64,000 nucleotides of DNA. Source: Camelus ferus. Taxonomy: Eukaryota. This document shows positions 1 to 64,000 of this stretch, piece after piece. The stretch spans positions 32,552,001 through 32,616,000 of the forward strand of contig NC_045696.1 in the NCBI RefSeq assembly GCF_009834535.1, written 5' to 3'. Numbering within the stretch: position 1 is the first letter of the stretch; each line of letters starts with the position of its first letter. Made by a program: the position numbers and the translations under genes. The notes beneath the pieces are model-generated. The model had not been told where the DNA came from, searched no databases, and saw nothing but the letters and a program-made list of their open reading frames with translations.

Positions 1-373
1 GGTGAATGATAATTGTGCATTGCCAGTGCCTGTGTATACTTCTTCACACATCTATTTCGATACTTGATCAGGTCAAATGATAAATATGTAAGGAGAATCT
101 TAATGTTCTGCCACTTCTGCCTTTAAAAAATATATGCTGTGTCCAGATAGTACATGGTATATAGAGTGATCAGTTACAAAGCTCACAACCACCTGATAAA
201 TACACGTACTCATTGAAGTTTAGTTTTTGAAAAATGTGTACAGAAACAACACAATGAATGGATGACTATGTTCTGGAGTCTACAAGCAGACAAAAATCTC
301 TCCTGTATTTTTCTAATTTTCTTAGAGTACATTATGTCCATGCATAATGTGTTCCATGTAAATGAAAACTGAG

Positions 374-610
374 CAATGATTTTCAAACTGCAGAATGTGA
401 CCTATTAGTAAGTTATGTTAAAAGTTTGTTTATGACTAGCATTAAAAAACAGAAGAGAATAAAAAGATACAAGTATATGAATTATAGGTTTATAAAACTT
501 CTATTTTAGTTAAATATATACACGTATGGATTTATATGTTCAAATGTATTCATAGGGTTACATCAGACAATGCATTTCTTTACTGTGGGTTGGAAAGACT
601 GTAAAAATTG
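374..610. mobile_element. Degenerate hAT-Charlie-type DNA transposon/MITE remnant
   Basis: Begins CAATGATTTTCAAACTGCAG..GTGACCTATTAGT, resembling a Charlie-type terminus (CAGTGGTTTTCAAACT), and ends ...AAAAATTG. Family not determined. Confidence 0.4.
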
Positions 611-693
611 CAGGTGTAGTGATCAGGAGAAGAATCAATGATTAACATAGTAACAACAAATAAACTAAATTTGAGAAGATTAAGACCTTAGAA

Positions 694-875
694 CAGGGTT
701 CTTATTTCTGCTGTTTATTTAGAACTACCTGAGATGTTTTGAAACATACAGATGAATGGTCTTTAATCAAATCAGTAAGTCCCAGCACTTGATGTGGGCA
801 ATATAGGTGTGTTTTGTTTTTTATTTTAGAGCTCTCCAGGTGATTAGGACATGAAGCCAAGTTCCAGAACCTCTG
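694..875. mobile_element. MER5A-like hAT-Charlie MITE
   Basis: CAGGGTTCTT... terminus, internal GCTCTCCAGGTGATT..GAAGCCAAGTTCCAGAACCTCTG end, similar 8-bp flanks CCTTAGAA / CCATAGAG. Confidence 0.6.
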
Positions 876-3800
876 CCATAGAGTAGCAATCATGATAATT
901 AAAAAAAAATTCATTTTGCTTTCACATTGTGATTTTTGACAGTTGGCATATTAGGATTTGATAATATTTAGACACCAAAAACTACAGATTAATAAATGAA
1001 AAGGGAAACTTGGGACAAGTATAAAAATTGTTTAGGGGCTATTCATATATTTTGAATACATTACATTCTATGCTTATTCAAATTTTTACTTTTGTACCAG
1101 TCAATGAGAAGAGTATCATAGAGACAAATAGTACAGTTAATTGATCAACACTGGAAGTACTGGAAACATTAAAAATGTTGTAATTGATTTTCCATCCTCT
1201 TTCAAGTAATTATATGTTAGCTCTAGTTAAACAGTAATTAAAGAGAAATAGTTGGTGGGGTTTATTTATTTGTGTATTTACGTATTGTGTGTCTTTTAAG
1301 TTTGTAATTTCATCTTTTTTTTTTTTCACCTGAAGGTCAGCTTTTCTCTTGTGAATCCTCAGAGCTTTATAGTCTCTTCTCGTTTGCAGTCACATCTGCT
1401 CTATTTTTTCACTCACGATGAATAACAAAATTTAATTGTAATGATTATGAAATGGTTAGCATTAGTGTAGAGATGTGCAGAGATTGAGGGCACTGAATAC
1501 CTGTAAGAAGTGCTCTGAGCCTTTGCATTTGTCCCTCGCCATCACTACTTGGTACCTGTTGTTTCGTACAGGTGGCTCAGGTTTGTAGAGAAGAGCAGCA
1601 TACACTTAGTGAATGAGTTGATTTGGACTTCAGTGTTCCTTTTTTTACTGGTGCTGTTTGTTTTGTTCTGCTTAATTTAGCTGCTCTTCAGCGTGAAACT
1701 CTCAAAGTCATTGGAAAGTCAAATTCAGAAAAGATCTAAATGATATAAACAAGTTTGACCAGCCCAAGTGATGTGAATAAGTTTGACATCTATTTAGAAT
1801 GTGTGAGCAGGACCAGGATATGCAAGGCTAACTTTCCAGCCTTAGTACTGATCATTTTCAGTAACAGAAGGTCAGTCCTCAGTAACACATGTGGAAATGT
1901 AAAATGAATACAGCACAAATGTGAAAGGAAATAATTTCAAAGTTTGTGTATTCATTTGACAAAATTCTGATATTCTGTAGTCATGTTCAGGCTTTGTGCT
2001 AACTATACTTAACCTGATATATACTTCAAGTAAAATCAATTGCCAATTTTCTAAATAAATATTGAGTTGCTAGTTTGAATAATTGTTGCAAAACAATTCA
2101 TCTCTTTTATTGAAGATAAAATTATCTTTGTAGAATTAAATGCTAAAAATAAGTGTTGTCTAACATTTTAAAAAATAACAGATCCCAGACCAGGTATCTC
2201 ATCATTCAAGCTCTTTACCTTAAAACACTTTCTCAGATAATTTAACCAAATCAAATATAAAAACCATTAATTATAATAGCCAGATAAATTTATGAAGGTA
2301 GCCAAGGTGATTTTTTCAAAGCTTTTGTCTGAATCATGCTATGCAGCTTCAGTTGTAAACCTATTTATTATTGTGAAAAAGACTCATGTTAGCTTTTTTA
2401 AATAGAACAAGGTGAATAGTATCTTTATAATGAAGAATTCGTTTATTCAGATCTGATTAATATCCACAGGATTTGTCACTTTACAAGTCTAACTCCTCCA
2501 TTAGACCATATTCTCCTTCAAGGAAAAGAATCGTAAACAAACTATTTGTCTTCATAGCTCCAGGGCCTCCCATGATGTTTAAATGAGTGAAAGAAAAGAG
2601 GAACTTAGTCCTTCAGTCTCCTCAGCAATATGGTATTTATGGATTTTTATATTCAGTACCTTCTCATGATCTCAAAAATGTAACAGAAAAGTCACTAAGT
2701 ATATCTGTCTTTCAGGGATAATTTAACCAATAAGCAATTTTACATTCATGACTACATCCAGATAAACAATAACAAATAAAATTTTATAACATTTTTAAAA
2801 AAAATGCAATTATTGTTTAGCCAAGTTAATAGGAGTTATAGACATGTATAGAATTTTGCACTAGGTATTCGTTCTTGCTCATTTTTACACAGTGGTGAGT
2901 CTCTTTTATCAATAGTAATGATTTCTAACATTTCCCACCATGTCTCAGTGTAAAAGATCTTTGGAGATTATCTGATCCATATGCCTTCAATATGGATCAG
3001 GAAATAAAGTGCAAAGAGCCGAAATCCTGGAGTTGTCTTTGTGGCCACTCCTGAAATAGACCTCCGCAAGCACATATTGTTTCTTGTATTACCTCTTTTT
3101 GCTATTTATGACATATTCTTTCACTTGATGCTCACAATATCATGAGTTGGTAAACAAGGTATATGAGATAATTTTTTCCAAAATTAGCTAATTTCAGTGG
3201 TCAGCAATCTTTGTCCCTTTACAGAAATAATTTGCTGATCCTTGATTAATACTATGTTGTAAATAATGTGTATTCTATAAAGAGAAAGCCAGTTGAGCTG
3301 TGCATTAAATTGTTAACAAATATTTTTTCAAAAACAGTCTTTAAAAACATGCTTTAAAAAGACACATCAGTTTTCAGCTTACAGTTACTTGGGAGGGTTC
3401 TAGAACCTAAGATGGGGTGACAGTAAAGAATTCAGAGTGAAAAGAAAGTTGTCTGGAATGGAAATTCAAAAGGAAGGATTAGGATGATGGGGACTGACTG
3501 AGGCAGGGAGACTGGTACCTCTCTGTTTGGGACTACAAGTTCAGTGGGAGTTATGAAACTGCAACATGAAAAATAGTGTGGTCTTCTTTTGAACTTAATA
3601 AGGGGAGGCTTAAGTCCAGCAGTTGGGAACTTGTGAGATGTTAATACTTGAGAGCAAATCAGTAACAGAGCTGCTGAGAAGAGTGAATTAGGAATAAAGA
3701 ACCTGATTCTGAAATCCTGTCAGCGTACTCTGTGTCTGTGTGTTAAGCTGTGCGTGCACACGTTTCCCAGAACGAGTGGCTAGAGGTCACTGTCCAGATG

Positions 3801-4083
3801 AAGCCAAATTATATATGTCACAAGTATGCTATGAATATATTAAATCGTATTTGGATTGATGTTTCTATAAAGAATGTATTTATTTTGAAGAGAAAAAGGG
3901 ACAATAATGTCTGAAATGAAGTGAAAAGACCATTAGGCTAGAAATCAAGATCTGTAGGATCCTGGACACATCACTCAACCTCTCTGGACATTACTGTTTT
4001 TCACATTTAATATGTAGACCATGTCTAAGTTCCTTCCAGTCTTATGTTCATGTATCTATCCAAACAACCAGGAACTGGGCGGC

Positions 4084-4096
4084 GGGGGGGGGGGGG
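4084..4096 (+). repeat. Poly-G run (13 G)
   Basis: Read directly from the sequence. Confidence 0.9.
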
Positions 4097-6739
4097 ATGT
4101 GTTATATAAATAAACCCTAATAAGAGAAAGTAGTAATCACCATGAACTACTGGCACAAGGTTTCCGTAAGAGTCAGACAGCAGAGTATGTTGGAAACATG
4201 CTTGACGATATCATTGTCACTGTCATGGTCTAAACAACATTGCAGTCCATATCCTAGGAGGCCACTGTGGTGTGGTTAGGAAATTGATATACTATTTAGC
4301 TTTCCCCAGTGACTGTATTTAAAAAATAAATACAGACACAATTAGATGACATGATTAAAGGGTTCAAGTTACATTAATTGTTTTCAGTTTTCAAATATTA
4401 TACCCCCATGTCTGTAATTTATAAGAATTTATTTGTGGCTTTCATCTATGAAGGTAGAGATAGTCTACTGCTTTAAAAGTTATAGTTTATTTGCAATCTC
4501 ATATTTTCAAGAGGAACATTATGGAACATGTGACAATAATAAATAATTACATTAAAAATGAAATAAAACCAGTCTAGAGATAGGTTTCTGATTTTGAACA
4601 ATAGCCTGACACAGTTGAAATTATATTGTGTTCTGAACAGTCTAGACATATCAGAAATATTAAAATTAAAATGCTCTATCCATGTCATGTATCACTAATA
4701 AAAAAGTATAGTCTTTAGCTCATTATGAAATAATGAGTGAATTATATTATAATCTCACAGAATACCAGTCTTCCTATAATTATGGTAATAATAATTTGGA
4801 ATAAGCCTTTTCAAAAGAATCTAGGACAGTCTACAGATAATAAACAAAAAATAAAGCAATCTGGGCTCACTGCCCAGATTATCACAAATATATATAATGT
4901 AGCCAAGAAAGATAATAAATACTTAATACGTGTAACTGACTCTATGAGGAAGAAAAAAGAAGGAACAGTAATTGGTCGAAGCCTTGATCAAAAATTGTTA
5001 CCTGTCATGAATCTCTTTTGATAAAAACCTATGTGTGTCTGTATATAGGGGTTTTTCTTGTTTGTTTGTTTGTTGTAGAATTCTTCACAAGTCCCTTTGA
5101 GATAAATAAAAGAAAACAAAGGAAGCTACCTGTCCTTTCAACATATTAAATATAGAAGAAATATCACCCAAGGAAACTGCGGTTTACCTAAAATGTTCAA
5201 ATCTGCCTTGACTACGTTAATTAGAAAGTCAGTATACTCCAATTAGAAATTCTACCTCTCCATACAGATATTATATGAAATGAATTACATTTTTATTTGT
5301 AAATAGCAACCTGGGATTATTGTTTTCCATGCCTAAAATTGTCCCCAAATTACTCCCTAATGTCCTATTGATGTGGCATTCCAGTTTATTGAATGACAAA
5401 ACTCTATTGCTTTATTTCCAGTTTAATTTTAAAAAGTTTAATGAAATTTTGTTCTTTGGGCTTAACAAAGTGAAAGCTAAATAACCAAATAAACAAAGAA
5501 TACGTTGTGTGTTTATTACTCAGTTCTCTATTCAGTTCTCCTGGATTTTATTGGGCAATAGCTTAACTACCAATTTTTAGTTTTTCTGTGTGATAGTTCA
5601 AATATTCTTTCATCCATCTATTTATTCATTCTACAAAATACATTTTGAGTTTCTGCTAAACGTCTAACACTGTGCTAGATGTTAGAGTCAAAAAGTAAAA
5701 TAGGATTTATCATCTCATGGCACTCAAAAAAAAAATGGCTACAAAAATAAAGAATCCAAAGAGAGCTGATAAACTGTGGTCTGAAATAAGGAATATAAAA
5801 CACAGATTCCTAAGGAAAATATGAGAGGAAGCAACTAATCATTTCACAAATTTAATTATATTTGAGTTTTAAATATATCTTTTTTCATTTATGACCCCTA
5901 ATAAGATAGTGATACTTCACACATGAAACATTTGGAATGCTGAACCTCATAGTTCAGGTGATGTAAAGGACTTCTGCTCAAACCAGGTCTCCCCTATAAG
6001 AAGGGACTTCGGTGCCCTACGAATTTGGGCTCCTTTTTCAAAATAGAAAAATGTAAACTTTTACCAATCATGAATACTCTTATTTTGGAAGATCCCAGCA
6101 GTTTATTTAGCTTCACCTCTAGGTTTGCTAATATGAAGTAGAAAAAATATGACACTTCTAGTCTTACTGTAGGCCTATAATTTGCTTTTAATTCATAGGC
6201 ATATGACATTTAAAATGTACATGCCATGTAACATGTAATATGATGTGTAATTCATAGACATAGCATAACTCTTTAGACACTTTATTATTTCTACTTCATT
6301 ATTACTAAACCTGATGTTAAACACTCCTGCATTCTAAAAATTCCCAGGCGGGATAGTATGATTGATACTGTAGTAGAACCATGAACAGAGCACTAATTGT
6401 AAGGATGTTTCTAAGATCTTTGGGGAAGTAATACAATTCCACAAAACTTTTGTTGTTATTTTTTATTTGAATCATTGTATGCTGATGGCAGAAAAGAAAT
6501 GACAAAAATACAAGTCTTCAACTCAATAAAAATGTACTTGATGCCAAGTCATCTGTAGAGGCTCTTTTGGCTATGTGGCTTTGGAAACAAATTATTCCAT
6601 TTGATTTTGTCACAACCATAAAGATCTCTGGGGTGCAAAGGAAAACAGATTGGAATGAGGGTTGTGATTGTTTATTCGCTATGTCTTATTTTGTCCACTG
6701 CAAACTTCAGAGAAATATTCTTTTGAAATTAATAGCATG

Positions 6740-6810
6740 TTTTTGTTTCTTTCTGTTTTAGGTAAGCACATAAATCATTCCTGGTATAATCAGACTGCAT
6801 CAAGGTAAAA
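6740..6810 (+). other. Candidate recursive splice site (3'ss immediately followed by a 5'ss motif) with a 43-nt RS-exon at 6762-6804
   Basis: TTTTTGTTTCTTTCTGTTTTAG|GTAAGC at 6740-6767, possible branch TTAAT at 6729-6733, downstream donor CAAG|GTAAAA at 6801-6810. Confidence 0.65.
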
Positions 6811-8163
6811 ATGATAAAATTATATTTCGTAACACTAATCAGCATGTAAATATATATGATGTTTTAGGAAAAATGGTTAAAGACATGTTTCTTTTTGAAA
6901 CTAAAGACTGAAAATACCTGTAGAAAATCTATATGTTGGGTTTTTCTGTTTTATTCTGATGTTAGTACTGTAAACTTGAAGTATTTGAAATTGTGTGTCA
7001 TATTGAGTATTAGAAATATGTATTAACTACTTTAAGACATAAGAAATGCCCTTAACATTTAATTAATATATTATAGGAAATATTTGTTCCATATCCAAAA
7101 TTTTTTATTTCAAAATACAGTAGAGTGCTTATAATTCCTTTGGGTTTAGCTTGCTACTTTGACTTTTTGCACTGAAGGCCCGAAGAATTCAATTTTGTAT
7201 CCTGTACAGTATATGCAGGCATTTTTAGGGACACATAACTATATTTAGTTCCTTTTAGGACAAAGACAACACATTGATGATCCAGGGACCTACATGGCTT
7301 TAGAATTTATTACTTTTGAGCCTGGTAACACTGGAAGGGGAGGTGGAGACTCACTCATTATCTCAGAAAAGGAGAAAGTGCTTTTAATTAGTAGAAGAGC
7401 CATCATCATTCATTATAGTGGTTTGAAAGTAAATAATGTTCTAATTGGTACAGCAAGGGTGTTCTTCCTCCAAACAAACATGTGAACCTAGTCTTTAGTA
7501 AGTAGAGAGGCTAAATTTTACTTGCATTTTTAAATAGTCCTGCTGAAGGTATGGTTTAATTTTCTGAATGTAATTATTTGATGCTGATTTTAAATAGAGA
7601 TATTATATCAATGTCAATATGATACAAAGGATCCTTTATAACAGGGGACTGAGAAGAGAGAAGGCTTATTTGACTGTTGTTTTACTCTCTTTTTACCTTT
7701 TCTTTAATGTGAGTCATTGGGACTCTGTTAAAGTAAGTGCTTTTTGGTTTTAATTAGGAACTAATATTTAGTGAATTTAATTGAGACCTCTTTTTGTTAG
7801 CATTGATAAACGTCTATGATATAAGAAAGTATGGGCAACTTCCTAAATGCTTCATAGCTGAGTATTTCTCTGGAAAGATTTAGTAATATATGTTGAAATG
7901 AGTATTGTAGTTATATTTGAAACCATTTATTTTAATTCTAAAAGTTATTTTCATTCTGTCAAAATGTATCTGTTAGGGAGAAAAAGTTCAAAATTTTTGT
8001 CAGTGTGACCACATTTTATAATGATAATGAAATAGAGATAATTTTATAGAAATTTATAATCAAAACTACCCTGTGACCTCAAAACAAAATATTTTGACTT
8101 ACTCTTCCATATTCAAAAACCTGAAATTTAAGTGAAGATTATTATGTTTTTGATTAAATGAAT

Positions 8164-9843
8164 TTTTTTTACATTTTTTATTGATTTATAATCATTTTAC
8201 AATGTTGTGTCAAATTCCAGTGTTCAGCACAATTTTTCAGTCATTCATGGACATATACACACTCATTGTCACATTTTTTTCTCTGTGAGTTATCATAACA
8301 TTTTGTGTATATTTCCCTGTGCTATACAGTGTAATCTTGTTTATCTATTCTACAATTTTGAAATCCCAGTCTTTCCTTCCCACCCTCCACCCCCCTGGTA
8401 ACCACAAGTCTGTATTCTCTGTCTGTGAGTCTATTTCTGTCCTGTATTTACGCTTTGTTTTTGTTTGTTTGTTTTTGTTTTTGTTTTTTAGATTCCACAT
8501 ATGAGCGATCTCATATGGTATTTTTCTTTCTCTTTCTGGCTTACTTCACTTAGAATGATATTCTCCAGGAGCATCCATGTTGCTGCAAATGGCATTATGT
8601 TGTCGGTTTTTATGGCTGAGTAGTATTCCATTGTATAAATATACCACCTCTTCTTTATCCAGTCACCTGTTGATGGACATTTAGGCTGTTTCCATGTTTT
8701 GCCTATTGTAAATAGTGCTGCTATGAACATTGGGGTGCAGGTGTCATCCTGAAGTAGATTTCCTTCTGGATATAAGCCCAGGAGTGGGATTCCTGGGTCA
8801 TATGGTAAGTCTATTCCTAGTCTTTTGAGGAATCTCCACACTGTTTTCCATAGTGGCTGCACCAAACTGCATTCCCACCAGCAGTGTAGGAGGGTTCCCC
8901 TTTCCCAACAGCCTCTCCAGCATTTGTCATTTGTGGATTTTTGAATGACGGCCATTCTGACTGGTGTGAGGTGATACCTCATTGTAGTTTTGATTTGCAT
9001 TTCTCTGATAATTAGTGATATTGAGCATTTTTTCATGTGCTTTTTGATCATTTGTATGTCTTCCTTGGAGAATTGCTTGTTTAGGACTTCTGCCCATTTT
9101 TGGATTGGGTTGTTTATTTTTTTCTTATTGAGTCGTATGAGCTGCTTATATATTCTGGAGATTAAGCCTTTGTCGGTTTCACTTGCAAAAATTTTCTCCC
9201 ATTCCGTAGGTTTTCTTCTTGTTTTAATTCTGGTTTCCTTTGCTGTGCAGAAGCTTGTAAGTTTCATTAGGTCCCATTTGTTTATTCTGCTTTTATTTCT
9301 TCTAGGAGAAAATTTTTGAAATGTATGTCAGATAATGTTTTGCCTATGTTTTCCTCTAGGAGGTTTATTGTATCTTGTCTTATGTTTAAGTCTTTAATCC
9401 ATTTTGAGTTGATTTTTGTATATGGTGTAAGGGAGTGTTCTAGCTTCATTGTTTTACATGCTGCTGTCCAGTTTTCCCAACACCATTTGCTGAAGAGACT
9501 GTCTTTATTCCATTGTATATTCTTGCCTCCTTTGTCGAAGATGAGTTGACCAAAAGTTTGTGGGTTCATTTCTGGGCTCTCTATTCTGTTCCTTTGGTCT
9601 ATATGTCTGTTTTGGTACCAATACCATGCTGTCTTGATGACTATAGCTCTATAGTATTGTCTGAGGTCTGGGAGAGTTATTCCTCCAGCCTCTTTCTTTC
9701 TCTTCAGTAATGCTTTGGCAATTCTAGGTCTTTGATGGTTCCATATAAATTGTATTATAATTTGTTCTAGTTCTGTGAAATATGTCCTGGGTAATTTGAT
9801 AGGAATTGCATTAAATCTGTAGATTGCCTTGGGCAGTGTGACC
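8164..9843 (-). mobile_element. Young 5'-truncated LINE-1 (ORF2 C-terminus plus 3'UTR) with a 13-bp target-site duplication
   Basis: ORFs 8488-9267 and 9282-9569 translate to L1 ORF2p ([40 protein letters not shown]). T-rich tail at 8164. TGATTAAATGAAT duplicated at 8151-8163 and 9844-9856. Confidence 0.95.
8488..9569 (-). pseudogene. L1 ORF2p C-terminal fragment (Cys-rich CCHC region), frameshifted near 9282
   Basis: Two consecutive ORF2-like reading frames (95 aa and 259 aa) separated by a frameshift at ...EIKAE*/NKWDL. No endonuclease or RT core present. Confidence 0.9.
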
Positions 9844-12800
9844 TGATTAAATGAATCTTAAACAGAAAACATTTTAAAATTTGATTGATGAAAAATATTT
9901 ATTAAATTAGCATAGTTGTCTACCATAGAATTAGAAATATACTTTAGTCTTTCTCTGGTAACTGAATTATGCTATGTATCAGGGTCCATTGCAGTAAATG
10001 GCCTAATAGAACATTGTGAGACGAAAGATACATGTATCGGTGCTTTTACCCAAACAAATAAAAAAATGTAAGTACAAGCAAAAAAAAAAAAAATTCTTAG
10101 CCGTCTCATACTTAGCTCATTTTATTTGACATTTTCTCTGAAATAAAAAGCAGAACAAACTTTTTGGCATTGTTAGTTGGATTCCATATAATTGATGCTT
10201 TACTTAATGTTAGTATTTCAGACTATATGATATATGTTCTTTGTCCATTGGAGGCTATACTTTGAATGTGAACACCCAACAATGACATTATGAGTCTAAG
10301 ATTGATAGCTATTTGATTTAGCAACATCTGTTGTTGTTTGATGTACTCCAAGCAGATGCTCTTCCTTGAAATTCAACATGCAATTTGATTTATTCTTATG
10401 ACATGTAACCTCAACAGAAGAATACTATTGCTATTTATGCACAGTTATTATAATTAACAATTGTATGTGTCTTTGGTCAAGTGAATGTCTGTAGATGGGG
10501 TCAAACATCATTAACTTTAATAAGGACAACAATGGGCAAACACTTTGAATCACTTACTCCATAAACTGGCGTAGAGTTCTTTTATGTTTCAGGGCATCTA
10601 GAGTCATTTTTTCAATTAGTGATTCACTCTTTTAATACTCTTGGAGAGTTAATGAAACACAATAACGTATGTTATCAGAATGTTCCTTTCTGTGTTTCTC
10701 GTTGTATTTCAAACCTGTCACATTATACAGAGTTGTAATGAGAAAAATATCAAGAGACAGACACTACTGTTTTTTGGATTCTCTATGCAGGTCTTGTAAT
10801 ATGCTGCAACACAATAAAAACCAATGTAATTGTAACTGAATTACACTATTTCATAGTTTATATGAGGACACACAGGGATTTAGGATAAATATGAGAGTGA
10901 TCATGCTGAGGATTAGAGAGGTCTGATCAGGGGTTTTCTAGGCAGGAAAAAACAATCTATAAGCTTAAGTGAAAGTGTGTTTGTCCTAGGAAAACTTGGA
11001 AAATTATATAATACCATAATAGTGATTATATGTATTATAATTCTAAGGAGATCTGATAACTTGTAATGGAATATGAGTCCGATTCCCCTTTTCTGAGGAA
11101 GTCTCTTGCTCAGTGTTAACAGTCCAGTGATATCTTGTGACCTTTTATATGCAAATATGAACAATTTGGGGCTATCACAGTCTCTCATGCATTGCTCCTT
11201 AAAGGGACATTCTTAATTTCTTTTATAGTCTCAGTTTTATTTTAACCTCCATTACCTGTATTATCTTCTTTGAAGCTTGAAATTAACTTTTCTTTCTTCA
11301 CCATCTTATCCTTTTCTATTTTGGTAAGCAAAGATTTTACTTTTCCACTAAATTCTAGGGGGTTTCATGCAACATAGACATGATTAATTTAATATGGTAC
11401 AGTGCATCATTATTACATTATCCCATTAATCACATTCACTGAAAGAGAAGTATATCCTTTTCTATGGAGATCATTCAGAGATGTGCTGTCCTTTTGCACA
11501 TGGAAGCAAAACTAATGATACTGTAATAGTAGAATATACACTTCGTCGTATTTACTTGATAATAAAAGCTTTTGCACCATCTCAACTAGCTTCTTATTAA
11601 CTCGGCCTTTTGTGATCTATAGATAAAAATCTATTAAGAGACTGACCTGGAAATCAAAGCCGTGACTTTAGTCTATTTAGAATGGTACTCTAAACAATTA
11701 AGCTAACCAGCCTTTTCTAGGTCATAATTTAGGAGAAATAACAGGTGAGATCAGATAACAAAGCTAACATTACCTTTTGGATTTTCTTTTTCTACCTAAG
11801 TGTTTCTTTGGGATAGGTTGAATATGTCATCCCATCCTTAAAGTTAAATGCATTGTTCTTAAAATGTACTCTCATCCCTGCTCAGTTATGAGGCAATGAC
11901 AATGCGTATCTCCTTATTCTAAAAATAAAATAAGGCAATTTAGCCTTTGTATTCTTATAATTAGCAAATGGTGGAAAGTTAAATTTTTAAATGACATAAA
12001 CCTTCATCCTTATTATGGAAAGGAAATCAAATATAATTCTAATAAAATGAGCAAGTGTTTTAAAATTTCACATGGGCAGTGGATATACATTCATAAAAAT
12101 GTTAATAATATCCACGATCATCCTGTTATCATTGCCACAGTCCTCAAATGGTTGAAGCTCTTATTTGAATAAGCAACTGATGGCCAAATTTAGCCTATCC
12201 TGTTGGATGCTGCCTGAGTGGAGATGCTGTGTCCCATTCCCCTTTGTGATGCCCCTTTACCTGCCATAATGGTTGTTACATTTTAGGTTCCTGTGAATAC
12301 TTTTGTTGTTGTTGTTGACCTATTGCTTTACAGGGAAAAACTCTATATTGACCACATGCCAGATTTCACACAGTATAACCATAATGGAATTTAATGAATT
12401 ATTTATTACAAATTATTTATTTTAAACTGCTTCTTAAAAGAGGCAAGGAAAGGTAGGTTAGTAGATTGGTAGATAGGTACTTACTTACCTACCTACATAC
12501 ATAGATGTATAGAAAGATTAAAAAAGAATGACTTCATTTAACAACAATTGTTCATTGTCATAGTCTTTTAGATTACCAAAGATTCTGGAAATATAACCAT
12601 TAGTATCACATATTAGTTTCCTTAATAAGCAGTAAATATTCAGTGTGCAACCATTTTTTCTCTTTCAGAACCTATGCCAGGTTCTTGAAATGTATAAAGA
12701 AGGCAGCATGAAATCTGTTCTCAAAAAAGTCATTTTCATTATCTAATTGTAGAACAAAACATAAATATATGAAGTATTTTATTTATAAAAGGAAATATAA

Positions 12801-14219
12801 GAAACATGGTCCAATTGGACAGTAACCTCTAAATGTAAAAAATACTTTGTTTTAACTGTCATACTTCCAAAATTGTAACTTTGAACTACTTCTATTAGTA
12901 GTTTAGTGTTTGACATTAGGAAGTGAATAAATGCATAGGTGAATTAAGTGAAAATTATTTGTTTAGTACCATTTGCAGTATATAACTTAGACCTATTCTT
13001 CTTCCTTCATTTTTTTCTAACTTGCGTTGGATAACACTTATTTTCCGTTATTCCTTTGACGGTTTTGTCATTATTACTCATGCATAATTCTCCAAAAATA
13101 TACTACTGTGTAAACAACTAGACCACTCTGGTTATTGTAAGTTCAAAAGAATGCTCTTTTAATTCTCCTATAGTATCATAAGCATGGATATACAAATACC
13201 TAGTCTCTTAGCTCAAAAAATGTTGATATTATTATGTTAAAGGTTTTAAAAAAATAATATTCACATTTGAATTTCCATTTTCCCTTGTTTCTACCTAAAA
13301 CAATTTAGAAAAGCTTCTCATAATATTCTTGATGCTACTGCTACTTGCAGTTAAATTTAATACTTAGAGCTTTGGAGCTATTTCAAATATATCTACTGTT
13401 TAAATTTTAGAACACTGACTATTGAATATTAAGAAATTATTTTGAATACATTCTGGGATTCATCTACTGAAACTGTAAAAATAACATTGTTTCTCAACTT
13501 ATATGCTTCTCCATTGAACAAACAAACAAACAAACAAATTCTGGTATAAATCATTTTGCCATATGCCAAAACTCTGGCATAAATAAGCCAAGTGCCATTA
13601 TCAGTGGGAATCTGCTTGAATCCATATGTTCATTTTCAACTGAAAACATACTCTCTGTGTTCCAGCCTAAATTATGCAGTCATTTTACATCAGGAATTTT
13701 GGGCTGTTAATATCACTGTCATGATTTTAATATAATGACAACAGAAAATAGTAGTTATCCTTGAGTCTAAATTTCAGGCTTTTTGACTTTTAGTTGGCTC
13801 TTTTAACTGCACAGTTCTACAGATAGTATCAAGGATGCTTTCCAGACACTTTTCACTTAGTAAAACTATTTAATAACAACTAGAATAATAAAAAAGAAAT
13901 TATTTACAAAGCAATGTATATATAACATGCACCCCATTTTCAAACAATGTGAAGACTAATGTCATAGAGCCAAATACCATTTCTCACTTAAAAACACCAT
14001 CCATTACTCACTGAGCCACATACTATTTCTAATGCAAGGTCTGATTCAACCACTGAATCAGGTTAGTTGTCCTGGGGGGAGGGAAGGATGGCAGTAGGCG
14101 TATGATGAATACAGTGTTTGTTTTTGCTTCTATTTGACAGCACTCTTTTAATTATAGTGAATATACTGTCTTCTTAATTATTTTAAACGATAAATGCATA
14201 GCTATAAGACATAGTTCAG

Positions 14220-14550
14220 TGAAGTTCTCTGCCACATTATTACAAGGATCAACTTTTCTGCAGTTTTCCATAATGTGTTCTTCATTTCATCTTGAGACCT
14301 CAACAAAACATCTTTCACGTCCCTGTTTCTACCAACATTCTAATTTAAACAGTCTAGGTTTTTTTTTTTTTTTTTCCTATTCAATGCTTCAGAGTTCTTT
14401 CTGCATGTACCCATCAGCAAATTCCAAAGTCACTTCTAGATTTTTAGGTATTTGTTACAACACACCTCACTTTTAGGTATCAATATTTGTATTAGTCTCC
14501 TATGACTATTGTAACAAATGACCACAGGCTTGTGGCTTAAACCAATATAC
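14220..14550 (-). mobile_element. MaLR (MLT1-type) LTR/internal junction fragment
   Basis: CCAAAGTCACTTCTAGATTTTTAGGTATTTGTTACAACACACCTCACTTTTAGGTATCAAT (internal start, reverse) joined to TGTATTAGT..GTAACAAATGACCACAGG..GGCTTAAAC (LTR end). Confidence 0.7.
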
Positions 14551-16169
14551 ATACTTGATCATTTATTTACCAAAATATTTTTGTAAGAATGTATATAAAT
14601 ACATGAATCACTTTATTTCGTGTATATAATGCAAATTTTGAATTTTCAGAGCCAACAAATAAGGAAATTAATGTTTTTAAGCACCCATGTACTGTGACTT
14701 AGAAACTTTATTTGCATTGTTTCAGTAAGTTCTTGCAGTTATCTTAGGTACATTAAATAATCTCAGTTTCTACTTACATCATGATTGTGAAGAGTTGGAC
14801 TTTTGGATATTTGCACAGATTCGTTTTCTTTTAGACACTCATCGGCCATTTGTAGCTTAGGTCAGATAAGAAAAATAATACAAATTAGTTACCTTAATAA
14901 TTTCCTTTAAATAAATACATCAAAAAAATCAGAATGATTTTCAGTACATTTAAACTAGAAATTTTAAGATATACCAACTAGCTTGTGATTTTTAAAAAAA
15001 TAACATTTTCTTCCATATCATTGTAGTTGTAGATTGAGAGGTGAATAGCATTATTGTCCACTGCAAAAAAGTTTTTGGTGTGGTTTGTTAATATGCTAAG
15101 CTCTCATAGTTCAGTTAGATTGGACATTTCCAGGTTCCAGTTGGAATATCTGCTATTCCACTTAAAAAAAATGCTGTGTAACGTAACTTATCTTCAAAAA
15201 GGATTAACTGTCACTATACAGGTACACGACATACCATGTAATCTCCCCGGTTAACTCATAAACTCATTCAGTGATGTACTTTTTCCCAATGTAATCTGTT
15301 TTCTATTAGCATTGTGAAAATGAAAATAATTGTCTAGAAAAAGCCAATATATTCACTCTTCCTCAAAATATCTAGAAAATTGAAGAAAAGTGAATACTTT
15401 AGGACAGGTTTCTGCATGCTTCTTTGTATTCTCTGCTTAACTTTAGATGTATCACTGGTATATATATATTTTTTTTTCTTAACTTTAGGAAAATCCACTA
15501 TAAAACTTAACTAAAACAACTATAATAAATGGCATCTTTTTGAGGAATTAACTTTTTTCCCAAAAACTGCATATCCATGTATGAGAGCTTTCTAGATCTT
15601 GGCTATCTGTATCCACTTTTTTACGCTCTGCGTTATCAGGTACTTATGGGTATGTGCTTATTAACACCATTTGCGTTTAAGTGTGATGATTTGGGTCACT
15701 CTTTTATGTTTGCATCTTTGTTTATTGAAACAAAGCACTCTTTAGGATTTGTTTGTTTTAACAGTTGTAAGCTCATAATTTTCACTGAAAGTAATTCCTT
15801 TCTGTAAATGAATATTTTGAAAATGAAAAGTAATTAAAGATTAACAAAGGTAAGCAAATGGACTTTTAAAGCTCCTTAATTATTTAAAGCACAATGAGTA
15901 TTTAAGATAACCAATCTTCTGCAAAAAATTAAAAACCCTGTAGCTAATTTGCATATTCAGTGAGTCCTGGAATTTCATTCACATTTGACAGGTGAGGGAA
16001 TTGTGGCAGAGAGTTTAAGTGATTTATGGCAAGTCGTTAAAAAAAAAAAAAAGAGCATGTTAGGGTTAGGGTTATTTTTGCCACACATTTTACTTTTACA
16101 GTTTGTAAACCTCACACTATGTTGTTCTCATTTCTGTTCAAAAACTCACTTATCTCTTCTCCCCAGCAC

Positions 16170-16430
16170 TCTCTTCTGAGAACTATGGCTGCCTTGGGAG
16201 TCAGCCAGGCTCCTCCTGGGTTTCCCGTCCCTGCAGCGAAATGGAAATTATCTCGATACAGTGAGCTGGAGTATGTCAACGGCTTACCTCATTTGTCCAT
16301 CTTCAGGGCTCACTCTCTTTTATCTCTTGTCTGATAAACAATATTTTGCAAACTGCTACTTCATATATTTCGTTTGGCGCAGTAGGAGAGTAAATCTGGC
16401 CCTTGTTACTGCATTTTGGCCCTCTAAAGT
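16170..16430 (-). mobile_element. Old L1M-type 5'-end fragment
   Basis: AAACTGCTACTTCATATATTT...GGAGAGTAAATCTGGCCCTTGTTACT..ATTTTGGCC resembles the reverse of ancient L1M 5' ends (from recall). Confidence 0.4.
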
Positions 16431-16444
16431 AAGTTGAGTAGACT

Positions 16445-16470
16445 ACACACACACACACGCACACACACAC
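16445..16470 (+). repeat. (CA)n microsatellite
   Basis: Read directly from the sequence. Confidence 0.9.
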
Positions 16471-16559
16471 TTAGCTCCTCAAATCCCAAGCCTTCTTGGA
16501 CTAAGAATTATGGAGGTACATTTAAAACAAAACAAAGATTTAATTCTGTGTGAGATATA

Positions 16560-16770
16560 ATAGGAAGAAACTGGACTTTGGAGTCTGATGACCTGGTTTA
16601 AAATCCAGGAATGTAGCTCTGTGAGACTCTGAACAAATGACATAGTCTATCTTAGACCCATTTTTGTTGCCTGAAAAACCAAATTAAAAATTCCAAGCTC
16701 ACAAGATTATATTGAAGACCAGAACACCAACCCGACTATTTAGCTCATAATAGAACTTCTAAAATGCTTG
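16560..16770 (+). mobile_element. MIR SINE relic
   Basis: CTGGACTTTGGAGTCTGATGACCTGGTTTAAAATCCAG..TAGCTCTGTGAGACTCTGAACAAATGAC, MIR core-like. Confidence 0.6.
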
Positions 16771-18094
16771 TTTTATTCTCCATTGAAATGGCTATGTTTC
16801 CGTATCAAGTTGCATAAATTTGAATGCTCAGTGTGTCAGAATACCAGTATGTATACTAAGTTACCATCTTAAAATTCTGTGAAAATAAATAACCATCCCA
16901 TTTTTATAGTTAAGGAGAAGGGATCTCCATAAAATAAGGTCGGATACACAAAATAAGTAAGCATTTCTTAAAGGATTTGAACCCAGTTCACTTTTCATAC
17001 AGATTTTTTCTACTTCTCTCTGCAGAGTTTAGCCTCTTTTTCATAAAATAATTTCCAAGAATGTTTTATTTTTTGAGATACAGATCTGTTAATACTAGGA
17101 TTTTCAAACACTCTTCACTAGCGTTTGTTATTTCACGAACTAAATATATCTCAAATTCCATAGTATCTATAGCTATGTACTGCTGCTTCCATAAACTCTG
17201 CGTTACAATAAATATTCCAAGTGTTTTTCTCAGTAAGTGAACTTAATTTTATACACAAAATTAATGTTACTGTTTTCCTTAAAATTCTGTTTTTGGCTCT
17301 CACACACCCAAAAGACTCTTTAGTTCAGTCCTGGAAAAATATCAAAATATATACCTGTAAGGCAGTAGCTTTCACTTTTTATAGTTTATGATGGAGCATG
17401 TTTTGGTTATTCTTTGTGATAAAATATAAATTTCTGTCATGTGTGCTATAAATTGACAATGTCAAAGAAGCAGCATTTTGGAGGCTTGACAAATGTCATA
17501 ACCACTTGTAAAATCACATGCTACGATTTTATGGCAGTATTTTAAAATGTTTTGCATTAGCTGCGCTCTGAATCATTATCAGGAGGATTACACTTTTTCC
17601 CTACTAGTAGTATTTTATGCTCTTTCAGTATGACATTTTCTTTTAGTCTATTTTGAGTTAATCTCCCTTTCTGTCAAATATTCTTTGGTAAAATGTTTTA
17701 ACCATCCATTTTTCATACATGATCTTTGAGACTGTATTTCTCAGTCTGATTCCATGTCTCCTGTCTGCACTTAGAGACACATGCCACTTCTGCCACAATT
17801 TCACAAGCACAGATATCCACCTTTTTATCACCTTTTAAATTTATACATTTTTCTAGTGACCAAACTCAGCGATCCGTCTTAGTACTTTTTCATGTTTCTT
17901 TCCGCAGGAACCTCTCCTGTCACCTTCCTCATGTAATCACTGCAGGTACACTAAGTGCCACATTATCAGTTTGCTGCTGTGCTCTCCCAGGACATTTTGG
18001 GAAAATCCTAGGGTAGCTTAGTTTTCGAGAAATAGTGGGGAACATCAGCACACCCACATATACATAGAGGAGTGTACACGTAAAATCTTTCTTT

Positions 18095-18400
18095 TTAGAG
18101 CTTGGTGCTTAAGAGTGCAGAATCTGGAGTAAGCTTCCTGGGTTCAAAACCGAGCTTTTTTTTTTTTTTTTTTTAATTGAAGTATCATTGATTTACAATA
18201 TTGTCTTAGTTTCAGGTGTACATCTCAGCTCTTTGAAAAATAATTGTGTGACATTCGACAAATTGCATAATCTTGTTGCGTTTCAATCTTCTTAGTAATA
18301 AAATGGGAGTGACTAACATACTTACCCATGAGTCTTGTTATGCTGAGAAGAGGGCCTGATATGTAATAGTTATCATGTAAATGTTAGCTATGACTACTGC
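18095..18400 (+). mobile_element. MIR SINE interrupted by a short L1 3' tail
   Basis: GGTGCTTAAGAGTGCAG..CCTGGGTTCAAA, then the insert, then TGTGTGACATTCGACAAATTGCATAATC..TAAAATGGGAG. Confidence 0.65.
18156..18222 (-). mobile_element. Extremely truncated L1 3' end (about 48 bp plus a 19-nt poly(A))
   Basis: T19-AATTGAAGTATCATTGATTTACAATATTGTCTTAGTTTCAGGTGTACA resembles the reverse complement of the L1 terminus at 52447-52512. Confidence 0.8.
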
Positions 18401-18628
18401 TACCGCTAATGCTACTACTATTACTATTGCATTGACTATGATAGTAAAAGTAAAGATTCATTTAGGCAAACGTATGCCAGAAACAAAATACTGATTTTGG
18501 TGATTCATGTCATGTACCTCTCCCACACTGTCCCCAAATCTAGAGCATTCCTAGTAATGTTATTTATTTCCTTCTTATCATAAACGTCTTCTCTCAAGGG
18601 AAACAATGAAATAAGGAAACAAAAACAT

Positions 18629-18722
18629 GGGGGCCAGGGAATAGCTCAGTGGTAGAGTACATGCTGAGCATGCACGAGGTCCTGGGTTCAATCCCCAGTA
18701 ACTCTATTAAAAAAATAAATAA
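18629..18722 (+). mobile_element. tRNA-Ala-derived SINE (camelid Vic-1 type)
   Basis: A box TAGCTCAGTGG, arm ATGCTGAGCATGCAC, B box GGTTCAATCCC, A-rich tail. Confidence 0.85.
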
Positions 18723-18901
18723 GTATGATTTCTTTAACCATGATTATAAATGATACTTACTTTCAAAAATTTTCTACTTATTTTTAACAGAAAGACAAAT
18801 AAGGGAAATAGTTAACTTTATTAAATAAATTTTTAAGCATTGCAAAACTTGACAGTATCAATTTTTTTTAATCATCCAACTACCCTGTCAAGAAAATACC
18901 A

Positions 18902-19263
18902 TGGGGGAAGTGAGGGGAAGGGATAGCTTAGGAGTTTGGGGTTAACAGATACACATTACTATATATAAAATGAAGAGCAAGGACCTACTATATAGCATAG
19001 GGAACTATATTCAGTTTCTATTATAAGAAATAGATTATAAATTATAAGATAATTAAATTTTTAAAATTTCTTTACAGATAAATTTAAGTTTATAAGATTA
19101 TAAATTTATAATTTTACAGATTACAAGAGCCATAATGGAAAAGAAACTGAAAAAAAAATGTGTATATATATATACATGTGTATAACTGAATCGCTTTGCT
19201 GTACACATGAAATTAACATTGTAAATTGACTACACGTCAATAAAAAATAAGAATTTTTAAAAA
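18902..19263 (+). mobile_element. L1 3'UTR fragment (artiodactyl-type) with an internal AT-rich expansion
   Basis: GGAGTTTGGGGTTAACAGATACACATTACTATATATAAAA..TATAGCATAGGGAACTATATTCA..AACTGAATCGCTTTGCTGTACAC, colinear with 52255-52512. Confidence 0.85.
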
Positions 19264-19999
19264 GTAAGGCCACTAGACTTTGCAAAAGAGTATTGTACCA
19301 TTTTACAAATAACGTTATTAAAGTTCATTAAAATAAATAGCTTGTTCAAGATCAGATATAAAGTAAGAGTTGGTGTTAATTATCAAGTCCTGTCTTTCTG
19401 GTTCTAGAGATAAAGAAATGAAATCTTAAGTCCAAATCTGGAATTTCTAATTGAGTAACATTCCATAACCAGCTGAATGGAATGAATAAAAGGGTGGATA
19501 CTATCTTAACTAAAATTATATGGGTTTCATAATCAAATTGGTATATGCTAAAAAAAAGAAGAAAAGAAAAAAAAATCATTACTGGGTGACCTTAGGAGGG
19601 TTCCTTGATATTCTTGAAACTCAGATTCCTCATTGTCAGTGACATGGGTATAAACACCCCCTCTTTGTGAGAATATTTTGAAAATGAAATGTCTACAGCT
19701 TTTCTGGCTCAGTATGTGTGTTTCCTTCTCTTTCCATTCAAGACCTAGCACTGATTTTTACATGTGAGCACTATTCAGTGGACATCCTTTCATTAAAATC
19801 ACAATTGCCTTGTAAGAGTAGCTCCTTAGTTTTCTTCTAGTTGGTCATTATTTTGATTCATTTATTTAGAATGATTTTTTTCCTTACAAGCTCATGACTA
19901 AATATGGTGTTACTTTCTTTATTTCAGAAAGTTGGTAAATGATTATAGTAGTTTTCAATCACCTCTGAAGATTAGAACTAAGAACCTGTAAAGAGGCTC

Positions 20000-20028
20000 G
20001 TGATGGTTGTGATGGTTGTGATGGTTGT
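20000..20028 (+). repeat. (GTGATGGTT)3 tandem repeat
   Basis: Read directly from the sequence. Confidence 0.9.
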
Positions 20029-22094
20029 TTCTGTTTTAAGTAGCTTATTTCTTGGCAGTCCGGACTCATAAACTATTGGAGATGCTAGTTTTTTGTGGTC
20101 TGAGTATAATTTACCACTTGAAACGAGACATAGACGACAGATTAAGGGTTTGTGAAATAATGTATATTAGTGCCAAATTTCACTCAAAGGGATATTTTTA
20201 ATTTAAGTAACTGTTAATATTTGCAAGACTATTGCTCCTACTATATACATTTGTAACTCTCTGGCTTTCCTGATCTGTTTTCTCATTCTCTTCTCTCAAA
20301 ATGATTTATCCAATAAAGGTAGCTAGGAAAATATTCACTTGCAAAGAAAGTGCCTTTTTTCTCCCAAATCCAAAACTATGGCCATGATCTATAAAGAAAA
20401 ATGGATAGGTCAGAAAAATGTATATGAAATGAAACAGAGTAGTCATTTGCCATGGGTCAGTCCTTCAATTGCTGTGATTATGGTACATAATTATATTTTA
20501 ATATTTTACACGTGACACAAATGAAAATATGGAGGAAAGTAAGCAGGCAGCATTTTGATGTTAATAATTCTTAATGAAGAAGCTACATACAGGCAGGATT
20601 TCCCTGCTCAAACTGTAATAATTTGAAGTACTTGTTACCATTGACTTGAAATATATGAAAGTGAGAAAACCTCTGTCAAAGCATATGTGCACCATCCCTG
20701 TCACTTAGGGCAAGATTTTTCACCTTTTGTTCTTTCTTTAAATTTGTAAGTGCATTTCACAAGCTATTTGCATTTTCAAAATCTTTAAATATCTCAGTAG
20801 AGCAAATCACTGTTTTGAAGCTACAGCCCTCAACCAGTTAACCCTGCTCAGCTCTACTCATGCTCATTAATCTTTACCCATGTAAAGACTGCTTTACAGT
20901 TTTAAAAACAGAAGTGTAGATGTTTGGTGGCAAATGGCTAGAGAGTGTAGATTTCATTGGCTCCTCAACACTGTAGCCTTAAAAACTCCTAGGGCAGCTG
21001 ATTTTTTGCATGTTTGGGTATATTGGCATGAGCCTCCTAGAAAACTTGGTCTATGAAGTTTCCTTTGTAAGCAACCCATGTATTTCCTGTCCTCTGATGT
21101 CCAAAGGAGAATAGAGGTGGTCTTTTCTGTCTCAGTAATCTATAGCACAGCAGGTGAGCTTGATTAATGATTGGTATGAGAAACTTATTTATATACTTTA
21201 ATATGTCCAGTATGGACACCTAAATGAAAACTGATTTTTAAAGTATTTCTGAGGAAGCAAAAATACAGTTCCAGCAGAACAAATTTTCTGAGATTTCATC
21301 AAATTAAGGCATAAATGAAAATTTGGCTTGTATGAATTTTATTCAAGTGGCAAGTGATACGAGCCAAGATGTGACCATTTCTCAAAAAAAAAAAAAGAAA
21401 AAAGTAAGCTTCTTGTTTTCAAACAGAGTTGTGGTGATCGTTATAAATGCTCTGCTCCCCCAAAAAGTAAAGCCCTATAAATCCAGACAGAAATAGGAAG
21501 AATAATAGGTTAAGGAATTACTATAGCTGGGGGTCATTAGCTATAATCAAGGGCCAGCTTAGAGACAGAACAAGAAGCAGAAGGTGAGTTTGATCTTTAG
21601 CCAGATCAGAAGCCATGCACTGTGGAGGCCATCTGGACACCAGAAAGCTATTTTAAATTGTGGTCAATGATTTTTATTAATTTGGAATAAGTCCTTAAAT
21701 TCTAGGACAAGAACAAATCTTTCTATAGATAATCTGGGAATCTCCCTCTCTTCAGATCTCTTGTTAGTGTTATAAACTATTCTAAGCCTATCATTTTAGA
21801 AATACTACTGTCACAGAAGCTGAGATGCATGATGATATATTGCAGTTCAGTCCTAGCAAATCTGATCTCTCCATATTTACTCAGATGTGCACCATATGTT
21901 GATAATTTCTTTTTTGTATTCTTTAGGAAAAAATTCACCATCCACTTAGGAGAATACTCAATTTATTTGTGTTTAAACAGCATGTATTGAGTTTGTGATA
22001 TCTGATTGCTTAAAGCAATCCATTGTCTTGGAATGTTAATGTTTCCCATAATTCTTGCTTTTCAACTGTTACTGTCATAGAGAACCATCTATAT

Positions 22095-22280
22095 CTATAC
22101 TGTTCAATACAGTAGCCACTGGCCACATGTAGTTATTTAAATTTGAATTTAAAATAACTAAAATAAAATGTATAACAAATTTGTTTCCTTCAGTGATACT
22201 GGCTCTATTTCAAGTCCTCAGTAGCCATAGGTAGATAGAGATTCATCCATCATCAGGGAAAGCGCTCTAGGACAGCCCCC
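22095..22280. mobile_element. MER3-like hAT-Charlie MITE
   Basis: CTGTTCAATACAGTAGCCACTGGCCACATGTAGTTATTTAAATTTGAATT..TTTCAAGTCCTCAGTAGCCA..CCATCATCAGGGAAAG..GGACAGC. Confidence 0.75.
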
Positions 22281-22290
22281 TCTTCGAGAC

Positions 22291-22514
22291 CATGTGTGGG
22301 CAAACCATGGCCTGTTAGTCAAATCCAGCACACCACCTGTTGTTATGAATTAAGTTTAACGGGCACACAGCCATGCCTGTTCGTTTAAGTGTTACGTGTG
22401 GCTGCTTTACTCCACAGAGGCAGTGTGGAGTGGTTGTGACAGATAACAGTGTCTCCCATGAATCTTAAAATATTTAGTTTCTGGCCTTTGGCAAAAGACG
22501 TCTGCTGAACTCTG
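22291..22514. mobile_element. MER58A-like hAT-Charlie MITE
   Basis: GGGCAAACCATGGCCTG..AAATCCAGC..CACACAGCCATGCCTGTTCGTTTA..TAAAATATTTA..CTGGCCTTT. 8-bp TSD-like flanks TTCGAGAC / ATCTAGAC. Confidence 0.8.
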
Positions 22515-25509
22515 ATCTAGACCATAGTCTAAAGTACATTTTTAAGAGTTATAACAAGGAGCAACTCTTGACTTTTGTTTTCCATTCTTTTAATTTTTAT
22601 GTAATTGATATTTTATGTAAATATGTTTCAAGGTCCCAGTCTTTTCTTGTCTAGGGCTCTTCCCGCAGAGGGATAGCCTTAAGTGCTTTTTCAGATCCAG
22701 GTAGGAAAACGATTGTAGGGAATGGCTGCTCTTGTTTATGTCAAATTGAAGTCATAAATTCTGTAGATACAGGGAATGCTGGGTATTACAATGGCTAAGC
22801 CTGCCATTACAGCCCCAAAATGTATCATAAATCAGTTTGGAGTTGGAAATATTTAGAAGCCTCTTTCTTCACGTCTGTCTTATATGTAACAAATGCAGTT
22901 CACGATGTTCCTCAGTAATTTGAAGTTCATTTTGTATTTACAGACTCGATTGCACTTTATATGCAAATGACTCATTATACTTTAGAAAAGCAGTATGTTA
23001 ATTTGATTAATTTCTTACTTTATTTAGATCTTATGAAATATCACCTGCCATTCAATCTACACACCAGTTATAACAAAACAAACATTACAAAGAGCTGCAG
23101 CATTAAATTTCTCTTAATCAGAAGACAGGTATGACAGGGTTCACTTTATGCACATGTGAATACTGGATGTGCTGGAGATTTGGAACTCTTGGCTACCAAT
23201 CCCTCCATGGGCCCTAAATAACCATCTCTCTGTAATAAAACTGTCTATCTAAAATAGACACCTGACAATGTTGATTCCATTTTCTATGTGGTTTGCAGTA
23301 GTTTGTGAACTAGGCAATTTCTGTTTGCAAGTCTGAGGTACAATGTAAATAAAACATTGCTTTGCAAGTATCTTTTGTGGCAATTCCTTGTATCTCACAT
23401 GATGCCATCCCCTTTGAAGGAGTTTGTTTCCTCTTGTCATTGCCTCTGGTCATGGGGAATGATAAGGATAATTATGTCGTCTACCCCTGTGATACTTGGT
23501 GCTGTATGTCTCCCTGGTAGGATGCCATATTTCCTCTTTTCAAAGCAGCTTCCGTTCCTTCTGTCCACTGACTCAGCGTTAGGAAAAGGGGAAATGTTCA
23601 GCATGACACCGCAGGCGAGAATTTATTCCTGGAAGCCACAGAAGGGAAGCTAGCATGGTCTGCTGGAAAAAGCAACCCTTGAGCAGAGTAACCCTGTAGG
23701 GTCAGTTGGCCATCACACACTAGTGCTGTGTGTAGAAGGAATGATACTTTAGGACTTTGGACTTATGTCCTCATGTGGTCCTTATGGCATAACTGAATGG
23801 CTTATTAAGGGGAGTAAAATTTAGCAACTCTTGTCCCAGCAATGCTATGGGAAATTATAGCACATGAGAAGGGATATAGAGGTGGGGAAGCCTCAGACTA
23901 GTAGGGTGTTCTAGGGTATTTAGAAAGCAAGCTATGGAAAAGAAACAGGCATTTTATGTTAAACTGATTAACTGATAGAAGGGAAACACCAATTGGAAGA
24001 AAAATAAGACTATGAGAAAAGTGGAAGAGAGGATTGGTTTAAACAAAAAATATTCAGATGTGAGAAAGGATAATACAAACCCGGGATCCATTAGGAGAGG
24101 GAAATTCAGAGGAACGCTGAACAGTCCAATAGAAAAGAAAGTATAATCAATCATGGTAATTGGCCTGATAATGCTTTAGCAGCTAAATATTTTAACTTGT
24201 TTTTACATTTATATTTAGGCTCAAGATTGGCCTCTTTTGGATACTTTTAATTGCTGTATTGTTTTCTTTTTTCCTCCTCCTTTTTTTTTTTTTGAAGATC
24301 AAAAGTGATATTTATCCTACCTAAGTTTTTGCAAGAATGATTATCCCACATTGATTACATCAAGTTTTATATAAGATACTCATCCAAGGTTGTTACCACT
24401 TGGATTTTCTTTTCACTGAATTTCTTAATAAGGAGCTTTTATAGCTTTTCCACTGAGGAACTTTGTAGTGACCTTGAGTAAACTAGAAGTATGTAGGAAG
24501 ACATCTGGTAGTTCAGAAATTTGTTGTTTGCATGTGAAGTAGGAGTAAGATTTAGTAAATTTGAGAGATATGTGTAGTCAGATTAGTAGAATATTATTAA
24601 TGACTTTAGACTATGGTATATATTTTAATTGATGTTTATAAATAGCTTTGTTCCCTGTGGTTTTGTAATATAACATTTACCAAACTCCCTTTTTGATGGA
24701 ATTTACATATGGCACATCAGGATGATTAAAAGCCAGCAGTCTTTTCACAGCATGGCAAAAAATAGGATTTGATTTATCTTTCTGCCTTGCCTACCACTTG
24801 CTGTGATGGTACTTTTGAAATTTTAATATTCTCATTTCTCATAAGGAGTTTGTTATGTAAAGTATTATGTAAATAACTTTTTACACTTCTAAGAATTGTT
24901 TTTTTGAATCTTTATTTAATAAAATAATTGTATGATGAGAGAAAAGGTGTGCTTGGTTCTTACAGCCCGTAATGTTTTCTCAAGGGATAATATGTTTTAA
25001 ATTTAGCAGAATTGTATGTATTCTAACATATTGGAATGTTGAAATCACTAAGACCATGACTTTTTAATAAGTACTTAAAAGGTTTCAAAGTATTCAACAT
25101 GTAGAATTATCTACCTTGGCATATATTAGCATTGCTAGAACATTGTTAAAAATTAGGACACTAACAGAGTTGAATTTGTTACTCTTCCAGCAAATGCAAT
25201 TCTGAATTCTATGTTTAATTGGTAGGATATACAGAGTAGAATATATGTTAAGATATTATATGGTTATAGAGGCAGATTGATGATAATACCTGTATGGTGT
25301 GTGTGTGTGTGAGTAAGAGATAATACAATGTTAATATAAGAAGAAAACAGTTTTCTTTCCATAAATAGAATCACACTATATGGTGAGTATTTTAACATGT
25401 CAGGATTATAGCAAGTTCAATTGAGTGATATTCTAATTTAGGTAAAATAGACTGCATACTTGTTTTAATGATTTCATCCCTTGATTCCATCTAAAATAAT
25501 ACTAGCTAC

Positions 25510-25700
25510 TATGAAATAAGAACTCATCATGTGTGAGAGATTTAACATCATTTTACTCTAGCCTTATCATAACCTTTTAATTATAACATTTATATTCTAT
25601 GGTTGGGATAAATTTAGACTCAGATTTGATTCACATGGCAGTGGTCACAGGTAGTAAGTAGCAGTATCAAGATTTGAATCCAGATACCCATGACAAAAGC
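25510..25700 (-). mobile_element. MIR relic
   Basis: TTTTACTCTAGCCTTATCATAACC..GTGGTCACAGGTAGTAAGTAGCAG..AAGATTTGAATCCAG. Confidence 0.55.
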
Positions 25701-27369
25701 TCTATTCAAACCAACATCTACATTGTTTTATTTAAAAAATGGTGTTATTCTTCCCTTTATTAGTGAAAACCAAGACATATAAAATTTGAATATTGCAGTT
25801 ACTCATTTTCCTTCCAGTAGATTGTCCTTGGATGTGGGGTTATGAGGTGAGTATTTATTCTATTGGAGAGGTGTAGGAAATTGTTCCCTCTAAAGCCACA
25901 AGACATAATTCTAACAAGAACTCTCTCCTATACAGTCCTTTAATAGCACCGTTTCATTTCCAGTGTCTAAACCACTTTCATTCTAATGGTTCCCTTTTGA
26001 TCCTGTTGAACTTGTCAACAGCTCTCTGAAGTAAGTCTCATTAGATCTGTGATACAGGTGGAGATGCTGAGCTCCTGGTACAGGGGGACACAGTTGTGAA
26101 GGGGCTGTGCTGAGACTTGGGTCCAGGTCTAAAAGTAGCTGTGCCCTTTCTGCTTCACCACAGCTGCTTTCATGAATGAAAGAAGAAGGAGTCTGCTTTG
26201 TTCATGTTTATTTTAACTCTTAAGGAAAAAAAAATCACTGAAAAGTTTGAGATGCTGGTAAAGATTTCAAAGTTAAAAGCCATGGGTCTGGAAGTCAGGG
26301 TCAGATGACAGATACTGTATTATATGAAATTTTTATCAAGAATACTATTGTCAGGAAATTTTGATGCCATTTCCAGCCTGTTTGTAATAAAATCATAGTG
26401 TTAAAAGTCACCCCACATTGACTGCTTCTGTAGAAGATTTGATACTGTGGGATGTGTTTGGGTTTCTGCCATGTCAGTGTGACGTGGGAAGTGAGAGAGG
26501 TGATGGTTGGGATACAGGAATGGGTGCCTAATCAGCTACACTCACCTTTAAGGGCAACGATATGAAGTGACTACATTGTATTGTAGAGCCATTTGTGATG
26601 TTATGTGGAAGAGGCAAGGGATATGAAATGTACACTTTCCACGAGTGAATATATTTGTAAGTCAGAAAAGCTTTTTAATTCAACACTCAGATTGTGGGTA
26701 TTTTCGATGGGGAAGTCTGCATTGAAAATCTCTGTGAGGGATTCACAAACATCCATTCTTGGTTTAAATGATACTTAAAGAGCTTTCATGATGACAGCTG
26801 TTTAGATCAAAATTATAAAGATTACATTTTCAAAAAACAAAAATCCAGCTTTGTGAGATTCTTCCAGAGTTTGACTTGTAATTTCACACCTTTGCCAAGT
26901 ATACTGATACATAAGAATGTCATAATAGATCAGCATGACAAAGATCAATTATATTGACACATAAATCAGCATAGCTTGAAAGGTCACAATGACCTAATTT
27001 TATCAGTAAAATAGAATATTTTAAGATGATACTAAATTTTTACAAAGACTTCCTATTTTCAATTACTGCTATGAAATGTGTCCAGAATATGTGAAACCTT
27101 TGAAGTTTTCATGTTTCTCAGTTCTCGTTTTTACTTCCCCACTGCTCGTGATACCCAGTGTGCAGGAATGTCTTTGCAATTCTATCCCAGCACCCCACTC
27201 CTCAACTTACTTGTGTTACATACTCCAGCTCTATTGTTCCATTTAATATGTATGTCTGGACTTCTGTTGGAAGTCTACCAGGTAGTTTAATCAAATTTTT
27301 GTAAGTAGTTCATGTTCTTGTCAATGACTGATACTTTTTTAGTCACAATATGTCTCCATTCGTTAGTTT

Positions 27370-27760
27370 TTGTTTTCCCAAAGGAGAAATGAGAGAGGAA
27401 AATGAAATGGATTGAATAAGAGACGAGGATTAATTAAAGATGACCAATGTTTTTGACTTGAGCTTCTGGATGGATGCGAGTACCATTTTCTAAAATAGGA
27501 GAAAGTAGACAAGGTGAAGTTTAACTTACAGATGTTGGTGAAATTGGATAAAATCAAGAGTTCAACTTAGGAAATGTTAAGTTTGAATTGTCTCTGTGAC
27601 TTCAACGCAGAAATGTTACTTAGAAAGTTCAGTATCTGTCTAGAGTTAGAAAAGGAATATTACTAGAAATAAGGATGTCTGATTCGGAGAATAGTTACAG
27701 TTATCTCAAGAGAAAATAAAAGAAAGACCAGTGCCTTGGAGAAAGCCCTTGGGATCTTCA
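27370..27760 (-). mobile_element. L2 LINE relic
   Basis: GACTTGAGCTTCTGGATGGATG..CCATTTTCTAAAATAGG..ATCAAGAGTTCAACTTAGGAAATGTTAAGTTTGA, typical of L2 antisense. Confidence 0.65.
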
Positions 27761-28463
27761 TCATGATAAATCAATCCTCCCATTAAGTGTGATTTTAATA
27801 AAATTTTTACTTTCAAATTTCATGTTATCATACTATTCATGTTATCATGAAAGCCAAATGAAATCCCTTAGGAGTATATTCATTTTTATAAAAATCTGTA
27901 GGATAAAGGTGGTTGTAATAAAACTATACTAGGTTATCACCTGTAGTAAACAAGTTACCCCCAAATCTCTCTTAATTTCCAGAGACTTACACAACAAAGC
28001 CTCTTACCAGCAGTCTACCTGCAAAGTGTTTTGATTGTTTTAGGTTTTGTACTCTTCTGTAGGTCTTTGTTGGATACGGAAGTCAATAGATAATCCTATA
28101 ATATTTCATTGACATCTTTAAGGACAGATTCTTTTCATGTTAGACTGGAGGCTATTTAAAACATATTGAATGTAAAAAAAAAAAAAAAGTTAGAGATAAC
28201 AAATATGCTCATCCATGAAGCCATCCTCAACCTTTATGCCAGTGGGAATGTGATCAAAATTTAAGTACAGTATTTTTGAGGCCAGACCTGGCTTCAGAGT
28301 ACTACTCTATACCCTGCACATCACACAGAGAAGGTTATTTCAAACTCTGATTTTTAGTTGAAAGGTGAATCCCATTTATCATCCCCCACAATGATTTTAA
28401 TGTGCAGTTGTCAAACAGTAGTCAAATAACTATTTCATAGAAAGCATTTATTGTGATGGACAC

Positions 28464-28837
28464 TGTATTCATCTGCTAGGAGGTACCATAACAAAATACC
28501 ACAGAATGGGTGGCTTAAACAATAGAAATTTATTTTCTTATAATTCTGAACGTTGGAAGTCTGAGATCAAGGTGTCAGCAGGTTTGGATTCTCCTGAGGC
28601 CTCTCTCCTGGGCTTGCAGATGACTCTCTTATCCCTGTGTCCTCACATGGGCTTTCCTCTGTGCACATTCCTGGTGTCTCTTCCTCTTATAGGAATACCA
28701 GTTCTATTGGATTAGAGCCCACCTATTTGACCCATTTTAACTTATTTACCTTCTTAGAGCCCCCAGCTCAAATTACTGTCATTTATGGGGTTAGGGCTTC
28801 AACATATGAATTTGAATTGATATTAAATCCAATAAAA
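28464..28837 (-). mobile_element. MLT1A-like MaLR solo LTR
   Basis: TGTATT..CCATAACAAAATACCACAGAATGGGTGGCTTAAACAATAGAAATTTATTT..GGAAGTCTGAGATCAAGGTGTCAGCAGG..CCTCACATGG..GGGGTTAGGGCTTCAACATATGAATTT. Confidence 0.85.
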
Positions 28838-28889
28838 TGATTATTAAAATATAATCTTTCTCTCAAATACTCCCCAGTCAGTGTAGCAC

Positions 28890-28990
28890 AAGTATATGTA
28901 TGTATATATTCAATATATGCATTATGTGTATATACACATACGTGTGTATATATGTGTGTACATAGACACATACGTACACACGTATATAAA
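28890..28990 (+). repeat. Mixed (TA/TG/CA)n low-complexity repeat
   Basis: Read directly from the sequence. Confidence 0.8.
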
Positions 28991-31751
28991 TTATAGAAGT
29001 TATTATGAAGTAACTTCTTTATAAGTATAAAGTGTTCTTAGAGTGTAGACATGTATCATTAATAAGTAGAGAAATGAGAGTAGGGACCATAGGAGGATTT
29101 AGAAAGGAAAGATAAGAGGACTATATATTTAAAAATAACTAGACACCATACTACAGGATGACAGGTGCCATGTACAAGGGGTAGAGAGAATAGGTTTAAA
29201 TCTTGGCACCACTGACTGTATAATCCAGATCAATTAGTTCTTCCTATATATAAAAATAATAACTTAAATTTTTGATGGAATTAAGTTATGTGATATAGGT
29301 AAAGGGGCCTCAAGTATTCCTTATTATTACCCGTGGGTTAAGTGGAAATAAAAAGTGGGATACAAATAGAAGGACAACAAGGAGTGTACATTGTTAATAT
29401 TTTCTGAATAATTCAAAAAAATCAGCCTCTCCCAATCTTCTCCCATGAAAGTATAGTAGTAGCTCAGCTGCTCTCCACTAAGACATAATCTGTCATTTCC
29501 CAGAGTGATTGATCGCTCACCTCTTCCCACAAGTTGATTGCATTATGGCAGCCCATAAATTTCACTGCTCTTGTAAAGCCTTGGGATGCCTTGTGACATC
29601 TCGCCCAGATTTTAAAGCTGCCTCTCATTCACTGAACCACAAAAAGCTAGCCTTGTCCTAGAATGTTCACACAGTAGGAGCTCAGTAAAGGCCAGCTCTC
29701 TCAGTACCAAAGCAGCACCAGGAGAAAAGGAGTATCACACTGCCAGAACTCTCTGGTCCCTACCATGAGAGCTGGTTCTGTTCCCATCAAGGAGTTTGGC
29801 CTAACATTAATGCAGTTTATTAACAAAAAAACACTGAGCATTATTAATTATATTCCAGACATTGTACTAGATACTATTACAGCTCCTTCAGAGCAGAATC
29901 AAAGATTCTCTAAAGCACTGTTTTCGTTAGCCTTCACCTTTTTCACTTTGTGGGATAAGTTGTATATTTATCAGTCTTTTATAGCATTCTCAAAACCCAT
30001 GTAACCATGCCACTATTAAAACTAGAGTCATTATAAGAATGATTGTATAACAAAGTAAAAATCTCATTCTAAATGGTAATCTGTGCCCTAGCTCTCCAGT
30101 CAAACTTAGTAGCTACTAGAATTGTTGGCATAGCTACTAGGGTTGGCTGCACGTCCAGCTATTGCAAAAAGAGAGAAAAACATACCCATCATTGCTGACA
30201 TGACTTTATTATTTCTAAAAAAGTATAGATTTGGAAGCATTTGAACCTATTAGCTAATTATTATAAGAAAAAGAGTTTAGCATCAAGTATGTGAAACCTA
30301 TCATCAATAGTGATAGATACTCTACGTTTAAGTGAGCGACACTTTATTATTTCATGTAATGATTCAAATCATTCAGCTGTTTAAGAATGCACTGTTTAGC
30401 TAACTCATCCTGGAGGACCAAATGAGGGCAAAGCTGTCAAAATCACATGGTACATAGGGTCAGATTGTACCACTAATAATTTTTATCATAAAATGTTCTT
30501 ATTATGTTTTATGTTGCAAAACTAGGAACTCAAGAACTTGTACAAATTTGTTTGCATATATTGTTACTTTCTCAAGAAGTTCATTCTTCTGAATGGTAGC
30601 AGAAGTCCTGGGTCTCTGTGCAGGCAAAAATAGAGCAGATTCCACAGTGTACCTAACAAACAGGTACACTGCCTCCTAAACACATATTTACCTTTATAAA
30701 ACGCCTTTGGCCCAAAGTTCAGAATATAAAAATGTCATGCATTCACTAAAAATTCATTTCATCCCAGTGTCCTGATAGCATCTATTCTCTGCTCTGAAGT
30801 AATCTTCCTCTTTTCTACTTAGTTATTTAAATTGTCTTTTACAAATTATAAGTTTAAGATTTCTTGGATGTAATATCCAAAATTGAAGAAAATTAAGATG
30901 GAAAATAGTTAAAATTATAACACAACTTAAAAGGAAACAATAATGTTGAGTAAGATGCAGGCAAGTCATCACATACTTGTTTTTGAACAGATGTGTTCTG
31001 ATTAAATGTAGAGGAGAGACATATTCAACCTGGGGTCAGTGTGTAATTGCGAACTTCAGGAAGATCTGGAAGGAGGCTTACTGAGCTGGGCCTGAATTAT
31101 ATTATTATGAGAGAAAACCAATGAGAAACGTTCTCTGCTTTAGAGGATTATTTGAGGAAAAGCACAGAAACACAAGCAAAAGATCAAAGAGAGATGCAAG
31201 AGAATAAGTCAGTTTATGTGATAGCTTTACTACCAGGGTGGAAGTCCTAGACTGGACATAACAGACAATGGACCACTTTTATGAATTTTCTTATTCCATG
31301 GCTAAAGTCAAACTTGATGATTGATATATATATATATATATATAATAGAGACAGAAAGGAGATGAGTAAGGAAAGAAGAAAGGAAGGATCTGCTCTATTC
31401 AAACATTTAACCCAATGTTACCTAGATGCCTTAAAATTTGTAAGGTCTTTTTGTCACATCTAGGTTGGGTACATACAATATTGGCAGCCTTAGGCAGACC
31501 TATCAACGCTGCTACATATCCCAAACCCAGGCCCACATGTGGCTTAGGATCAAAACTGTGAGATGTAGTGCTTTCCAAGTCATCTTTCACCTTCAACCTC
31601 CTCCTCCTCCTCAAAAAAAAAAAAAAAAAAAAAGCCTCACTTTTTAAAAACCAGGTTGGATGAACAAGAACCAAGATCTCTATCTTATACTCTCAGCATA
31701 CCAGACATCTAAATCTTGGGATGAGAATATATAGGTAAGAATGATTTCTAA

Positions 31752-31816
31752 CTTCAGTCCTGTTTCTTCCTTCAGTCCTGTTTCTTCTCTGTCCAGTTTC
31801 TTCTCTGTCCAGTTTC
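31752..31816 (+). repeat. Compound tandem duplication: (CTTCAGTCCTGTTTCTTC)2 followed by (TCTGTCCAGTTTCTTC)~1.8
   Basis: Units at 31752-31769, 31770-31787, 31788-31803 and 31804-31816. Confidence 0.9.
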
Positions 31817-33869
31817 CCAGCACCAGAAGAGATGACCATATATAGAGAAACTTATACTTCTTAGGGGAAGGTTTCGTTTTCTTGGAATTAAATATCACAC
31901 ACTATATAGACAGTAGTAATGTGATTACCTGGAATATACCTGACCATGGCAGCTCATAACACAGGAATAGCTCTTAAGAATGTCCTCAATTATATTACTC
32001 CATTGCCTTTATGCTGAAGTCACTAGGATATAGATTTTTATATACCTAAGAAGGTGATCTGATAAGGATGTTCTTCAAAATTCTGGCATCATGCTGAGCA
32101 AATCTTAGGTGGGCCTGTTGTTTGTCAACCTTGACATCTCTTTCATTTTTTAAGGTAATTAATCACCTGCAGAGATACTAAGGTTTGCCTGGCAATTTTA
32201 CGTTTTGAGTTGCAACTTTAATAGCACCATCCAGATTTTATTTAAGTGGGAATTCAAATAAACAATTAAAACAGCTAATCATGCCACCTCCGTCTCTTCC
32301 CCCTTGATAACAGATGCAGAAAGCATTTCTGCCTTCTTTCTTTTCATCCTTCCCAACATATTCTTCTTTTTTTTTAAAAAAGTTGACCAGAAGAAAGATA
32401 CCCTAAAGATATATAACCTAGCATTTGTTAACACTAGAATGTGTTTACAGAAATAAAAAGGATATTACTATCATTAAAGTATACCCAGAGATGATTCATT
32501 GGATTAAAAGACCAAAAAAGGATGGTAAAGGTAGTAAACTGAGCTGCAGATTACCAGCTGCAGTTTACTCACAGACATTCAGAATTATAAATGATAACTA
32601 CTTTGATGAGGTCATTTCCCTGCTAACATCTGTCTATCTTTGCTGATGAAGCACAGATCATATAATCAAATGGAAAGAAGTGAGTCGAATGAGGCCAGAG
32701 AAGGTAAATGGAGCATTGTATAATTCAAGGTGTAGTCAATGGAAAAAGACATTTTTTGAGACATGTAAGCCAAGACTCTCTGCATATTGAGCAGTGAGAA
32801 ATATGTCATAAACCATCTTTCTCTATCAAGGTTTTATATTTGACATTGTCTATATATTCTTTTTCATTGTCTAAGCTTTTTATGATTAAAATGAAAATGA
32901 AGAGATTTCGTTGTTTCTTATGTTTTAATAAGTCTGGAAGTAGGGATTCAAATACCTAACAAAACATGTTTTGTTGAATATGTTATTTTGATGATTATAT
33001 ATGTACATATATACATTGAAGTTACTCAAGTAAAATGAATTATTTGTTATAATAATGCAGAATTTCATTTGAAAACTTTTTTTTTCAATTTAGTGATAGC
33101 AGATCTGTAATAGAAAAATATCCAGCAAATGGATAGTTTTTTGCAAATATTTGTTCAGTGCTAAGCACTTGGAAATTTTGGCATGGTGATTTTATAAAAT
33201 TCAAGCTGCTATCGATGATTGTTTGAATTATACAGTGCAATGGATGGCAGCAATTAACCAAGAAAATATGAAGTAAATTATCCAAATAATTAAATCAGAG
33301 CCTAAGCTGTAATTACATATTGAAAATCCACTTGCAACATTTAATAAGCTTGTTTTATTTTTTGTTATAGGAAGCTGTCTGGTATCATGTAAAGAAGGCT
33401 GACCTAGCAACTAGGGACCCTCAGTTCTACTGTCTGTTCCAAAACTAACCTATTTAGTGTCTGATTTCATCACAGGTTCTTTGGTTTTAAAATAGGAAGG
33501 CATTTGAGGAATGCTTAGGCCCTTTCCATCTCAAAAAGTGTTATGAGTCTTTGTAACACCTGTAAACCAACCAGCCACAAAGAGGAAGCTCCACTTTGTC
33601 CAACATGTTATGTATTATTTATACTGAAATAGCAGATCACTGGTGTGCATTATAATTAAGACAATCAGTATTTGGACATGCATTGAAAACTCCAGCAAAG
33701 TCCTTAGCATGGAGATCACAAGTCATCTCCACATTCATTGAATTGGCTTTTAGAAGTAATTGGCCCAGATAGGTAGGGCAGTATTTGCCCAATACCAATT
33801 CAGTGGCAGGGCCAAGGCTGATCTGGAGACCACACTTGGACAAACCACTTTTCTGCATTTCTCCTGGCC

Positions 33870-34262
33870 AACATGGCAGTCAATAGACATACGTGTTATG
33901 TAGAACATTAAATGGAGCCAGTGAAATTGTAGAACCAGATTTTTAGTTTTGTTCAATTTACACAAGTTTAAAAACTATTAACTTGATTTAGTTATTAGAA
34001 AACTTTAAAGTATGTTAGGAACTTGGGTATGTGAATCTATTTTTCAACTGTACCTTTTATGAAACCCACAGATCAGGTCTTTCTCATGAAAAATTAGTAT
34101 CCAAGTTGAGATGTTATACAAATTGAGAATCTGAAACACACTAATCTTTTAAGACAATTACAAAAAAAGCAAAATACCTCATTGTTAAAAATATTTACCC
34201 ATTGAAAATGATAATGTTTTGAATAGGATGGATTAAATAAAACATTGAAGTTAAAAAAAAAA
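33870..34262. mobile_element. Charlie1/MER33-like hAT transposon fragment
   Basis: TATGTGAATCTATTTTCAACTG..GAAAAATTAGTATCCAAGTTGAGATGT..AAAATACCTCATT..GATAATGTTTTGAATAGGATGGATTAAATAAAA. Confidence 0.6.
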
Positions 34263-36939
34263 AACGATTCATTCTGCCCTTTAGTGGCAGGGCCAAGGAC
34301 GTGAACTTCATGTGGACAACTACTACACAATATGGACAAAACAGTGTTAGATCATTCTTTATTTATGAGCCTGATCTCAGTTCCAAGAACTGTGTTGTAT
34401 GTAATCCAGCCTCACCTTGCCACTTGTTGCATTAACTAGGGCAAGTTATTTTATTTTTCAAGAATTAGTTTCTTTTTCTATAAAATGGCCCTTGCTTCAT
34501 AGTATTCTAGAATGACTGAAGAAACTGCACTTTATAGTGGACCTACCATGGTGCTCACCAGACAATAAGTGCTCAGTAACTGAATTCAGTATTATTATGA
34601 TAAAAAATAATGGTTGTGAAAGGAAAACAGGATAAGAGATGAAGAGTGGCTGACATGGATAATTTAATTCACATCCTCTCCCATCATATTCCCTAAATGA
34701 TTGCTCTGCTGAGGAGATGGAATCCCTGGAGTTCCCCCCTCCCCCAGCAAATTGGCTCATTTCCATTTGTTTGTGTTTTTTGCTTTCACAATTGTTCAGG
34801 AGTATACTCTTAGAGTCTGGTAGGGGTGTGCTTACTCAAGCTTTATGCATTCTTTTTTAAGTTAGACCAAACAGCTTATCTTTGTTCCACAGAACAGCAT
34901 ACAGTACAGAAGAGTGTGGACTATTACAGAGAAAGCCTCTAATTCTGCTTGGAAAGATTAAGGCACTGTTGAAAAATGAACCCTTTGTCTAGCCACAGAC
35001 CAGGGAAAACACAAGCCCAGAACACTACCTTCTTCCTGCCTTCTGTGCTGCTGCTCCGTGGCCTGCCCGAAAGGCACTGCCACTCATTGACTGCCCAGCC
35101 CCTCCCCAGGCCTCAGGGGTGGTGCTGCAGCAGGACTGATAATTCTCTACCATTGGGAAGAGAAGTGGACCCTCCACAACATGTTTGTTTCTGTTTTGAA
35201 AAAAACCTACCAAGAGAGTCCCCATATTATTTACCTACGGCAGCTGTATAGAGCGTACAACAAGTTGGAGAATAATTTCAGACCCTTTCAATGTTTTTTT
35301 TTATGTTAAAAAGGATCACAGGGGACCCATCTGAGATTTTGGAGGGGGACTTAATAAATAAGCTGGCATCTATCTCTGTTCCCTTGACACCTTAGGCAGT
35401 GTGTTGCGTGAGACTGTGGGCCCCAGACCTTCTCTGTGGCACTATTAAAATCAACACACACTGCCTGATTAAATCACAGGTGATTTGGATTTCACGTTGC
35501 TGACAGCTTGCTTGGAACTCTCATTTAATCCTTACATTCATCAGAAAACTCGACTGAATTCACCCTCTTTCATTGAGTTTGAGCAATTTCCTGTTATGAC
35601 CTCAGAGATAACATGCCATCGTCTTAAGATGTTTAGCTAATATGAAACTGTTTTAGCCTGTGGCTTTGCCTTAGGGGAAATGTGCACCACTCTGGCCAAC
35701 ATGAAGGGGAAATCTGCAGCAGTGAGAGCTCGACAGTCTAATTAATTATTTAGAGGTTTCAAGGGGGAAAAAGAAGTCTGGAGTCCCAGAGTTCCCATTT
35801 GCAATGCATTAAATAATCAGAATAATAATAAGAAAAAGTAGAGGGAGACTGCCCTGGCTGTCTGGAATGTGTAAGATGTAATTTAAGGGCCAAAATTAGA
35901 AATAACCTAGGATCTTAAAGACAATTTTAAGGCTGAAGGTTATGGGAAGGCAGATCCTTCTAGAATTGTAATACTATTTTTTCCTCCTTTTGTCTTTATT
36001 TTTATATCTTGAAATGTCTGCAGAGCTTCACATCCTTGCTTCCTAAATTGCCTTCATGTATTAGAAGTCTTTGGCTGGGCATATAATTAAAGAGTCCAAA
36101 TGTGAACACCAGGGAGAAAGGTGTCTAATAAAGTAAGTGGCAAATGTGAATTAGTTAAAAGTAGGTCACGTCATACATTGTAATAGCCTCCTTTGGCATC
36201 TCTCCTAACTTAGGAGATAAAAGTAATGAAAGGATGCTGCACACTTAGATCTGAGAAAGGCGTTTGTTATAGTGCTACATTATAAGTGCCTATAAATTAG
36301 ATAAATAGCTGAAAGAAAACCTGGTCATAGAGAGGAAGCATAATCAGGAAACCCAAGCCCTCTAAGTAGAGAGCTGCAGGGAGTCCTAAGGGGTCAGTAT
36401 TAGCACATGTTAAGTATTTTGTTAATGACATGCTCACATCTGTGGAAGACATTTTCTGATACCAGAATCAAATTATCCAGGAAACACACGGAAAGACAGA
36501 GCAACCTGTGGAGTTAACAGTAGTGAGATGAAAGTCATAATGAATGTAAACTAATGTTAAGATAGAGAATACAGAAAAGACAAATGTAACGGAGTACCTG
36601 GTTGAAAAACTGAATTGAAGACACATGTATGATATCTATGGCAATTAATTTTGTATGGCTCTTATACTTTAGAACAATTGCATGCATTAGAGAAATAACA
36701 GGAACCATAGATATAGACATACATTCACATAATAGAGTTTTTTTCCGTATACTTCCAGTATGTGAATAATCAGTAGATGAACATTAAGAAATAAGAACAG
36801 ATACTTGATAGAAGAAGAAAGACAAAAATGGCTAATAAGCATGTTTACTACTCTTTAGCTATTAAATAAATTTAAATTAGAAATCTTTTTTACTAAAAGT
36901 AAGAAAAAATGATGAAAATAGTAATAGCAAACATCACTT

Positions 36940-37130
36940 ACTACATACAAGACATTGTACTAAGTGACATATTAACTTATTTAATAATCATCACACTCTT
37001 AGGAGGCAATGATTATCATAGGCTTTTATGAGTGAGGGAGGAGTGGGGAATGAGTAGCATAAAGACACAAAACTTACGATGAAATTAACAATTTGAACTC
37101 AAGTAGTCTGGTCCCAGCATTTGTGCTTTA
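36940..37130 (-). mobile_element. MIR relic
   Basis: CATTGTACTAAGTG..ATTAACTTATTTAATAATCATCACACTCTTAGGAGG..ATTTGAACTCAAGTAGTCTGG. Confidence 0.55.
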
Positions 37131-37315
37131 GTTTATGACTTTGTGCTACAACTATCCAGTGTTTCTGGAGTTGAGAAGATAAAGGCTACATCACATATTT
37201 TAGATTGAGACTATAAGCTATGAATTGGTTCTGATCTAATTAAGGAAAATTCACATGAGACTCTGATACGGGACAGAAGTTCAAAAGTTTAGGTCCATGG
37301 TCCATTCATTGAGAT

Positions 37316-37502
37316 CAGTGATTCTTGATGTGTTGTCTCCACAAGAGCAACACAGCGGTACCTGGGATTTTGTTACAGGAGAAAATTCTTAGAACCTAGC
37401 TCAGATATATTGAATCAGAAATTGGCATTAGAGCCTGGTGATCTGTGTGGTAACAGTTTCTCTGGGAGATTTCTGGAACACTTTTAGGTTTGGGAGTCAC
37501 TG
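37316..37502. mobile_element. MER5A-like hAT-Charlie MITE
   Basis: CAGTGATTCT.. terminus, CCTGGGATTTTGTTA..AAATTCTTAG..TGAATCAGAA, end ..GTTTGGGAGTCACTG. Confidence 0.75.
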
Positions 37503-37679
37503 CTAGATAGCACAAGCTGTTTCCTATTGGCAAATTAGATCATTGCAAATCAAAGAAATGTGTTCTTTAAATTTCCTAAACTCATATGCAAGATTTGAAA
37601 AACAGCTCATTGTATTGCTATATCCCAAACTCCTCTTTCCACCAAAAAAAGTTTCCAATATTACAAAGCAAAAGACAAA

Positions 37680-38140
37680 AATTCTTAACTTGACCTAAAG
37701 AATCTTACTTTCTCATTCCTCTCCCTTCCTCTCTAGGCTCCTCTTGAACTAAGCTCATCTTGGCATTCTTCATTCCAGCCACAGGTGGTTCAGTCCCCTG
37801 AGGCCACGTCATTTCCCTCCACAGGTCTTTCAGCATACCTTCCCCAAAGTTAATAATAATTTTGACCTTCTTCTCTACTAAACCCAACTCAGTCTTAGAT
37901 TTGAACTTAATGATCATTTCCTTAGAAAATCCTTCACTGACAGCTGTGACTAGCAAGTCCTCTTATTTTTTGATTTTATACCTAAAATGACCTCTCTTTC
38001 GAAGCCTGTATTGTGGTTGCATTTGTATAGGTACTGATATGATTAATGTCTTGCCCCTCGAATGGACTGTGAGCTTTGTTTGGGTAGGTACTGTAAGTGA
38101 CCTTTGATCATATGACGATTCATTGAACAAATGAATGCAT
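37680..38140 (+). mobile_element. L2 3' end relic
   Basis: ATCATTTCCTTAGAAAATCCTTCACTGAC..GGACTGTGAGCTTTG..TTGAACAAATGAATG tail. Confidence 0.6.
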
Positions 38141-38349
38141 GCATTACTTCCTTTGTATTTCTTTAAATTCTAAGCATGCAATGATTTATGAATTAAAAAG
38201 TTGATGTCTTTTGCCTTTTCAAGAATTAATAATGAAGTGTCTGTGTAAAGATTTTCTCAAATTTTGTGAAAACAAACAAAAAATCCTTGTCATTTAAAGT
38301 ATTATTCATGGTGTTACCTACCTTTCCTACTATCAGGTCCCACACAATG

Positions 38350-38480
38350 CAGTTCTTTTTGGAGTACCTTTATGGAAATCTGAAGAAAATTCTGTACCCT
38401 CTCCTCAAAAAAAAGTCTACTTTGCATATAATTTCAAAGAACTCACAGACACCCTGAAGTCCAGATAAAAGTATTTTTGC
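38350..38480. mobile_element. MER117-like hAT-Charlie MITE fragment
   Basis: AATCTGAAGAAAATTCTGTACCCTCTCCTCAAAAAAA..TTTGCATATAATTTCA..CACAGACACCCTGAAGTCC. Confidence 0.55.
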
Positions 38481-39681
38481 ATAATTTTGTCCTGTGAAAT
38501 TTTCATTCTTCCGTATTTTGAATTATGTTTTACTGATAGTTATTAATTTAGTAAAAGGACTATAAATCTTAAATTAATTAAATTAAAATGTTTTTGTGAC
38601 TATACACGCTTTTTCATAAAATGAAAAATTTCAAATTTGCAATATCCTTAAATTGCAAAAATAGATACATTATGATTACTATTTAAAAATTTTATCATTT
38701 GTATTATTTTTTCACTTTATTGGAATCAATCTTTGGGACAAGTAGTATAAAAAAGGCATGGCTAAATAAATAAAATTTTTAGAATTTTAAAACTTCAAAA
38801 GTACAAAAAACTTTAGATGTTAACTGTCCAAATATTTTATTTATACATGATGGAACTGAGATCTAAATGTGATAATTGACTCATTAGAGATCAAACAATT
38901 AGGAAGCAGATCTAAAATTAGAGCTCAGTTCTATGACATTTGATGACAACATTTAAAAAATAAATTGGAGACAGATGTACTTTATCAAATGTTAGAATCC
39001 ATAAAACTTAAAATAAATTACTCTGAAAGCTGTTTAAGAAGACTTAAGTTATTCAGGGCAGTCTCATTGGAATGGGACTTTGAAACTATGTGTTCCTTTA
39101 GGAATGCGTCCTGTTTTTGATTTTAAGAGTTTATGTTCTTGACTACATATGTTTTGGTATATGTCATTAACATACTGTTCTTAGAAATGTAATTTCTTGT
39201 TTTCCATATTTAAGGTAAAATTACTCACCTATAGTTAAATAAACAACACTGGGGTACATAAGAAAATAAGTGAATGTGAGAAAAGGAAACACAGATGTAC
39301 TTCTACAACAGAGTTGGAATTAGGACCAAAAAGTTAATGATACCGTTAATGATGATAACTATTTACCATGTATCAGATACTTTAGATAATTTATTATATT
39401 CTATTCTTCAAAGGAAAGCAGATACTATTCTTTGTATATAGGAAAAAAATGAATTGTCAAGAGCATAGCTTTCCCATAGACATAATTGTTAAGTGCTGCA
39501 GATCTGGCCGGTGTTGAGAAAAGCTTTTTTGAACCACTCTGCTACACAAACTATTTAGTCATGTGAGAAAATCACAATTTGGCCTCAGTTTCTTTATAAA
39601 ACATTAGAATTCTATGCTTCTGCTTAAGTGATATGTGTGAAATATGTAAGTCAGTCTAACCTATAATCTTCTCCTGGAAGG

Positions 39682-39863
39682 CAGTGGTTCTCAGACCTGG
39701 GCATACATAAGAATCCAAGGAAAGCATTTTCAAAATGCCTTCTCCTGAGCACTTACTGCCAGAGATTTGGATTTAGGACTAGTGTGGGGCCCAGTAATAT
39801 GCATTTTTATATCCACATCCAGGAGTGATGGTGGTCCCAGTGCCCTTGTAATTAAGAAAACTA
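39682..39863. mobile_element. MER5-family hAT-Charlie MITE
   Basis: CAGTGGTTCTCAGACCTGG..CATAAGAATC..CCAGAGATT..GTGGGGCCCAG..TGCATTTTTA. Confidence 0.7.
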
Positions 39864-42366
39864 TTAGAACTAAACTATTTTAAAAAAAACCCCAAACATT
39901 AGAACATTAAAAATAAGTGTTACAAAAAGGTTCACTCCCTAGCTCTAGGAATGACCATCTATAAACTCTATCCTCGACAGGTATGACACAGATTATTCAC
40001 ACAGCTATTTTATCAGAAAAGCACCAGAGTATTTGTTCTGAGTAAAAAGGAAATCTGTGCTATATGTTATAATAAATGGTAAATAGGTAGTAAATCGATG
40101 TACTGTGTATACTTCAAAATTAATACTATCTGTGTTCTAAGGTGATACTGTATTATCTTTGAGACCTCAGTAAATGAAATTTTTTTAAAAAAATGAATGA
40201 CAGAAATTAAATATGGTTCAAAAGAGGTTTATCCTTTTAAAAATCAGTGTTACATACAGAGGTACAGGAATGAGAAATTTTCATCTTTTTGTTGAAATAT
40301 GCATCTAAATTAAAGGGCATATAGGATTTTAAAATTTGATTTGCTTTCAAATTGACATGAGTTTATGCTAACTGTGCTTGTCTTTAAAAACATAATTCAA
40401 ATCATTGTATTACTTAACTTAAAATCTAGTGATTTTATTGAAAAAAAAATAGTATAAATATGTCACTACTTCCCCTGGGTTTTTAATGTAAAGTAAAATG
40501 TGGAGTTAGGACACATCATTCCAGTATAATAATCATACCAATTATAGGAATATTAAACACAAAAAATTGTTTTATAGGTAGTTTAACCTACACTTAATGT
40601 GTGTGATCATGGACTTGAATAGTTGCTAGTTGATGCTTTTCAACAATTTAAAGTAACCCATATTGCTTCCATCACACTCCTTGTCTCTTGCTTGGTATTT
40701 ACATTCAAGCTAACATTTTTCCCACAAGATCTTAGATGCGGTTATTCTTGATTTAAAATAACTACCTTGGTCAGGATACTGACAAAATATGACAAGAACA
40801 GGAGGATGGAGTGTCTAGTAGTATTTGTCTTTCAATGTGATTCAAATTTATTTAATTTAAATATACTTTGTATAACCAAAAGTAATTACGTTGCAGGAAG
40901 ATATACATGAAAGGAAATGAATCTTACTTTGAAATTTGGTGTTATTTTGATTTGTACCCTGAGTCTATATTATACTTTTAAATGTTTGTTAGAAAAAAAG
41001 TAGTAAATTTTTTGAAGCATAGAAGTACTTTATGACTTACTGTTGAATATACCTTCATATTGTCATTTGTCTCACAAGATATTTTAAATCAAATCTCCAA
41101 AGTTACATGTAGGAGAGGTTTCATATACTGTCATTTTAGTTATTCTTCATTAATTACAACAAAAAAAGTATATATACCTAGTTATAAATCAGATTTTAAT
41201 GTTCATTTCAGAAATTGGAAATATATTTTAAATATTTTTGCATTTAAAATATTTATTTTTAATATTTAAATAACTAAAGATTTAATGTATTTACATACAT
41301 ACAGATTTTTGTATTTAACTAAAACCAGAGTAAGCCCTAAAATTTAAAGAATGGGTATTGTCCATATATCACATATAGAAGTGTGTTGTGTTTATATATT
41401 TAAACGTATATCCTTAACAATATACTATAACCTTTTAAATGTTTATAGATTTACCTTAAGAAGTGTTACTATTCAGAATATTTTAAGGTAAATTTAAAAT
41501 CTAAGCAATGTAAGTGAGTTATAAAATTTCATGCAGTTTACAATGGTAGCAGTGATTATTTGTATCTTGAATCTTATCTCAAAACAGCATTTTAATGTTC
41601 ATGAAGTCAGTTGAGAGAGAGCACAGATTGCTCTAGGTCAGTAAAGAAACTATTTCACAATTGTAGCTCTCTCTGAATAGCTTTGTATTCTCTCATTAAG
41701 AACAACAGTACAGAAAATCATTTACTGCTCATTTTACAAGGCACATAATATCCTGTGCATGCTTAGGCAGCTATATGGTGATTTACAAATCAGGACAGGC
41801 ATCAAAATTACTGAGCTTAGAAAATAATTCACAGTGTCAATGTGAATAAATTTTTAGATTTTAACAATATATTTAGCCCAATAAAATAAGATTCTTTATT
41901 CATGAACGAATTTGAAAGGTATTCAAGCAGGACTCCTAAACCATTTACTCTGAATTATTGTTTTTATTATTTTAATACCATTTCCATGTCACTTTGTGGT
42001 AACCTTGTGATTGCATAACAAAAACTAGAAAAAGAGATCAGTGCAGGGCAGGATGAAGAGTTATAAATCAACAAGGGCATTTTTTTGCCTTTTAAAGAAG
42101 GTAGGGGAAATTTCTGTTACAGTTGCTTTAATGCCTTGAGATTTCATATAAAAATGAGCTTAGGTGATAATTTTTTTTAAAAATTGAATTAAAAACAGCA
42201 TACAAATCTATACACACATATATGTATGTTTTTGTGTGTGTATATATACTTAACTGCAACTAAGATGAAAATTATCTCTGCTACTTATGAATTTGGAGAG
42301 AACAAGGAGATCAGAGAAATGATATAGGAATTAAAATAAACAACCATTATTGAAATAGTAGATTAT

Positions 42367-42510
42367 GGGAGGGAGGGTACAGCTCAGTGGTCGTGCATGC
42401 TTAGCATGCACAAGGTCCTTGGTTCAATCTCCATTACCTCTGTTACATAATAACAAAATAAAGAAATAAAGCTAATTACCTTCCCCCTAAATTTTTTTTT
42501 TTAAAAAACA
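42367..42510 (+). mobile_element. tRNA-Ala-derived SINE (camelid Vic-1 type), older copy
   Basis: GGGAGGGTACAGCTCAGTGG..GCATGCTTAGCATGCACAAGGTCCTTGGTTCAATCTCC, A-rich stretch, then CTAATTACCTTCCCCC. Confidence 0.85.
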
Positions 42511-43036
42511 CTGAAAACATAAATTTCCAATTTTTCAAAAAAATGGAAAAGCTTAAGTTACTATTTAACCTATTGCTTTTATTTAAATCTTTCCATTTAT
42601 GAAAAGGATTTTCTTAGCAAAACCAAAGATAATTAAATATAATGATCACTAGCGTATGACTCAATTTGTGGTTCTGTTTAAGAATTAAAAAGAAAATGCA
42701 TCCCTCTCTACAGTTTTAATAAGAGTGTAAGATTATACACACAACTAAAGTATTCCATTGCAACAATATTTTCTACTTTTGTGTTGAATGTATCGATGCA
42801 CAAAATGATTCACTTAGTGGTAGGAAAGAAAAAAGCCACAAATAAACATATACTCATTTTGCTACTTGTAGGCATTTGAGAACACTTAAATCTATTGAGT
42901 CCATTTCTCATCCTTTATCCCATGTTCCTTGACAACATGACTTGGTCTTTCATAAGAAATTATTTCACTACTGTTATGATGATAATAGTAGGTGTTATTC
43001 AAAATTCAATTTCATGTTTAATCCAATAGACATAAA

Positions 43037-43083
43037 TCTATATTTGTAAACACAAAGCCAGTCTTCGTGTTTACAAATATAGA
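43037..43083. repeat. Perfect 17-bp inverted repeat with a 13-nt spacer
   Basis: TCTATATTTGTAAACAC (43037-43053) and GTGTTTACAAATATAGA (43067-43083). Confidence 0.95.
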
Positions 43084-45879
43084 CAAAGCATTTGAAGACT
43101 AAGAAAAAAGGAGCAGAGGGCATGCTTTCAGGTACTTCTCATATTTACTTGTCTGCTCATAAAACCAGTCTTAATTGTACCTTAGGAATGCAGACCGCAA
43201 GTACTTTCCTGATGTGCCTATAGGGCATGTGAGAAGGGGAGGGAGGAATCCTTGTGTTCGCTTTGTTTCTCAATTCCACAGCATTTTATTAGAAATTTGC
43301 TAGTACTCATGTGCTGCTCATTAGATAGAATCAAATTGTTATGAGAAATGTATATATATGTCTGGAGGAAGAAGCCTCACTCTATTACTTTGCATTTAAA
43401 TTTTGTACCTTAAGTTAAAGCTGGATTAATTTTATGGTTTGCAGCAAATAGTGGCTAAGTGACTCTATTTGGGGAATAAAAAAGAAATGGTATTAATGAT
43501 GTTGATTCTGCCATATAAAATCTGGAATGCATTTTCTTCTCAAAATGGCTTTCAAAACATCTACCAGTGTACTTAATATTATGGTGCTTTTTTCTTACTG
43601 GACTCAATTTATAGATATATAATAAGTTAATTCAGAATTCTGCAGACTTTAAATTTATGGTTCTGTTAATGCCATCAATTTTACAAAGGAGTATTTTCTA
43701 TAATATCTTCTATGTAAATATGTGAATATTTGTACATTTTATACTTGCAGCTACTTATAATAATAACTTGAGTTTTTCTAACCAAGGCTTAAGTATCCAT
43801 TTTTTCTACTTTTCAGTTAGAAGTGTTGTCTGAAAAGCTATCCCAATATTTAGTATGTATGAGGTCCCATGCAGGGTACAGATGGCATCTTAACCCCATC
43901 CATATGTTTAAAGCATCTCCTTCATTTGGAAGTCTTACAGGCACCAAAACAATCATGGAAAGAAGTGGTCTTTAAATTTCAATTTTATCAAAATAAACCA
44001 GATCTCCTGTGTCTAAAACCTTTGCCAAGAATGAATTTTCTTCAGCAGACAGTAAGCCAAACCCATTTTTAAAGGCCAAGGAAAAGACTGATAAGTATGC
44101 ATTAGATTATATGAGAGTTAAATTGAATTATCTTTGTTTTGGTTGTGCTATTTTTATTTATGCATACACTCTCTTGAGTATTATAAAATAACTTTCAAAT
44201 AGCTTGTGTCTGTTTCTGAGAACTTTTGGATTTTACTCTCTTTATTTGATTATTTGTTATGCTGTTATATAGTATATATCATAAACATGTAATAGCATAT
44301 AAATATATAATGCATTACCTATTATAAACATAATAACATGTAAGCATACTATATATTGCATGTTATAAACATGTTCATGAAAATATCTGAGATAAATACG
44401 TACTAAATGTAAGCATATATATATACATATACATCAGTATTTTATCAAAATCTTAATTAGTAATAGTTTTAATATGTAAAAGTAATTTGTTTTTTAGATT
44501 TTGTTTTTATATATGAGGAGGCATCTACTTTGATAAACCTAATATTATGTGCATTTTCCTAGTCAAGATCTAAGTGGAAATGACCTATATTAATAGGTTT
44601 CCATTTTATCAGAATACAGTCTATGTTTAATAGTGACATGAACTGTCAATGATTTATTAAGCTCCTAAATTAACATATATTAACACACTCATAAGCCACA
44701 GTTATTTCCATAGACTGAAGTTGGGTGGAGCATTTTATAGTAAATGTGGTTTTAGCTGAGTTTCTCTTCTCTTAGTGGGATCATTAAGCATTCAGAACAC
44801 ACAAATAACTTTTTAGAAAATTATTTTTGTTTCCTGAGCTGTAATTCTACAACAATTCAAACTTCATATGATTTTGAAAACAGGTTAAGATTTGCTGAGA
44901 GATGGGTAGAGGGAATCTCCATTCAGTGATGACAATTTTTTGAATGATATAACTCAAAGAGAAAATTTAAGGAGTGAAGGAATTTTCAGATTAGAATTTT
45001 GCATCTAAGAAAAATTTTGCCCCAAGCACCTCCTAATAAGCCTCCCTAAAGAAATTGAGGTAAACATGCCCATGTTGACCACTGAAGTGTCTTGGAAAGG
45101 AAAGGAGTTAGTTGAGTCCTAGTTCCAGTTTGGAGACTTAACTTACGCCTCTGCTAGTTCTAAAATGAATAAAAGTAATTGTTTATGGTATAGGAAAATG
45201 TAGAAGAAAGCTTATAGAAAAAAAATTATTCCTGGGAATGTGTTCACTCTTTCCATGAGACATTCCTACATGCCCGCGGTGGCTTTCAAAGCTAAACTGG
45301 TGAAGCATGAGGGGATTACAGTTTTATCAACAGCCTGATGCTGCACCAGCAGCAGGTGCACTGGCTGCATGACCAGCAAGGCCACTGGTGCCACAGAACC
45401 TGAGTCTCTGACCGTAGTCACTCTGTGTTAACACCATTATTGATGGCTATCCAGGCAAGATAGCAGTTGCCAAGGAATGAGCTGAAGTACTAGATGTTGC
45501 TTTAAAAACATAGAGGAAAGAAAGAATGAATTAAAAAAAAAAAGACCCGGATTCAAGCGCTTGGCTCATTTCTTATATTACGACTGCCAAATGTAGCCAA
45601 AGCAGCCGTGAGAGCTGCTGCCACTCCAGAGGCAGACACGCCGCGTGGAGGAAGTTGGAAAGACTGAAAAGTCAACGCTGAAACTGAAAGCAAAGTGCCA
45701 GTTCAGATGCTGAATTGTGCAAGAACAGGATGTTTTCCTTTCCTTTTTTCACAATGAGGCATTTCTTTTACTCCCTCCTGTTTTGATCAAAGACCAATAT
45801 TCTCAACTCTCAGTCACCAAATTGCTATGGTTTTGCTACGTGTTTATATTTTGCTACATGTTTATACAGTACTTCTTGG

Positions 45880-46410
45880 TGTATATGCTTATTAACATAG
45901 ATTTACTCAAAAAATAATTAAACATTAGAACGTATGGTAAATAGAATGGCAGTCACTCATGAACTCAGGCCCAAACATCAAATGCGAATATTTTGCCATA
46001 TTTTACTCAGGTTTTAAAAATGAAATAAGCTGAGTGATATCCCTGCCATATGTATCTTTGAATTTTATACATTAATATGTTCTCATGTTAATATAAATTA
46101 TTTATTTGAAAATGTATATTATTGATTTTGTTCTCCGTACTGTACCCCTTGCCTAGAATAAGAGCTTCTGCATAAAAGATTCTCCAAAAGGGAATCAAAA
46201 TTTTTGATTGAATGAGTGCTAATGCACTGATAAATTATCCCTTTGCAATTTTCTGTTTCATTCAGTAAAATGTTTTTGATATTTATTCATGTTCAGGCTC
46301 TTCAGGTGTTAGGTAGTAATCCAGTGTGTGACTATACAGCGGTTTATTTAGTCACCCTAATGTCCATTTAGAATGGTTCTATTTTTTCTTTTCTTTTTTT
46401 TTTTTTAATA
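45880..46410 (-). mobile_element. Ancient L1M(C/E)-like fragment
   Basis: TGTTTTTGATATTTATTCATGTT..CCAGTGTGTGACTATACAGCGGTTTATTTAGTCA..CATTTAGAATGGTTCTATTTTTT resembles the degraded 3' region of old L1. Confidence 0.45.
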
Positions 46411-47269
46411 TGTCAAATAGTATCCAATAATCTTTAAGTCAAAATTCCAAATTAAGGTGACCGTCAGTACGTTGATGCCGTGTTTAATATGTGCAGTGTT
46501 TCTTGCTCAATTAGAAGACGTTAAATTTCTTGGAATAATAAATGTTACTCCATTTTCATCATTATTGCCAATAATGTCATTCAATAAAGGTTAAATGGAT
46601 TTCTTAGGTAAAGAAACTCTCACTTAAAAAAAAAAAAACTTCAGAGGACATATAATTTCAGTCTCCTAGGGGAATACATATTTCCTGATTTGATCCTCCA
46701 TAATAATAAGACCTTGACTTACATAAAGTTGTTTAGGAGTTCAAAACAAGAGGAAGTCTGATGTTTTTGAATACCTTCATCTCAGTGCTTACAAGCAGCA
46801 TTGGAGATACATCCATGAACAAAACCATCTGTTCATCTTTTCATTCATTCATTCAGTAAAAATATTTTATTCCTGTCCTTTTTAGTGTTGAATGCTAAAA
46901 TGTTAAAGGCAAATAATATATTTTAATTTTAATTTTTTTCTAATTTTAATTTTTCTAATTTAAGACTCAAATTTACAAAATATCTTGCTTCCACTTACTA
47001 TGTCAGCTTTATAATTTTAAAGTGGCATTTCTTGATTATAAGCAGGAAGTAAGCAAGAAAGAATAAAACCATTTGGTAAGGAGGTGATAATAATAATCAG
47101 GAAAATTCTGAAGATAATTTTGCAAAATACTTCAGATTATAGGTGAAAAAACAGGTTCAGTGAGACCAAAAACATCCCCATAAATGTATTTCAACCTTAG
47201 TACTTGAAGCTGGGTAGTGTTCACTATGCACAGATGAATTTTTGGCTTAAATACTGTAGATGCTTTGGG

Positions 47270-47440
47270 AAGGAGCATGGAATCCAAACATCTAGATGTG
47301 AGTCTGACTACTGGTCTTATGAACCTTCTCATAACTGTTAACTATGAAATCAAAACAATAATACCTACTTCAACTCAGAAGACATGCATAAAGTATTTAG
47401 TGTAATTCCTAACACATGGTAGAAACGTAACAATTGCTAG
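47270..47440 (+). mobile_element. MIR relic
   Basis: AATAATACCTACTTCA..CATAAAGTATTTAGTGTAATTCCTAACACATGGTAG. Confidence 0.55.
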
Positions 47441-49329
47441 CTCCCTTTTTATTAATTTCCATATTTTACAGCCTGTTCTAAAATATGCATGCACTCCTCT
47501 TTTTCCTCTATTCACCCCCACCCCGGGACTAAATGGGTAACAAATGCACAAAACAGACACTAAAATGTGGTTGCTATACTTTGTTCTTGTTACACTACTT
47601 TTACCCTTGCCCAAATCCTAGAAACTTGTCCACATGTAAATATGCCACAGTCTCCATTTTATTCTTCATTGAGAAGTTATGTAATGTGGAGAAATACTTA
47701 ATTTGTGACTTAATAACATTAATTCTAAGAAAGTTATTGTACAAGAAAGGCAATGATGTCCTTACAGTTTATAGTCAAGATTCCTTGAAATGTGAACACA
47801 GCACTGAACTGAAACATTTGGTTTCTGTCGTCTTGCTCAATTTATAAACTGAAACTGGTGCTACAATATCACACAGGAAAATAAGATTTTTATTTATTAG
47901 AAAATTATTAGACAACACAACTGTGCCAGAATGTTGAAAGCACCAAGCAAATGAACTTAATAAATTATTAAAAACATGAAATTCTACTGGGATTAAGAGG
48001 AGGACAGTATCACATAAAATTCATTCAAACAGGAGCAAACCTGGCAGGATACCTGCAATAAAACCTGCTCATAGTAATACTGATTTTCAGGAGTTGAGTC
48101 AGAAGACTAGGCTGAAAATTTGATAATGAAATCAAAAACCTACCTACCCACACCACAATTGTAGATCTTTTATGGCTTAGAAAATGATTCCAAATATTGG
48201 AAAAACAGAATTTTTATGGAGGAAAAACAATTTCGTTAAAACAGGAGACCCAAACTAAACTGTTCAATTGATGTTACTCAGTTATGAGACAGAAAATACA
48301 AGGAAGAGAAACACTGGAGTTTCCTAAAGATATGAAATTGTGCATTCCAAAAATATTTATTTTCATACAACATTTTGAGAATGAAGCCGCATCTTTAAAA
48401 TCTGTATTTAGCTGCAATTAAACTAAAAATAGTAAATACTTCAAAGCAAGGCATGACAAATTTCAGTTAGTCAAAGTAAAATTGTAATAAGACTGAAATA
48501 GGACTGTAATAGGACTAATTTTTTGCATCACTAATAATATGTGATCTATTATATTTTAATACTTCAATCATAGTGTATTAGGTGTTTCAAGATACGAGGA
48601 AAGCCAGTAGTTTTGTTTCTCCTTAGAGAAACAAACTGTCAGCAAAATAGCTTTTTAATTTTTGTTTTGAAGAGTAGGGTAGATAAGCGCCATTTTCAAC
48701 TCTCTTGATGTCTGTGTACAGGCCAGCATGACTCCTTGAACGAAACCTCAGATTTATATAGGACCACTGGAAGTCACTAAGGGGTTCTAAGGGCAATTCT
48801 CATTTTCCTGGGAACTTAAAAAAGAGAACAGATTTCCAAGGCTTTGAGTCAAGATTTCTGTTTACTTATGGAGCCACAGAGGACAGAGGCAACTGGAAAT
48901 GAAGCAAGTGACTAAAATCTCCCCCATTAATTACTGATCCCAAAGGACTGTCATACGTGATGATTGCAGTGGTGCCACAGATGTCAGGAATCACAGAACA
49001 GGGGCCTCCCTGATTATTGTGACCACGCTTCCCTTACTGACAGAACCAGTATCTTAAATGAGCAGAGCTGTTTAGTATTCATTCAAGTCTTTAATTTGTC
49101 CAAGAATATTTTAACAAAGTCCGCCCCTGAATTCCTTTAGCAACATTTAGTCTTTTCAGTTGCTTGTTTTGCCTTTATGATAAGATTGTTAATAATTTCA
49201 GGGCTGGATATGTCTTTAGTCTCTATGCACATTACTGCTTAGCATGATTTTGAAAACTTAGTTGTTCAACACTATTAGGTGAAATTTGCATGTAAATAAT
49301 GTCGAAAGTCTATTGTATTCTCTTTCTTT

Positions 49330-49420
49330 TTTTGCATTTTTTATTGTAAATATATAGAACAATATTTAACATTTAATCATTTTAGGTGTGTAATTCTGTG
49401 GCATTAAGTACGATCACACT
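49330..49420 (-). mobile_element. Old L1 (L1MB-like) 3' terminal fragment
   Basis: TTTTATTGTAAATATATA..TTTAATCATTTTAGGTGTGTAATTCTGTGGCATTAAGTACGATCACA. Confidence 0.6.
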
Positions 49421-50342
49421 CTTAGGCATGCTCCCTTAAAGCAGTTGGAATTTAATGGTAATAATTATAGCATAAAAATCTTAGAGATGAGATATGCGTC
49501 AAGGAGATGAGAAGTCCCAGAGGAGAGTTTAGCCTGGATAGTCCCTTGGTCCTTCATATGAGAAGACTAAAGTTAACTGAGACAGCAAACATTCTTCAAC
49601 ATTGTGCAGTCCTGTCCCTATATCGATACTCCTATGAACTTTTTGCTTGATTTAAGAAGTTTATAGAATCTTTATTCTACACTTTAACTGCAAAATATTA
49701 GTAAGACGTGATGAATTTATCTTCAGAACATCAAATCATGTATTTATATACATGTGTTCATTGGAAATAATTTTAATATGCATGCTTATATGTTTTTCTT
49801 AAACCAGGAAAATATATTGGTGGATCTTTAAAAATACCTGCATGTAAATACTTAGATATTATAAATTGCAGGAAAGGAGGATCAAAATATATGAGGTGTA
49901 CTGATGTACTAATTCATGATTGGAAAATGAAAACTACCCTAGCATGGTAAGAAACAACTCACCTAAGACATACTTGTCTTATTTCTAAATGTGAACTTCG
50001 AACTTTGTGAAGTACATATGTTGAATAGTTATTCTGCTGAAGAGTACTGAAATGTAATATAAAAAAGTACTTAAATATTCTATAAGGATGCAAGATATAC
50101 AGCCCAAAGTTTCACATACATGTAGACCTAATTTATGCCAATCAGGGCACATCTGGCAATTTTAGGAGCCAGACAAGGATTCACTAGCCATTATGCACAA
50201 AACAGTTAACTGGGTTATGGTGCTTTTAATTGCAGATGGTATCATGCCATCTTATTCATACTTCATGGAGTTCTTATGTTTATGCTCATTGAATAGCACA
50301 GTTTATAATTGCTTATAGAGTTGTTTAATTTCCATTTCATTT

Positions 50343-51326
<984 letters not shown>

Positions 51327-52010
51327 CTATAAGTGAAACAATTGTTCATGTTTCTGCCAACCAGTTTGTCTAGGAAAAAAAATACTTTGAAATATAACTT
51401 GAAGCACATTTTAGGCTATTTGCATTAACTATCTTTAAGAAGGGTTTAGAGTATTTTAAGAGACTGACATTTAGAGTGCATAATCTTTCATGTAAGAAGT
51501 TTCATCTTTGTCTCCTGAGGCTTCTGTTTATATATGAAGAACACTGCAGTGTGACATTTGCTAATAGTGTCTGCTGCAGGAATGTTACATCTTCAGGGTA
51601 CCTTTTAGACTTATAAATTATGGCAATTATTAATGAAATAAATGAAACCATTTTAGAGCACAGAACTGTTTATTTTTAGTGTAAACTCATTGCATTTGAT
51701 GTATGCCAAATTTTCTACCCTAAAAAAGTTCTAAATTTAAGAAATATCCGTATCTCTTTGTGAATCATATCTATATTCTCCTTAAACAGAAAAAAAAGCA
51801 CATTTTAAATTACCACTTATTAGGTGTGCAAACTTGGAAAATATAACTCTTCTTAGCTCTAAGATAGGGATAATTAAAGTTAAATATTTTTTAGAATTAT
51901 TTTACATTTAAATAATTCCCCAAAACTTTCATCTTTTTTTTAAACTAATGCTTTTTTTTTTTTTTTTGGCTTAGGGATTCCAACTTGTTTATAAATAAGT
52001 ATTTGAATGT

Positions 52011-52512
52011 CCACAAAAATGTATAGTATGGAATATGATTCGATACTACTCAGCCATGAAAATAAAATCATGCCATTTGCTGCAACATGGATGGACCTGG
52101 TTATTGTCATTCTAAGTGAAGTAAACCAGAAAGAGAAAGAAAAATACTATATGATATAACTTATATGTGGAATCTCAAAAAAGACACAAATAAGCTTATT
52201 TACAAAACAGGAACAGAGTCACAGACATAGAAAACAAACTTATGGTAACCAGAGGGTAAAAGGATGGGAAAGGATAAATTGGGAGTTTGAGATGTGCAGA
52301 TACTAACTACTATATATAAAACAGATGAACAATAAATTTATACTGTATAGCACAGAGAACTGTACTCAATATCTTGTAGCAACCTATGATGAAAAAGAAT
52401 ATGAAAATGAATATATGTATGTATATGTATGACTGAAACACTATGCTGTACACCAGAAATCGATACGACATTGTAAACTGACTATACTTCAACTTAAAAA
52501 AAAAAAAAAAAA
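52011..52512 (+). mobile_element. 5'-truncated L1 (ORF2 end, 3'UTR and A17 tail)
   Basis: ATGCCATTTGCTGCAACATGGATGGACCTGG..TCTAAGTGAAGTAAACCAGAAAGAGAAAG; poly(A) at 52496-52512. Confidence 0.9.
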
Positions 52513-53547
52513 GGAAGTGCTGGCTGGCTGTAGCCAACCATGTCTCTCCAAGTCTCACTTGAGTTGTATAATAATATTTGAATGCTAGTAACTCTCCAAT
52601 GCTTTTTAAAAAAATATTGCTTAATACTTCATATTGTTAACTAATCAGAATTATTGCTTGATAAAATATTCCAAATTTTAATTTTGCAAATGGCCAATAA
52701 ATCCTTAATATACATAGCAAAAAACTTTGCATTTAGTTCCAAGGATTTTTTTTAAAAACAGATTCTACATGAGTTCTCATCAAAACATTAGTAATAAGAA
52801 TACAAAACAAGAAATGATGCATTTTATTTAGATATTTCAAAGGCAGGTGATGAAGTTTCAGACTTAAAAACTAAGAACCAATTTACTAACCTATCTAATA
52901 CCCTTGAAGTATATTTTAAGTTATGAAAAAAAAAACTCTACGGTCTTTCACCCACAATAAAAATAATCTGTCCATTGAATGTATGCATGATTTCACCCTA
53001 ACAGTATATTTTAAGTCTTATTTAAACTAAGATCCAGACAATCTACAGGCAAGTGAAAAATAACTTAGGTAAAATGCAAGCAACTAGAAACATATTTTAA
53101 AATATCAACTACAGAAATGTAAAATTATAAAATAATAAGTAAATCTCAGAAGCATTGCTTTTCACTGTAGAAGTTGATTTGAACAATTATTTATTATATT
53201 TAGAGTTGAATGTATGTAACCTGATCTCCCTTATTTGGGTCAGTATGAACACATTTCTTCATTTCTCTTTAAATAAAACATTTATTTCTAGAAAATACTG
53301 AAAACTTATTAATAAATGAAACTATCTCATAGTAAGATACTGCTTTACATTATTTTTGTGTGTAATGATTGAGGAGAATATGGACTTTTAAAGTTCTTTC
53401 TAAAAGTGTTCTAATACTTAAGCAGGACAGTCAATTTACAGAATATATTATTCAGTTAATCCCAGCCTCAAACAAATAAAATGCCTTGTTGAGCACTGTT
53501 TCTGCTTTGAACCAAGACAGTGATCAGAAAAGTACTCTGCAAGCAGA

Positions 53548-53575
53548 GATTCAGCATGTGTGATTCAGCATGTGT
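53548..53575 (+). repeat. (GATTCAGCATGTGT)2 tandem duplication
   Basis: Read directly from the sequence. Confidence 0.9.
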
Positions 53576-53739
53576 GCTAGGCTGAGACTTTCTGTAACTA
53601 TCAGGCAATAGCGAGAATCAGATATAACATCACCTCACCTTAATAACTCAAAATTTGGAAAATCTATTCAGTGTATTAGAATTGAAATGTGTTGAATTTT
53701 TGTGTTTACTTCAGTTGAAGTAAGTGTTGTAAACTTCTG

Positions 53740-54662
53740 GTACTTTCAAGTGATCTATGCAGTATCATTTGATAAACTATTCCTTTTGATCACTGAGTAG
53801 TATTCCATGGTAAGAATATATATTACAGTGTGCTTAATCATTCAATCATTGAAGGATATCTGAAGTGTCTTTCTCTGTCAGAATTATTTCATTTAGCTTA
53901 ATACTCTCCAGGTTTGTCCATTTTGCTGCAAATGGCAATATTTCACTCTTTTTGTGGCTGAGTAATATTCCATTGTATGTGTTTACACACGCGCACACAC
54001 ACACACACACATCTTTATCCATTCATCTATTGATGGACACTTAGGTTGCTTCCATATCTTGGCTATTGTAAATAGTACTGCAGTGAACAAAATGGTACAT
54101 ATATCTTTTTAAATTAGTGTTTTTATTTTTTTCGATAAATACCCAGAAATAGAATTGCTATACTTTATACTTTATAATCCTATTTGTGTTTTTTTGAGAA
54201 ACCTCCATACTATTTTCTACAGTGGCTGCACAAATTTACATTCCTTCCAGCAGTGCATGAGGTTTCCCTTTTCCCCATGTCCTCACCAACACTTGTATCT
54301 TATCTTTTTGGTAACAGCCAGTCTGACAGTTGTGCTGTGTTATCTCATTGTGGTTTTGAGTTACATTTCCCTGATATTTAGTGACGTTGGGTACCTTTTC
54401 ATGTGTTTATTGGCCCACTGTATGTCGTCTTTGGAAAAATATTTAGTCAGGTCCTCTGCCCATTTTTAAATGAGGTTTTTTTTTGATAATGAATTACTTG
54501 AGTTCTTTTTGTATTTTGGATATCAGCCCCTTATTGGAAATATGTGCAAATATCTTCTTCTATTCAGTTGCCTTTTCATTTTGTCTGTGGTTTCCTTCAC
54601 TGTGAAAAAAGCTTCTTAGTCTGATTTAGTCCCATTTGTTTGCTTTTATTGCACTTACCTTG
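53740..54662 (-). mobile_element. Older L1 ORF2 3' fragments (an ancient piece at about 53740-53865 abutting a younger piece at 53866-54662)
   Basis: GCTGAGTAATATTCCATTGT..GATGGACACTTAGGTTGCTTCCATATCTTGGCTATTGTAAATAGT..CTCATTGTGGTTTTGA; homologous to 8520-9300. Confidence 0.85.
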
Positions 54663-57600
54663 GGGAATTTTTATAGTCTCAACAGAAGCCTAAATGGGTT
54701 AATAGTTCTTACACATGAAAATGGAGGCTACCAGGGAGAATCCCACAATTACAGGGAAAATAGTATATGAAACCCAAGTAATACACTTATGAAACCCTAA
54801 TAAATAGAAATTAATACCAAAACTCAAAAAAGGAATGACATATCCTGTAAGGAGCTGAACTAATTGATTTCATCAGTACAAACTGTAATTGTATGTTTAG
54901 TTTCACTTTCATAGACACAAAGCAGTTAATGTACAGATTCTAGTATTAAAGTTCTCCCGTGCTCTAACATGAATTCTTTTCTGGCATACAGAATTTTTGT
55001 GAGTACAAAAATAGGTAGTTAAAAAAAAAAACTGACTCTGAAACTTAAATTAGAGTATTGAAAAATACATAACCTAACACAGTGAGTGGATATACTGTAC
55101 ATTATGACAGATGGTTGTCTTATTATCTAAGGGAAAAATACAGAATTCTGGGTTCTTCTATTACAGATAGAATCTATTGCCACAAATCTGAAAATCAATA
55201 GAACTTGTTTCAGGAGAGTACATGATTACTTGATAATTTATCTTCTACACCATCTTCCAGTGAAAGTATTACCGAGATTGTGTGAGAATCTAATCAGCTG
55301 TGGAGTGCTATTGAAAAGTAAGAGTTGCAGCTCAGAAAAGGGGAACTTGAATTAAGATTTTTAAAGAACTACCTGTTTTTTTATTTTTTAACTTTATTAT
55401 AAGAATAACTAAATATTAACAGTATGATCATTATTTTTCTTATCCTTGTTATGCAAAGCTGATGGTCAAGTATGGGCTCATATACGGAGCTGCTCAGAGG
55501 CTACTCTAGAACAGAGTTCCCATTACTGCACATAGGCTGTTGCTATCTGTACTTCTGCTTGTACCATTCTGAAGTAATGATTCTATACAGAGACCATCAT
55601 TTGACATAAAATTCTAATTTTTTGCCTTTGAATCTGCAAAGTAAGAACATTAAACTAATACATTATCCATATGAATGTACTTTCAAGATGTTAATAATTT
55701 ATGCCAGGTATTCTCATTTTATATAATTTCTTTCCTCAAAATGGCTTTCTTCGGTTGAGTTATAAAGCTTAATGAAATAGAATTATGACCTTGGACTCTT
55801 ACAGTTAAGAAAACATGACAAAATTCTCCAAATAGTTTTTTCTTTTCTGCTGATTTTTTTTTACACTACTCATTTGGGAAATGTTAACTTGGAATATGTG
55901 TATGTGTGTATGTGTTTAAACATTAAAGAAAAATAGAAAAAAATTAAAAGTAACAAATTGGTGGTTTAAAAATCAGTTAAGTTTTCTTGTTAATAATGAT
56001 TATGAATATATATTTCTATGTCCTTTACTTACGGATAAATGTCTATAGCATATTGGATTCTTACATCACACTGTGGACTAAGATAACTTTTCTCATGCTT
56101 TATTGAGAATTTAATATGTTGTCTCACTCAAGGATGTTAAGGTAATTCTTACCTCTAGTTGTTGATAGATTATATCTTTTGTTAAATGAGTTTGTGGCAT
56201 TGATGGACAAGTTGGTGACTATTTTGTGAAAGAGGTCTGTTTTCCAGGTAGTGTTGAACTCCTGTAATACAGTCATCAGCCCTCCTTAACCTAATGTCAT
56301 GAAAGGCATGGACTTGAGACAAAGTCTACTCATAGTATGTAATGAGCTCTGATATTGCACATGTCAAACATAAGGCCAACTTCCCAATCTGTCATGTAAC
56401 TAATAACAAGCTAGCTTACCAGAGCTCTAATCCAAAACTTGCTGTGAATTTTCATGTTACAAAGTTTATATGAAATATATGAATTAAAATAGCTTTTTAA
56501 AGTCTATACATACAGACACACATACACTTAAATGCGTGTACATAGTGCTCTAAAAGAGTATACATAAAATGCAATGACCAGTAAATAAAATATTTTAATC
56601 AAACAGATCTCATTGCTAGAAATGGGAAAGTTATTATTGTCTTCAGACAGAAATATAGTTTAATTCAAGATTCAAATGTCAGTAACAATATAATGTAGAA
56701 AAATGTGTGCTTTCAGTGACTATATTTCTGTTACCTATAACCATACAGTGAAAGATTAGAAATCTCTTGAATTTTAATCCAGGTTTATCTTGCAAAAATA
56801 TGTGTTCTCAGGAAGGTAATTTTTCCTGTCCATATTTTGTCCATTGAATTGAGTAGCCAGATTAGGGTCCAGATCTAAGATACCTAAAATGAAACTATGA
56901 CATTCACAATGGCTTGCTGACACTACAAGTTGATCTGATCTTGTTCCCTGCTTTACCCTTTGTAGAATCTTTCTCACTACTAATGTTGAGTCATTTTACT
57001 GTACTGGTCTTTATGACATTTCTGCTGAGTGCCCAGTCCCCACAATCCTCTGCCACATCACTGATACCAGTTGAGAACCTACTGTAGTGATTTGCATATG
57101 AATTAAGTGATAGTTCTAAAATTCAGCTTCTGCTGTTCTTCGCTGTCCATAGTCTGATGGGCTATTCCTGATTATGCTCTAATATATCCAGGAAATAATC
57201 ACTTTATCGTTCTGTGCATCCCTCCGCTTCACTTTACCTGATGTCCTCATCTGTGTAAGGCCAGACTTTGTTCGGTTAAAGTTCAAGCAAAGCCCGTCTT
57301 ACTGGTCCTTGGTTCTGGCAAGTGTTTTAGTCTTAGACATCCCCTTGCTCTTTATCCGTGTTGACTGGAATTTGGATCTTGATGATTACTGCTGTCACTC
57401 AGTGCCTGATCATAAACAAAGGATGGGCTGGCTTTAGCAACACAGTTTATCTCCTTATCTAATTAGTGCATCCTTGACTGGGGTGCTGCTAAGGCAGCAA
57501 AGTTTTGGCTTCTGGTTTTGTGCTGCTAATGAGGATTTTAGTCTGCAAATGTACTTTGCCTGTAGCAACTTGGTTTATTCTCTCCATTTTCAGTCCACTT

Positions 57601-57934
57601 ATCATCAGTCCATTACACTGTTCCAATTCTGTAAAATGATACATAGTTACAAGATTGTGTTCCTGTTGTCTCCAGGGCAGGATCATCTGCAAAAAGTATC
57701 CTCTGGCTGAATCAGGTACAGACCCACAATCTGCTCAGCTTCCTATGGCATTGCTAACCTTCACGAACTTAGTTGTTTTATCTCTTTTAGCATCATAGAA
57801 ATATTCATATGGATCTATGTTAAGCAAAAATTCCAATGTCGTAAAATGTGTAGAAAATCAACATGAAATCCTGTATTGCATGATATATTCCTTTGGCTAT
57901 GCATCTAGAATAGGTATTTCTTCTTTTTTATATT

Positions 57935-60330
57935 AGAAGCCCCATCTATGCATTGGAAAATTTCTCCTCTCACCCAATCCACGTGTTTCTGATGAAATTA
58001 TTCTTTATTGTACTTTGTGCACTCTCTAGTCGGAGGAAGGGACAAGTGGCCCTGCCCTAGCCAGTCATAGAACCTCATCCTTTTCTCCAGAAGGAAGACC
58101 TATTATCCAAGTGGGATTGGAGTCCCTCATTGAGATGAAATGGATGCTGAGAGAGTGAGCATATTTCTCTTCTATTTTTAAAATCACCTTCTGTAAGGGT
58201 ATTTAACTCTTTATTAGTTTATGGCCCTTCTGGCCCTGCCAGTGTCAGGCTGAGTATGAAATACAGATGGTGGTGAAGAAAGAGGTATGGATGTCTGGAT
58301 CCAGCCAGCTTTTAATGAGACTACTCCTGTAATTTCCACTTACACATACCAATAAGAAGGGTTTCTTAAAAAAAAAGTGTCAAAGTATAGTTGATGTACA
58401 ACATTATATATTATAGGTGTACAAAAGAATGATTCACAATTTTATAGGTTATACTCTATTTATAGTTATTATAAGATATTGGGTATATTCCCTGTGTTGT
58501 ATAATATATCCTTATTTTTATACATATTAGTTTGTACGTAATAGTTTGTACCTCTTAATCCCTACCTTCAAGTTGCCCCTTCCCCATTCTCTCCTCTACA
58601 CTGGTAACAACTAGTTTGTTCTTTGTATCTGTGAGTCTGCTTTTTGTTATATTCACTAATTTGTTGTATCTTTTAGATTCTACATATCAGTGATTTATAC
58701 AGTATTTGTCTTTGTCTGACTTATTTCAGTTAGCATAATGCCCTCCAAGTCCATCCATATTGCTGCAAATGGCAGATTTTCACTTTTTATGACTGAGTAG
58801 TATTCTAATATATGTATGTATATATATATATAAATACGTATATATCTCTCACATTTTTATCCATTCATCTATTGATGGACATTTAGATTGCCTCTGTAGC
58901 TTGGCAATTGTAAATAATTCTGCTATGAACGTTGGGTGTACATGTATCTTTTCAAATTAGTGTTTTGGGGTATTTCGGATATATATCCAGAAATGGAATT
59001 GCTGACTCATATGGTAGTTATATTTTCAATTTTTTGAGAAACCTCCATATTGTTTTCTACAGTAGCTACATCAGTTTATATTCCCACCAAAAGTGTGCAA
59101 GGGTTCCCCTTTCTCCACACCCTTGCCAACATTTGTTACTTGTGTTCTTTTTGATGATAGCCATTTTGACAGGTGTGAGGTGAAATCTCATTGTGGTTCT
59201 CGGTTGCATTTCCCTGATGATTAGTGATGTTTAGTATCTTTTCATGTGCCTGTTGGCTATCTGCATTTCTTCTTTAGAAAAATGTCTATTCATTTCTTCT
59301 GCCTGTTTTTTGGATAGGTTACTTTTTTTTTATATTGAGTTACATGAGCTGTTTATATATGTTGGATATTAACTCCTTATCAGTCATATCATTTGCAAAT
59401 ATTTTCTCCCATTCAGTAGATCGTCTGTTCATTCTGTCAGTGGTTTCTTTTGCTGTACAAAAGCTTTTAAGTTTAATCAGTTCCCATTAGTTTATTTTTG
59501 CTTTTATTTCCTTTGCTTTAGGAGACAGATTCAAAAAACATTGCCACAATTTATGTCAAAGAGTGTTCTGCCTGTGTTTTCCTCTAGCAGTTTATGGTTT
59601 CCAGTCTTACATCTAAGTCTTTAATCCATTTTGAGTTTATTTTTATCTATAGTATTAGAGAATGTTCCGGTTTTCTTCTTTTGCATGTAGCTGTCCAGTT
59701 TTCCCAGCACCACTTAATGAAGAGACTGTCTTTTCTCCACTGTATATTCTTGCCTCCTTTGTCATAGATTCACTGACCATAAGTGTGTAGGTTTATTTCT
59801 GGTCTCAGTCATTTTCCATTGATCTTTGTGTCTGTTTTTGTGCCACTGTCATGATGTTTTGACTATTGTAGCTTTGTGATATAGTCTGAAGTCAGGGAGC
59901 ATGATTCCTCCAGCTCCATTCTTCTTTCTCAAGATTGTTTTGGCTATTTGGGATCCTTTATGTTTCCATACAAATTTTAAAATTACTTTTTCTAGATCTG
60001 TGAAAAATGCCATTGGCAATTTAATGTGTTACATTGAATCTGTAGATTGCCTTGGGTAGTGTGGCCATTTTAATAGCATTCTTCCAATCTGAGAACACAG
60101 TATATTTATTTCCATCTGTTTGTGTTCTCTTCAATTTCTTTCATAAGTGTTCTATAGTTTTCTGAGTACAGGTCTTTTACTTCCAAGCTATTTTATTACT
60201 TTTAATGCAATAGTAAATGATAGTGTTTCCTTAATTTCTTTCTGATAGTTCAGGTTTTTTTTTTTTTTTTCCTTTTTGCTTAACCTAGTTTCAATTACAA
60301 TCATTTAAGCAAGAGACTTTGATTTGCCAA
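57935..60330 (+). mobile_element. Old MLT1-type MaLR LTR split by an L1 (LTR parts about 57935-58360 and 60265-60330)
   Basis: CTGGATCCAGCC..TTTCCACTTACACATACCAATAA on the left resumes as TCCTTTTTGCTTAACCTAGTTT on the right, matching the MLT1 motif GCCAATAAATTCCCTTTTTGCTTAAGCCAGTTT (from recall). Confidence 0.55.
58377..60252 (-). mobile_element. 5'-truncated, degraded L1 (ORF2 C-terminal part plus 3'UTR)
   Basis: Colinear with 8164-9843 (GCTGTCCAGTTTTCCCAGCACCA; GAATCTGTAGATTGCCTTGGG) but with many stops and indels. Confidence 0.92.
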
Positions 60331-60789
60331 AAACATACCCTTTAAAAATGATTCTTAATAGTTTGATAATCAAATGGTTTGGTAGATTTTCATGCAGGAT
60401 AAAAAGAGATAATATGGAATATTTCTTTTAACATGATACTGATAGATTATATTGATTATCTGTAATTGCATACTTGATAATATTATTATGGAAAAATGGC
60501 TGACAAGAACTCTGTAAAACATAACCTATTTATGTGTACAGGTTAGGTTTTTTCCACAGAAAATATTTAAGATGACACTTGTAGTATAGTAAGATGTTAG
60601 GTAAACTGTTGAGCAAAAGAAAGGAAGGGAGATTGCAAGTGGAAATGTATTACAGATATATTTTTAAAATAGAATGCACAAATATATGTAATGAAGATTT
60701 TTAGCAAGCTGCAAGTAACTCAACATACCATGAGCTTAGGACTAAAGGTGGCAATCAACATAACATGTAAGCAGAAGTCTATGAAGAGC

Positions 60790-60930
60790 TCTGAACATTT
60801 CTCTGAACCTTAGTTCCATTATTCATAACATGGAGATAAGAATGATACTTTTCCTGTAGGGTTTTGTAAGTCTTAATACAGTTTGTGGAAAGTGCTTAGC
60901 CAAAAAATTGCTCAGTAAATGGTTATTGCA
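60790..60930 (+). mobile_element. MIR relic
   Basis: CTCTGAACCTTAGTTCC..AACATGGAGATAAGAATGATAC..GGAAAGTGCTTAGC..GCTCAGTAAATGGTTA. Confidence 0.6.
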
Positions 60931-61368
60931 TTAATTTTTTAGAGAAAATAAATTATGTGAATTTCCTAGTGTATCCCACAGATGGTCAATTTTACTTTAA
61001 ACATAATTTATATATTGTAAAAACTAGTTATATAAGCAGTAAATTTACATCTTTTCAATAAAAAGATTTTCGTAAAGAAAATCATCTCTATTGATTTATT
61101 GTTTGCCTGACGAAATAGGCAAGACTGGCCTCTGGTGGTAGTATCTTAGAACTGCAGATGTACAGTCCCCATAGCTGAGAAATGGTTGAAAGTACTTGCC
61201 AGATTGAAACTGCATGACAGCTTCATTTGAGAATAAAAAATAATCTGGAAGCATCAAATATGAATTCTTTCCAGATAGGTTCTGTCAAAGCCCTGAATCT
61301 GAGAGATATTTTTAAAGATGAGTTTACAGCAGTCCTTCCCAAAAGCCACCTTAAAAACTGAGAAGTCG

Positions 61369-61445
61369 CATATATATACATATATACACACACACACACA
61401 CTGTGTACACACAGACACTTTATGCACACATACCCATATATATTT
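61369..61445 (+). repeat. (TA)n/(CA)n microsatellite
   Basis: Read directly from the sequence. Confidence 0.85.
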
Positions 61446-63399
61446 GTTGGTGTAACACATATTTCATCTCTTGGAAGTTCTGTCTTCTTTTGTAAAATGT
61501 TAGTAACAGTATGTTATTGCTCTTTTGTTTGTTTATTCATTTGGATTTAATGTTCTAACTTCTCAAATTGAGGAGTTGGCAGTACTATATAAATTCTCAC
61601 ATTTTCTTTAAAAGTTGTGCTTTCTCCCCAATATAAGTTTTAAAATATTTTATCTCTATTCATGTAGTAATCCTTTAGTGTTTACCAAGAGCCCCCAAGA
61701 AGGGACAACAACAAATGGAACATAATTGCTAACAACATCCTATTGTTATTTAACCAAAATAAAGACCATTGTAACAAAATTCTCCTAGATATCAAGTCTA
61801 GGAGAAGACATTTGTCTCTATCAATGAACTGTTAAGCTTCCTATATAGACAGTGAAATTTATATAATCCATCTGAATGTTATTGTTTCTCTGTTTTTTGC
61901 TGATTATAACGGGTTTTCCAGCTTACATTGTGGATTCATCATTTATAAACTAACTACAAATTTTAGTTCCTTTTAGCTGCATTTTAATGACAATGATTTT
62001 TCAAACATTTTCTATTAAAAACACATTTTAAATTTAGCATTGAAGATTAAAGCCTATTTTTATGGTTGTTTTGTTGTTTTTTAAAAAAAATAGTTTCTTA
62101 AATATTCTGCTGTAATTCTTTCAAAAACATTTCTATGTAAAATCAGACAAATAGAAGACATTTCTTAGAAAACTATATGTTCTGTTTTAAAAACAGAGGT
62201 TCCATTCAGTCTCCCAAATCAGGTCCTCTTTTCCACTGAAAAATTCTCCTCTAATATTATAGGATTTATACAAACTTTCCTTATTAATCTCTCCTCATTT
62301 TTTTTTTTCCATTTAGCTTTCATGTGCTGACAGGTAGGAAGTCAGTATTGTCAGATGTACTGATGATTAGGTAGTGTTTTAAAACAAAACTAACAGCACA
62401 AAAGAGTGTATTCCAAAAGGTCAATCAAAAGACACACCACTCATCCCCTGCAAACCTTTTACCATTGCATCAAATGGATTGTGTGCAGTATCACTTTGAG
62501 AGTAGGCCCCGGGTTTTCTTTTAAAATAGATTTTCATAGTGGTATAATAGAGATGTTTTGTAATGAGAGTTAAATGAGGTTAAAAACAGGGCAAAGGCCA
62601 TACAGTTTTTTGTAACACTCTAAATAGATCAAGACTTTAGAGTTGTTTTGTTTAAGAGCCCTTCTAGAAGGTAAATTTATATGCAGTTCAAGCACTTGAA
62701 ACCATAATTTATTCGTCAGCATCGCTTTGTCTAGCTATTCTTCATGAAATAGCATCATGATACTTTGCAATGGAATGTGATTGTGCAACCCGATATTACT
62801 TATGTGTGCTGATAAAAGAGGAAACGATGATTGTATTCTTATTCTTTTGCATACTATGAATTTAAATTTCAATTAAGTTAGATTAGATATTCTGTTCTAT
62901 GCCATCTTTATTTAACACTAGTGGTGATTAGTTTCTAATTTCAATTGCTATTGATACCAACTTTATACCCTCCCATCTGTGAATATAAAGTCAAGGCATT
63001 CACACATTTCCATTATATTTATTTGTGTTTGAAATTTACATTTTAAAATATCTTAAAATTTAACTAAGTGTGAAATGTTTCAAATTAAGAGCCACAGTTT
63101 TCTAAACATTAAAACACAATGTCAGATATTAAAGTTCAGAGCTGGTAAATTTTTTAAGCTAATTTCAAGTTGTGTCTTATTTTCTTAAATGAATAAATGA
63201 ATGAATGAATACACAAATAAATGATTTTCAAGTACCTTAAATCCTGCACTAATATTTAAAACAACTAATTTGCAAGATACTTACATTAAAGTTAGATTGA
63301 TTTGAGCAAGTAAGTTTGAATCATTAGCTTAATGCATAGTGTTTGAAACCTAATTCTTTTAAAATATAAAACTTCTCTGTAAACCTTCATCCTTATTTT

Positions 63400-63660
63400 T
63401 TTCCCCCTGTATATTCTTTGCAACCTACTGAATACCAGGCATCCACTGACTGTAGGATTCTTCCCTTATTCTCTGCCTTACCCCGCATCTGTTTGATTCC
63501 ACTGTCACTGCCCTAGTTTAGAGCCTGACAGTAAACTCCTAGATGGCATGTCTGACTAGCAAATTCACCTTCCACAAAGCTGCTAGACCAACTTGTCTAA
63601 AATGTAAATTCAATCAGTGTACTCTATGGCTCCCCATTGCTTAATGATAGAGTCATGTTT
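63400..63660 (+). mobile_element. L2 relic
   Basis: CCACTGTCACTGCCCTAGTTTAG..CCTTCCACAAAGCTGCTAGA..TAAAATGTAAAT..ATGGCTCCCCATTGC. Confidence 0.6.
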
Positions 63661-64000
63661 TTGAAAATAGAGTGAGATAGCTATTGATTTATTCCATGTA
63701 ACTATACTTACTTTGAGTTTGAGAACATAATGGCAAAATTAAGTCTCAGAGTTACTGAAGCAGTGCCATAAGCCAAAGGATGCAGAAAGTGAAAATGGAA
63801 ATGGCTGTTGATATTAATTACATTTTGACTACCTCCAAGAAACCAGCAGAGACTAAATCTCATCATAATTGACAGCATAAGACTAGAAATCTGCGTATTA
63901 GAAAAATTGTTCAAAAATCCACAGTTGTCACCCTTTTTGGGTAAGGCAGCAGACTGATTGCTGGTAGTCAGGAGATTGGGTGCTAAAATGACTCTCCTTC

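What the first reader, a model, noticed from the sequence alone, without database searches (positions are those of the whole stretch)
6740..6810. Textbook recursive-splicing site with a frameshifting 43-nt RS-exon
Seen: a 20-nt polypyrimidine tract ending TAG is followed directly by GTAAGC, so a strong acceptor is fused to a donor core. A second donor (AAG|GTAAAA) lies 43 nt downstream, in non-repetitive DNA. 43 is not a multiple of 3, and two of the three frames contain TAA. Established: this YAG|GTRAG plus cryptic RS-exon architecture is how recursive splicing works in very long vertebrate introns (described for CADM1, CADM2, ANK3, ROBO2, NTM, OPCML, HS6ST3 and PDE4D), with RS-exon inclusion usually triggering NMD. 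Inference: the window is inside a giant intron of a + strand gene that is removed stepwise. CADM2 intron 1 is my unverified guess for the host.
Basis: partly seen in the sequence, partly recalled or inferred. Interest (0 to 1): 0.75.

Follow-up and report, generated by a model that had tools for sequence, protein, structure and literature searches.

The report
Known CADM2 recursive splice site RS2

Summary
The motif is there exactly as described. An 18-of-20 pyrimidine tract lies at 6740-6759, followed by TAG|GTAAGC at 6759-6767. A second donor, AAG|GTAAAA, lies 43 nt on.

The motif alone is weak evidence: about 0.03 such sites per 64 kb are expected from the window's own motif counts. Orthology settles it.

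- **Host gene.** The window is G000:C1:32552001-32616000 of a 2.09-Gb genome that earlier notes call camelid. It lies inside CADM2 on the + strand. Exon 1 ends 489,248 nt upstream. The first Ig exon starts 243,781 nt downstream and is 49/49 identical to PDB 3m45, "Cell adhesion molecule 2".
- **Match to mouse and human.** Published mouse Cadm2 RS2 primers and human aCADM2 RS-exon primers match only this spot. The mouse core AGGTAAGC and downstream donor AAGGTAAAA are identical. Mouse has 219 exon 1-to-RS2 junction reads.
- **Second site.** The RS1 ortholog lies 249,771 nt upstream.
- **One difference.** The RS-exon is 43 nt here against 42 in human and mouse, so the frameshift is specific to this assembly or lineage.
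- **Gap.** No RNA from this species could be examined.

The scan has noted recursive-site candidates in other genomes, none naming CADM2. Verdict: real, correctly read, already known.

The parts
1..64000 (+). Interior of the giant first intron of CADM2, transcribed left to right
   Evidence: The window is C1:32552001-32616000. CADM2 exon 1 ends at C1:32069513. The first Ig-domain exon is C1:32802543-32802692, on the + strand.
6729..6733 (+). Possible branch point TTAAT (A at 6732, 29 nt before the acceptor)
   Evidence: Read. It matches the loose yUnAy consensus, which I recall rather than tested. Inference only.
6740..6759 (+). Polypyrimidine tract of the RS2 acceptor (18/20 pyrimidines)
   Evidence: The last 16 nt before AG are identical to the human aCADM2 primer sequence. 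The mouse tract is also 0.9 pyrimidine.
6760..6761 (+). AG of the recursive 3' splice site
   Evidence: The orthologous mouse site is chr16:67142935, with 219 exon 1-to-RS2 junction reads.
6762..6767 (+). GTAAGC, the intron side of the 5' splice site that is rebuilt once exon 1 (ending AAG) is joined here
   Evidence: The rebuilt 9-mer AAGGTAAGC equals the mouse r5'SS, published MaxEnt 10.22.
6762..6804 (+). 43-nt RS-exon (RE2 ortholog)
   Evidence: Mouse RS2 RS-exon primers match at 6762-6784 (+, 3 mismatches) and 6781-6803 (-, 2 mismatches), and nowhere else in the window. 40 of 43 aligned columns are identical to the mouse exon, with one 1-nt gap.
6805..6810 (+). GTAAAA, the RS-exon's own weaker 5' splice site, used for exon definition
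   Evidence: The 9-mer AAGGTAAAA is identical to the mouse Down 5'SS, published MaxEnt 8.38.

Best explanation
Window 6740-6810 is the camelid ortholog of RS2, the second recursive splice site in the first intron of CADM2.

Proposed mechanism, taken from the mouse and human work and inferred here:
1. The 43-nt RS-exon is recognised by exon definition, through the strong acceptor at 6761/6762 and its own donor at 6804/6805.
2. The exon 1 donor, or the junction left after recursion at RS1, is spliced to 6762. This removes the upstream part of the intron.
3. The join AAG|GTAAGC rebuilds a 5' splice site stronger than the RS-exon's own AAG|GTAAAA.
4. The second step uses the rebuilt site and removes the RS-exon with the remaining ~244 kb.

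With RS1, the 733-kb interval is removed in three pieces of about 240, 250 and 244 kb. If the RS-exon's own donor is used instead, the 43 nt stay in the mRNA. In this genome that shifts the frame and gives a TGA 44 nt into the next exon, which predicts nonsense-mediated decay.

Shown here: the sequence anatomy, the host gene and strand, and the orthology to the mouse and human sites. Inferred: that the site is used in camelid cells.
For: **Host gene and strand**
- The mouse exon primer TGAGCTGGATTTGACCACTG has its only exact match (1 of 22 hits at <=2 mismatches) at C1:32802644-32802663 on the - strand, as a reverse primer of a + strand gene should.
- The exon there encodes 49 residues that are 49/49 identical to PDB 3m45 'Cell adhesion molecule 2', E 1.9e-29. 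CADM3 scores 3e-13.
- The only CpG island in C1:32.0-32.2 Mb holds an ATG exon ending AAG|GTAATC. Four human main-CADM2 exon 1 primers align there in order: 20/20, 19/20, 23/24 and 21/24.

**Orthology of the site**
- The mouse Cadm2 RS2 record gives motif AGGTAAGC, RS exon 42 nt, r5'SS AAGGTAAGC (10.22) and Down 5'SS AAGGTAAAA (8.38) (PMC8797253 supplements).
- The window has the same 8-mer and both 9-mers.
- The mouse RS-exon primers hit only this spot; 0 of 100 shuffles gave any match.
- The human aCADM2 RS-exon mutagenesis primers align at 42/47 and 43/48 columns (PMC6224609 mmc1).

**Position in the intron**
- The site is 489,248 nt after exon 1.
- The same distance is 477 kb in mouse and 552 kb in human (10.1101/2025.08.14.666599, Methods passage).

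**Companion site**
- The RS1 ortholog is at C1:32308991-32309063. It reads CAG|GTGAGT, has a 73-nt exon and ends TGG|GTAAGT, as in mouse and human.

**Use in other species**
- Mouse has 219 up-junction and 22 down-junction reads, and RT-PCR detected the intermediates.
- Human neurons show saw-tooth coverage with RS2 as a waypoint.
Against: - No RNA from this species was examined. The one read-laying run returned nothing, so use of the site in camelids rests on conservation.
- Conservation was tested only against published primers and short motifs from mouse and human, not against genome alignments.
- The RS-exon is 43 nt here against 42 in mouse and human. I could not check whether the extra G is real or an assembly error.
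- The mouse exon 1 primer did not match at the CADM2 locus at <=2 mismatches: 0 of 24 hits lie there. It aligns there only at 16/17 columns with a gap.
- MaxEnt scores were not computed here. They are taken from the mouse paper for identical 9-mers. The 3' splice site was not scored.
- The Sibley et al. 2015 paper that first described these sites is not held. I know it only through citing papers and recall.
Confidence: 0.9

Rival explanations
1. The element works mainly as an ordinary alternative cassette exon, the second exon of a rare CADM2 isoform driven by a minor internal promoter (the human 'aCADM2' isoform). Recursion would then be a side effect.
For: [quoted passage not shown]
- The aCADM2 reporter retains the RS-exon almost completely.
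- Mouse has 22 down-junction reads from this RS-exon.
Against: - The two roles are not exclusive. The same papers show recursion from the main promoter: 219 up-junction reads from exon 1 in mouse and saw-tooth coverage in human.
- The human alternative first-exon primer has no match at <=3 mismatches in the window. It also has none on contig C1: 3 hits genome-wide, all on other contigs. An aCADM2-type first exon is therefore not shown in this genome.
- The rebuilt site with main exon 1 outscores the exon's own donor, 10.22 against 8.38.
Confidence: 0.07
2. The motif is a conserved-looking but unused sequence in this species: a chance or relict juxtaposition that the camelid spliceosome ignores.
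For: - By the window's own motif frequencies, about 0.03 such sites per 64 kb arise by chance.
- No RNA evidence was obtained in this species.
- The 1-nt length change shows that the exon interior is free to drift.
Against: - All functional parts are kept at the orthologous place: the pyrimidine tract, AG|GTAAGC, and AAG|GTAAAA at 42-43 nt.
- Exon 1 still ends AAG.
- The RS1 partner site is also intact.
- I take it that neutral intronic DNA would not keep these across mouse, human and camelid, which is inference.
Confidence: 0.03

Closest known systems
Mouse Cadm2 RS2 (mm10 chr16:67142935, RS exon chr16:67142893-67142934; PMC8797253, supplementary files read)
   Same: - Same gene and same intron.
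- Same AGGTAAGC core.
- Same rebuilt 5'ss (AAGGTAAGC) and same downstream 5'ss (AAGGTAAAA).
- Pyrimidine tract of 0.9 in both.
- 40 of 43 aligned RS-exon columns are identical.
- Similar distance from exon 1: 477 kb against 489 kb.
   Different: - The RS-exon is 42 nt in mouse and 43 nt here, through one extra G.
- Read from exon 1, the mouse exon is in frame and stop-free. Here it shifts the frame.
- Use is shown by junction reads and RT-PCR in mouse. It is not tested here.
Human CADM2 RS2 / RE2 (hg38 chr3:85,511,858; Boone et al. preprint 10.1101/2025.08.14.666599, passages and sections 3, 10, 16 read) and the aCADM2/mCADM2 reporters of Blazquez et al. 2018 (PMC6224609, passages and mmc1 read)
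   Same: - It is the second of two canonical recursive sites in CADM2 intron 1.
- The primer-borne human sequence aligns at 42/47 and 43/48 columns.
- Exon 1 ends CTACAAG|GTAATCCCC in both.
- RE1 is 73 nt in both.
   Different: - Human RE2 is 42 bp.
- Human has a minor promoter and alternative first exon that retains RE2. Its primer finds nothing in this genome's CADM2 region.
- The human alternative 'exon 2', 214 kb after RS2, was not looked for here.
Vertebrate recursive splicing with cryptic RS-exons in long neuronal genes (Sibley et al. 2015, Nature 521:371; not held, known here through citing papers and recall)
   Same: - Deep position in a very long first intron of a long brain-expressed gene.
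- Acceptor fused to a donor.
- Short RS-exon with a weaker donor of its own.
- Conservation across species.
   Different: None in kind: this is one of the founding examples, seen in another mammal.
Drosophila zero-nucleotide ratchet points (Ubx, kuz and others; recalled, and named in earlier scan notes)
   Same: Juxtaposed 3' and 5' splice sites that let a long intron be removed stepwise.
   Different: Different genes and lineage. This site is not a member of that set.

Membership tests
Vertebrate recursive splice site with RS-exon (Sibley type) | Lies deep in a very long intron (>50 kb) of a long gene, on the gene's strand | tested here: met
   The site is 489,248 nt after CADM2 exon 1 and 243,781 nt before the first Ig exon. 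Both exons are on the + strand.
Vertebrate recursive splice site with RS-exon (Sibley type) | Polypyrimidine tract + YAG fused directly to GTRAG | tested here: met
   18/20 pyrimidines, then TAG|GTAAGC.
Vertebrate recursive splice site with RS-exon (Sibley type) | A second 5' splice site shortly downstream that defines an RS-exon | tested here: met
   AAG|GTAAAA lies 43 nt downstream. The 9-mer is identical in mouse.
Vertebrate recursive splice site with RS-exon (Sibley type) | The rebuilt 5' splice site outcompetes the RS-exon's own 5' splice site | tested here: inconclusive
   Exon 1 ends AAG, so the rebuilt site is AAGGTAAGC. The published MaxEnt scores for the identical 9-mers are 10.22 against 8.38. 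The scores were not recomputed here, and competition was not measured.
Vertebrate recursive splice site with RS-exon (Sibley type) | Conservation of the site in other vertebrates | tested here: met
   Mouse and human primer or motif sequences match only this spot. No genome alignment was available. One metagenome scan gave only a chance hit.
Vertebrate recursive splice site with RS-exon (Sibley type) | Junction reads from the upstream exon into the site, and saw-tooth intronic coverage | not testable with these tools
   The single read-laying run returned nothing. This is shown for the mouse and human orthologs only.
Orthologs of CADM2 RS2 | Host gene is CADM2 | tested here: met
   The downstream exon is 49/49 identical to PDB 3m45 'Cell adhesion molecule 2'. 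Human main exon 1 primers match upstream. Flanking anchors on C1 are an Alpha-amylase_C exon at 29.50 Mb and Ephrin_lbd exons at 35.47 and 38.33 Mb. I read these as GBE1 and EPHA3/EPHA6; the names and gene order are recalled.
Orthologs of CADM2 RS2 | Second recursive site, downstream of an RS1 site with a 73-nt RS-exon | tested here: met
   The RS1 ortholog lies 249,771 nt upstream: CAG|GTGAGT, 73 nt, TGG|GTAAGT.
Orthologs of CADM2 RS2 | RS-exon of 42 nt | tested here: not met
   It is 43 nt in this assembly, with one extra G relative to mouse. This is a length variant of the same exon and no reason to doubt orthology.
Poison (NMD-triggering) RS-exon | Inclusion introduces a premature stop codon | tested here: met
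   Exon 1 + RS-exon + Ig exon reads through the RS-exon in its open frame, then hits TGA 44 nt into the Ig exon. Decay itself was not tested. The mouse exon keeps the frame.

The most novel reading that the evidence does not exclude
In the camelid lineage a single inserted G has turned the 42-nt RS2 exon into a 43-nt frameshifting poison exon. In mouse the 42-nt exon is frame-preserving and stop-free when read from exon 1. Leaky use of the RS-exon's own donor would therefore be cleared by NMD in camelids. In mouse it would instead yield a CADM2 protein with 14 extra residues after the signal peptide. That would be a lineage-specific change in the cost of imperfect recursion.
Probability: 0.12. 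Interest if true: 0.25.

Novelty: already known. Interest (0 to 1): 0.12.

Why it matters
CADM2 RS sites are among the founding examples of vertebrate recursive splicing. Deletions of the sister site RS1 have been linked to ADHD-type traits in a 2025 preprint.

Finding RS2 and RS1 intact in a camelid adds one more mammal to the conservation record. It also shows that a tool-less reader can recognise such a site, and even name the gene, from sequence alone.

It opens no new question. The only fresh detail is that the RS-exon's length, and hence its frameshifting nature, is not conserved. This fits the view that the exon serves splice-site definition and not coding.

Tried and rejected
1. **Pfam searches of the genome for CADM-type exons.** C2-set_2 gave no hit within 12 Mb of the window. 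I-set scored 150 of 1301 candidates, nearly all in one titin-like cluster. For a while I took this as evidence against CADM2. It was a false negative of exon-by-exon searching.
2. **Mouse exon 1 primer on the genome.** It gave 24 hits at <=2 mismatches, none at the locus. Exon 1 was found instead through the CpG island.
3. **Full-text search for a 19-nt stretch across the site.** 0 papers.
4. **Sibley et al. 2015 by PMC id and by DOI.** Not held.
5. **RNA evidence.** The look-up of sequencing runs listed 24 runs. On record as RNA were 4 contig runs from one study and 4 raw single-cell runs. The one read-laying run returned no data, so nothing can be said about expression, strand or junctions in this species. 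The word shares were never laid and are no evidence.
6. **Metagenome scan with a degenerate 23-nt pattern of the site.** It returned 1 locus (L033). The alignment shows it is unrelated, so it is a chance match.
7. **Human aCADM2 alternative first-exon primer.** 0 matches in the window. The 3 genome hits at 3 mismatches are all on other contigs.
8. **Full 49-nt human mutagenesis primer, ungapped, at <=3 mismatches.** 0 matches. The gapped alignment explains why.
9. **Earlier-findings look-ups.** By place (near) and by sequence they gave nothing.

Full report
**Observation.**
- 6740-6759 is TTTTTGTTTCTTTCTGTTTT: 16 T, 2 C, 2 G.
- AG lies at 6760-6761 and GTAAGC at 6762-6767.
- AAG|GTAAAA follows, with its GT at 6805-6806, so 6762-6804 is a 43-nt unit.
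- Frames 1 and 2 of that unit contain TAA and frame 3 is open.
- It is the only YAG|GTRAG preceded by at least 14/20 pyrimidines on either strand of the window.

**How far above chance.**
- Three hundred dinucleotide-preserving shuffles gave a mean of 0.003 sites per window at the observed stringency; 1 of 300 shuffles had one.
- A harder control multiplies the real counts. There are 8 (+) and 7 (-) pyrimidine-tract YAG sites, 8 and 10 AGGTRAG sites, and about 4000 AG per strand. This gives 0.016 and 0.017 per strand.
- By my arithmetic that is of the order of a thousand chance sites in this genome. The motif earns a second look but proves nothing by itself.
- The DNA is single-copy: 1 match genome-wide for 6600-6900.

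**Where the window lies.** The window is G000:C1:32552001-32616000, + strand, in a 2.09-Gb assembly of 2043 contigs.
- Earlier notes of this scan call the genome camelid. They place pericentrin, ADAR2, DSCAM, KCNE1/2 and SON in the first 10 Mb of the same contig. I did not check these notes and used them only as a lead. I recalled that human chromosomes 21 and 3 are joined in many mammals.
- Family searches of the genome gave anchors on C1: an Alpha-amylase_C exon at 29.50 Mb (-) and Ephrin_lbd exons at 35.47 and 38.33 Mb (+).
- I read these as GBE1, EPHA3 and EPHA6. The names and the human gene order are recalled.
- Linear interpolation put the site near hg38 chr3:85.45 Mb, inside CADM2.

**The host gene.**
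- The mouse "downstream-exon" RT-PCR primer for Cadm2 (PMC8797253, supplementary file 5) has one exact match in the genome, at C1:32802644-32802663 on the - strand. The other 21 hits have 2 mismatches.
- Around it is a 150-nt exon with a clean acceptor and donor. Its 49 residues are 49/49 identical to PDB 3m45, "Cell adhesion molecule 2" (E 1.9e-29). CADM3, CADM4 and CADM1 follow at 3e-13 or worse.
- Upstream, I fetched C1:32.0-32.2 Mb. It contains one CpG island, at 32,068,401-32,070,100: 13 passing 500-nt windows, all there.
- In that island there is a single ATG exon ending in a phase-1 AAG|GT donor, at C1:32069453-32069513. It encodes MIWKRSAVLRFYSVCGLLLQ, with donor AAG|GTAATC.
- Four human "main CADM2" exon 1 primers from Blazquez et al. 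2018 (PMC6224609, mmc1) align there in order, at 21/24, 19/20, 20/20 and 23/24. The last spans the exon end and the start of the intron.
- The gene therefore runs on the + strand. The site lies 489,248 nt after exon 1 and 243,781 nt before the first Ig exon.
- The human annotation used by Boone et al. has a small, weakly used alternative "exon 2" 214 kb after RS2. I did not look for it, so "733,029 nt" is the distance from exon 1 to the first Ig exon.

- motif AGGTAAGC
- 20 upstream nt at 0.9 pyrimidine
- RS exon chr16:67142893-67142934 (42 nt)
- rebuilt 5'ss AAGGTAAGC (MaxEnt 10.22)
- downstream 5'ss AAGGTAAAA (8.38)
- 219 up-junction reads from the exon ending at chr16:67620171, and 22 down-junction reads

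The window has the same 8-mer and, given that exon 1 ends AAG, the same two 9-mers.
- The two mouse RS2 RS-exon primers match only at 6762-6784 (+, 3 mismatches) and 6781-6803 (-, 2 mismatches). No match occurred in 100 shuffles.
- The camelid and mouse RS-exons share 40 of 43 aligned columns, with one 1-nt gap.
- The human aCADM2 RS-exon mutagenesis primers align at 42/47 and 43/48 columns over 6741-6793.
- One human difference is T for C at position +6 of the donor. I take this to be the authors' engineered change, since the primers are named after a raised RS-5ss score. That is inference.
- The distance from exon 1 is 489 kb here, 477 kb in mouse and 552 kb in human. The human coordinates are exon 1 end chr3:84,959,669 and RS2 exon start 85,511,858 (Boone et al. 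preprint, Methods passage).

**The partner site.** The mouse RS1 RS-exon primer finds C1:32309041-32309063 (+, 3 mismatches). This is one of 3 genome hits, and the reversed control pattern also gave 3.
- It is the only hit inside the gene.
- The sequence there is a pyrimidine tract, then CAG|GTGAGT, a 73-nt unit, then TGG|GTAAGT.
- This is the same core, length and downstream donor as mouse RS1 and the same length as human RE1.
- The interval from exon 1 to the Ig exon is thus cut into 239,477, 249,771 and 243,781 nt.

**Mechanism.** The model below comes from the mouse and human work: passages of PMC6224609; sections 3, 10 and 16 of the Boone preprint; passages of PMC8797253. It is inferred, not shown, for this genome.
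1. The short RS-exon is defined by its acceptor and its own donor.
2. Exon 1 is joined to 6762.
3. The junction AAG|GTAAGC forms a donor stronger than AAG|GTAAAA.
4. The second step removes the RS-exon and the rest of the intron.

If the exon's own donor wins, the 43 nt remain. From exon 1 the RS-exon is read in its one open frame. The +1 shift then gives TGA 44 nt into the Ig exon, which predicts NMD.

The frameshift is not a conserved feature.
- Human RE2 is 42 bp.
- Mouse RE2 is 42 nt. Read from exon 1 it gives 14 extra residues and no stop.
- The extra G here may be a lineage-specific insertion or an assembly error. I could not check it.

In human, RS2 doubles as an alternative exon of a rare isoform from a minor promoter. 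The primer for that isoform's first exon finds nothing in the window or on C1, so that isoform is not shown here.

**What could not be done.** No RNA of this species was examined. The run search listed 24 runs, but the one read-laying run returned nothing. No vertebrate genome alignment is available in this tool set. A metagenome scan for host-derived orthologs gave one unrelated chance hit. Sibley et al. 2015 is not held, and bioRxiv supplements are closed.

**Verdict.** The element is the ortholog of a site described and dissected in human, mouse, rat and zebrafish CADM2. It is therefore already known. The scan has noted recursive-site candidates in other genomes (25 findings hold the words), none naming CADM2, and none resembles this stretch.

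Noticed in passing
L034:1451-1523 (G000:C1:32308991-32309063), outside the window: This is the ortholog of CADM2 RS1. It has a pyrimidine tract, CAG|GTGAGT, a 73-nt RS-exon and TGG|GTAAGT, matching the mouse core and downstream donor and the human and mouse length.
   Followed up: partly
G000:C1:32069513-32802543: RS1 and RS2 cut the interval from exon 1 to the first Ig exon into three nearly equal pieces of 239,477, 249,771 and 243,781 nt. In human the first two pieces are 279 and 273 kb. Whether even spacing is selected was not examined.
   Followed up: no
window 6780-6784: The RS-exon has one more G (CCTGG) than the mouse exon, making it 43 nt instead of the 42 reported for mouse and human. 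Real insertion or assembly error was not resolved.
   Followed up: partly
window 18636-18706 (+): Rfam tRNA match at 32 bits, just above the gathering score of 29. ARAGORN finds no tRNA there. It is probably a tRNA-derived repeat or pseudogene.
   Followed up: partly
window 31757-31816: Short tandem repeat: period 16, 3.6 copies, 90% matches.
   Followed up: no
window 8001-10000 and 58001-60000: Strong T-over-A strand asymmetry, with AT skew -0.284 and -0.252, against about 0 elsewhere. Cause not examined; an oriented repeat is possible.
   Followed up: no
That is the length of human and mouse CADM2 RE2. My sequence look-up found no look-alike, so whether it is the same element in another animal is open.
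   Followed up: no
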